A stretch of 64,000 nucleotides of DNA. Source: Octopus sinensis (Eukaryota). Below the pieces are notes generated by a model that worked only from the letters and a program-made list of their open reading frames with translations, made no database searches and had not been told where the DNA came from. Shown one piece after another: positions 1-64,000 of the stretch. The translations under genes were made by a program, and so were the position numbers. How positions within the stretch are numbered: position 1 is the first letter of the stretch; each line of letters begins with the position of its first letter. Where the stretch lies: positions 67,220,464 to 67,284,463 of the forward strand of contig NC_043011.1 of assembly GCF_006345805.1 (NCBI RefSeq), in the 5' to 3' direction.

Positions 1-890
1 AAAAATTGAAATATTATAAAAAGATACTTAGTCGTGAATGATATAAAGTTAAATTATACACCCCGCAAGAAATAGTAAATGACAAACAGGAACGTACAAT
101 AGTACACAAAACTTACTCAGTGGAAGCAGGAAATGTGAACATAATGTCGACAAAGCAGATACAGAAAGCCAGAGGAGCCAAACGATAGAGATACGTTTAG
201 AGAGGCAGAGATAGCGAGGAAGCATTCTGCAACCCCGGTGAAAAGAGAAGTGGTATTTATACCCCAACACCTTGGAAGGCATGCTTCCAGGATTAGGGTG
301 GAAGATATACCACCGGAAGTTGATGTAACCTGGATAGCAGCCGCTGTCTTACTCGGAAATGAGGAAAAGAGAGCGGTTCTTCAGGCCACGAAGACAGGAA
401 GTAGACACTGGAAAGGTCAGACACTGGATATGATTATCCAGGGGTTGAGAGAAACTAGCGAAAACATGACAGAATCGGTTACATTGGGTGATTTCATAAT
501 GAGGGTTAGGATGGAGGGCAGGACCCCTCGATGTGGTCTGAAAGGTCACCTTAGAGCAGACTGCCCTTCGCCGTCCAGAATGTCAGAAGAACAAATGAGG
601 AAGGATGAGGTAATACCACCAACAGCAACGAAAGAAATAAGAAAACGAAAACGACAGTGAATGGGAGAAAACGGGAAAGAGAGAAAAAGAAAAAAGCAAG
701 TCAAATGGACACAGACCCCCGCCCCATCCCAGAACCACCCAAGATCCACTCATACCCTCTTCGTCCCAGCCTCACCTTACAGACACCAAAACTCCTCACT
801 CCCCTCTGACAAAAAAGAACATGTTCAGACAAAAAGCCCAAACTTCCCCTCCTCCGGCAAAAGGAAAAAGCAATTATGTATGATGATTCG
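1..890 (+). pseudogene. Decayed gag-like ORF1 of an L1/Tx1-type non-LTR retrotransposon (5' part outside the window)
   Basis: ORF 238..660 (RIRVEDIPPEVDVTWI ... EGRTPRCGLKGHLRADC) aligns by eye with ORF1 at 29879..30244 (KAWICGLPPDIEPEWI ... EGRAPKCHRCLESGHIKKNC). The upstream frame ERTIVHKTYS matches DRTVVLRTYS. The knuckle has lost one Cys. No ORF2 follows; it ends at (TA)n. Confidence 0.8.
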
Positions 891-942
891 AACAAGGAAC
901 TTTATGAAGAGATGCAGACATAGCCAGATTTTATATATATAT

Positions 943-967
<25 letters not shown>

Positions 968-977
<10 letters not shown>

Positions 978-1175
978 TCTTTAATTTGCTTCAGTTATGA
1001 AACTACGATAATGCTAGGACACTGCTTAGAAGGGTTTAATTGAAGAAATCGACCCCATTAATTATCTTTCTTTCAGCTTCTAAATTATTCTGTAGTCGTC
1101 TTTTTGCCGGACCCTAACTTACGGGGACCGAAAGAAGCCAGCACCGTTTGCAAGTGATGTTTGGACAAATTCAAG
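968..1175 (-). mobile_element. Diverged tRNA-derived SINE, family A (body and tail)
   Basis: Degenerate match to the family A copies at 27303..27703 and 28610..29015. Confidence 0.7.
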
Positions 1176-1705
1176 AATTCATTTATTCGATTAAATGAAA
1201 TTAATCAATTAATGTCTGTTATTTCACAGACATGTGTGTCCTTAATGCAATTTTCAAACCGAAACAGGTTTTCAATACACTTTCCGGGTTACCATTTACC
1301 GCATTAAACTGGAAATGATTAAATTCACCGACTCCTATGCTAGAGAATAGTTGGTTAAGTTTGTGTTAGAGTAGATTGAACCCGGCACGCGAAAAGTTCG
1401 AAGTGAGAATATTAAACACACAAACATACATGACTAAGATTTCTACTTACAAGTGGAACGCATTCAATCACTGATTTGATCATCAGAATTAATCCTGTCC
1501 GCTAAGCACGACTTTCTGTTGTTATCTTCTCTCCGCACATTACATGTATTTTCGTTAACTGTTAATCTCGTGAACCTAAATATATTTCTATTGTATAGTA
1601 TGCTACGTGCCCACTCATACACATACACCAATGATGTGTGGAAACATCTGTAGTCTATTGAATTCAATGTGGGAACTATTTGAACTCATTCATTTATCAA
1701 CTAAA

Positions 1706-1985
1706 CTAGGCGGCGAGCTGGCAGAATCGTTAGCACGCCGGTCAAAATATCTAGCAGTATTTCGTCCGTTGCTACGTTCCTAGTTGAGTGAAGGTGGTGA
1801 GCAGACGAAATGCTCTGCCTCATTTCTACCGTCTTTTTAATCTGAGTTCAAATTACGCTGAGGTCTACGTTGCCTTATTTCATTTCGGGGACGATAAGAT
1901 AAATACCAGTTAAGCATTGATGCCGATGTAATCGACTTAAACCTTCCCACAAGATTGCTAGGCATGAACCGAAAATTGAAACCAA
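1706..1985 (+). mobile_element. tRNA-derived SINE, family B
   Basis: Head GGCGGCGAGCTGGCAGAATCGTTAGC, B-box-like GAGTTCAAATT, and central GCCTT..TTCGGGG.CGATAA..AAATACCAG. Related copies at 36560 and 37822. Confidence 0.75.
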
Positions 1986-4559
1986 TATTATCTCTTTAAT
2001 GAAAAAGTAATTTTTAACCACACTCGATGTTTTGTATGAAGGATCCATTTCCTTCCAGAAGTTAAAAACTAGCAACAATATGAATCGAATTGGAACTTAT
2101 CCATGTATTAAGTTCGTAGCGCCCTCTATATGGTTCTTACATATAATTGAGTCCGCCGATGGGTGAGGTTAAACCGAAAATAACGTTGATTAATGATTTT
2201 CAATCCAGTACTTAAATTACTCTCTTCGTATATACGATGGTTTATTTCACTAGAAGTATCTATGCAATCTCAAGTATTTAAATATGTCTTCGTATAATAA
2301 AGTTTTTGCTTCTATCGTAAATAGTTCAGTTCACAATCGTTTAAATATGCCATCAAGATTTCCCTTACAGTGGAATGCACTACGACTTACGTTTGCCTTC
2401 AGCATAATGATCGTTCAAATCTAACAACCTTTTGTAAACACCTGACAGCGACAAAAGTGTGCTCTGGCATGAAATAAGTTTGTGCTGAAATTCGATTCAA
2501 AGCTTAATGTCGAATCGATACAATACAGACTTCTGGAAACTTATTTCAATCATTGTTTATTGTTCACTCGATATTTTGTTTCATTTCATGGTTTTTGTTG
2601 ATTTTTTTGTCTTTCTTAAATTTCTTTTAGACTTACGTGACTTTGATGTTATCCAAAGTTGAATGTAAACTTCGATACGTGTCGCTGTTTTACAGTGTAT
2701 TACATTCAATATTGTACGATTCCCTCAAAACCTCAAGACCCAAAGAAACAAAAATGAAAAGCGAATATTATTTCTGGTATTTAAAACAGAGGTAGTCCAT
2801 GTCGTTTCTAGAGATTGTGCGACTAGGCGTCATTGGTTCGATTTCTTTCATAGCCGCTCTGTGATGGCCATCACCAAAACACGGACAGATTGTTAGTCAG
2901 TGCGACTGTATACAAAGACTACGTTTTTTTCTAGAATTTCTCTCATTCCCAACCAATGACTCTATCGGCTAGGTCAGCTTTTCAACTTGTAAACCGTCCT
3001 TTGAAAACCGCTGGGCTTATGTATATCGGTATATATGTATGTATATATGTATGTATATATGAATGTATATATGTATGTATATATGTATGTATATACGTAT
3101 GTATATATGTATATATATATGTATGTATATATAGTTCTTGAAGAGACGAATGTCAAGCAGAGAGCTTGCTCTGCTTCAGCTGTAAAACTTGTCAATACCA
3201 TTCATATCACCATTTGTCGAAAAAGCGTGTAAATTTAGAACAGAAGGGAATAAAAAAAACAAAAATACATCAACCTTCGGTTTGACTCGGCATGAATAGT
3301 CAAAATGAAAGGGAGATTGGTCTCACTTTTTAGTATTTGGATCCAGAAACTTCTTTTAAAAAGGCTGATATGATTGAACTGATGTTAATCAGAATTATGG
3401 CTGGATTTCGATTATAATAGCATGCTAACAATATGTATTTTACAAATTAATTTGAAATTAAAAAGCGAAAAAATATAAATCATTTGTATATACATTTGTA
3501 TATACATTAATCTGGAGTCCGAACGAAGTGTTGTTGTTTGTTTGATGCTTACTGCATCTTTTGAACTTCGAAAAACATGATTAAATATTTACCACAAAGA
3601 TATTGCAGTGTTCTGAACATTGAAGAACGTAGTTGACAAAGACATCGTTGTTATTGACTGTTTAAGAAAAAAGGAAAAAATAATGGAAAACAAGGAAAAT
3701 CTATACATCCACGACTGGAATATCTCCTAATTATAGGACTGGTTGGCTATACCAGCCCTGGTGTTAAAAAGCAGCATAAAATATACAGTGTGCTCATAAA
3801 TTTGAAATGGTGCGACAGTTTCTGTTGAAATTGTTTTACCGATTTTAGTGTTTGAGTAACTTCACTGCTAAATTATCATTTCTTACTTTGAGTGTATGTG
3901 CGTACATATAGACATACATAAATATCTACCCATATGGGTAGATATTTATGTATATATGCGTGTATGTGTGTGTGTGTGTGTGTGTGTGCGTATGTTTGAT
4001 GCACACAAGGCAGTGCTCCCAAATGGTGTGCAGTTCAATGGCTGAAACAAGAAAAAGATAGAAAATAATATATATATATACATGTACACATGTGTTTGTA
4101 TGTGAGAGTGCAGAGAATATTTGTTTTCCATGTCACTTACGTGCCTAGATCTGATGGCTGGGCGGTCACATGCAGCTACATGTCACAGGATTCCACCTTT
4201 CTTGGACATGTGGAATTATTGTTATAATCTTGAGAACCTTCGATTCCTGAGAATATTTCTTCCTTTTTGTTTTTGCTAGCCCTGAATACAAATGACCGAG
4301 CCACATTCTAGAAACTGATATCTCTGAATCTCTCTAGTAGTCGGTTGAAGTCATGAACCTGACGTTGCTTTTCACTTCTTGTATTGGGTGGGAGTATGCC
4401 ATCTTAATATGTTAATGCGCTCGGTGTATCCGTACAAGAAAATGAAATACTTAAAATTTGGTTTAGGACACGTAAATTAACTTTATCCCATCTTCCATAA
4501 ATACCCGGCGTAGCCACGTAATATGATGTGGGACAGAATGCCTAAGAATTGCTGTGGTA

Positions 4560-4880
4560 ACAAATCCTTGATAACTGGAAGTGAAAAAGCGTTCCTGTAA
4601 TTATAGCTGAATGTGATTAGAGTTGATGCGATGAACATATCCAACTTTAAGGTTAGGCAAAGGGGCCTGCGACTATCTGGTCACTATGTGCGCCTCCATT
4701 GGGGAATCCACTTCATGGTGATGTAAGAAGAAGAAAATATCTCACATTTACATTGATATATTGATTGCAAACATTGGCCTGCGATGTATTCGGGACATCA
4801 AAGCAGTGATGATGGACCGAGAGGAGTGGCGGATAGACTTTTCTGCAGCGGCCCGGATTGGAACCCGGCCATAATAATAA
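4560..4880 (+). mobile_element. RTE-clade LINE 3' end remnant
   Basis: Frameshifted translation resembles the RTE C-terminus (LSGHY..PLHGD..TSKQ..MDREEWR), followed by a short (TAA)n tail at about 4870. Confidence 0.6.
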
Positions 4881-5499
4881 AATTAGATATGAAAATTAAA
4901 TGCACTAAGTTTACCTATGATGTTTCTGAAGCGTGTACATTTTCAGTCATATACTATAATATTTTCAAAGAATCACGAAAGAAATCTTCCTTCCTTGAAT
5001 ATGTCTTTGTATATTTTCTTCAATGATTATCCGACACTTTAAGCATAAACATTTCAGCGAGGGAATAGTTGTCAAATCTCCATCTAAATGCATCTAGTTA
5101 CTTCAAAATTCAAAGAACATATTAAATAATGCATTCTTAAGATATCTTATATCACTGAAAAAGAGATTACGAAGTCCAATTATTTATCATTCGCTAAATG
5201 CTAACCTAGCCGAACGAACAGCTCTAAGAACATCGACGATAAACCATGGCACTTATACAAACTACGGATCATGAGATAATAAAGCTTACGTATCTATTTG
5301 AACATTTTTATGCGGAGATTATTCGTCTCCTTCATCACAAGAATTCAATTAAATTCTCTATAATTAACGGCAAACATTAAACGCACCTAAGACTTTGACT
5401 TGTATAAATATAACGTGTGTGTGTGGTGTCTGTGTGTGTTCTTGTATATGCTTGTGTGAATGTGTGTGCGTGTCTGTCTGTATATATATACATACATAC

Positions 5500-5738
<239 letters not shown>

Positions 5739-5974
5739 GTTAGATACAGGCGTTCAGACGTCTGCTTACAGACACGGTTCTATACTATATTTCTTTATTT
5801 TTATTCAAACACCAACTAATTCTTCAATCGCAGAATAGTTTAATGAATGTTCTTACTTTTATTTGGAACTGGTAATGGCGGTCCGAGTTACTTGTAAATG
5901 ATATAATATACACAGCAAGTACGTATGCAAAAGATTGCATGTATTAACAAGATAACAATGGCTGGTGCTACGAT

Positions 5975-5980
5975 CATTAC

Positions 5981-6022
<42 letters not shown>

Positions 6023-9000
6023 CATTACTTTTTTTTTTCTTCTGTCAAATTTGCTTCCATTGCTTGCCGAGTGTCTTCCCGACTCCTAGGGCAAAGAAAC
6101 TCATAGTATACATTGGTAGGCCATTAAACCAAACTCAGTAGATCGTTCATTCTTTTATTATTTTTTTTTTTAAGTTAAATTAAAATACATGAGCAGCGAC
6201 AGTTCTCACATCGACAATGCTCTTCTCAATACGTGTGATGTACCAGTTAAGACAATCTTTTGCACTTCTTGCAGGGATGGTAAGCCAGGGATCATTCTCA
6301 TATAATTTTCGGTTCCCTTCTTGATCATTCCTAGTGCTCCTACGATCACTGGTATTGTAACCGCCTTGAGATGCCACATTTTCTCAATTTCAAAGAGTAG
6401 GTCTTTATATTTTCTGAGCTTGTCAAACCCTTTCGCCGAGATATTATGATCACAGGGGATGCTCATGTCGATCAATAAGCAAACTTTTTTGTTTTGGTCT
6501 TTCACAACAATATCCGGTTTATTGGCTTTGATGGTTCGGTCTGTATGTACTGGAAAGTCCCACAGAATCCTTACATTTTCTCCTTCAGTTACAGCCTCAG
6601 GGTGGTGATTATACCACTTGTCGGCAGTTTTGATTTTGTAATGCCGACTTATTAGCCAGTGTAGATATTGGCCAACTCTGTCATGTCTTAATTTATACTC
6701 CACTGGTGCTAAGACTTTACATCCAGAGATTAGGTGGTCCACTGTTTCAATCATGTCGTTGCAGAATCGGCATTTTGGGTCTGCTCCGTTTTTTATCACA
6801 TTGGCCTGGTAGTTCCGGGTTAATAGGATTTGATCTTGAGCAGCCAGGATGAAACCTTCGCTCTCTGCTTTTAGCCCTGAGCTCCGTAGCCACTGATGGG
6901 TTTGCTTCTGGTGAACATCAGCTTGTTTGCTACGGGTCACATATTTGCCGTGCAGAGGTTTCTCCTCCCATCTATCAGCCAATTGCTCGTGCGCTTTTTT
7001 CATTGCCATCATTTTCACCTTCTTTGCAACAAAAGTTGCCGTACTTCCGTCGGGTTGTTCAGTTTGGGTATCCTGCACGAGATCAATAGCAAATTTTTTG
7101 CTTTGCTTTATGATAGAATGAAGCTTCTTTCGTCTCTCGTGATTTTCCACGAGCTTTAGCATCCAGTCATTCGATATTTCGAGATATTTGGCCAGTCCAA
7201 TTGTGGTTGTTTTGTAAGCTAGTTCAAATTGGATCAGGCCTCGACCTCCTTGGGCTCTGGGAAGGTAAAGGCGATCTACGTCTGCCTTTGGGTGGTGCAT
7301 CCTATTACAACTCAGCAGCTTGCGTATTTTTCTATCTATATTCTTTACTTCACTGATATTCCAGTTCAACACATTGTAGCTATAAGTAACAACTGGAACT
7401 GCTAAGGAATTTATAGCTAACACCTTGTTACGTGCATTTAGTTCAGATTTCAGGACTGCATGAACTCTCCTATAACATTCCTTCCTGATTTTCTCTTTCA
7501 TGCTTGCATGCTGAATACCAGAGCCTTCATTTATCCCTAAATATTTGTATGTTTGTTCTTGCTCAAGCTCTCTTATGACTGTGTCAACATCTAACACGAC
7601 TGAATTTGTGGTCTTCACTTTCCCTTTCTGGAAAGTGGCATCGGCACACTTCTCAAGTCCAAACTCCATCCCGATGTCATCGCTGAATGCTTTCACGGTG
7701 CGCAATAGGCCTTCAAGTTCATTATTGTCTTTACCATAAAGTTTTAAGTCATCCATATAAAATAGATGGCTTATTTTTTTATTGACAATTTTATACCCAT
7801 ACCCTGTTCTGTTTAATTCACTTGTAAGGGGTATTAGGGCTATGCAGAATATTAAAGGTGAAAGTGAGTCACCTTGAAAAATTCCACAGTTGATGTTTAT
7901 ATTTTCTGAGGCAAGTACTCCATTAGAGTGGTATAATTGGTGATTCGTATTCCACAACGGCATATTGTGCTTCAGGAAGTTTGAAATCACAGGGGAAATT
8001 TTGATGATGTCCAGCGATCACAAGATCCATGGATGCGGTATACTGTCGAAGGCCTTTTTGTAGTCAATCCATGCGGTGCTGAGATTTCTGCGCTTGTTGT
8101 GACAGTTCTCAAGGATCATAGGATTGATTAGCAGTTGATCTTTGCATCCGTAAGAGCCTCGGCGGCACCCTTTTTGTTCAATGGGGAAAATATCGTTCTT
8201 CTCCATGAATGCATGTTTTCTCCGCCAGGATAGATGCTAGGATTTTATACGTGGTGGATAGACAGGTTATAGGCCGATAGTTTTTTGGAAGGTTGGTTTC
8301 GTTATTCTTTGGGAGTAGGTAAGTAATACCACTTGCTAACCATTCAGGTGTTTTCTTTGGATCTCTCATAATTCCATTGAGCAGCTGAACTAGCTTACCG
8401 TGTGCGCATGGGAGCGATGCGAGCCAGAAATTCGGCACCCTATCTTTACCGGGGGATTTCCAATTATGGGCCTTCGTGAGTGCCTTTCTTAGGTCTGCTA
8501 TTGTGATGTCTTCCCATGCTTGTTGTAAATTTTGGTAGGATCCTTCAGTTTGTATAATCCAGTCTGCATTTATGTTGTACGTCTTCTTGTCACTCCAAAT
8601 CCTTTTCCAAAAGTTTTGAACTTCTTCCATGGGAGGGGGGTCTTTAACGGTCACTTTCTCCTTCCCTATTTCTCTGTAGAATTTTTTGGCTTTGGATGTG
8701 AACAGCTTATTTTGCTTGTAAAACTTGTTTCTCTTCTCAAGTCTTCGTATTCTTTGGGCTTTTGCTTGGACTTTTTGTTTCAGCGTTTCTCTTATTGATA
8801 TCAGTTCTTCTCTTGGTGAGGATCCAAATTTTCTCTTCATCTTTCTTCCTGTTCTGGATCTTACATCATTTCCACATATTAGTTCATTTAATATTGATAT
8901 TTCCCCTCTCATAAATTCAATCTCTTTTTCAATTTTACTTCTCCAGGTTTGATTTCTTCCCAGGTTTTGTTTTCTTTGTTTTTTCGGGGGCATACAGCTG

Positions 9001-10015
9001 GTTTCAATTGCCCTAGCAGAAGCGTAAATAATTTCATTTAACTCAGTTAAATCAGGTTTTAATTCTCGTATTATTTCATTTGTTACATAGTAGCCAATTT
9101 GGATTTGTTTTTTATTTTGGTTTGTATTTGAGAGTTTATGAAGTGGTTCTCTATCATTCATACTTGTATGTCTTACAACTTCAAGCGTATTCAGGATTTT
9201 CTGCCTAATTTCTGCCATAGACTCTCTGTGTTCTTCAGCAAATGCGAGATCTTCAGTTACTGTTGTTTTTTCGTTTTCCTGGCTATCTTTAACAGGTACA
9301 ACTTCAAGCGTATTCAGGATTTTCTGCCTCATTTCTGCCATAGACTCTCTGTGTTCTTCAGCAAATGCGAGATCTTCAGTTACTGTTGTTTTTTCGTTTT
9401 CCTGGCTATCTTTAACAGGTACAATAGAATTTCTTGTATCTTCAGGCCTTTGCGTACTTTGGTCAGATGGCAGTCTTTCAATTAAGCCTCGTGGCGGGCT
9501 ATACTGTTCATCTGATTCTTCATTTCCTTTGTGTCTTATATTTATGTCATTTTCCGTTGCGTGCTTGATCGCGCTTATTTCACTGTCTGTGAGTCTGTTA
9601 TTTCTAAGGATATCCCTCCTCACATTTGCTAATTTGTTCTCGTCCAAATAGCGCCTACTGTCTTGATTCCGTGTTCTCCATATACTGTAAGAGTTTGCAG
9701 TGTGTATCTGTTGAGATGGCCTACCTAATGCATAGTAATAAGCGTATATTAGTTCTTTATACTCTTCTCGGGTCCATTTGTTCCGCTTACATTTTTCTTT
9801 CTGTGGTGGTTGTGGTGGTGAACTTGGAGGGCTCGAGTTGGGGGATTTCCCGTTCAAGTGACCATCCATGTCCGTATTCGGAGGAGAGTTTGTGCCAGTT
9901 GATGACTTTTCGATCCCAGGCTGGCTCTTCCCTGGGAGACGCGCTTCCAGATTAACCATAGGACAAGCGATTTGGTATACTGATTTAGTTTTCCTTTTAG
10001 TTTCCAAAAACATTT
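5975..10015 (-). mobile_element. Near full-length R4/Dong-clade non-LTR retrotransposon (RT plus restriction-like endonuclease)
   Basis: ORF pieces 10013..8178, 8206..8018 and 7990..6206. Motifs: [96 protein letters not shown]. One frameshift (about 8200) and one in-frame TGA (8018). The 3' UTR ends in a poly-A then (TAA)n. Confidence 0.93.
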
Positions 10016-10322
10016 TGGTGCTACGATAATGTTATCATTTTTTAGCTTTGATTGGCTCGTGGGGAGACGGCCATCATTGCTGAGTTGGGTGGCTGAGTGA
10101 CTTCAACACCAGAGTTCTTGCCTGTCAAATAATACTTTATTTGTGTTGGTTGAACTATTTGAGTGTGTGTGTGTGTAGATAGATAAGTTTCTTTGTGTGT
10201 AGATAGATAGATAGATTATCAGCACTATTACTATCATTATTATCATCATCACCACCATCACCATCAGTGATATTGTTTTTTTTTGTTTTTTTTAGGTGGG
10301 GTCCTATCGGTCAAAATTATTA

Positions 10323-10364
<42 letters not shown>

Positions 10365-10369
<5 letters not shown>

Positions 10370-10552
10370 TAGTTTTATTTTTATAGCGTGCTTTCACTTC
10401 ACTACCGAGCGCAGCTCTGTGTACCTTTGGTATGTGCTGTGATTTGTTGTGATGCTCTGATGGTTATTGTATGGAAAGTGTTTTGCGTAGGATGTGTGCA
10501 GTGACTAGTAGTGCAATTTTCTGTATGTTATATGTGTTTGTAAGTCCTGGTG

Positions 10553-10555
<3 letters not shown>
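10365..10555 (-). mobile_element. R4/Dong 3' end fragment, subfamily C
   Basis: Translates PGLTNTYNIQKIALLVTAHILRKTLSIQ*. The 3' UTR is nearly identical to 12827..13020. (ATT)n on both sides. Confidence 0.88.
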
Positions 10556-10589
<34 letters not shown>

Positions 10590-10602
10590 ATTATTATTAT
10601 TA

Positions 10603-12805
10603 TTCTATGTTTGACTTTTGCTTTATGTCTGTACAAGTTGGCTCCAAGTCTCACCCAGAGACCTCAAGAGACAATAGGTTGGAAGTTTACGTTGTTGTTA
10701 TGCCTAGTGTGCCATATATTTGGAATTTTTTTGTGTTGTACTAGTGGATGTCTAATACATAAAAAAAACTTTTGTTTTAAACCTTGGGATTACATAGAAA
10801 GTATTTTGCGTAGGATATGAGCAGTTCCCATGAGTACTATCTTTTGAATTTCTGCCAAGTTGGGGTTTCCTGGTATCTGCGTTAGGTAGCTATCAGCCCC
10901 TTTCGCTATCATTCCCAGGGCACCTATGACAACAGGTATTGTTTTCGTCTTCAGCTTCCACATTTTGCTGATTTCTATTTCAAGATCTTTATATTTGCTC
11001 AGTCTTTCGTAGGTCTTGACAGATACGTTTATATCGATTGGGACAGTCATATCGATGAGGAGGCATGTTCTTTGTCTGAAGTCTTTCAATATGATGTCTG
11101 GCCTATTTGTATCTATCTTTCTGTCAGTTTGAATGGTGAAGTTCCAGAGGAGTGAGATATGGTCATTTTCAAGCACTGGAGGTGGATTGTGTTCCCACCA
11201 GTTTTTTTCATGAGGCAAATCCAGGTTTTTGCAGATTACCCAGTAAATATATTGTGCAGCTCTATCATGCCTGTTGAGGTACTCTGTAGGCGCTAGAAGA
11301 CTGCATTTGGAGACAACATGATCAATGTTTTCATTTTGTTTTCGGCATACACGACATGTTGGGCTACTGCCGTTCTTTAATATATTGGCCTGGTAGTTTC
11401 TTGTTGGTAGGCATTGATCTTGAGCTGCTATGATAAACCCCTCTGTTTCAGATTTTAAGCCAGAGGCCATTAGCCATTGGCTTTGTCGATATCTGCATTA
11501 TTCGCTCTCTTTGGGTATTTGCCATAGAGAGGTTTTTCTTGCCGTTTATTATTGAGAATATCTAAGGCCGCAGTTTTGGCACGGGTTTTCATGCGCCTAG
11601 CTTTTTTTGTGCTTGTTTCTTGTATGTCTATCTCTATTTCCGAAATTGGTTGTATTTGGAATTCACTTAGATATTCCTTTGCCTGTTTTGTGACTGAGTA
11701 TGATGCTTTCTTTTTTTCATGTTTTGAGACAAGTTTTAACATCCAGTCCTCAGAGTTTTTCAGGTAGGTGTCTTGGCCAATTGTAGCAATCTTCATTGTT
11801 ATTGCCAGTTGCAAAAGACCACGGCCTCCCTCTTTTCTTGGCAGATAAAGTCGTTCTGTATCTGCCTTAGGGTGGTGCATTCTATGCATTGTCAACAGTT
11901 TTCTTATTTTTCTGTCGAGCTGACATATTTCAGTAATTGACTAGCTAACAATATTGAAACTGTAAGTCATGACTGGTATGGCTAATGCATTGATCGCTTC
12001 GATCCTGTTTCTCGCATTCAGCTCTGTCTTGAGTATTGCTCTCACTCTTCGATAGCATTCTCTTCTGATCCTTTTCTTCATCTCTGAATGCCTTATTCCG
12101 TTCCCTTCAATTACCCCTAGGTACTTGTAGCTCTCCGCTGGGTCTAGTTCTTTTATGACATTCTGCTGGTCAAGGTTAACGTTAGATGTTTCTGTCATTT
12201 TTCCTTTGATAAAGGTAGCTTTTGCACATTTATCGAGGCCGAATTCTATTCTGATGTCGTCACTGAATTGTTTGACTATCTCTAGTAAGCCCTTGAGTTG
12301 TTGGTCATTTTTTGCAAAAAGCTTTAAATCATCCATGTAAATGAGATGATTTATATTTTTATCAAATATTTTATACCCGTACTGCGCGTCATTGAGCAGC
12401 TTTGAGAGAAGTATTAAGGATAAACAAAAGAGGAGTGGTGACAGTGAGTCACCCTGGAAAATGCCACACGAAATGTTAACATCACCAGCATTTAAGGATT
12501 CATTGTCACTGTTCAGAGTTAGTGTGGTTCTCCATGATCTCATACTTACAGTCAAGACGTTTCGCAGAGTAGGTGCTATCTTATAAATTTCCAGGCATTT
12601 CCTAATCCAGCTATGTGGTAGGCTATCAAAAGCCTTTTTATAGTCTATCCAGGCTATTGATAAGTTTTTGTGTCGTTTGTGACAATCTTCTAAGATCATC
12701 TTATTGATGAGTAGTTGATCTTTACAGCCGTAGGATCCGCGTTTACATCCTTTCTGTTCATTAGGGAATATGCTGATGTCTGTTAAAAAACTATAGGTAT
12801 ATTCC
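10603..12805 (-). mobile_element. 5'-truncated R4/Dong element, subfamily B (RT and RLE)
   Basis: ORFs 12699..11941, 11895..11470 and 11470..10790 with [41 protein letters not shown] and KILSM*. (ATT)n flanks. Confidence 0.92.
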
Positions 12806-12826
12806 TATTACTATTATTTATTATTA

Positions 12827-13260
12827 TTCAGTAGTTTTATTTTTATAGCGTGCTTTCACTTCACTACCGAGCGCAGCTCTGTGTGCCTTGGGTATGTGCT
12901 GTGATTTGTTGTGATGCTCTGATGGTTATTGTATGGAAAGTGTTCTGTGTAGGATGTGTGCAGTGCCTAGTAGTGCAATTTTCTGTATGTTATATGTGTT
13001 TGTAAGTCCTGGTGTTTTTGTTATGTATTTGTCTGAATATTTTTTTTATCATGCCTAATGCACCTACTATGATAGGAATTGTTTCTGTTTTCAGATTCCA
13101 CATTCTAGTTACCTCTATTTCCAGGTCTTTGTATTTTGAGAGTTTCTCCATTTCTTTTAGAGACACGTTGTCATCTGCCGGTATTGATACATCAATTAGA
13201 AAGCATTTTTTTCTTCATGATCTCTGACAACTATATCTGGTCTGTTGGCCTTAATTTCTC
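12827..13260 (-). mobile_element. 5'-truncated R4/Dong element, subfamily C (RLE domain and 3' UTR)
   Basis: Translates EIKANRPDIVVRDHEEKKCFLIDVSIPADDNVSLKEMEKLSKYKDLEIEVTRMW. (ATT)n on both sides. Confidence 0.9.
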
Positions 13261-13756
13261 ATTATTATTATTATTATTATTTACTGTTGCTGTTGAGTAA
13301 AAGTCAAATGCATTGTCCAAGTATTCGTCATGATGGACATGATATTGTTACTTACATGAGCGAATATAAGGTTTCATACAACGACAATGTAGTTTCATTT
13401 AGGTTGAACGAATACGTACAGCATAACCTTGCTGAGAATTGGATCTAAACTGAGAACGGCGTTTGTACGCCAGTCAGTCTATCAGCTAGTGTGGTGAATG
13501 CAGGTATGGCTGCGTGGTTAAGCAGTTTGTTTCGCCGCTACCACATTGCTATTTCGCATTGGCAGCAATCCATGACAAGGGGGAAGTCCTCGTTCCATTT
13601 ACTCTATAACCAGAGCAAACCAAGCTTTTATAGCGAATAAAGTAGACACAAAGTGTGCAAAGGCCTTTGAAATAGATTATGTCTCTAATTCAAATGTCCA
13701 TCGTTATCATTTATTTGGTGGTACAGGTCTTTTGAATGATCAAACACATACTTGTT

Positions 13757-14210
13757 ATTAGGTTGTCACACAAATTAATTCAGTTTTTTTCCAACGCTAT
13801 TTGAATTAACAAGAACAATATTTGTGTCGCACTGCTTCAGAGAACACTTCATTCCTCTACAATTTCTGTTTGTTGATTTTGACATTTGAATAAATTTGAC
13901 TTTTTAAAGACATAAGACGATAGAGTGCCAAGTGGAGAAAATGGGCATTTTTGATACCTGTCTCTCTTCGCTTTCAACCAATGTTCCACAGCTGTTAAAG
14001 CCGCCGGAGACATTAGTAATGTGTACGGAGAAGGAGGCATTACTGGTAAAATTGCACATACATGCGCTTCTCGCTTCAAGGATGGAAGGAAGATGTGACC
14101 TTACTGTCGACCTGTCCACTTCATTTAAGGAGCAATCATTTAAGGTGGCCAATCATGGAAATTTTGTCCAAGGATCCAAGAGTTGTTGAAAAGTGTTGAT
14201 TTTCATAAAT
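13757..14210 (+). mobile_element. Mariner transposon 5' remnant
   Basis: TIR-like TATTAGGTTGTC at about 13757. Translation AFNQCSTAVKAAGDISNVYGEGGITGKIAHTCASRFKDG resembles the mariner N-terminal HTH. Confidence 0.7.
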
Positions 14211-14971
14211 TTGTAAAAGGACTTCATCAATAAACCACCTCTGATACGTCACCTGCTTTCCAAGTCTTATTTTAACTCAGTTTCTGCCAAATGTTATGTT
14301 TTTGGACCAAAATATCCAATACAGAAATTCGACCCCAGACAGATTTGTTGAAAATTTAGAGGAATTTTCATAAATTTCTAACATACTTGTATCAAAACCT
14401 TTCAAATTAGCCCTCACTTCCTGTTCAAGTGTCTTTTTTTAAAAAACAAAAAGATATGTCGGATTTTGTCCTTTCCGACCATAATGCCCAAATATGGTAA
14501 TTCGGTCCTAGTCACCCAGAATTTTCAGAAATCTTAGAGTTTCAGAAATTTCCAGAGTCTTCACTCTCTCTCTATTATCTGAATATCTGCTCACCTGGAT
14601 TCCTCTTATAGCCATTTTATACCACGCAGATTTGATTAAATTTGGTTAGATTTGGTCCTCGTTAAAAGTTTCGGATTAGAAGTTCAAATTATTTGAGTGG
14701 TACTAAGTGTTCTCTATGAGAATATCTGGATCTCATTTGTTGCCTATATATATATATATAATGTGTGTGTGTGTGTATGTGTGTGTGTGTTGCCTGTATA
14801 TATATATATATTATATATATATATATATATATAATTATGTATATATACATACTTATATATATATATGTATATATACCTATATACATATATGTATGTTATA
14901 TATGTACATATATACATACATATATATATATCATATATATACACATATACATACATACACAATGATATAAA

Positions 14972-15290
14972 GTGATTCCCATACGGAGGATCCTGGAAAT
15001 TCGAACTCCCAACTTTGTAATTAAAAGCTACACCAGCCAACGAACTGGGCGGCACTGCGTAATTCCAGAGATCCTGTCATCTACATCATGGATAAGGACC
15101 CAGTACTGTAATAGGTTGTGTTTCAGGGGACCACGATTGTTTAACAACCAACCAAACAATGTTAGAGATTTACGAGGTATACATGTGAAGCACAAAGCAC
15201 AGCAACTCTGGCCTAACTCTCTTCTTCATCAAACGCTTTACAGAAAGGACACCCGAACACACCGAAAGTCGACAGACTAGAATGGCTCCA
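14972..15290 (+). mobile_element. CR1/L2-like LINE ORF2 C-terminal fragment
   Basis: ILEIRTPNFVIKSYTSQRTGRHCVIP..RTQYCNRLCFRGPRLFNNQPNNVRDL matches the GRxC..GPxLFNxLP pattern of CR1-group C-termini. Confidence 0.65.
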
Positions 15291-15884
15291 GTCTTTCGCT
15301 GAAGCCAGTGACAGATAAAACGTAAAACATATCTAGTTGTTGAGTGCATCGTATTTTGATTCTACTAAACTGCTTATGGAAATTTTACTTAACCACAAGC
15401 TACTGCCGCTGCAAATTCTCATCCCTGTATGTCCCTTTCTAACGTTTTTACCATAACCTTTCCTGCGTCTACAAAGTAAATAACAGTAAACCACACTCGA
15501 TTACTAGTTCTCATCTACTGCGAGAATGTCCTATAGTGTTTCATTCAAACAATTTTTTTATTGAACATTTCTAAAATAATTCTTCTAAAAACCAGCAAAT
15601 TTAGAATTCCCGTCATTCCGTTATATTTACCAGCGAGCATGAACCAACTGCACATGATACAGAAAGTGAAGCATTAAGAACGCTCCAGTCTCTCAAAGGC
15701 TGCATATATTAAGAACAAAGTTCCATTCTCCTCTGTTAAACTGTTGAAACAAATTCCAACAAAACTGACAACCTGTTGTGAGTGCTGAACGGTTCCACGT
15801 ATAAAATATTATTATGTAGCTATTTGTATATCTCTGAAGTAATTCACACACTTGCATATCCCTCTGCCTACGTACATACACACA

Positions 15885-15931
<47 letters not shown>

Positions 15932-16049
15932 TACACGCCTGTGTAAATATGTAAAGCATGTGTATATGTATACATACATAGAAAATATGTATGTATGTAT
16001 GTATATATATGTATATATATATTATATATATATATATTATATTATATAT

Positions 16050-16080
<31 letters not shown>

Positions 16081-16249
16081 GGAGAGAGAGAAAGCACTAT
16101 AACAATAGTCTGGGATTATAAATTCAATTTTTGCATTAATATTAAATTTCTTTCATACACAACACAACACACGTACACAGCGACACGCGTGCAGGCACAA
16201 AATCTGAATATTCATAAATACATACACACATACACCACACACACACATA

Positions 16250-16264
16250 TATATATATAATATA

Positions 16265-16303
<39 letters not shown>

Positions 16304-16314
16304 ATATATAATAT

Positions 16315-16360
<46 letters not shown>

Positions 16361-16462
16361 AATATATAAATATATAATATATATATATATAATAATTTAG
16401 ATAATATATATATATAATATATAATAATATATATATATAATATATTTATATATATATTATTA

Positions 16463-16494
<32 letters not shown>

Positions 16495-16497
16495 CAT

Positions 16498-16530
<33 letters not shown>

Positions 16531-16735
16531 CTATATATATATATATATATAATATATATAATATATATATATATATATATAATATATATATATATATAAT
16601 ATAATATAATAATATATAATATATATATATATAAAATATATATATAATATATATATAGATATATATATATATAAATTATAGAATATATATATATATATAT
16701 TATAATATATAATATTATATATATATATGTATGTA
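16250..16735. repeat. Long interrupted (TA)n tract, almost no G or C
   Basis: Read directly from the sequence. Confidence 0.97.
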
Positions 16736-17214
16736 TGTATGTATATGTTATATACACACATTGTCCTATTGCAAACATACTTGCCGACCACACGACACCC
16801 ACCCACTTCAAGTATGTTTGCAATATTAGCATAGAAACTTATCTTGCCACTGGCCACACAAACAGCATGTGTCCACAAAATAAACAGTACTAACTACATT
16901 TAGAACATTATCTGCAAGCTATATTGTTCAAATAAATTGTAAAATGTTTTGGAGAGACACACGCACACGCACACACACAGCGGGGGGGGGGGGTAGAACG
17001 ACAATGAATTGTACTGCGTCACATAAACATGCTCTGCTGATAACGATTATCTCTGTCACTGAAAAGATTTCCCCCATGATCTGCTTTGTTGTTTGTACAC
17101 ATATACACGTGCACACAGATACTCTTTATACACACATACATATATATGTATAGATATGTATACATACATATGTATGTTTATATATATAAATACACACACA
17201 TATATACATCTATA

Positions 17215-17284
<70 letters not shown>

Positions 17285-18066
17285 CATAAATATTGGTGTG
17301 TTTGTACTATTGTCTTCATTCAATGATATCGTCTGAAATTTGTAAAATTAACACAGAAGTCAAAAACGGATAACTTGATGCATATATTGTTTGTTGGAGT
17401 TGTGTTCAATATCGGAAAATAATGCTTTTCTTTAAATTTGAAAACTAGAGACGTGGAGGAGCGTTGTAGGTAATCACATATTCGATTTAGTTCTGCAAGG
17501 TTAGCGGTTATGGTCTGGCTTCGCTTTAGTGTGTTTCGAAACTTAATGACGGATGTAAATGTTATTCGAACGCTAATGCTTTCCAAAACTGCATAACACA
17601 TCATGTTATTATGAACAGCCATTATTTATTATCGTCTGATAGCATAGTTGTCATTATGAGTGCAACATAATAGTACAGCAACCACTTTAGATCGAACAGG
17701 ATACATGCCAACCGAGATGGGTGCTGACTCTCCATCAATTATATGTAAGTTTTATGTCGATATCATCAAGTATAGGTTGGCATATCGCTGACAGCAGATA
17801 AACTATTTGATATTTAAAATCTGATGGACAAAGCAATTTATTCCATTTTATGATAGAACTAGTATTCTAAAGGGAAATTTGCCGTAACATTCTAGTTTAT
17901 ATTTCAACATCTTGTGCTGCGCCACAATGAAATTTTATAGCAATATATTATGTTCCAATTATGTCTGTCTATATACGTATAAGAATAACAGTATATTAAT
18001 ATGTGTGTGTATGTATGTATATAATTATATATATATATATATATATGCATATATATACATACATAC

Positions 18067-18100
<34 letters not shown>

Positions 18101-18129
18101 ATATGTGTGTGTGTGTGTATATGTATTTG

Positions 18130-18300
18130 TCATTGCGCTTGATAACCGGTGTTGTGTTAGTTTCCTTCCCTGTAAGTTAGCAATTCATTAAAAGCATTGA
18201 AAAACAGTCAAGTACTGTGGTCAATTTGTTCGGTTGAATCCTTCAAGGTGGTACTTGAGCATGGCCGCAGTCCAGATACTAAAGGACGTAAAAATAAAGA
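18130..18300 (+). mobile_element. Diverged SINE family A 3' half
   Basis: ...GGTGGTACTTGAGCATGGCCGCAGTCCAGATACTAAAGGACGTAAAA matches the family A tail. Confidence 0.7.
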
Positions 18301-18399
18301 CAGTCAGATAGATAAGCAAACAGGCAGAAACACAGATAGACTGAGGAAATAACCACATGAGAGCAAAATGCTCTCACTCTTTCTTTTTTACGATTTCTT

Positions 18400-21300
18400 T
18401 TTCGCGACTCGCACGCACCATCTTTGCAACATTCACCCATCTTTTTTTTAATCTTTCGCGAGACAAAACTTCCCTCTCCATTCTCACCTTCCTTTTCAAG
18501 TGGTACTTGAAAAAGTTGATGAGCGATTGGCCAGAGAGGTAAGTGTTTGTCTCTAATCCTTTCGCTCAGGTCCACCACACACATTCTTTCACCATGGCCA
18601 CCAGTACGATGAAAACTGCCTTGCCTTCCCGGTTGAGGGAAGGGGGCGGAGCAACTTTCACGATAGACTCGGCCGATAGGTGGACTCGTCCCACGCGTAA
18701 CAGCAGCCGTTCGGCATAAGCCCACAGGTCTGAAATGGTTGAACACTGCACGAGTGCGTGCAGAACGGTTTCGTCGCTCTGACCGCATCTCGGGCAAGTC
18801 GGTCCAGTGTGTCTGGATCCGTGTCTGTAGAGCTTATCCCGAACAGGTAATGCTTCTCCATAGCACTGCCAGGCCAGGGATCTTTGGTGATTGTTCATAG
18901 GTCCCGGCCCGAAAGTTGTCCTGAACAGGCGAGTCAGGTGTTCCTCGTCGACGCCCAGACTCTGCCCGAGTTCGTTGTCGCACCTCCCCTCCACTAATCC
19001 TCTATAGAATGCCTTTGTTGTGATGGAGTCGCACAAGTTCGATCCCGGACGGCAGAGTTGCTTGAGAGCAACGCGACACTCGCGGTGCAATTTTCCTAGC
19101 TTGATCTATGACTGTAGTTCGTCCAAGGAGACGAGCTGCGGGAAAGCGCGCCGCACAAAAAGCGACCACACCTGTTCACCGTCGTCTATGAAGCGCCGGA
19201 GATGTCGCAGTCTCAGCGCATGTCTGCGCATCATCAACCACGGCACGCCCAGCCCTCCATTTAGCGGGTGTTGACAGCAAATGGATCGCCTAACCATCGG
19301 AACGTTTCCCTTCCGCAGGAAGCGGAAGAGTATACGTTCCAGTTTGGTGATGGTAGGGTCGGGACAAGGCACGACGGTCAAACGATACTCGATGACGGAT
19401 GCGATGTACGCGTTCGCCACCTCCGCCCGACCTTTTAGGTATAGCTTTCTCTCAGCCCATTTCTCGGTGAGAGTAGCCACCCTAGTCGTTATCTCGCCCC
19501 AGTTCTTCTCCATTTGGAGGTCCGGACCGAACCAGACCCCGAGCAATTTAACCGGTCCGTCCGTCCAGCGTCCCACGATGGAGACGCTGTTGGACGGCAT
19601 GGGCCTGCTTCTCCAGGTGCCGAGCCGCAAGCCCACTGACTTTTCCCGGTTAATTTTTGCTCCCGTTACCGCTTCGTATTCTTTTAGTGTCTCGCCGACC
19701 AGCTCGATGTGCTGGTAGCTCGACACTATAACGGTGACGTCATCCGCGTATGCAGACACGCTCCTCCCGCATCCCAGCTCTCGTGGAATGCCCCTCAGCG
19801 TCGCCAGTTTCCGCAATAGTGGCTCAAGAGTCAATACATACAGCAGCGATGAGAGGGAGCATCCCTGACGAACCGAACGCATTATGTTAAAAGGTCTGGA
19901 TAGATGACCATTTACGCGAACTACTTAGCGGATGCCGCTGTATAAGGCAGCGATCCAACCGCGGAAAACTGGACCGAAACCAGCCGCTTTAAGGACAGCC
20001 TCCAAGTAGTGATTGTCTACCCTATCGAAAGCTTTTGATTGATCCAAATTGATCAGCGCCCCACCCATGCCAGGATTCTTGACTACCCTGTCTATGATGT
20101 AGAGCATCAGATGGAGGTTGTCATGAATACTTCTACCCGGCACGGCGCATGTTTGCGCCTTGTCGATTAGTTTCTTGATGACAAGCGCCAACCTCTCGGC
20201 TAACAACTTGGCCAAAATTTTCAAATCTGCGTTGAGCAGAGTGATGGGCCTGTAATTATCTATGACGTCCCCCTTGTTTGGGTCTTTCTTAATCAGTGCC
20301 ACTGCTCCTCGCTTTACCAAAGCAGGAATACTCCCGTTTTGCTGCTAGTTGCAGTAGAGAGCTGCCAAGACGCCTCCAAATAAGTCTGGCATATGACAAT
20401 AAAGTTCGTAGGGCAGACCATCCAAGCCTGGTGACTTGTCTCTCGCGCAGCCCTCTATCGCATCCTGTACGTTCGCAGCTGTGATAGGCCTTTCACAAGA
20501 CTCCACCTCTCTTGCTGAGAGTCGTGGCAAGGCATGCAGGTAGTCACTAAAGTCTACTCTGCGTTCTGACCCACCACTTCTCCCAAACAGTTGGGTGAAG
20601 TGTTGTTGAAAAGCCCCACACATCCTTTTAGGCTCGAGCAATTCGCGCCCCTGTTCATCTATAAGAGACTTGATGGTGGCTCTGTTGCCTCGTTGCGTCT
20701 CCACCACTCGGGCCTCTTGGGCGGCTCCAACTCCTTCGTTTCTCAGGGCACGCATCCTAGCTCTGACAACGCATCCCTCGAGTTTGGCGTTGAGTTGTTG
20801 GTCGAGGGCCAATCTCGCCGTCAGTACGTTGGACGCGATGCCAGTTCTAAGCGTCTCTTCTAAAACCTTAACTAATTCTCCCTCTATTTTATTTCGGTCT
20901 AATGTTAGGGCTTTACTGTATCTGACTGATTCTGCTTTAATTGCTTTTTTTAGCGCATACCACCATCTGTTGTTGATGATGGTACCCGTCAAAGCTCTCT
21001 TAACTAATGTGCTGATCCGGTCCCTGTAAACCTGTCGTGCTGTAAAAGACGCGTTCAGTTTCCAGTAACCAGGACCCTGCCTATGTGTCTTATCTAAGTC
21101 AAGTGTACAAGTCACAAACTTGTGATCTGTGTAACTGACTATATGAAATTGTGGACAACCTACACTATTTTTATCTATTGTCCTACAGAATACTCTATCT
21201 AAGTATGATGTGGACGACCCGATGCGCTTACTCCATGTCCACATTGGCACATTCGGGTGGTCCAGTCGGTACTTGTCAGACAGTTGGAAACGTCTGAGCA

Positions 21301-21470
21301 GGTCTTTGAGGCATTTGCATCGCCTTCTATTGCTATCTCTGCCCACGTAGTCTAGATGCGTGTCCAGGGTGGCATCCCAATCCCCCACTAAAAGTAAAGG
21401 ACGAGACGTTCCTATGAAAGACTCTAGACGTCGAAAGAAATCTGGTCGGCCTGTTAAGGACGGAGCATAA
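18400..21470 (-). mobile_element. Tx1/L1-clade LINE ORF2 (APE endonuclease, RT, zinc-binding C-terminus), 5'-truncated and frameshifted
   Basis: IYAP..LLVGDWDA..SYLDRVF..TDHK..GPGYWKLN (APE); KSPGLDGLPYELY, NYRPITLLNADLKILAK, DQSKAFDRV, VRQGCSLS, AYADDV (RT); CPRCGQSDETVLHALVQC (C-terminal). Confidence 0.93.
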
Positions 21471-22345
21471 ATTTGTTGTTGTTTTGTTGTTGTTGCTGGT
21501 GGTGATGTTGTTGTTGGTGGTGATGTTGTTGTTGGCTGCAGTTGGTAAAATTGGTGTATTTGGTGTCTGATGTTTGATTGTGCAAGTAGGAAGGGGTGGA
21601 AAATTACTTGCATAATTTGTTCCTGGGTTTGAGCAGCTTTCGTCAATTTGTTTGGTGGTCACAGTCTTTTGTTTATCTCCTTCAGTTCTTGGTGTTGGAG
21701 GAAACAAGGTCTGAACGGAATTGTTGTTGTTGTTATTGTTGTTTTTGTTGGTGGTGTTGGCGGTGGTGTCAGTGGCAGAAGAGACAGCCGTGGCAGCAGA
21801 TATCGAAATGGTGGCGCAATTGTTGTTATTCTTGTTCTCATTGTTATTGTTTTTGTTATAGTTGAGGTAGTGGATGAGGTGGTGGTGGTGGTGGTGGTGG
21901 TGGTGGTGGTGGTGGTGGATGTGGTGGTGGTAGCAGTAGTAGTCTCGTTGTTGTTGTTGTTAGTGGTGGTAGTGGTGACAGGGCTGTAACCGCAAGTGGT
22001 TGCAGCGTTCACCACCACGTCACTCAGGTTTGTCTTTGTCGAATGTGTGTGTGTGCATAAGTTCTTTTTTTCTCCTAGCGTTTCAAGTCTAGGAAAATCC
22101 TGGTCCATAAAGGAATTCGACCAGCGTTCTACAATAACATTTCTCGACATTTTTTAATGTCGAGAAGAAAAATACGCAAATTAAATAGGGTTGAAACTGC
22201 CCCTAGGGGCGAATTCCTCCCTTGGAAAAGCACTCAAACGAAAGTTGGGTGCCTTACACACCTTATTTACAAAAATGTACACAAAATATGGGCTATAAAT
22301 AATCAAAATAAACGATTACTTTCGGAGCCGAAGTGACAGCACGTC
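21471..22345 (-). other. Unclassified segment: low-complexity (CAA/CAC)n ORF plus an upstream leader, abutting (GATA)n
   Basis: ORF 22150..21659 starts MSRNVIVERWSNSFMDQDFPRLE and then becomes Thr-rich. About 190 bp of non-repetitive leader with the palindrome GCCCCTAGGGGC. Joined directly to the middle of the Tx1 endonuclease. Confidence 0.4.
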
Positions 22346-22347
22346 CG

Positions 22348-22391
<44 letters not shown>

Positions 22392-22439
22392 GACCACAGT
22401 TGGGAGCAACATTCCAGACAACGGAGAGCAAAAGTCTAT

Positions 22440-22545
22440 CCGCCGCTTTTGCTGAACCGTTAAGTTTCAGGGACACAAACACACAAGCTTCAGTTGTCAA
22501 GCAATAGTGGCGGATCAAAAACAAAAACAAATCTACACCCACCCC

Positions 22546-22616
<71 letters not shown>

Positions 22617-22787
22617 CATGTATCTATCTATCTATCTATATATATACACGACGGGCTTCTTCCAATTTCAGCCTACCAAATCTACTCACAAGACTTTGGT
22701 CGATACTAGACTATAGTAGCAGGCAATAGTTTAAGGTGCTACGCAGTGGAACTGAACCCTAAACCATGTGGTTGGGAAGCAAGCTTC
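22440..22787 (-). mobile_element. SINE family A, cut within its tRNA head
   Basis: Body, internal microsatellite, then ...ACTGAACCCTAAACCATGTGGTTGGGAAGCAAGCTTC. The expected ACCACACAGCC is replaced by a retroelement 3' end. Confidence 0.85.
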
Positions 22788-23520
22788 TTTATCTGATTAC
22801 ATTTGTCATAAAGACATAATACAGATAGAAGCTTTCGGGCTGGACACAGACACAATCATGATAAGGAAATGAAAAAAGAGATGGTTGGTGGGAGAAGCAG
22901 CCAACTACCGCCGATTGTTACTTCCCAATAACTTTGTTGCTTTTTAAAACAAATGAGGTATTGAACCTCTTACAACAGTTACAAATTGAGGCGCTGAGCC
23001 ATTTACCAATAAAAAAAAATTTAGCAAATATATTCAACTTGAGGCGCTAAGCTTCTTAACAAAATCACCAAGTTCAAATCGTGGCACTAAGACCTCTTAT
23101 TCTGCCTCCCCGATTAAGTCTCTTGCCGCCTGCAGTCACAATCCCCACCCCCCATAAGAGATAATTGTACTTATCCTTGGTAAAGGAATCCATCACCCTG
23201 TAGAAATAATTTTCCGCCATGACCTCCGCAGCCACCTGCGGAGTCTAATCCGGGCTTTCAATGGAGATCAGGACCGCCTGTTCCCGACCTTCCAGATTCC
23301 TCACAAAGTTCTCCCTTAAGAAAGAAGATCACAAATTCCTCATTTATTATATTGGGAGGGGATAACAGTTTCCTCCGTCGGTGGCACAAATTCCCACCGA
23401 CGAGGTTTCGGGACATGCCGGCAGTGTACTAATAACCGCCAGCACTGTCCCTTTTTTTTCTATTTTCATCCCTGTTTTTGATACGGGAGGAGGTGGTTCC
23501 TTCGCTGTAACCGGAGAAAC
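22788..23520 (-). mobile_element. 5'-truncated ORF1-only retroelement (relative of 29016..31249)
   Basis: 3' UTR aligns with 29016..29230 (CATTTG.CATAAAG, AGCTTT.CGGGCTGGAC, GAGGTATT.AACCTCTTACAA). The ORF1 C-terminal remnant (CPETSSVG..VPPTEE, PQVAAEVMA) matches CPGTTSVGVVPPTRE and PQVAVEAVA. Confidence 0.85.
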
Positions 23521-24699
23521 ACATATCTACCTAACAATATACAGCGAACGCTGTTTATTGGATTAGGAAGATAATTTCCAAACTATAACCCAAGCTTTGA
23601 CCATGGAAAACACAACACCGTCTTAAAATATGGAAACGATATACATTAGGGAATAAAGTTTTTGTCTCTCATCAAAACAAAAGTCCAAATTGATCGACGT
23701 GACACTGAAGCGAGGCAAAGAAGCAGTTTAGCAATAGTGATGCATTTGCTGTTCACTTCAATGTTTGATATTATATTTGTTAATAGTTACATATATGAGT
23801 GAGATTTGGCTGCTAACTCTAGTAATTTGAGACAGGCTTCTGACTTTTCCAGTAAGTGTCCGTACATATCAAGTTCCATTAATTTCCAAAAGCTATTTTT
23901 TCAAATTATTTCCTTTGTCATTTTTCAATGCAATTTATTTTGATCGATTTCAATGAACATTATGTAGCGGCGGCTTGTTTGAGAAATGTTCGCAATGTTA
24001 ATAAAACCAATCAGCTATTCCTGAAATTATTTTTTATGGCCTATTAAAGCGATGATTTCTCTTTGTGATATCCACATTGCATTAACGTAAAATATGTGCG
24101 CATTACTCAGCTTGTTCAAGGGTAGATATAGTACATCCCTTTATTACCTGTTTTTTTTTTGTCATTGTACTTTTATCTTCGGTTATAACTGATTCGTTTA
24201 TCACTGATCCAGTACTGTACGCTTTCGCGATTAGCCAAAGATTCTGCTTTAACTGCGAAACAAACCCCAGCCATCGACATCCACAACTCTCATAACAAAT
24301 TGTTGTCTCGGAAAGAAACTTATTTTCTCCATATGTTCAATTATCAGTTCATCATTGATTAACATGGTGCTTCGTAGGGACCAAACACAAGTGATAAACG
24401 ACCATGGGTGGAAATCACTACTTCTCTTATATAGCCCTATTTCAACCTACGAGGAACCTATGAACAAATCAAGATGTGAATGTCAGTTCACTTATTTTTC
24501 CATTTCTCTCCGATTCGCTATTTCTTAGCTCGTCTTTTCCCCTTTTTTTTTTATCTCCTAAGACTTCTTTTTCCTACCTTTTTATCTCCTGGCTCTTTTA
24601 TTCCCCTGTTTTCTTCCCTCTCTATTTCTTCTATTGTACGTATTGGTCCCAGTCCAGCGTCACATGGAAACATTTTATTCCGTAACCATGACATAAGAA

Positions 24700-24860
24700 C
24701 AGATATCACACCCCTTTTTCTTTTACTGAGTCATATGTCGGTCCGTTGCAGGGTTATTCATTTGCAGCCGAGTTAACTGGAGCAAACTGAAATGAATTCC
24801 TTTGATCTAGAACACTATACCCTGTCCAGTCTGGGAATCGAAATAATATCATCGTGATCC
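24700..24860 (-). mobile_element. Diverged SINE family C
   Basis: CAGCCGAGTTAACTGGAGCAAA..GAAATGAA..GGGAATCGAA matches the copy at 45133..45463. Confidence 0.65.
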
Positions 24861-25221
24861 TGATTGCACCATCCTCATCTCTAGGTCATCTCCCTTTATC
24901 CCATTTATTTCCGCAGCTTTTTTACCTCGTATATTATTTCTAAGTTAGGTATAAACCAACCATTTAAAGGTAAGAAAGTACATCGATTAAACTGATATCT
25001 GTACTTCACTAGTATATTATTCCATCGAATCTTGAAGAACGCAAAGAGACACTGCATTTAGCGTGATTTCAAAATAAGAACGTAAGGAGCCAGAATTATT
25101 GTTATATAATTTTATGGCTGGCGCGCAACTGATTCTGCCAAGGGATGGCGCTGTTAGTTAACCATCATCGTTTATATGGAGACGTATTCAATTATATTTT
25201 TATTAATTTCTCGTACAATTT

Positions 25222-26531
25222 TTATGATCTAATCCATAATATTTCAATTCTGTGACGGAGTATCGGCTAATTTAATTAATTAAAACGGGTAATTGTGGCT
25301 CATTTAGATGAAAGAAAATTGCTTTAAAAACCGATTTGTATTAATTTCTCTCGTATTCCCCATCTCATTCACTCTCTCTATGTGCATGTATATGTGACTA
25401 TGCGTATCTATGCGTATGTGTGTGTTTGTTTCTGTGTGTGTATATTATCGTATCACTATGTAGACCAGAATATCGAATAGTGTTATACACCACTTGTCAC
25501 TATACATGCGCATTGTTGAAGCTGTTGAATAATATCACATGCTTACTAATGAGGTTGGTCAAAATGCATATATACATATTTATATATTCTTTTATCCTTT
25601 TACTTGTTTCAGTCATTTGACTGCGGCCATGCTGGATCACCGCCATTAGTTTAACACATCTACCCCCCAAACTTATTCCTTGTAACCCTAAACACTTATT
25701 TTATCGGTCATTTTTCTGAACCGCTAACTTACGGAGACGTAAACACACCACATCAGTTGTCAATCGATGGTGGGGGACAAACACAGACACACAAGCATAT
25801 ATATATTATATATATAATATATAAATATATATATATATATAGATATATATATTATATATTATATATATATATAATATATATGTATAAATATATATATGTA
25901 TAAATATATATATATGTATAAATATATATATATATATAAAATATTATTGAGACAAAACCACTATTTTGCAAAAACAAACAAGGAAAGACTTAATCAATAC
26001 ATAAAATTTAATAAATAGTCAAAAAAATTTAATAAATAGTCAAAAAAACCGCCACTACAATCGTTTCTTGTCTTGATCGACAATCTTCAGGTGGACTTCC
26101 AATAATTCAGTTACAAATTATGATCTAATCCATAATATTTCAATTCTGTGACGGAGTATCGGCTAATTTAATTAATTAAAACGGGTAATTGTGGCTCATT
26201 TAGATGAAAGAAAATTGCTTTAAAAACCGATTTGTATTAATTTCTCTCGTATTCCCCATCTCATTCACTCTCTCTATGTGCATGTATATGTGACTATGCG
26301 TATCTATGCGTATGTGTGTGTTTGTTTCTGTGTGTGTATATTATCGTATCACTATGTAGACCAGAATATCGAATAGTGTTATACACCACTTGTCACTATA
26401 CATGCGCATTGTTGAAGCTGTTGAATAATATCACATGCTTACTAATGAGGTTGGTCAAAATGGCATATTACATATTTATATATTCTTTTATCCTTTTACG
26501 TGGTTCAGTCATTGACTGCGGCCACGCTGGA
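25222..26531. repeat. About 410-bp direct duplication (25222..25637 and 26118..26531)
   Basis: Near-identical text from TTATGATCTAATCCATAATATTTC to GACTGCGGCCA(T/C)GCTGGA, offset 896 bp. Confidence 0.95.
26052..26094 (-). ncRNA. Minimal type I hammerhead ribozyme motif (family a), inverted copy
   Basis: Reverse complement of 26563..26605. Confidence 0.8.
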
Positions 26532-26562
26532 TTAGATCATAATGTAACTGAATTATGGAAGT

Positions 26563-26605
26563 CCACCTGAAGATTGTCGATCAAGACAAGAAACGATTGT
26601 AGTGG
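26563..26605 (+). ncRNA. Minimal type I hammerhead ribozyme motif (family a)
   Basis: CCAC-CTGAAGA-TTGTC(GATCAA)GACAA-GAAA-C(GATT)G-TA^-GTGG: 4-bp stem I, 5-bp stem II, minimal stem III. Confidence 0.8.
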
Positions 26606-26781
26606 CGGGTTTTTTTGTTGGATATTTATTAAATTTTATGTATTGATTAAGTCTTTCCTTGTTTGTTTTGCAAATAGTGGTTTTGTCTCAAATAATATTT
26701 ATAATATTTTACTATTAAAATTGGATTAATCCTAAATCTGATTTTTTTTCCCGTAAATTTGGATATATTCCTAATATTTAT

Positions 26782-26822
<41 letters not shown>

Positions 26823-27248
26823 TATATATATATATATTATATATATATTATATTATATACATATATATACATATATATATGCGAAGGTTTTCTTTCAGTT
26901 TCAGTCTACCAAATCGACTCACAAGGCTTTCGTCGGCTCGCAGAAGATATTTGCCTAAGGTGCCATGTAGTGGGACTGAACCCAGAACCATGTGGTTCGT
27001 AAGCAAACTACTTACCACACAGCCATTCGCGCGCGTATGATCTATATGATATATGAATATTGGCATTTATATATATATATATATATATATATATGATTGA
27101 TTGATTGATTGATTCTAGTTTCAGCTCACGAGCTGTGGCCATGCTGGGGCACCGCCATTTGGTGTTGCTACATGGTTTTACTTCACGAATGCTTTTTAGC
27201 AACTGCCATTTGGTGCATGAGAGAGTTCGATATATATATATATATTAT

Positions 27249-27302
<54 letters not shown>

Positions 27303-27305
<3 letters not shown>

Positions 27306-27703
27306 TTTACTTGTTTCAGTCATTGACTGTGGCCATGCTGGAGCACCGCCTTTAGTCGAGCAAATCCGGGACTTATTCTTTGTAAGCCCAGTACTTATTC
27401 TATCGGTCTCTTTTGCCGAACCGCTAAGTTACGGGGACGTAAACACACCAGCATCGGTTGTCAGGCAATGCTAGAGGGACAAATACACACATACAAACAT
27501 ATACACACAGATACATATATATATATATACATATATACGACATGCTTCTTTCAGTTTCCGTCTACCAAATCCACTCACGAGGCATTGGTCGGCCCGGGGC
27601 TATAGCAGAAGACACTTGCCCAAGATGCCACGCAGTGGGACTGAACCCGGAACCATGTGGTTGGTTAGCAAGCTACTTACCACACAGCCACTTCTGCGCA
27701 TAT
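27303..27703 (-). mobile_element. Full-length tRNA-derived SINE family A (empty target site)
   Basis: On the minus strand: A box TGGCTGTGTGG, B box GGTTCAGTCCC, body, internal CA/TA repeat, tail ...GTAAAAGA. Head intact: TTAGCAAGCTACTTACCACACAGCC. Confidence 0.92.
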
Positions 27704-28031
27704 ATATATATACGCATATTTGTATATATGTGTGAGTGTGCGCGTGCGTATGAATATGCGTTTGCGTGTCACCTTAAGAGTGTCGCTCACTTTACAAGAT
27801 ATTAATCGAGTGTTTACTGGAGTGCAATACTCATTTCAATCGTATGTAAATTTAGCCCAGGCTTAACTCGTCCAAACAAGAGAAAGGGACATGGAGAGGT
27901 GCATAACAAGCGATGCCTATATGTTATGAACTTGCGTAAATAAAACTAGTAATGAGATCATCCTTACCGATGTGTGTGTGTCTGAGTGTGTATGTGTGTG
28001 TGTGCGTGTGTGTGTGTCTGAGTGTGTGTGT

Positions 28032-28067
<36 letters not shown>

Positions 28068-28609
28068 ATAGCTACTTGTCTTAATATGTATTTACTCATC
28101 AAATATATTTTCAAATGCTATGAATGCTTCATTTGATATATATAACATCAACATACGAACATGTGACCGCTGGAATGTACAGACAAGCTTCTCAAAGACA
28201 ACGCTTCGATTATAACCACTTCTGCTCTTCTACACACGCGCGCGCGCGCAGATATATGCGTGTGTGGATGTCTGTGCATGTGCGTGTGTGGCACAGAATC
28301 TCTCAAGATGCCATTATCTAAGATTTAAGCAATCTTAATAAGATTACCTATAAAATAAACCAAGCATTATGAAAATAAGTACTCAACATATACAATGATT
28401 CCTCAAATGCTTTCAAATTTACATGTATGACGGATAGCTCAAAATACAGAGACTCGAAGACGTAAAAAAAGTTCAGAGACTATCATCAGTAGTCAAACGC
28501 ATATTACCATATTTTCGACCCCTGAGGAGTACCATAAATCAACTGCTGTCTAGTAGCCAATAGAAATCAGGAGCGAAACGTTAGTGTAATGTTTCTATCT
28601 AACTAGTAC

Positions 28610-31289
28610 TCTCTTTTTTATTCTTTTTACTCTTTTACTCTTTTACTTGTTTCAGTCATTTGACTGCGGCCATGCTGGAGCACCGCCTTTAGTCGAGCAA
28701 ATCGACCCCGGGACTTATTCTTTGTAATCCCAGTACTTATTCTATCGGTCTCTTTTGCCGAACCGCTAAGTGACGGGGACGTAAACACACCAGCATCGGC
28801 TGTCAAGCAATGGTAGGGGAAACAACAGACACACAAACCATACACACACATACATATATATATATACATATATACGACAGGCTTCTTTCAGTTTCCGTCT
28901 ACCATCCACTCACTCACAAGGCATTGGTCGGCCCGGGGCTATAGCAGAAGACACTTGCCCAAGATGCCACGCAGTGGGACTGAACCCGGAACCATGTGGT
29001 TGGTTAGCAAGCTACTTTATTTCAAAACATTTGCCATAAAGGCAGTACACAGATCAAGTTAGCTTTGCGGGCTGGACGAGGACATTAATGAGGTGAATGA
29101 TAATGAAAGAAGGATGATAAGGATGGGAGAAGACAAAAAGCGCCCGCCGGCTTTCGCTTCTCTAAAACATTGTTCTTTTTAAGGATAAACACAGAACGAG
29201 GTATTAAACCTCTTACAATTTTTCCAATTTTTGGGCTTAGCAGTCCATTATTAATACAAAACGAGGTATTAATCCTCTTACAATTTTTTAATTTTTGGAC
29301 TTAAGTCAATTACTAATAATACATATCGTCCTCGAAATAGCTTGTGCCCGCGCCCTCCACCATCAACCACGCCTCCCTCAGAACGTAATCAAGTTCCGAG
29401 TTCGCGTCGCCCGGGACCAAGTTATAATCTTCATTGAGCTCCTTTAGCCCAAGCGTCACGTCGAACGCCACGGCCTCCACAGCTACCTGCGGAGGCCATT
29501 CGGGGTCCTGTGTGAAGGCTAAAGGTGCTCCCTTGTAGTGCTCTACCATCACTTTTTCAATTTCTCCTCCTCTATAGAAGAGGACCAATACGTTCAGTTC
29601 TTTCGTTGGCGGCACAGTTCCCGCCAACGGTATTCCTTCTCTTGTCGGTGGCACAACCCCAACCGACGTAGTTCCGGGACATTCCGGTGCTACACTGACA
29701 GCCGGTAATGTCCCGTTTTTCTTCCTCTTTTTCTTTTTTTTTCCTTTTCAACTGAGGGAGGGTGCGTCTCCTCCGTGGCTGGAAGATTCGCCTTCCTTTC
29801 CTCATCCCTATTATCCTTTGGTGAGCACCCATTGTTGCTCACCTTCCTCTTTCGGCCTCTGTTTGAGGAGTCCTCTGCTTACTCGGCCGTTATCGTTCCC
29901 TCTTCTAGAGGGGTTTTACTTAACTGTTCCGGGATCCTATTTTGTTCCCGAGGACAGTTCTTCTTTATGTGGCCGGACTCCAAGCACCGATGACACTTAG
30001 GGGCGCGACCCTCAAGCATCACCGGGTACCTGCACCCGGCCATTTTCAAAAAATCTGGAAGAACCAGATTGGCTGATTGGGTCCACAGGGTCAAAATTGC
30101 TTTTGACCCAACCCAAGCAGCCGCAGGAAGAATTTTTACATTGAGGAGCTTAGTTTCGCTGTCATCCAGACCCCGGCGGATAGTCTCCTCTATCCACTCG
30201 GGTTCTATGTCGGGTGGCAATCCGCAGATCCAAGCTTTCATCAATTTTTTTTTGTGTACGTGGGCAGGAATAAGATTTCCTTACCCTCCAGGGGTTTGCT
30301 AGCAAATTTGCAAGCCTCTTCAGGGGTGTCAAATAGCAACCACACCGTTGCATATTTAACACCCCTGGAAATGAATTTAATTGTTGGCAAATACTCTTCC
30401 AACTCCTCCTCAATTGCCGTCTTTTCGAATAGGGCGATGGTGTCGAGTGCCTTGGAGTAGGTTCTCAACACCACCGTCCTATCTTCACGGTCTTTTAGCC
30501 ACTTTTTAGGTGGTATGATTTCCCCTTCCAAAATTTTGTTATTTTTCATTGCCATGTTTTTTTTTAAATATATTCAAATTAAACTCAAAAAGCAGGAAGA
30601 AAAAAGTTCAAAAGTCCAAATAAAATTTGATCGATTTTTGAAAAAACAAAAAGGAGAAAGCACAACAGAAGGGAAGAAATCAACGGAAAGTCGCAATAAA
30701 GAACAAAAAAACAAAAGGGAGGGTTAAATGAAGTTCAAAAAAAAGTTAATAAACAGAAAAAACACAGCAAAAATATTCTGGCCTTACGGTACTCCCGGCC
30801 TGGGTTGAACCTGGAACGCCGCAACTGCAACACAACCTCCACAAAAATGGGTCCGAAAGGTAATCCAATAGTGGCTTATTTTTATAATTTTCTTGCGAAG
30901 TAGTAGTTTTCACAATTCATAAAAGTTCTTCACAGCACAATACAATTCACACAATTACGTGAGAAAATTATTTACTCAATTTATCGAAGACGAATACGCC
31001 CCCCAAAAATCTCACAATTCAGCGACAAAAATATATTTGCCCCATGTCGGCAGAATCAGAATTCTGGATCCAGTAAGACTTCCTTCCTGTAAAAAACAAT
31101 TCTCAACAAAAACTCCCACTGGACCCAGAAAACAGAATCTTACCTTACATGGGGCTTCCAAAGTTTTCAATTCAAGGAGGCTTCAAAAGCACGTCTTCAC
31201 CGCTTCAGTGCCAAACACAACACTGACTCGCACATGCGCAGAAGCAACCGTTAGCAAGCTACGTACCACACAGCCACTCCTGCGCCTAT
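28610..31289 (-). mobile_element. SINE family A (28610..29015 plus 31250..31289) interrupted by a 2.2-kb insertion
   Basis: The two parts join into a complete SINE once one copy of GTTAGCAAGCTAC and the insert are removed. Confidence 0.92.
29016..31249 (-). mobile_element. ORF1-only (half-L1-like) non-autonomous retroelement, 2234 bp, 13-bp TSD
   Basis: TSD GTTAGCAAGCTAC at 29003..29015 and 31250..31262. About 690-bp 5' UTR. ORF1 30555..29313 (about 414 codons, two A-run frameshifts and one TAA) with the knuckle CHRCLESGHIKKNC. About 300-bp 3' UTR ending AATAAA. No EN or RT motifs. Confidence 0.88.
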
Positions 31290-31321
31290 TTGATGAGTAA
31301 ATACATATTAAGACAAGTAGC

Positions 31322-31363
<42 letters not shown>

Positions 31364-31887
31364 CACACATATTTATCAATCTATCAACTTGTCTATCTAT
31401 CAATCTGTGCTTATAGATATGCATGCATATACGGATGGATGGATGGATGGATGGATGGATAGATGGATCGATGGATCGATGGATGGAGGGAGGGATGGAT
31501 GGATGGATGGATGGGTAGTTGGATGAACTGCTACCTAGCTAGCGAGCATCTGCTAGTCGGCAATGACTCATTATGCCATAATTGGGACGGAAGGCATCAC
31601 CACTTGTCTGCATGGTTAATTCCTGACTCACACCAGTAAGGCCGTGCGATAAATATGCTTTTATACATGCCAAAATATTGGAATATATGTTCTTGTGTGT
31701 GTGTGTACATGTATGTATATGTATATTAATAATAAATAGTAAATAATATAATTACATATATGGGTGCAGGACGTCACCAGCGGTTCAAACAACAATAGGT
31801 CAAAAACACGAGAAACCATGGAGAACAGGACAAGTAAACACAGAGAAGCGAGCCTTCGTCAGTTGTTGGTTGTCTACTCATCTCCAG

Positions 31888-32275
31888 AGTGGAGGCGCAA
31901 TGGCCCAGTGGTTAGGGCAGCGGACTCGCGGTCGTAGGATCGCGGTTTCGATTCCCAGACCGGGCGCTGTGAGTGTTTATTGAGTGAAAACACCTGAAAG
32001 CTCCACGAGGCCCCGGCAGGGGATGGTGGTGATCCCTGCTGTACTCTTTCACCACAACTTTCTCTCACTCTTACTTCCTGTTTCTGTTGTACCTGTATTT
32101 CAAAGGGCCGGCCTTGTCACTCTCTGTGTCACGCTGAATATCCCCGAGAACTACGTTAAGTGTACACGTGTCTGTGGAGTGCTCAGCCACTTACACGTTA
32201 ATTTCACGAGCAGGCTGTTCCGTTGATCGGATCAACCGGAACCCTCGTCGTCGTAACCGACGGAGTGCTTCTAAA
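31888..32275 (+). mobile_element. Young tRNA-derived SINE family D with a 12-bp TSD
   Basis: A box TGGCCCAGTGG and B box GGTTTCGATTCCC. TSD ACTCATCTCCAG at 31876..31887 and 32276..32287. Confidence 0.92.
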
Positions 32276-32567
32276 ACTCATCTCCAGTATTCAACGACAA
32301 CATGAATTTTCAAAAACAGTTGGTCACATAAATTCTAAAATTTATAAAATTTAGGGTTTATGGAGGGTCAAAGTTGGGAAGAAAAACATGACAGGGGAGA
32401 TATACAAGGAACCCGAAAGAAAACAAACATGAAGGGTCGTTAGACCAAAACCAGAGGAAAATAGCGAATGTTGTGAGAAATATTTTTTTGAAAAAAGGAA
32501 AGGTAGAAGAGAGAGAAAACAACGTCCGCTCTTTTGAACGACCGAGCAGGAAGATATATACACACAC

Positions 32568-32649
<82 letters not shown>

Positions 32650-32818
32650 TTACATATATACGATACGTATGAATGATTAATGTGTTCGATATTTTTCTAT
32701 CCCAGGTTTCATATTTATGTATCAAAATCTTGTGTTACATATATCTAAAACTTCATACGTATACACACACGCATATATACATACACACACACACACACCA
32801 CACACACACACACACACA

Positions 32819-32918
<100 letters not shown>

Positions 32919-34026
32919 ATATGTTTGTGTGTATGTATATATATATGTGTGTGTGTGTGTGTATGTATATATATATATATAGTATACATTTATATATGTA
33001 TGCATATATATTTGTATATATATATATATTTTTTTTTTTATATGTATTTATTATATGAACATATTTATAATGTTTCATATGTACTTGTATGTGTCTATGT
33101 GTGTGTCTTGCCTCTGTGAGAATATGTTTATATCCATAAGCATTATGTACAATGATTTGTATACATATCTGCTCTCGTTATATATGTATTTCCATATATA
33201 TTTAAATATATACAAACAACTTGTGTGTGATTTGTTTTTGTGTGTATGTGTGCATATGTATTTGTGTATGTGTGTGTGTCTGTGCGTATGTCTGTGTGCG
33301 TGTCCGTGTGTGTGTGTTTGTGTCTGTTTTTACTATTGGGGTATTTGAGTATGTGTGGTGTGTGAAGGTATACATAAATAAACAGACCGCATGTACATGT
33401 AGGCAAATACATTGTGTACATCGCTGTTTGCGTTTCTTTGATATATCAACATGAGAAGTTGGAAACATTGAAAAAAAACTCATATTTATGTGCGTGTAAA
33501 GCGCCACTGATAAATGCCAATATGATACACATATTATAAAGCCTTTCATATCGGACCATTAGGAAACCAGAAAATTTTATCTTTTTGAACAAAAAATTTT
33601 TAATAGTTTTTCCTTGTTTATGTTTTTATCGATAATACTAATAATGAAAATGCTCCTGAGCTTCAAAAGACAATATTACGTCCCAAATAAAGTCGTATTA
33701 TAATTTAAAGCTGCCATTTTGCACATAGATTGTCTCATGAATTTTGTCATTTAAGGCTATTATTTTGGAAGATAATGTATGAAGGGGGTAGGTAGGGAAG
33801 ATACTGTAAATATAGGTTTACATATACATACGTGTGTGTATGTAGGTATGTATGTATATATATATATATATATATGTACATACGTACATACATATATACA
33901 TACATATACGTATATGTATACATATATATGTAAATATATGTATATATATATACGTACATATATATAAATGTATCCATATATGCATATATATATGTATATA
34001 TATATATGTTATATATATATATATAT

Positions 34027-34062
<36 letters not shown>

Positions 34063-34086
34063 TAAACATGTATATATATATATGCT

Positions 34087-34177
<91 letters not shown>

Positions 34178-35076
34178 GGGGTTGTATTATGCATACACTA
34201 TCCACACGTACACATACAAACAAAAATACATCCATGCACATACATACACAGACGCATACACGTATATATATACACATATACGTAGATATATATATATATA
34301 TACCTACGTATATGTGTGTGAGTATACTATATCTATATGTGTGTATGTGGAGTATGGTTGTATTTTATGTATGTACATAGAAATATAGAAATATTGATGC
34401 ATGTTTATATACACATATCTATATGTATGTGTATCTAGTGTGGATGTATATATTTGCTCACAGACACACACATAAACATGGATACGTATATCTTTAATTA
34501 AATATATGTGTGCGTGTATGCATGTCCGTATTTATATATGTATATGTATGTGTGTATGTTTGCTTGTGTATGTAAGATCTGGAGATTATTAACTGGAAGA
34601 TTATATGAATGGGTAGAAGTAATATCAATTGAAAATCAGGACAGGTTACAAGGTAACGCTTTCACACTTTCCTTATCTCATTATAATGGCAATGGCTCAA
34701 ACAATTTTCAACATTTTTTAACTAACATAAAAGAGGAACATTACATTAAAATCAACAAGTGGTACTGTTTAGCATCATCATTCTTTAATGTTTTGTTTTT
34801 CCAAGTCAAGGTTGATGGTAGTATTGTGAGAGCGTTGGAAATTAGATGTTGATATACTGATTTATATCTCATCACAGAGTTCAAATACTGTCTAGTTTGT
34901 ATTTGTCTTTCATCCTTCTGTGGGTTGATAACAATGTCCACCTTTGAAGTAGCTTTTATTCACAATTCGTCAGTTTCTCTTCTTAACAATATGTTATTTT
35001 GTGCGTGTGTGCTGCAGCCTTTCTGAATCACATCCTTTGCATGTTTATAAACAATTTAGCGATAGTAGTAGTAGTA

Positions 35077-35125
<49 letters not shown>

Positions 35126-35126
<1 letters not shown>

Positions 35127-35481
35127 CAGCAAAATGTGGAACCTGAAGACTAAAACAATACCTGTTGTCATAGGTGACCTGGGAATGATTGTAAAAGGGG
35201 CTGATTGCTACCTAACTCAGATACTAGGAAACCCCAAAACTGCAGAAATTCAAAAGATAGTGCTCATGGGAACTGCTCATATCCTACGCAAAATACTTTC
35301 TATGTAATCTCAAGGTTTAAAACAAACATTTTTTTTTTGTTCGACATCTACTAGTACAACACCAAAAAAAAACAACCAATTAGGCATAACAACAACGTGA
35401 ATTTCCAACCTGTTGTCTCCTGAGGTCTCTGGGTGAGACTTGGAGCCAACTTGTACAAATATAAAGCAAAAGTCAAACATA

Positions 35482-35482
<1 letters not shown>
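35126..35482 (+). mobile_element. R4/Dong 3' fragment, subfamily B, inside (TAA)n
   Basis: SKMWNLKTKTIPVVIG..GTAHILRKILSM*. The 3' UTR matches 10603..10790. Long (TAA)n on both sides. Confidence 0.92.
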
Positions 35483-35529
<47 letters not shown>

Positions 35530-35572
35530 CAACAATAATAATAATAATAATAATAACAACAACAACAACAAC

Positions 35573-35604
<32 letters not shown>

Positions 35605-35721
35605 TAATAATAATAATAATAATAATAATGATGATGATGATAATGATAATTTCCTTTATTTGTCCCGAGGACGGAGGATGAGGGGGCAATACAAAGACAG
35701 ACAAAGTGTTGGGGGCTTACA

Positions 35722-36350
35722 TACGAGGTCTGATCAATAAGTATCCAGACCGTTGCTATAGTAACGAAGCTAAAGTACGCAGAGTGAAGCCGCTTGGCAT
35801 AGACTGAGTTTGACCTCTGCTGTGTATGTGCACTAAGTTTTAACGTTCTAGCTCACTTCCGCTGCTTACAGTATTGTTTGGAAGGAAGGTATGTAGCGTG
35901 CGATCGTTTTATTTACCATGACAGAGAAGGTGGTCACAGCGATACCTGCCCAGAGGCCTACGCAAAGTTGCAGAAAGTGTATAAAGTGGAGTGTATGAGC
36001 TGCGTACATGTGTACGAGTGGTTCAGACGTTTCCAAAATGGCAGAACCAATGTCGATATTATCAAACGTTCTGGGAGACCTACAGCCAGCAGAACTAAGA
36101 AAAACATCGCAGACATTCCTGCAACTGTGAAGGGAAATCGTCGAATCGCCATTCGTGAGTTACCAGAAGATGTGCAGATTAGTTACGGTTCAGTCCAGTC
36201 CAGTATCACTAAAGATTTGGATATGAGACGCATGTCTGCCAAGTTTGTGCCAAAACTGCTTTCAGCTGACCAAAAAGACACTCGGATTTCAGTGGCACAA
36301 GATCTCCTTGGTTGTGTCAAGAACGATGAAAACATTTTGAAAACTTTACG
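35722..36350 (+). mobile_element. Mariner transposon 5' half
   Basis: TA + CGAGGTCTGATCAATAAGTATCC TIR-like start. AYAKLQKVY..VYEWFRRFQNGRT..RSGRP..AKFVPKLLS covers the HTH domains and the WVPHEL-equivalent linker. No right end seen. Confidence 0.88.
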
Positions 36351-36559
36351 TAGGCCTCTGAGCAGGTATCACCAGGATTTTGGCAAAAATTGATGCAGAT
36401 TCTGTGCTCTGTTTTCTCTGTCGTGGTCAATGAGACAGTTTTGTATAAATTTGATGATATTCTCCTGTCATTTTAATCCTTCCTCTAGGGGTTGATGTTA
36501 ATAACCCGTAAACATATTTTTCCTCATACATTCTGAGAAGTGAAAGTGAAGCAGATTCA

Positions 36560-36705
36560 GAATATTCTTTCTACTATTGGCACGATGCCTGAAATATTGA
36601 GGGGAGTGGGGAGCTAGTCGATTGCATCGGTCGCAGAGCAGAACTGGTAATTATTTTATCGGCCCCGAAAGAATGAAAAGCAAAGTTGTCCTTGGAAGCA
36701 TGTGA
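36560..36705 (-). mobile_element. SINE family B remnant
   Basis: TTCTTTCTACTATTGGCAC..ACTGGTAATTATTTTATCGGCCCCGAAAGAATGAAAAGCAAAG. Confidence 0.75.
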
Positions 36706-37821
36706 ATTAGTCTACCAGCTCGCTGCCCTTAATCTGACTTACATAATGATCCTGTAAGTTTCAAACCAAACTTGTCTTCGATGAGATTTGAACTGAGGAA
36801 GCAAAAAGTCACCACTTTTAGTGCAGTGGTTTTTCTACTTACATATTCACCACGCTAATATTCTTGGCAACTGCACCACCATACGGGTATGGAATTAATT
36901 AATATTATTGCGTTCGCTTCATTAAGTGTTTACAACTAGTTTTATTGTTTGCTAATTTTAAATCGCAAAAGAATCAATTTCAGCAAATATCACGCGAACG
37001 AGATGCGCCTCTTTCACGTTTGATCTCTCGAATATTATATTAGATATAAGATTTAATTAACCCGAAGTTCTTTCTAAATTTGAAGTTTGAGCTTTTTGAA
37101 CGTGATGTGTTTGTAGTGTTTGTGTTTACTTGATATTTTTCTTTGCTTTTCTTTTGTAATTGTTCTTTACTATCTTTCTCTAATGTCGTTAGTTTTTAGA
37201 TTAATAAGGATATAAACCAATAAGATTGATACGCTTCTAGCGATCGCGTGTCGACATTTATCTCCAAACACGGCTGTTAATTTGAAGGATGATCTTAAAC
37301 AAGAAAATTGATATACCAATGGAAGAAATTTATAAATAGTTACCAGCATAATGATGAGAAATGTCAACAGAAATGTTGCTTCCGACGTTAAGGTTCTAAA
37401 AATATAATTCATGATGTGAACCGAGAGACTTGCTTGTATCTATTTCTTTAACTTGCAAATATTATTGTAGACCTAATTTAATTTGGGTGCAAGAAAAAAC
37501 TAGACGAACAAAAGTTTGTGTGTGTTGCTTTGCTAATTGACAGGTCTGTTAAACAAATCCCTGCATATTCTCAGGGTAGTACAGGATATTTAAACCACCT
37601 GGCCTGGAATAAATTTGATCGAATTATTTCGTATATGATATATATGTGTGTGCGTATCTGATTATATATGTCTGGAATGTGAGGGAACATATGTAATATG
37701 TGTGAATATAACATCATGATATGTCATTAAAAGAGATTCCAAACATGTCAGTAGATCGTAATAATACAAGGATGCTAAATTATTACCAGAGAACGATATG
37801 TCTGCTATAAATAATAATAAT

Positions 37822-38012
37822 GTTTTCTACTATAGGCACAAGCCTTGAAATGCTGGTGACTGACTCGTCGATTACTCAACTAGTACTTATTTTATTGACC
37901 TCGAAGGGGATAAAAGACAAATTCGACATCGGCAGAATTTGAACTTAGAACATAAAGCCGTGCATTGAAGCACTTTGTCCAATGTCCTAACGATTCTGTT
38001 ACCTCGCCGCCA
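37822..38012 (-). mobile_element. SINE family B
   Basis: Ends CTAACGATTCTGTTACCTCGCCGCC, the reverse complement of the head at 1706. Confidence 0.8.
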
Positions 38013-38967
38013 TCATAATGATAATACAAAATGTTTAACTGTAACTAACCAAGTAGAGCCTACTTGCGTGCAAACTTACTATCGGAGTAGCAAATAGAAT
38101 TATATGATGCTTAGATGTGCGATAAAATTGTTGTTTCTCAATCACATAGTTATCGGAACAGTCTTCTTCCGCGACAGTTCTTGTGAAACATTTCTTTATT
38201 GATATATCTTCGAAGTAATCAGTAATTTCTTTTAGGATCGTAGACAGAATCTTTATCAGCTTATATTAACATGTCCTAATACGATAAGTATTTCACATAT
38301 ATTTGTTTTGTGCGATCCGTCGCTCTTTAACCAGCGTTTCCTATATAAATGAATGCCGCAGCCCTAAATAACATAACTAAATATCAAACTATTTTCAAAA
38401 TATATTTCTCACATTAGACGAACCAGAATGCGTTATATCTAGTATTGATATACCAAATCATTTATTTAGATATCCCTGTGTTAGATACTTAGCCATTAAA
38501 ACTGAGATCTTTGGGTATATTTTTTTTAAAATTAACAATGTGATTAGCATGTCTAATATGCTTTACGTTTGCTTTGATTTACTGCGTCGTTTCCACGTCA
38601 TCCATGGCAAGGATTGCCTAATCAGAAGTTATGTTATAATATTCGACATTCACTGATACCACTTTCTTCTTGAAACCTAGTTCATACGATAGACAGCCTG
38701 TCGGCCTTATTGAAGCAAATCCTCTTCAAGTATTATGCTGTGCTCTACATATTCTTATCTGTGATCTTTGAAGTTCTATTTTTAATTGTAGTCTGTATTC
38801 ATAATGTAGAATGATACCACAACACTAAATACCTCATCCTTAAGCTATGTGTAACACATCTGTGAAGACACTCTTCAAGTTAGACCGGTTACAACGTGTT
38901 AGTAATTAACATTACAAAACTGATATATCTATATGTATTTATAATGATTGATAAGTAAATATAAATA

Positions 38968-40130
38968 TATAGGGTCTTCCAGTTAAACTATGAGCAATTT
39001 TAAGCAGTTGACTTGGTGGGTTTAACATTTCATTTTTTAACAAAATCTTGATTGCTTGAAAATCTAATCCTCCTCTTTATTTTTCAGGTAAATAGCGAAC
39101 TGATTCGACAACAGAAAGTCATGGAAGAACAGAATCGTTCAGCTATTGGTATTCTGGCGTACGCAGGGGACACTGCCAAAAAAATTGTTAAAGCAACAGT
39201 TTATCGTGTATATAAACAATTCAAGGAAGAGGGAAAGATTGAAAGAAAGAACGCAAAACACGAAAAGATCCCAAGAGCAATCCAAAGTCCCTTCCTGGCT
39301 TCAAACGTTCGATTGAAGCCAACCCAACCACATCCATGACAACTCTTTCAAAGAAACGCAATATACCCCTTTCCACGGTGTCCAGAGCTGCGAACAAGAA
39401 CCTTCGCATGACAAGCTATGTTCGACGACGCCATCACCTCCCAAAAGTCGAGACCAAAGCAATTAGAGCCGAGAGAGGCCCAAAGCTTGTTATTCATCAA
39501 GCATCAAAGTGCCAGAAAAACTCTCACGTTTGTGAACGAAATGAAGTTCACTGCGGACGCTAAGGTGAATCGCAGAAATTCTAGAGTGATTGCATACAAG
39601 TCTTCTGACGTCCCCATGGTGTTTGCGATTAAGAATCCTGCTTTTGTGATGGTATTTGGAGCCGTGGCGAGTGATGGAGGCCAGCCAGGCAGTTTGGATT
39701 GTGCTTGCAATCACTTCGAGTCTTATGTTCTTTTTCTCAATCTTTCCCTGTTCTTTAAATTTTTTTATACACACGAAAAACTGTTGCTGTTAGAGGTTTC
39801 TTTGAGTATGGCTTGAAAATCGGCACAAATGCCAATCTGGACTTTCTGAAGAACTCTTTGTTACCTTGGATGGAGCAGAAGCTTGGATTTGACAATTTGG
39901 TGCTTATCCAGCATGCCACACCATACCAATGATCAAAAGCAACACAAGCCTTCCTTGGCGAGAAAGTTCCATTTTTGTGAGAGCCAACATCTAGCCCAGT
40001 AATAGGCCAGATCTCAACATTCACGATTACGTTTTGATGGGGCGTACGTCAAGCAGGGACCCATGCTTCACCACACTCGAGTGTCAGCAATTTAAAGAAC
40101 TGCATCTTGCCTGTGACACGCAAAATGAAA
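38968..40130 (+). mobile_element. Decayed Tc1/mariner-superfamily transposase (maT/DD37D-like)
   Basis: TVYRVYKQFKEEGKIERK; STVSRA..LRMTSYVRRRHHL; NEMKFTADAKVNRRNSR; VMVFGAVASDG; LPWME..QHATPY; PSNRPDLN..DYV. Many stops and frameshifts. Confidence 0.8.
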
Positions 40131-41014
40131 ATGGCAGAGTTTGTGGCTGTTGCAAAAATAATTCATTCTCGTGTGTGTGCGTATCTGTGTGCATGTGTGC
40201 ATGTTTGTGTGTGTGTGTATGTGTGTGTGTTAGAGAGAGGAAGAGACAGAGACAGGGAAAGATGGAGAGCGTGTGTATGCATTACAATCATTGCGGGAAC
40301 AGGAATTTCGGCTTGCTAGTCCGTATTAACTTCTTTTACGGGTGTGCCAGATACATCTTCGTTGAAGCTGCAGTCAGAAACGTCATCGACAGATTGACTA
40401 GAAACTTTTTTATAAAAAGGCAATTTGGAAATTACCCGCGAGAAATCCAGTACGATATTTGAATATTTAATCAGTTGCATCATGCCTTCGGCAGAACAAA
40501 GCAGATAACTTATTTCCTATTTGTATTTTCACGTTGGACACAGCTCTCTCCACTTCTGTACTGATTACTCCACCAAACAATATTACCACATTACAGTATT
40601 TTGATATATTCAATTATGCTATTTTAACCCCTTGAACATGCGCAAATATAATATAACGTCATTTGCAGCAAGGAAAGGACATATTATGCCGTAAGGGGCC
40701 TCGGCATACAGATTTAGGAATATGATTATTAAATAAACAGAATATTACATTTACTTATTTGTCCGTTATAATATGAAGACAAATATATTTTCATCCACGG
40801 CATCTTCTACATGGATCGAATGAGAAAACAAATATTTACTCGTGAACATGCATATGTAAATGTAGACAGATTGATCGCTAGATTACTAGATATACACGCC
40901 AAAACACATATATGTATATAGGATCCTTCATTCGCTCTAACATCGTCGTGCAATCTCTTTCTCGCTCTCTCACTATATATATATATATACAACTCTTCAC
41001 ATACATATACCTTA

Positions 41015-41071
<57 letters not shown>

Positions 41072-41233
41072 TGTGTGTGTGTGTATGTGTGTATGTAATC
41101 AAAATATCACCTTATTTTGATTTTAATCACCTTACTTTGAAGCTGTATGGATAATACCGTACCAAATTCTGGTGCCTCAACTTAAGTACCTAATACATCT
41201 GCATCTCTCTCCTTCCCTCCCTCTCTCTCTCTT

Positions 41234-41270
<37 letters not shown>

Positions 41271-41321
41271 ATATATAAATAGATATATTCATGTATACAT
41301 ATACACATATTTATACACACA

Positions 41322-41408
<87 letters not shown>

Positions 41409-42467
41409 CACTCATACGTGCGTGTTTGTTTGTGTATGCACGTATGTGTTTATATATATATATCTGTATACATGTATGTAAGGATGTATGCATTGCTCAA
41501 AATCCGGAGCTAATCTTCACATTTATATACAGAAGCTGTTGTGAACATCAAAATCTTCGTTCTCCTTGAGAGAAGGGTAAAGAAGGACTTCCAGGCGGAG
41601 GGCAGTCGCCAAATTGGCGTTGACTCCACTGGGATTATTCACGCTTTTAGTTAAATTCATATCTTATTCAGAAAGAGGGATTGGCTCTGTGCAAGGCGAT
41701 TCCACATTTCAAAACGTTTCACATGCAAGAATAGCTCAGTTCTTAATATATATTTTAACATCACTGTTCTGTTGTGCACTGAGACGACTGTATCCAAGAA
41801 GAACAACACAAAATGAAAACTTTGATGATGTAATAAATGCATATGACAGCCTAGGTGACAAGTTCTATGAATACCTGATAGAATAGGCGATCATCAATGC
41901 TACATCTGTGCAAAAGAGTGCAATTCCCTAATTTGAGTGAAAAGCCGCGTCTGTGTTGCCCGTTGCCAAGAAAACAACGTAGGCACATAGCCAAATGGAT
42001 ACAGGGATTTTTGGATTTGGTACTTCATCAAAAAAATATATATATATAAAGGGGTGTATTCGTATACTCTTAATTAAAAGCCAAAGAATGTCAGGTTCCT
42101 TTAAGAGCCGAAGGCAACGCACACATCGGAGTGATGTTTTCCTTTGCTTCAAGTTTTTCTTATATTTATTTCATGTTTGTTTCAGCGCGATACAGTTTAC
42201 AAATTAGTCAATCCTTCTAAATGCCATTTTTGCACATTTAATATAAGGAAATTGCGAGCAAGGTGCTACGGAACTAATCTAATATTTGCTACAAATATTT
42301 GTTTGACGCAACGTGTCGTTTCTTTCATTTTTCTAACATTCTTTTTAACTTAGACTCTTTGGCGTTCCTTTTCTTGGTTTTCACACTTTCTTGAGGCCCT
42401 GATGATATACTGTGAGAAAGAAAATCAAGCACACTGAAAACAAAATATACGTATATATATATATAGA

Positions 42468-42518
<51 letters not shown>

Positions 42519-42559
42519 TATATATATATCTATATATATATATATAATATATATATATA

Positions 42560-42602
<43 letters not shown>

Positions 42603-42824
42603 CATAACCACACTCACACACACACACATATATATATATATGTGTGTGTGTGCGTGTACAGATGCACACATACGTCCAGTATCTCAGCTGTTAAAGTAGT
42701 GTCTGTTGCGTTTCCAGATATAATTCCATAATCGCCTTTCTCTAATACCTTGTCAAATACTTCTACTTATTCATATCCACAAGAGAATATATACACAAGA
42801 AGACACACATATACACACATATAT

Positions 42825-42908
<84 letters not shown>

Positions 42909-43328
42909 CATACATATGTACGTACATATATATATATATATAAAATGTCCTTATATGTATTGTTTTTTTTACACAAGAACACAGAAAGATTATGGGAAGC
43001 CGATAGGCGACGGCAAAACAGTTACATTTCATATATTGATTTTCTTTCAATGACCAATGTTGTCGCACAGCTAGGAATTATTTATATGGTTTTATATATA
43101 TATATATATACATGTTATCAATATTATTGCTACTATTATAACTACTACTACTAGTATCATTATTTTTCATAGTTTCAATAGTATTATTTTTGATGAAAAC
43201 TCTCAGCTTATTTTGCAGGATGTGATGGAAATTGTCAGCTGCCTAGAGCCAGCAGACTATAGCGACACTCGATTATTAATCATGACTCAAGGAACGCTGA
43301 CATTTGTAGTTGATCTATATTTACCAAA

Positions 43329-43428
43329 TGCAAGGAGGCGCTGAAAAGTTCCTGTTTTATTTCATAATTAATTGATCCTCCAGTATTTTTTTCATGAATA
43401 GCCAGGAACTGTTCAGTATCACCTGGTG
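43329..43428. mobile_element. About 100-bp mariner-type MITE
   Basis: Degenerate TIRs ..GGAGGCGCTGAAAAGTTCCTG and CCAGGAACTGTTCAGTATCACC.., same family as 46731. Confidence 0.6.
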
Positions 43429-44390
43429 TGTGTGTATTCGTGTGTGTGTGTGTGTGGTGTGTGTGTGTGTGTGTCAGAGAGAGAGAGAGAGAGCTGCTTT
43501 CTAACAAAGGTACAAAGCTCCATTGTTGAAAAGTAGGTAAAGAAGAATTCACATTTTTCAACATGAGCAAAGTATTCCATCGTTTTTAGTGTTCTACGTA
43601 CAGAATAAATTTTTTATGATTTTTTTTAACGCTGGTTATCTCTAGTGTCACTTAAAACTTTACTCACATTTCCTCATAATGTGTAGGAATTATTATTGGC
43701 TCAACTGTAATTTTATAATCCGGACATGGAAGCTAAATGTTTCCAGCAGTTGTCTGTTAGTATCAAGTTTCTCTTTGACTTTCAAAAGATATCCATATCA
43801 GCAGGAATGATGACCTTTCAAACGGTACATACTTCTCGTCTCTCCAAATCAGTGATACCCGGCGTGTTATGTTTACACTTGAGAGAAGTTTTATTAGGAA
43901 TGTTCGAACAAGATTTCCTCATGTTAATGTTCATACATGTATTAAAGAGTCTTAGCTGAGGTCTCTGTAGAAGACATTTTGTTTTCAGATGGCGCTGTAG
44001 ATTGTTTTAACGACGACGTCGTATCACATTTGGAAAGTAGAACAGTGATAATATTTTTGAGTTATTACTGATCTTATGTGCAATATATTCCACGGGAATG
44101 TGACATAATCTACACTTCTGCTTCCATCTTGAAGCTACAAGGGCGTCAGTGTCTCTTTTCTTTCTTAGGTAACTTGTAGCAATTTCCTTTCCTTAGATTG
44201 TAAATGCAAAACCTTTAAGGGAGGCCTCATTTCATGTCGATATTACTGTCGTCTTCAACTCTACAGAACAAAATACCCGCGCAGTTTATGACGGTACGAT
44301 AGTTCTTTTATATGATGTGTGTTTCACAACCAAGTTCTCTTTAATGTATGTAGATATGTATGTATGTATGTTTATATATATGCAGAGATA

Positions 44391-44670
44391 TGTGGAGGTG
44401 CAATAGCCCAGTGGTTAGGGCAGCGGACTCGCGATTGCAGGATCGTGGTTTCGATCCTCAAACCGGGCGTGCGTTGTGAGTGTTTATGGAGCGAAAACAC
44501 CTAAAGCTCCACGAGGCTCAGACAGGGGGTGGTGGCGAACCCTGATATATTTTGAGGCTATACATGTCTGTGGCGTGCTCAGCCACTTGCACGTGAATTT
44601 CACGAACAGGCTGTTCCATTGAGCGAATCAACTGGAACCCTCGTCGTGGTAAACGACGGAGTGCCACGAA
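44391..44670 (+). mobile_element. SINE family D with an internal deletion
   Basis: Aligns with 31888..32275 but lacks the middle section. Confidence 0.88.
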
Positions 44671-44924
44671 TACAGGTATGCATTTATGTATAATGTGGTA
44701 TCAGTTCCTTGATTAATAACTGGTATTTAAAACGCCTTCTCTATCCTTACGTATTTAAGCAGAAAATTGCGAAGAAAAGGTTTGTAGTTATATAATTCAA
44801 ATTTTCTTCACCTCGCTTCCATAGTTTGGGAAACCACAGAGGACTGAGAGATAAAAGAAGAAAAGGAGCCAAAGTGGGGACATCGATCATTCACTTATGT
44901 TACTGAATAATCTATGCAGAAACA

Positions 44925-45132
44925 TACATACATACACACACACATACATACGCACACATACATACATACATACATGCATACATACATACATACATACATA
45001 CATACATACATACTCACATACATACTTATATACATACATACATACATACATACATACATACATACATACATACATACATACATACATACATACATACGCA
45101 CACATACATACATACATACATACATACATACA
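44925..45132. repeat. (TACA)n microsatellite
   Basis: Read directly from the sequence. Confidence 0.97.
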
Positions 45133-45463
45133 TCTGAGACTCCCTTCGGTCACGGCATAGACCATGGGATTGCACCTAGAAAGTTACACTCCCAGGCATG
45201 GTGGTTTATGGAAGACCAGCAGTCGCCCATGCATACTGGCCTCCCTTCTACACGCCACCGATGTTGTCCAAGTGAAAGGCAAAGGGGCCGATACAGCTTG
45301 ACACCAGTGATGTCGCAACTCATTTTTACAGCTGAGTTAACTGGAACAACGTGAAATAAAGTGTCTTGCTCAAGAACACAACACGCAGCCCGGTCCGGGA
45401 ATCGAACTCACAACCTCATGATCGTAAGTTGTACACTCTAATCACTGAAGCAGGCGCCTTCAC
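45133..45463 (-). mobile_element. tRNA-derived SINE family C
   Basis: Minus-strand head GTGAAGGCGC..GTGATTAGAGTG..GAGTTCGATTCCCGG, then GTGTTGTGTTCTTGAGCAAGACACTT. Confidence 0.88.
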
Positions 45464-45739
45464 TCATACATACATACATATATACTCATGCACATATATA
45501 CACAGACGTGCGTACACACATACATACAGAAATACTGAGAGGTAGTATCGCTGAGTGTCTTCATAAGTTAACACGAACACACAAACACAGTCGCTCACAC
45601 TTGCGCACGCTCGCTAAGAATCAAACCAGTGCAAACACATTAACATCTTCTGTGTTTGTATGTGGCTATATGTGAATTCCCAAACATACAAATACACACA
45701 CACACACGCATATAGACACATACACGCACACGCACACAT

Positions 45740-45770
<31 letters not shown>

Positions 45771-45870
45771 TATATATATATATATATACATGCACTATAT
45801 ACAGACACAAATACGGATCGCACATACACGTGTGCACATGCGCGTATCAAACGCATACACCAACATACAT

Positions 45871-45906
<36 letters not shown>

Positions 45907-46439
45907 ACAAACACACACAAACGCATGTATATATTAATATTTAAATACTGTATACTATATAGGAGAAGGTAACAGAAATAGCGATTATCATCTTATAAAC
46001 AAATACTTCATTCTTGTTTTGTTTTTAAAAATAACTGTTGACAGATTTCGATGTATATCGCAATCTTGTTTTATACTTCATTTCATTCAAATCTATTTCG
46101 GTGCTTTTTATAATGCCACATTGTATTTTGAAAACGACTTCCATAACCTTAGTATACACACAACCAGTTGTATACACTTGTGTATATATGTATATATGTA
46201 AATATGAATTTATGTATGTACGTATGTGTATGAGTATTATGTGCGTATTTACGTTATGTATGTATGTATGTATGTATGTATGTATGTATGTATGTATGTA
46301 TGTATGTATGTATGTATGTATGTATAAGTGGCTGATTTCTAGCAAAGATACAAAGCTTCATGATTATGTATGTACGTTTTATACGCAAGTATATGGTTGT
46401 GTATTGTGTTAAGTAAAACGTTTCGCGATATTTCGTCAA

Positions 46440-46720
46440 GTTACAACGAAACCGGGAAGGAACCGTGGAAGTTCTGATCCATGGGTCAATTCCTGCGCTC
46501 TCTGACGCTTTGTCAACCACGAGGAGGTTGAATCCTCAGTGAAGGACTTCTTCGCCTCGAAGCAGAAGGACTAGTGTCAGCATAGAATCAAAGAATTAGC
46601 AGCAAGGACTTCAGGCAGTGCAACACGATGGCCTAGAATTTGGATGCTAGACTGCTTTCGTTGTAACTTCACGCATAAAGAACATACGTACTAAAATGTT
46701 GCAAAACTTTTGAATCAACA
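46440..46720 (+). mobile_element. Mariner transposase C-terminal remnant
   Basis: NHEEVESSVKDFFASK..HRIKELA..VQHDGL resembles the mariner C-terminus. Confidence 0.65.
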
Positions 46721-46730
46721 AATGTGTATG

Positions 46731-46792
46731 TACGAGGGGGTGCTGAAAGTCCCTGGCTTTAAAGATGCCGTGAAAGCCCCCCCCCCCTCGTA
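46731..46792. mobile_element. 62-bp mariner-type mini-MITE
   Basis: TACGAGGGGG ... CCCCCTCGTA: a perfect 10-bp terminal inverted match including TA. Confidence 0.7.
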
Positions 46793-46841
46793 TATACATA
46801 ACTCTGCGGGTGTGTATATATGTTTGTATGCAGAGTGTGCG

Positions 46842-46873
<32 letters not shown>

Positions 46874-46978
46874 TGTATGTATGTATGTATGAAGTGGCTG
46901 TTCTCTAACAAATGATACAACGTTCTATCAGTATGCATGTATGGAAATATGCATCTGTTTATGTACATATTTACACAC

Positions 46979-47022
<44 letters not shown>

Positions 47023-47605
47023 GTATGTATATAGTTCCTTTTCCTCTGTTCTTTCAATATGTTATGTTTGATGTTATGTGCAGCCATGTTGTTCACAGGA
47101 ACTCTCTATATGGTAATTTCAAGCTAGAGACGAAAATCACTACGATCCTTCATAAATGGCTCCTTCAGCAAATTCCTCCAAATATTAACCGCTTATTTAA
47201 CGGGGTCAATGACAGTCGCTTCAAAGTCGGAGATAGTATTCATCGTATTTTATAGGAATAGTCGCCAACGTCAGTTCCCATTTACGAACTTAAAGTATGT
47301 ATATGTATAGGTGCGAGACCCTGTGTGTGAGTGCGTGTGAGTGTATATAAGTATGTATTATGTTAGTGTGGGTGTGCATGGATATATGAATGTTCGTATG
47401 TTTGTATTTTTTTAGTCTTGAGTATTACGCCACCCAAATTATAGGGAGCACGATAAGTAATTCTCTTTTATTGACATTAGGCAACATCAATTTAGCAGTT
47501 ATATAAGTTAAGGTAAAGGAATAGTAGATTCATGCGTGTATGCATGCCATTATTAGATGAGGTTTTGATGCCCATAAGTATACACACACAGGCACATACA
47601 TACAC

Positions 47606-47648
<43 letters not shown>

Positions 47649-47819
47649 CAAATTGAGATAGGGGTTGTGAGTGCAACCCACCATGGGATAACATATATCC
47701 AATATACTGCTAGCAAAGCACCCAACAAAGTTAATACATAAATGTTAAGAATTGCGATGCAGTTAATTCATTTACTGTATTATATGGGCAAAGGTAAAAT
47801 GTTTTACCACAAATTAATA

Positions 47820-50682
47820 ATACAAAATAAGAAAATGGAGAAATACATCTTAATCAATAATCAACTACAAGATAATACCCAATCACATAATTTATTAAAT
47901 CAATACTTATGAACATTAAGGTCAAACATAATAGTATAGAACAAAACAATGTACATCAATGATTAATATGATACACTAAGTACAGTATGTATAAGTGAAT
48001 ATAAATAAATACAAATATAAATATAAACTACATCTTACAGCTGTTTCAGCCATGCAGATATGGGTATCTCATTATGCTCATATTAGCAATGTGTGATAAG
48101 TTAATATGTGGTTATAAATGAGATACTTACAAAAATATCCCAAGACATCTTCAGAGATCATAAAGTACAAATTTAATATGAATATCAGAGGAGGTACACC
48201 CATACAAGAGTGGGTACATACCCATAATATATAATATACACATACATATGAGTACATATACCCATACTCCTATATATATATATACATATACATAATAATA
48301 TACAGCAATATACATACATATTTTCTATATTCAAGGTTACAGTTGGTCAAAACAATATATTAGAATATTACAATATACAAACATACACATATCTACATTC
48401 AAATGCAAATATACAAAGTCAAGAGTTCATTATATTAAGTTACAAAATGTCATTAATATTACCATCCTTACTATTACCATTGCCACTATTGCTACTAATA
48501 TCATTATTATTATTAATAATAACATTAATACCAGCAAAACAATATATGCATCACGCGTTTAGCAACATAATAGCAAAAGCAACAACAAAAATAATACAGT
48601 ACCATGCAAAGCATTATAGATCGGCAAATACATATAAAATGAAAAATGAAAAGCATTAATTTACATCATAGCATATTCCACAGGGGCACAAGCGTATACA
48701 CGGGTGCCAGCCATAATTTTGACTGTGATATGTGTAAAGTATTAAGTTCAGAGATAGTTAAAGATCGAACGCCCAATACGATTGGTCGGCACATTTGAAT
48801 TTCAGTTGTCTTCGTTACGGTTGGTTTGTTAAGAAATACTTACATACGTACACACGTATATGTGCGCTTACACATATATACATGGATAAATCACAATACA
48901 GGAAATACAAGCTTACATACATACATATATGTTTACGTACATAGCTACTCACATATATCCATAAATATATATACATGTATGCAAACAGACACCCATACCC
49001 AGTCGAAGTACGTTATTAGCATAAGATACATAATTAAGATTACACCGCATATTTCGTAAACAGTTATCGTGCTGTGAAACCTTCCAGATAACCACAATTT
49101 CGACTGTGTTCCCACTCAAACCTTCCCTAATAATCAAGCATAGGCATAGGAAAACTGCACAAACACACACACACACACACACCCGCACACAGCCATATAC
49201 ATATATACACTCGCATGCACTGTATCCGCAAACATTTGCATATACATGCATAAACACTCATATATGTATTCATATATATAAAAATACATATACACATATA
49301 TCCACCCATGAATATATATATACGTATAAATATATATATACATATATAAATATATATATACATATATACATATATATATACATATACACGTGAACATATG
49401 TAGAGATATCCACATATACGTACGAATTTACAGATATACATGTCTGCCCATAGCTTTGCATATATATACATTCATGCATAACCAAGCAACGGAAGGACAT
49501 ATAAGTACATATACAATATGTTAACAGAAATTATTATTAAATGTAAAATGTAAGATATAAAATAATTATAAATTAAATTCATTATAAATTAATAGGTGCC
49601 AGTAACTAAAAAAATAAATAAAAGATAAAAATAAAAAGATAATAAATAGTGAATAATGAATAAAAAATAAAATAAAATAAAATAGAATAATAACAATAGT
49701 AATAATAAAGAAGAAGAAGAAGAAGAAGAAGAAGAAATAAAAATAAAAATTAAAATTAAAAAATAATAAAAAATTTTAAAAATTAAAAAAAAAGTAAAAA
49801 TAAAAAAATAAACATAAGATAAAAAATATAATATTAAAAATAAAAATAAAATAAAAAACAAATTTAGATGTATACAAAGAGAACTTAATATATAAGACTG
49901 CCAAACAAATACATGAGAAAGCTTACAAGGAAGATATATATACTTATATAATCACATATATCCACATAAGTATACACATGTATGCGTAGACTAATACATA
50001 CACCTATACATAAACATATACATATATATGCATATACATACTGACATATACATACACATGCACACAAAGTATAAGTAAATATATATATACATACTTATCC
50101 AAAAATAAACACCGTATACTAAATATAGACCCATACTAGTTACGTATCAGTATAACAAAGTCCCAAACCAACAGCCTAAGATATGATACGTGAATATGCC
50201 CGACACCAATGGAAAACTCCATGAAGATCAAAATACCATGTATATATCAGAATGTACATATATATTTCAATATATTTTCAAGCCGAGACAAAAACAATCA
50301 ATACAGAACACATATACGGAGATATAAAATTATAAATTATAATGTGCAAGAGCGCAATCCTATATACAAAAATGTTTAAAAATTACTGGTAGAAAAACTA
50401 GGTGCTATTTAAATCTAGAGAAGGTATACGCTAGTCTGTGAAGGCAAAATGATTTCGCTCATTAATATTATTAATAATGGGTAGGCCATCTTTGATGATG
50501 AAAAAAATTCACTTATACATACTGCACTTATTGTATCATATTACTCATTGATGTACATTGTTTTGTTCTATATTATTATGTTTGACCTTAATGTTCACAT
50601 GTAGTTGTTTAATAAATTATTTGATTGGGTATTACCTGGTAGTTGATTATTGATTAAGAGGTATTTCTCGATTTTCTTATTT

Positions 50683-50685
<3 letters not shown>
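47820..50685. repeat. About 180-bp diverged inverted repeats (47820..48000 and 50505..50685), Penelope-like terminal repeat
   Basis: TTGATGTACATTGTTTTGTTCTATA..ATTATGTTTGACCTTAATGTTCA is present in opposite orientations. The left copy adjoins a hammerhead motif. Confidence 0.8.
48032..48158 (-). ncRNA. Minimal hammerhead motif (family b) with an extended stem II
   Basis: ATCT-CTGAAGA-[about 100 nt including GTATCTCATT/AATGAGATAC]-GAAA-C(AGCT)G-TA^-AGAT, with a palindromic loop III. Confidence 0.6.
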
Positions 50686-50722
<37 letters not shown>

Positions 50723-51368
50723 TATATATGTATGTATGTATGTACGCATCCATATATACACAATTGGTTTACATTCCTCTCTAACAAATTCTCTGAGAGG
50801 TCAGGACACTTACCCAAGTTGTTGCGCTGTAGGACTGAACCTCATACCCCATGGTAACAAATATACACACACACACGCATACATACATACATACATACAT
50901 ACATACATACATACATACATACATACATACATACTACATACATACATACATACATATATATATATATATAATATATAAATATATATATCAATATATGTAT
51001 ATATATACACACATATATGTATATACCTACATATATATGTATATATACATGCGTGTATGGGTACCGGACATCAAAAAACGTAAACACAAAGAGAAACGAA
51101 AACAAAAACAAAAGCATAGAAAATGAACATTTTTTCGACCAACCAACAAATACAGAGAAACGGGACAGGCAGCATAAAGGACATTCCACTTCATCAGTTG
51201 TCCCCTGTTTTATCTAATCGGCGCTCGAAGGCAAGGACAATACGCGACTTCGTTAAACTGTCTTTCCCACAAAGCAAATTTTTTTGCTGAGGGAAAGAAG
51301 TAACAAAAACAGGACAGTAAGAATAAGACAGTAAAAACAAACGGTCAGGGTTGTTAAGCCAAAAAGAT

Positions 51369-51403
<35 letters not shown>

Positions 51404-52769
51404 AATACATATACTCATATTATTATATATATATATATTATATATATATATATTATATATATATAATGTATAAATACATATACTCATATACATATATATA
51501 TGTATATATATGTATATATATATAATAATATATATATATAAATCTATATATAAATCTATACACATATACTTACATACAAGCATTTGAGTGTATGTGCATC
51601 TGTATGTATTTTTGACTGTATGTATGCATGCATATACTTAGAGTTACATATTTTCACTTTTCAGTTAATGACATGTAATTCTAATTTCCTAATCCGCTCT
51701 TTATTTCTATTCTGTCAATGTCAGTTCTTCAAAATTGGTGTTCAAGTTATTGGTTATCTAATAATTTCTCCAAGGAATCAGGAATATTATTCTAAATTTA
51801 CAGCTGACATTTAGTACGTCATTTCGGCAAAGCTATTTACTTTTTCTTTCTATTGTTACAGTCATATTAACGTTGGCTGGACAACTAATTTCTGCCACAA
51901 AGCAGGTTTTCTTTTATTCTCTAATACATCATTATATTTCAGCGTAACGTAGGATCTTTTGTCTCATTGCGACGGAAATAATTGCAAATTATTACCTGTT
52001 AATACCTTCCGTTGTCTACATAGAGTTTGTACAATCCATTATAATTTTCCTTCGACATTACTGCTAATGGTAGAATCATTTGGCAGATTATGAGAGACAG
52101 CATCGACATGTCGCTCTTCAGTAAACCTCTCTATAATCCACACACACTCAAGGAGCATTCATTAAGCAGATGATGTTTTCATGGGAATCCTGATCGCACG
52201 ACTAGATAATATGGATTATAGATGTGCAAGCATTCTAAGTGATGACGTATATCCTGGTTTCCATGTTGATTGCAGCAATATGATTTCGAATTCTGGAACG
52301 GGCGGTTAATTATGCTCTTGAGCAATACATATTGGTTCTTGTTGCTGCTGATCAATCAGTTACTAATGAGAATCACTCTGCAATGGCCAGGCGTCTCGTT
52401 CAGGCAAACCTTTGTAACTTCGGTGACTTATACGCCATGGAAACATGTCGCTTGCCCTGTGTATTCTATGTCAAAATACATTCTAGAACATTATATCTTT
52501 GCTTATTTAAATCATCGTGGTAATCGTTTCTTCGAATTGTACTGCTTCATGTTTTGAAATTTGCATCATATCTCATAACCAGATTGTACCACAATGATAT
52601 TTTCGCACAGCCTCTGGCCCGAGCATGTTCTGTATCTTTTATCTATTTTTTCTACGGCTACTATGATAAATTTTCTTCTTCCGTGCTGGCTGATCTCGTA
52701 CTTCTATCACACAGGCTATCGTATTCATTCGGCTTGAAATTTGTCATCATCATATTTGCCCCAACTTCG

Positions 52770-53120
52770 TGATGGAAACGTTTGCTTCCGTTCATTTTCC
52801 CACACGACATCAGAGTCAACACGGAAGTTTATATCGAGTGCGTGAAGGAGTTAGTGATGCCCTGAGTTAAGAGGGTGACTGCTGGAAGACCCTATCTGTG
52901 ACAACAGGACGCTGCATCATGCCACACAAGCAGGAGATCCCAGTTAGGGTTGTCAGACAATTTCTGCGACCATATCACCCATAACATCTGGCCACATAAC
53001 TCCCCAGACGGCAGCACTCTTGGTTATGTGTGGAGCGCAGTAGAGTGAGAGACCAACAAAACTACTTGTAACATCAAAGATGATCTGAAGGCAAATGTTA
53101 AGGCAGGGTTATTAACATCA
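52770..53120 (+). mobile_element. maT/DD37D-like transposase C-terminal remnant
   Basis: DGN..PFIFP..VNTEVY..QQDAASCHTS..IWPHNSPD..YVWSAVE. Confidence 0.78.
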
Positions 53121-55959
53121 CGCCCTGGAGGAATGAATAAGATGACAGGAGAATATCATCAAATTTATACAAAACTGTTTGATTAAATATTCTTCTTTCA
53201 CTCTTTTTCTTTCCTTTTTTCTGTCGTCTTCTTTTTTCTGTTTTTTTCTGTCTTTTTCTTTTCACCTGTTATAAAATTGTAACTTAAAAACTGATGATGC
53301 CATTCCATCAACGTGTGGACACTGGTTGCTTTCGTTCATGCTTTACGTTTAAATTTCTATAATTTTGAATTTTTATCACTTCTTATTTTGAACTTGACAA
53401 AGACAGACTTACTGTTGAAATATCGTTCAACTAATAAAATATCTTACAATCGAATCGCGCTCTTCGTCTTGTCTGTTGACCTTTGTGAAGAATTACGTCA
53501 GTCCTTTTTATATTATTATTATTATTATTATTATTATTGATGTTATCATTATTATTGGGTAAATATTTAATTATTGCTTCTAGAATGATTCGTGTTATTT
53601 TTTATGTTACTTTTATAGAAATCAGTTGAATTTAAAATGAGAAAGTCTTTTTGCCATGCTACAATATTCTTCGATGCTTTGCTGAAAGATCAGTCAAGTA
53701 GTAATTCAATACATATTTGTATAACTAGAAATGAATTCATTACACCGGAAAAGCTCTCTTACATTTATTTTACCCGGCAGACGTGGACATTTATAAACAG
53801 AGTGAAACGAAGAAAAATATACACAAGGAATTATGAGTAGCCACATAGAAACATGATTTTCCAATACTCTTAGATTATGTGTTGTTTGAATATGGATTTA
53901 AAATGGCGCATTCTTTTCTGTTGTTGTTCATTTCTGTAATTCTTTCCTTAGTTTCAGAAATTATGTTTAAATCCATGTTAGAAACACCTCCTTTTCAAAA
54001 CTGAATGTATGCCATCCTTTGTGTTATTTCTATGTAATCAATTATACGTATGCTCTGTTAGCGTTTTCATTATCTGCTATGCGGCCATATCGGAGCACTG
54101 TCTTAAATTGATATTATTCTCTGATGTCGAGTTTAATATTTGTTTGGTATTCGTATTTTACCGACATGCACTTATCGTTTGATGAGTTTTCCTGCTTTGG
54201 CAGATGTAAATCTATACTATAATTGATAGTGAAAATACATTTTCTGTTCGGAATACATACACACACATATGCATGTATGTATACTCACACACATACACAC
54301 ATACACACACCCATATATACATGTTTGTATGTTTGCTTATATTTTTAGATATAGCAGGAACTATGCATTAATGTGAAAGATTACTGCATATTTGTGTAGT
54401 GCGCAAACTTAGTAGTCATTAAGAAGAATAATACTGTGTATATGCATATTTATATGTGTATGTATGTGTATACATATACAAAGTGCGTCATATATTTATA
54501 CATATATACATGCATACATACATAAATACATAAATACATATGTAAGTATACATTGTTGACCTCATACGAATTGAAAACTACGAGAGACCGCCCCTAAATC
54601 TCAAACAATACCACTTTAGAAGTTAGGTAGAAACCCAACAAATTAACTGAGATATGTTTATTCGAAAAGATTATGAAACGATGGAAGACAAAATTGACCC
54701 AAGTGCACTTTGAACACAGAATATTTTTTTAAAAACTGGAGCAAATCATTTTACCAATGTTTAAATGGTTCTGCCAGTGAACAGTTTTAAATTCAAAGAT
54801 ATACAGTACGATTACTTCTGAGCTTATCTTCGTAACCTAGTTCACATACATTTGCCCAGAATTGTAGAATATAAGAGACCATGGTATGTAACAAAATGGC
54901 CTTATATGGAAAATTTATCACAGCCACACCATCTGTCTCTTTGTGTTGTTTATGTTCTCATTTCTATATATAAAGAAGATTGAATAGAAAAAATATGTGG
55001 CAACATCTGTAACCTCTGCTGTGAATGAACGTTTTGATTCCAGTGCAAAGCTGCAATCTATTGTTGAAATCCGTCATTTAAGTAGGATACTCAGCTCATA
55101 TGATTTAGTATCACAGAATGTATTTTTATTGCAAATTACTTTTTAAAAATATATAAAATAAGACCAAAAAAATAATAATCCATCGCAATGTTATAACAAA
55201 GTTTGAAATAACATGTTACACGTAAACTCTCCCGATTTCCTTTCCATAAATTTGTATAGGGTATACAAATTTTATCTCGGATATGAAACGTCGGTCATAT
55301 TCTGTTAATAGTTTGTGGTTTATAATAGAAATTCATTTTGCCTCTAGAAGGAAGTGTAGCACGGAAGTGTATGAGATTAACCTGTTGCGAATTAATTCTT
55401 TTTACGTGATATTTTCTTTTATCGTTCTATATTTATTGATATTTTTATTCCTTGTATGTGTGTTAGAATCCCTAATATATTGGGTGAGAGTCTTTATACA
55501 TCACACCTGCAATGTAGTTTTGAAATAGTGGCATGAAAGAAATAGTCTTTTTCACATTATGCGGCAGTTAAAGAATGGCATCGAACTGAACGAAATAGAT
55601 TATGTTGACAGGAATACGGAATATGGAAATCGATATATCTTAGTTATGTGTGCTACGACAAGGAGGATAATACATTCCTATCTATTTTTTATATTTTGCT
55701 TCGTTTTCGGTCATATTTTTTATTTCATCGTTTTGGTAGTTTTTCTTATCACTAATACGAGAACACACGAAGTGGTTTGTGTAAAAATATATTAATCTTT
55801 TGAAACTGGGAAAAGTCGTTGTTACGAGATATTAGAGACAGATATGCTCAGTTTGAGTGGCTTTGAAATCAGCTAATCATAATTTCATAAAGCTAACTCT
55901 AACAATTAGTCAATAATACATCGTAGAATGAACCGATTCTAAGTGCAATTTTTTCTTGC

Positions 55960-57040
55960 ATGAGGCAAAATGAACGATTTCAAAGAACAATGTATTTGCG
56001 TGGAATTTTGTTTCGAAGTAGTGTAGTATTTAGGTTGAATGACTTAATTTTTCGATAGGCCAATGAAAAAGTGGAGAGATTTTTTGAACCGTACGGAGTT
56101 TCAGGAATGGCATTAGCGTTCCATATCAGAGAGGATATCTACCAAAGATGACACAATACCTGGATGATCTTTCCCAATAATTGACGACGTACACATTACG
56201 AAATACATTCTGTGATCCGTCAACATCATCGCTTCACTGTCTGTCCATGTTATTTACGGAGATACAAAAAATATCTGCAAAGATTTATAAATTATAATCT
56301 TAAAAGAAAACTTCTTGAAAGATGCTCCTTCTTGTCACACAATTTAAAAACTTGAAGATGCTTTATGTTGCTACACAATTTCTACTGTTTTCTGAGAGAT
56401 GATCAGAATGCGAACTGAATCACATTCGGTCAGAGAGTGTTTTGTTGTTCGAATTCTGATGAAAAAGTTCTGAAAAGTGTCGTAAAACTAGGTGTCTGGT
56501 TATAATGTTGAACCAAAAAGGAAATTATCGCAGTGCATTGTGGACTGTCACTGCACTGAGATATGATCATTAGAGCTCCTCGACCGGAAAAGCAATGTCG
56601 ATCATCCATCTTTATTTATAAGTTGTCGTTAATAATGAGCGCGACCAATGTGATCAGACGATTAGTAAGGAGTTTCACTAGAACATTCTGAAATGTTTGA
56701 AGAGGCATTGGTTAAACGGAACTCGGAGCCTGCACTATCACAACCTATCTGTTCACTCGTCGATCTTTATCTAAGGTATAGTGTTGTTGGATTATGAATA
56801 AGTGTGTAGCCGACATTCGCTTTACACTTTGGATTTTGGAAATGATAATTGTTTGTACGCCAAATTGAAATTCCTCCTGCAAGGTTGTGGATTCTGAATG
56901 AGACCAGAGATCGTATAAAATTCCTCGCGACACCTGAAGACTACCCCTGAAAACGTATTCCAGGAGTGCTCAATAATTGAAAAAAATGTTTCATTCTATC
57001 TCTAAAGACTCACTAGAATTATTTGCAATGAGAAAACTCT
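55960..57040 (+). mobile_element. Highly decayed mariner transposase
   Basis: MNDFKEQCICVEFCF (N-terminus); SGYNVEPKRKLSQ; QTISKEF; YAKLKFLLQG; TTPENVFQEC, in collinear order. Confidence 0.65.
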
Positions 57041-57310
57041 GATTAAATTATAAGTAGACCAATATTTTTTGTTCGGCTTCTTTTTGGGAGAAGCCTCCAA
57101 TACAAACATATACCCATATATATATTTAGTATCGCTATGACATTAATCCCGTTTGAATCTTTTAGACACTTTTGGATAAGGATTAAACAGTGCCAACATT
57201 TAATCAGCTTTCAGTCGATGTTATCCTCACCTCTGATTTAAATTAGTCCTTCGTGACTTAGTTTCATAATGCGACAATGTACGTATAGATATGAGTTCAT
57301 ATATATATAT

Positions 57311-57352
<42 letters not shown>

Positions 57353-57435
57353 GGTCCCGGGTTGATTCGGGGTTAACCACAGTAAATAAGGTACTCAATA
57401 CATAGCAGAGTAAAATTAATTTATTATATAGAAGG

Positions 57436-57486
57436 AGCTTCTACAGGACTAGAACTGTTTCATTCAAGAGAAATCATCAGGAAGCT
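57436..57486 (-). ncRNA. Type I hammerhead motif (family c), inverted copy
   Basis: Reverse complement of 60463..60513. Confidence 0.72.
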
Positions 57487-57749
57487 AGTTAACAAGAATT
57501 GTTTTGGCATTTATACATTTAGGCAGGTTTAAAGGGGTGGTGGTGGGGGACTTTTTGGGGGTAGGCATAGCGCAAAATATCATACTTAGGAGAGTGGTCA
57601 AGGAGTCAGTAGTAAAGTAGATAAAAGAATAAATAAAAGAATAAAAAAAATAAATAGAAGAATAGAGTTTTAGGTAAATAAGGAGACTCTCACTTATACA
57701 TATACACATATGTATATATATACACACAAACACATATACATACACACAT

Positions 57750-57791
<42 letters not shown>

Positions 57792-58309
57792 ATATACACA
57801 CGCGCCCACACATACATATACATACAAATATATACACACACACACATACACATACACACATACACACACATATATACATACACACATGCACACACATGTC
57901 CATATATACACATATATATATATATATATATATACATATGTGTACTTATACATACCTACACATACACACATATACATACACATACAAACCCATTCCCCTA
58001 TTTTAATTTTATTATTATTTTCATTTATTACTTTTGTTATCTTTGACCGCGGTCACAAGCATCTTGGCTATCATCCCCCTGGGGACGACAGCAAGTCCAT
58101 TTATCTTTCTACTCGAACACAAGCACTCACTCACGCACGCACACTCATTCGCACGCACACACACTCATTCGTACACTCATACACATACACGCAGGCACGC
58201 GTTATATTCATACATACATACACCTATACATACATACCTATATACACATACACACACCCCCACACATATACATATACATATATATACACACATACATACA
58301 TATACACAC

Positions 58310-58352
<43 letters not shown>

Positions 58353-58979
58353 TATATACATATATATATACATACACACATATACACATATACATGCGTA
58401 CACATACACACACACACGCGCATCCATATATACACATACGTACACACATGCGTAAAAGTATACATATATTTATACATATGCTTACACATACACACACACA
58501 CACACACGCGCCTCTTTATGTTCATATACTTACATGCATACTCAAAAAATAAATAATAAAATATATATACTTGCAGTTACCTATTATACAGACGGATACA
58601 TACATATAAACTTACACATATATACCTATTTACACATATGTATATATACATACATACATATATAACTCTACATACCTACATATACATAAACACACGAGCG
58701 TACACGTATATGTACATATACACATATACATACATATACATATACATATATATACACATATATATATATATATATTTACATATATATATATATATATGTG
58801 CGTATACATACATACATACACATACACACACACACATACACATACACACACTCACGCGCCACCTTATATACATAAATACATACATGCATACAAACGCATA
58901 CTCAAGTAATAAATAATAAGTAATAAGTATATATACATGCAGTTACCCTTTATACAGACGGAAACATTCATATAAACAT

Positions 58980-59023
<44 letters not shown>

Positions 59024-59081
59024 CTACACATATGCATATATACACACATACATGCACATACGTATAACTCTACATACCTAC

Positions 59082-59113
<32 letters not shown>

Positions 59114-59202
59114 CCATCTACACATCTGTATATACACACACATACATGCACATACACATAACCCTACATACCTACATATACATCGACACACTAGCGTACA
59201 CT

Positions 59203-59234
<32 letters not shown>

Positions 59235-59246
59235 ACACACACTCAT

Positions 59247-59341
<95 letters not shown>

Positions 59342-60163
59342 TATATATACATACATACACACACACACACACATAATACATGCGTATATTCCTACTATAC
59401 CCATACATTTCTATACATATATGCGATACACATATACAAGCGTACACATACAATATGTGAAAGGTCTTAGGAGAAAAGGTAATCGGGGGTGCTAGGGGAA
59501 CGGTGGGATTGGGGGGGTTGTGGGTGGGGTGTCGTCAATCTGGTTGCCGGGTAGGTCTATAGTTCTTGTAGTTTGCGTAAGTCTTATGCATGCAATTTGG
59601 GGAGTGTTCTGAGATCTTGTCTTCTGTGGGTGTATTGAGGTATGTATGTGTAAGCGTGTAGACATGAATCTGTAGGTACGCGTACGTATGTGTATATATG
59701 TGAATGTATGTAGATGTATGTATGTATGAATATAACGCGTGCGTGCGTGTATGTGTATGAGTGTACGAATGAGTGTGTGTGCGTGCGAATGAGTGTGCGT
59801 GCGTGAGTGAGTGCTTGTGTTCGAGTAGAAAGATAAATGGACTTGCTGTCGTCCCCAGGGGGATGATAGCCAAGATGCTTGTGACCGCGGTCAAAGATAA
59901 CAAAAGTAATAAATGAAAATAATAATAAAATTAAAATAAGGGAATGGGTTTGTATGTGTATGTATATGTGTGTATGTGTAGGTATGTATAGGTACACATA
60001 TGTATATATATATATATACACATATGTATATATATATATATATATGTGTATATATGGACATGTGTGTGCATGTGTGTAAGTATATATGTGTGTGTATGTG
60101 TGTATGTGTATGTGTGTATGTATATATTTGTATGTATATGTATGTGTGGGCGTGTGTGTATAT

Positions 60164-60201
<38 letters not shown>

Positions 60202-60462
60202 GTGTGTATGTATATGTGTGTGTGTGTATATAAATACATATGTGTATATGTATAAGTGAGAGTCTCCTTATTTACCTAAAACTCTATTCTTCTATTTATT
60301 TTTTTTATTCTTTTATTTATTCTTTTATCTACTTTACTACTGACTCCTTGACCACTCTCCTAAGTATGATATTTTGCGCTATGCCTACCCCCAAAAAGTC
60401 CCCCACCACCACCCCTTTAAACCTGCCTAAATGTATAAATGCCAAAACAATTCTTGTTAACT

Positions 60463-60513
60463 AGCTTCCTGATGATTTCTCTTGAATGAAACAGTTCTAG
60501 TCCTGTAGAAGCT
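60463..60513 (+). ncRNA. Type I hammerhead motif (family c)
   Basis: AGCTTC-CTGATGA-T TTC(TCTT)GAA T-GAAA-CAG(TTCTAGTC)CTG-TA^-GAAGCT: 6-bp stem I, 3-bp stem II with a U.U at its base, full stem III. Confidence 0.72.
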
Positions 60514-60554
60514 CCTTCTATATAATAAATTAATATATATATATATAATTATAT

Positions 60555-60664
60555 ATAAGGATAAGATCGTTAATTTAAATTAAATAACGATCATATCAAA
60601 TGGCCTGCATGGAAATAAAACCTTTAATAAGATCGTTAATTTAGATTAACGATCTTATCCTTAT
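60555..60664. repeat. 110-bp element with a perfect 20-bp terminal inverted repeat and internal copies
   Basis: ATAAGGATAAGATCGTTAAT (60555..60574) and ATTAACGATCTTATCCTTAT (60645..60664). Confidence 0.85.
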
Positions 60665-60828
60665 TACATATAAATTTTAAATTTATTTCGTCATTGTATT
60701 TACTGCGGCGATGTTTTAACCATATCGCACGAGGAGTTACGAAGCGAACAATTTAAACTGGTCGTGTTGCATACGTGCATATATATGTATGTATACATTC
60801 GTATATGTAAGTATTCATATGGTATATG

Positions 60829-60883
<55 letters not shown>

Positions 60884-61098
60884 TTATGTTGCGTTCTGCG
60901 TATATTCCACTGATGAGACACAGCATTTCTTAATGAAAAGCCAGAAATCCAGGATCTGGAATTATCCAGTAATTATTTGCTAGTTCTATTTTGTCTTCTC
61001 GCCTTGTGCTGTATGAATATCTAATGTGATTTTAGAGTCAGATTTTGGCTGCTATTTTCAGCATGGCAGTATCTCGTAGATAGCCTAAATTATAATTT

Positions 61099-61204
<106 letters not shown>

Positions 61205-61209
61205 GAACG

Positions 61210-61284
61210 GATGCACTGAAGAAGCACGGACATTTGGATTGCATAAGTAATTCTCTTGTTAAGGCTGAAACCGAGGTATGCATT
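61210..61284 (+). ncRNA. Minimal hammerhead motif (family d), copy 1
   Basis: ATGCA-CTGAAGA-AGC..GCT-GAAA-C(CGAG)G-TA^-TGCAT, predicted cut after 61278. Confidence 0.8.
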
Positions 61285-61750
61285 TAATTCTGTTTTTTAT
61301 ATAAATTTTCATCTGTCATGCCCGCCAAAATTGGTTCTGGTGTTCGCTGTATTTTTCCTCTAGAGAATTTCCCTTGTAGTTTGACCGTTGATGGTCTATT
61401 TCTAGCATATGGCCGACTCCCTAGCAGTAAGCCCTGCCAATATACACATATATTAGAATTTTCTCTGACTCCTCAGATTTTTGTATGCTGGACTACTGGT
61501 TTTAAATTGATATTAAAATTAATATTAATTTATCTCCCTCATTATTTAAATATTGAAATAAATACGTTCTCTAGTACTAAGCACGAACCGCAGTGAATTA
61601 TTCACTGCAGCCCTTCGCCTCAGAAATTTATTAGCACGCCAGAGCCAAGACATTTGAAATTTTATCACTAGTGTAATCGGTAAAGCTACACACGTGTCTG
61701 TACTGGCACGAAAGCTGGGGTTAGCTTTTCCGTTTACATTACTATGAACG

Positions 61751-61825
61751 GATGCACTGAAGAAGTACGGACATTTGGATTGCATAAGTAATTCTCTTGT
61801 TAAGGCTGAAACCGAGGTATGCATT
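61751..61825 (+). ncRNA. Minimal hammerhead motif (family d), copy 2
   Basis: Same motif with AGT..GCT (U.G wobble), predicted cut after 61819. Confidence 0.78.
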
Positions 61826-62229
61826 TAATTCTGTTTTTTATATAAATTTTCATCTGTCATGCCCGCCAAAATTGGTTCTGGTGTTCGCTGTATTTTTCCT
61901 CTAGAGAATTTCCTTGTAGTTTGACCGTTGATGGTCTATTTCTAGCATATGGCCGACTCCCTAGCAGTAAGCCCTGCCAATATACACATATATTAGAATT
62001 TTCTCTGACTCCTCAGATTTTTGTATGCTGGACTACTGGTTTTAAATTGATATTAAAATTAATATTAATTTATCTCCCTCATTATTTAAATATATATATA
62101 TATATATATACATACATTTAAAATAGATAGATAGATACCCTAATTTATAATTATATATATATACTGTTGTTTGTAACAGGCCCATTCACAAGTTGCCTAT
62201 GTGCCTGGAACTGTGTTACGATATGAAGA

Positions 62230-63140
62230 AATCGCCTACTGATGTTTTCATATAATCACATCGTTCAACAATGTTTTTAATACAACCATTGCGTCTTTAA
62301 TCAAAGTTTCAAGAAGCAATGTCTTTGTTCTATATTTTGTTATAATCCCCTCGTTGATTTGTGTTTTGTCTGGCTGCACCGATTATCTATAATCTCTTAT
62401 AACTAAGTTGTTTATCATTATCTTCATAAAACCCACATCATTGATCTGTGTTTTGGTAAACACACGGAGTTGATCCACACTTTCATATCACCACGCCGTT
62501 GATAGATATTTTTATATAAGCTAATTGTTGCTCTATATTTGGCAATGACTAACTCGTCGATCTATATTTAGTTATCATCATTGATCAATGTTCTCATACA
62601 ACTAAGTCACTGATCTATGTCTGTCTACACAATGGCATCGTTGATCTGCTTTGGTTAAACCACGTTACTGATCTCTGTTTTAATATAGTTACGCCATTCA
62701 TCTCTGTTTAGAATTGCCACGTTGTTGATCTACGCTTTGATCTATCTATATTGTACATCCATGTTTTGTCTTAATATAAGCATGTATGTGTTTTGATATG
62801 ATCTCACTATTGATCTCTTTTAGTATGACCATGTTGAATTAGGATCAACATAGAGCAATTGTGTGGTTTTGAGAAAACATAGAGTAACGATGTGTATTTT
62901 CTGAAAACATTGTTCGACGACCTTGTTATTTGAAAGTATAAATGATCGGCAGAGCTATGTAAAAGCACGGATCAACGTCGTGTCTATAACAAAATAATTC
63001 TCCATCGTTTATCTATAATTTTCTTATAACTAGGTTTTTGAATTTTGCAGTAGCGATATTAGCAAGAGTCATTAGAGCCACACCGTTGATCATTGATTTT
63101 ATATAACAACATCATTCTTGTTTGTTTTAATATAGCCACG
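62230..63140. repeat. Degenerate minisatellite of about 29 bp with an inverted block
   Basis: (T)GATC-like cores at 62443, 62472, 62501, 62530, 62559, 62583, 62612, 62643, 62670, 62699 and 62727. Reverse units (GATCAAC) at about 62820..62985. Confidence 0.7.
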
Positions 63141-64000
63141 TAGTTCTGAGGGAAATGTAACGTTCCGTTGAATAGCAAATTGTCCAAGTTTTGAGAACAA
63201 TTTATTTTTATTGAATAAATTCAGAAACCCTACAGTAAATTTGAACATTTACAAATCAAAATCATATATAAATGAAGAAATAGATTCTCTATTTTGGTTA
63301 AATATAGATATCATCGAGCAATCGATTGATCCGTCAAAAGTATCACTGAATTGTCTTCCAAACCATTCTGTAATATATCAAAAACGAAACCGAAATGTTA
63401 ACTAATATAGTTTTAGATATATTATGTTTGAATAGCAGACGATAGTTAAAGTTCAAACAACTTTGACCATTGCTCTGTTCGATTATGGCTTACGACTATT
63501 TGTAAGGCGATAAGATATGTAAGTTGAGGGAGATTTAGCTGATGCTTCTAGCGACCTGTTAAACTACGTGGAGATACCTTCGATGAGGTCACACCAATGG
63601 ATGTTGTGTATTTGTCAGATAGGTTACGGTTAACACAGGCTTAGTTTACTTTATATCTAGACTCAAGAAAGAATGGAAAGGACACGGCACTTGAGACACG
63701 TCTGTGAACTATAATCTAAGTGTTTTAGAAATATCAAATCAATGATTTATTCATCTTCTTTGGCCGGTCAAAAATGGACAGATCGATAGAGTCTGTGTAC
63801 ATGAAACTCAAATAAATTGCTTCCTGATATCTCAATATTACAGTTCTTAAGTAGCACTAAAAATAATTGTAATAACTCAGAGTAGTAAATGCGACTACCC
63901 CTGAGACAATGGTGATGACAAGCAGAAATGGATCCAGTCTGTTACTCAGACTTTGATATATATTTCTTCTAATGACAATTAAAACTTGACTTGATGAACT

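Follow-up and report, generated by a model that had tools for sequence, protein, structure and literature searches.

A 64,000-nt window of Octopus sinensis contig NC_043011.1 (positions 67,220,464 to 67,284,463) contains a 2234-bp insert, termed E1, in the head of a SINE. Our preferred reading, to which we assign a probability of about 0.7, is that E1 is a dead copy of an octopod family of non-autonomous, ORF1-only non-LTR elements of L1/Tx1-superclade descent, which would be inserted into SINE heads by TPRT with an ORF2p acting in trans. The evidence comes from the boundaries of E1, its ORF1, further copies at the same site, and autonomous relatives that share its 3' end.

A precise insertion in a SINE head

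E1 has its sense strand on the minus strand and a 13-bp stretch of the SINE is perfectly duplicated on its two sides (13/13 TSD). The duplicated sequence GTTAGCAAGCTAC is present at 29003-29015 and 31250-31262, and a third copy lies at 27664 within an intact SINE; these 3 observed matches compare with 0.07 expected by chance. The following features define the insertion.

29016..31249, minus strand: E1, a complete ORF1-only LINE derivative bounded by the TSD (5' UTR, broken ORF1, structured post-ORF1 region, 3' UTR)
31250..31262: TSD copy on the 5' side of E1 (GTAGCTTGCTAAC on the minus strand), the same as the other copy and as 27664-27676 in the intact SINE
29003..29015: TSD copy on the 3' side of E1
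31263..31289, minus strand: upstream part of the host SINE, its head (GCGCAGGAGTGGCTGTGTGGTAC, A-box-like)
28622..29015, minus strand: downstream part of the host SINE, its body and tail (92% identity to the intact SINE at 27366-27703, plus tail alignment)
27366..27703, minus strand: uninterrupted SINE of the same subfamily as the host of E1, serving as empty-site reference

Joining the flanks of E1 restores an intact SINE, which aligns in one piece across the junction to the uninterrupted SINE with 92% identity. E1 thus shows the marks by which TPRT is recognised, a TSD around a precise insertion and an empty site that can be restored. The insertion point lies between the A-box-like ...TGGCTGTGTGGTAA on one side and GTAGCTTGCTAAC on the other, and the SINE is on the same strand as the insert. 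We thus confirm the preliminary description of a 2234-bp minus-strand insert with a 13-bp TSD, located just after the A box of a SINE in the same orientation. Both ends of E1 recur in other copies: the 5' end is the same as in the O. sinensis copies L001 and L002, and the 3' end is the same as in E2, a second copy in the window. The 3' terminus reads ...GAAATAAA and has no A-tail; AATAAA is directly followed by the TSD.

The SINE had been called tRNA-derived. Its pol III boxes have a tRNA-like spacing, with TGGCTGTGTGG matching TRGCNNAGTGG at 10/11 positions and the B-box-like GGTTCAGTCCC of the SINE body, about 40 nt downstream, matching GGTTCGANNCC at 9/11; a tail of the (GTAAAAGA)n type is also present. 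However, ARAGORN reported 0 tRNA genes and Rfam no tRNA match at E<=1 for the SINE head, and over 22300-31600 Rfam returned microsatellite artefacts only. The box motifs are the one basis for the label, and we describe the SINE as apparently tRNA-like.

ORF1 and its product

The 5' UTR and the remains of ORF1 are arranged as follows.

30556..31249, minus strand: 5' UTR, with homology to those of L001 and L002
30241..30555, minus strand: ORF1 part a, with the first RRM-like domain in 104 codons; a 1-nt deletion in an A-run ends it
29879..30244, minus strand: ORF1 part b, second RRM-like domain and CCHC knuckle (29951-29998)
29690..29878, minus strand: ORF1 part c, the basic tail of low complexity, whose end falls within or directly behind the A-rich run 29720-29749

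The 5' UTR measures 694 nt, in agreement with the long 5' UTR first noted, and its first 9 nt (GGTTGCTTC) are similar to the target sequence GCTTGCTTC. The coding part of E1 is spread over three frames (30241-30555, 29879-30244 and 29313-29747). When compared to the intact ORF1 of O. sinensis (P0001), ORF1 of E1 carries the 1-nt deletion in the A-run and a nonsense change from GAG to TAA. Part b stops at this TAA, where relatives carry GAG or GAT, and P0001 runs on through the region of part c to KGRKRKI and a stop codon. Defects were found in every observed copy: the first Cys of the knuckle is changed to Phe in P0001, L002 contains stops, and E1, with a frameshift as well as a stop, is dead.

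A CCHC knuckle pattern, CHRCLESGHIKKNC (CX2CX4HX4C), is present in E1 and scores 18.9 bits against a Pfam zf-CCHC cut-off of 20.8, a cut-off that is exceeded in relatives. The proposal of a single gag-like ORF1 with a CCHC knuckle therefore holds for the pattern, but the reading frame is broken into three and the knuckle stays below the Pfam threshold. Neither the Pfam RRM models nor Transposase_22 matched ORF1 of E1. An AF2 model of ORF1 (pLDDT 82) contains two beta-alpha-beta-beta-alpha-beta units, and its top PDB matches are tandem-RRM proteins; an earlier model built from 4 sequences was unusable (pLDDT 38). In the classification of Khazina and Weichenrieder, Type I ORF1 proteins have at least one RRM and a CCHC zinc knuckle (PMC5203782). 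As modelled, the product of ORF1 is a Type I LINE ORF1p with two RRM-like folds and a CCHC knuckle.

Differences between ORF1 of E1 and L001 amount to 0.22/0.13/0.47 by codon position, i.e. there is an excess at third positions. This shows codon-level purifying selection on ORF1 between copies, which acted after the loss of ORF2, as in HAL1.

The region downstream of ORF1

The preliminary description gave E1 a short 3' UTR. We found instead about 715 nt between the end of ORF1 and the 3' end of E1, with the following features.

29316..29747, minus strand: open frame of 144 codons, shifted into the -1 frame with respect to ORF1
29675..29715, minus strand: conserved hairpin (GGGACATTACCGG...CCGGAATGTCCC) directly downstream of the A-run, with another hairpin at 29643-29666
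29185..29318, minus strand: two direct repeats of ~70 nt within the 3' UTR; a small GAGGnTTAATACCTC hairpin occurs in both
29016..29044, minus strand: 3' terminal module, stem-loop TGCC-TTTAT-GGCA followed by AAATGTTTTGAAATAAA; the last six bases are AATAAA, with no poly(A)

An open frame of 144 codons was reached in just 1 of 2000 shuffles. We searched it for a coding signal and for homologues and found neither. The differences by codon position (0.275/0.18/0.22) show no third-position excess. Two identities were discarded. The first was a C-terminal domain of ORF1, based on a likeness by eye to the 'YxxLKxxFPxDVG' of longer relatives, for which the domain profile scores nothing. The second was a relic of ORF2, for which the best tblastn match, to the APE region of an Argonauta element, has E=0.78 and the ORF2 profile gives nothing. 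Separate predictions for E1, E2, L001 and L002 all put the hairpin that follows the A-run at this one position. Together, the A-run and this hairpin at the end of ORF1 might form a -1 frameshift cassette feeding the 144-codon frame. As a whole, the 3' UTR fold is no more stable than shuffled sequences (z = 0.14 and -0.6), and conservation in the 3' UTR is limited to small local hairpins. One of the ~70-nt repeat units is kept in E2.

Further copies at the same site

In addition to E1, we identified a decayed relative in the window, together with the SINE that it adjoins.

22788..~23515, minus strand: E2, a decayed relative truncated at its 5' end, inserted at the SINE position used by E1
22629..22785, minus strand: diverged SINE at the 3' junction of E2, of another subfamily (GAAGCTTGCTTCC at the site), with the upstream head missing

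E2 spans positions ~1460-2234 of E1, is 71% identical to it in the 3' UTR, and ends with the same base beside the same SINE position. A 5'-truncated copy with a constant 3' end is the pattern expected of TPRT. The O. sinensis copies L001 and L002 adjoin the same SINE position in the same orientation. Thus all four copies examined (4/4) are located at one position of the SINE head and in one orientation, in a sample that is small and partly biased, as two of the copies were found through the element itself. This agrees with the recurrent SINE-head site proposed earlier. With the element in sense orientation, the site is written GTGGTAA^GTAGCTTGC.

Both junctions are seen in E1, only the 3' junction in E2, and only the 5' junction in L001 and L002. 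The upstream SINE head is missing from E2 and the downstream part from L001 and L002, so that these three copies require a later rearrangement or a deletion of the target. Outside the SINEs, the flanks of the copies are unrelated. E1 has CTAAC in both TSD copies and lies in a SINE that is 92% identical to the intact neighbour, whereas E2 adjoins a SINE diverged by subfamily (77-80% identity) with CTTCC at the site; this implies at least two independent insertions. A search for the junction pattern in JGI metagenomes gave 0 matches.

The copies also agree in their organisation. The end of ORF1, the A-run, and a downstream region without ORF2 are common to E1, L002 and, as far as its sequence reaches, L001; these three diverged copies are 63-77% identical. 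No Pfam match to EN or RT was found in E1, and a profile built from six cephalopod ORF2s detected nothing in any of its sense frames; the same profile had no match in E2, L001 or L002. The comparison of the copies thus supports that E1 is a member of a non-autonomous, ORF1-only family derived from a LINE and devoid of EN and RT, as had been suggested. An ORF2 between ORF1 and the 3' UTR, which would have spoken for a single deleted copy, was observed in none of E1, L002 and L001.

Autonomous relatives

A protein search yielded 348 relatives of ORF1, the nearest being ORF1s of cephalopod LINEs; a second search, with the full-length alignment as query, gave only 2 proteins and was dominated by low-complexity words. 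The cephalopod LINEs nearest by ORF1 carry ORF2s with APE, RT and zf-RVT domains, and one of these ORF2s can be aligned over the full length with human L1 ORF2p (4e-42). Judged by these alignments, the autonomous relatives belong to the L1/Tx1 superclade, within which Tx1 and L1 were not separated. L1-Tx1 LINEs are among the annotated repeats of O. vulgaris, and 11.6% of that genome is SINE sequence (PMC13282606).

We sampled four autonomous relatives: L003 from Argonauta, L004 from O. vulgaris, L005 from O. sinensis, and the element at 18290-22150 of the window. Their ORF1s are 24-28% identical to those of the E1 family. A stem-loop at the 3' end is common to E1 and eight autonomous LINE 3' ends, with 97.5% of cells paired and a compensatory change in 3/4 pairs. 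The sequence AATAAA or GATAAA forms the very end of E1 and E2, and the autonomous relatives have it no more than ~20 nt from their ends; poly(A) is absent in all of them. A TSD of 16 bp flanks the Argonauta LINE, which likewise has no poly(A) tail. Among the four sampled relatives, none is inserted in a SINE head and none has the target of the E1 family. The idea of a borrowed, site-specific Tx1 ORF2 thus stays hypothetical: relatives from the L1/Tx1 superclade share the 3' stem-loop, but none of those sampled uses the SINE-head site. To regard the SINE as a safe harbour is an interpretation and not a result.

Alternative explanations

The shared junctions could have been inherited rather than chosen. 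Under this explanation there is no site specificity, and one ancient insertion was multiplied as a block of SINE plus insert, by segmental duplication or by chimeric read-through retrotransposition via the SINE tail. The element identity between E1 and E2 (71%) is indeed near the identity of their SINEs (77-80%), E2 and its SINE body resemble a 5'-truncated chimeric retrocopy, and L001, L002 and E2 share the ...GCTTCC variant at the site. We nevertheless consider block copying improbable. Both TSDs of E1 read CTAAC, and its SINE is 92% identical to its own subfamily whereas the element is 71-77% identical to its relatives, which requires an insertion event of its own; the unrelated flanks outside the SINEs also speak against copied blocks. 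Furthermore, a chimeric transcript cannot include the upstream SINE head of E1, L001 and L002, and the sense strand of E1 contains 27 runs of at least four T, so that the SINE-plus-insert composite is beyond the reach of Pol III, which stops at the first of them. Even less credible, and in our view very improbable, is that E1 is an autonomous LINE that suffered a one-off internal deletion and landed in the SINE by chance. Deleted LINE copies are common and the 144-codon frame is possibly a relic, but three diverged copies (63-77%) share the organisation from ORF1 to the 3' end, the family profile finds no EN/RT remnant, and one site is used repeatedly.

A different question is what selects the site. 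If transcripts ran 10-30 nt into the flanking SINE, their tails could pair with nicked SINE DNA and be primed by a non-specific ORF2p, and the junction would always look alike. In R1Bm, target sequence included by read-through positions reverse transcription. Such RNA-guided targeting is in line with the position of the poly(A) signal (at the very end of E1 and E2, within ~20 nt of the end in relatives), with the lack of poly(A) tails, and with the absence of SINE specificity in every autonomous relative sampled; the first 9 nt of E1 (GGTTGCTTC) resemble target sequence carried over from a parent copy. However, the nick must still land in the SINE head, the pairing would be imperfect as the SINE subfamilies of E1 and E2 differ at the 13-nt site, and specificity in the Tx1 and R1 clades is ascribed mainly to the endonuclease (PMC4494074, PMC4640811). 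We see RNA guidance as a live but less probable alternative. In its stronger form the site specificity would be carried by the element itself, whose SINE-ending transcripts guide a non-specific LINE enzyme as a heritable, RNA-templated homing device; this we hold to be rather doubtful.

Proposed life cycle

Under our preferred reading of a family mobilised in trans, a live copy would be transcribed from its own 5' UTR by RNA polymerase II. Its Type I ORF1 protein, with two RRM-like domains, a CCHC knuckle and a basic tail, would coat its own RNA, as is suggested by the family. The EN and RT of an autonomous relative may then copy this RNA into the genome, recognising the 3' stem-loop and the A-rich tail. 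In TPRT, the first nick would fall in the antisense strand of the SINE at ...GCTAC^TTACC and the second nick 13 bp off, giving rise to the 13-bp duplication. The choice of site would be supplied by the trans-acting ORF2p, and the element encoding it is likewise presumed.

Comparison with known elements

HAL1 is an ORF1-only, non-autonomous LINE derivative (PMC5753468). Like the E1 family, this mammalian element codes for ORF1 only, its ORF1 is under selection, and it is presumed to be mobilised in trans by the ORF2p of an autonomous relative. In contrast, HAL1 has a Type II (Transposase_22) ORF1 and a poly(A) tail and inserts without sequence specificity, whereas in the E1 family ORF1 is of Type I, the 3' end is a stem-loop lacking poly(A), a single SINE site is used and the hosts are octopods. 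On these sequence characters the family is HAL1-like in structure and not HAL1 in the strict sense.

Stringent-type LINE/SINE pairs, such as UnaL2 and UnaSINE1 of eel, have an RT that recognises a 3' stem-loop. E1 resembles them in that a short conserved 3' stem-loop and a short tail occur in autonomous and non-autonomous elements with no dependence on poly(A), although recognition of the stem-loop in E1 is putative. The tail of E1 is A-rich and unique, whereas that of the stringent-type pairs is a short tandem repeat.

It has been documented that target-specific Tx1 elements insert in other transposons and that non-autonomous elements can use the target of such a partner (PMC4494074). Tx1L in Tx1D, Tx1-Mar in Mariner-N4_AMi and Tx1-9_AMi in Harbinger resemble the E1 family in their fixed place and orientation. 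Further likenesses are APE-type TPRT and target-like sequence at the 5' end of the element, and passengers such as SINEU share the target of their partner (PMC4494074). Unlike in these systems, the target of the E1 family is the tRNA-like head of a SINE and the passenger is an element coding for ORF1, not a SINE. We found no description in the literature of a tRNA-like SINE head as the target of such LINEs. The Tx1-like trait of the family is its apparent sequence-specific insertion in a repeated target, seen in the four copies; E1 has no RT by which it could be placed in a clade. LINEs in tRNA genes (NeSL-1_TV in tRNA-Pro, and LIN15_SM and LIN25_SM of planarians in tRNA-Arg and tRNA-Glu) also have a multicopy, tRNA-type target (PMC4640811). 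However, these NeSL-group elements are autonomous, have restriction-like endonucleases and use real tRNA genes, whereas the target of E1 was not recognised as a tRNA.

Implications

The preliminary interpretation is partly supported, and the E1 family combines two known habits, namely a HAL1-like structure and a Tx1-like targeting of another transposon. If the pattern is confirmed, a LINE-type element would parasitise two others, taking its enzyme from an autonomous LINE and its landing site from an abundant SINE. The idea of HAL1 would then extend past mammals and past Type II ORF1, and SINE heads would join the list of targets of site-specific retrotransposons. The family would also provide a handle on how target choice is inherited in elements without an endonuclease of their own. 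SINEs and LINEs account for about a quarter of octopus genome DNA (PMC13282606). Nested insertions of this kind split SINE annotations, which would matter for octopus repeat libraries.

Insertion of E1 in a SINE head

Three matches to the 13-mer GTTAGCAAGCTAC are present in the window (29003, 31250 and 27664), compared to 0.07 expected by chance. The copies at 29003 and 31250 bracket a 2234-bp segment (29016–31249), here termed E1, whereas the third is part of an uninterrupted SINE (27366–27703). When the flanks are joined without this segment, they align over the junction in one piece to the intact SINE, with 92% identity. We thus conclude that E1 is a genuine insertion, flanked by a target-site duplication (TSD) of 13 bp, in agreement with the preliminary description. 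E1 and its host SINE are both in sense orientation on the minus strand, where the site reads ...GGCTGTGTGGTA(A) / GTAGCTTGCTAAC / CAACCACATGGTTCCGGGTTCAGTCC. An A-box-like motif directly precedes this site, and a B-box-like motif follows after about 20 nt. As neither ARAGORN nor Rfam calls a tRNA in the SINE head, the earlier label 'tRNA-derived' is based on these box motifs. Window position 31263, which adjoins the TSD on the 5' side of E1, carries a G on the plus strand (SINE consensus T), unlike all intact SINEs; this variant (GGTAC vs GGTAA) falls exactly on the predicted first-nick position.

Parts of E1 (element coordinates, minus strand of the window)
1–694: 5' UTR
from 695: coding region, starting with ATG
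about 1501–1530: A-rich run
up to 1935: GC-richer region
last 299 nt: AT-rich 3' UTR with two ~70-nt direct repeats, ending ...CTGCCTTTATGGCAAATGTTTTGAAATAAA, no A-tail

The coding region had been described as a single ORF1, but it is split over three frames. Compared to P0001, an intact O. sinensis homologue of 281 codons with 63% identity, this copy has lost 1 nt from an A-run near position 997 and carries TAA in place of GAG at 1369. An undamaged ORF1 would normally end in the A-rich run or just past it. E1 and every other family copy that we have seen are defective.

Related copies at the same SINE position

Three further copies were compared to E1: E2 (window 22788–~23515), a 5'-truncated and decayed relative, and L001 and L002, located via two O. 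sinensis protein matches. The last base of E2 adjoins the equivalent position of a different, diverged SINE (...CAGATAAA / GAAGCTTGCTTCC CAACCACATGG), and the junctions of the other two read ...GGCTGTGTGGTAAGTAGCTTGCTTCC / TGTGCATGCG... (L001) and ...TGCCGTGTGGTAAGAAGTTTGCTTCC / ACTGCGCATGTGCGAG... (L002, which spans E1 positions 3–1920 with 75% identity). All four copies occupy the same SINE position in sense orientation; both junctions are seen in E1 only, E2 having no upstream SINE head and the homology of L001 and L002 stopping before the 3' end. In none of the four does anything lie between ORF1 and the downstream region. E1 is therefore not a one-off deletion, the case that the preliminary description had set as its refutation, and the absence of ORF2 from this place, as first proposed for E1 itself, is a trait of the family. 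The element itself led to two of the four copies. Among SINE heads found without that bias, one of six is occupied (E1 not counted), which hints at an appreciable occupancy, although this count proves nothing. The O. sinensis gene model for P0002 (L002:10001–36638, annotated 'K02A2.6-like') is a chimera: its first exon spans the element 5' UTR and the ORF1 start, and the remainder is part of the rve integrase of an LTR element.

The shared position could also stem from one insertion that was multiplied as a SINE-plus-insert block. The host SINE of E1, however, is 92% identical to its intact neighbour, with the CTAAC variant in both TSD copies, whereas that of E2 is 77–80% identical and carries CTTCC; further variants occur at the insertion site among intact SINEs. 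Moreover, the E1 sense strand contains 27 runs of at least four T, so that a pol III transcript from the SINE head would stop before the composite was completed. The site must thus have been hit at least twice, in separate events, and we assign the amplified block a low probability.

Autonomous relatives and the shared 3' end

The Argonauta ORF1 (P0021) is part of a full LINE (L003), in which it is followed by an ORF2 with Exo_endo_phos, RVT_1 and zf-RVT that can be aligned over its whole length with human L1 ORF2p (4e-42). This LINE has a 16-bp TSD, lacks poly(A) and ends in ...GCCCTTGTGGCGAATAAAGAAATG. The window itself contains a 5'-truncated LINE of this autonomous L1/Tx1 superclade group (18290–22150, minus strand), 59% identical to the Argonauta LINE in ORF2 protein, with a frameshifted APE as well as RVT_1 and zf-RVT. 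An antisense SINE tail borders its 3' end at ~18290, and a (GATA)n tract (22350–22392) is next to its 5' side. Full-length LINEs of the group also occur in tandem arrays, joined head to tail nearly without spacer and repeating every ~5.3 kb, which suggests self-targeting, template jumping or array amplification.

Tandem LINE arrays
L004:2440–17026: O. vulgaris OX597840.1; one unit with an intact 1132-codon ORF2
L005:580–16850: O. sinensis CM016867.1

In O. vulgaris, L1-Tx1 LINEs are reported to be among the recently active families, and SINEs to account for 11.6% of the genome (PMC13282606).

Ten 3' ends, those of E1, E2 and eight autonomous copies, are built alike, with a 5-nt loop on a 4-bp stem and a tail rich in A. 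In the stem, 97.5% of cells are paired, with compensatory changes in three of the four pairs, compared to 25–45% pairing in slid controls. Such a shared stem-loop would be expected if one kind of ORF2p recognises both the E1 family and the autonomous LINEs. As no sampled autonomous copy is inserted in a SINE head, a partner that would supply the specificity was not found among the sampled loci.

Other repeats in the window
6206–12699 (minus): two adjacent copies of another RT-bearing LINE family (RVT_1, weak zf-RVT)
25222–25521 and 26118–26417: 300-bp direct repeat, 100% identical, 896-bp spacing
26042–26101 and 26556–26615: 60-bp inverted repeat, 98% complementary
35878–36393 (plus): Mos1/mariner-type transposase fragment (HTH_48)

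The repeats at 25222–26615, beside a SINE tail, reflect a local duplication or inversion of recent date, unless they are an assembly artefact.

The frame downstream of ORF1

Downstream of ORF1 in E1, 144 codons are open in the -1 frame, and the frame relation is alike in L001 and L002. An open frame of this length arose in only one of 2000 shuffles. Changes by codon position (0.275/0.18/0.22 vs L002; 0.45/0.39/0.44 vs L001) show no third-position excess, and no homologue was found in 5.8 billion proteins. Comparison to the C-terminal domain of longer ORF1 relatives and to a cephalopod ORF2 profile gave no match, and both origins were rejected; we treat the frame as non-coding or a relic. A strong hairpin is predicted directly 3' of the A-run at the same place in all four copies (window 29675–29715, minus strand, in E1; conserved, 12–16 bp), and the E1 A-rich run includes an in-frame A AAA AAA heptamer upstream of it. 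Judged by sequence, A-run, hairpin and open -1 frame look like a frameshift cassette, yet the downstream frame is without coding constraint.

Mechanism of targeting

The best-supported model is trans-mobilisation by TPRT, to which we give a probability of about 0.7. The SINE antisense strand would be nicked first, at ...GCTAC^TTACC, with the second nick 13 bp away. The site could be chosen by a specialised endonuclease of an unsampled partner, as is the case for Tx1-clade elements that, along with their passengers, insert into other transposons (PMC4494074, PMC4640811). Alternatively, the RNA itself could choose the site: as the poly(A) signal forms the last six bases of E1, transcripts should end in SINE sequence, which could pair with other SINE heads. 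We favour the specialised endonuclease, at about even odds, and consider RNA guidance rather unlikely.

The first nine bases of E1, GGTTGCTTC (window 31240–31249, minus strand), resemble the target sequence GCTTGCTTCC of the CTTCC subfamily. The boundary between SINE and element is thus ambiguous by ~7–10 nt in L001:5478–5489 and L002:15730–15741. This 5' end could be a carry-over from a parent copy (5' transduction); microhomology-mediated joining could explain it too.

The ORF1 protein and comparison to known elements

A profile search of 1.84 billion representatives detected 348 relatives of ORF1, the nearest in Octopus vulgaris, O. bimaculoides, O. sinensis and Argonauta hians. They have in common two RRM-like units, an LLPxYxGRR motif, a low-complexity linker and the knuckle region VEGRKPxCxxCGxxGHxxxxCP; some also have a C-terminal domain. 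An AlphaFold model (80 sequences, pLDDT 82) best matches the tandem-RRM proteins NONO/SFPQ/PSPC1 and hnRNP A1 UP1 in the PDB. This architecture is that of a Type I ORF1p, a kind that the literature associates with L1 elements of plants and Tx1-like elements of animals (PMC5203782). A fragment of another Type I ORF1 (window 63–930, plus strand), 24–31% identical to the E1 and Argonauta ORF1s, has a degenerate knuckle (RCGLKGHLRADC), is cut by the window start and precedes (TA)n and a further SINE-like piece.

It is already known that tRNA genes and other transposons can serve as targets. In the literature (Repbase and Dfam lay outside the search), we found neither a SINE head described as target nor a site-specific ORF1-only passenger. 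The E1 family resembles the Tx1 clade in targeting behaviour but itself lacks an RT. In structure it works like HAL1, although two of the features that define HAL1 are missing: its ORF1 is not of Type II, and it has no poly(A) tail. Between E1 and L001, ORF1 differences by codon position are 0.22/0.13/0.47. This pattern indicates that the ORF1 protein was under selection during the diversification of the ORF1-only lineage, as is likewise the case for HAL1 (PMC5753468).
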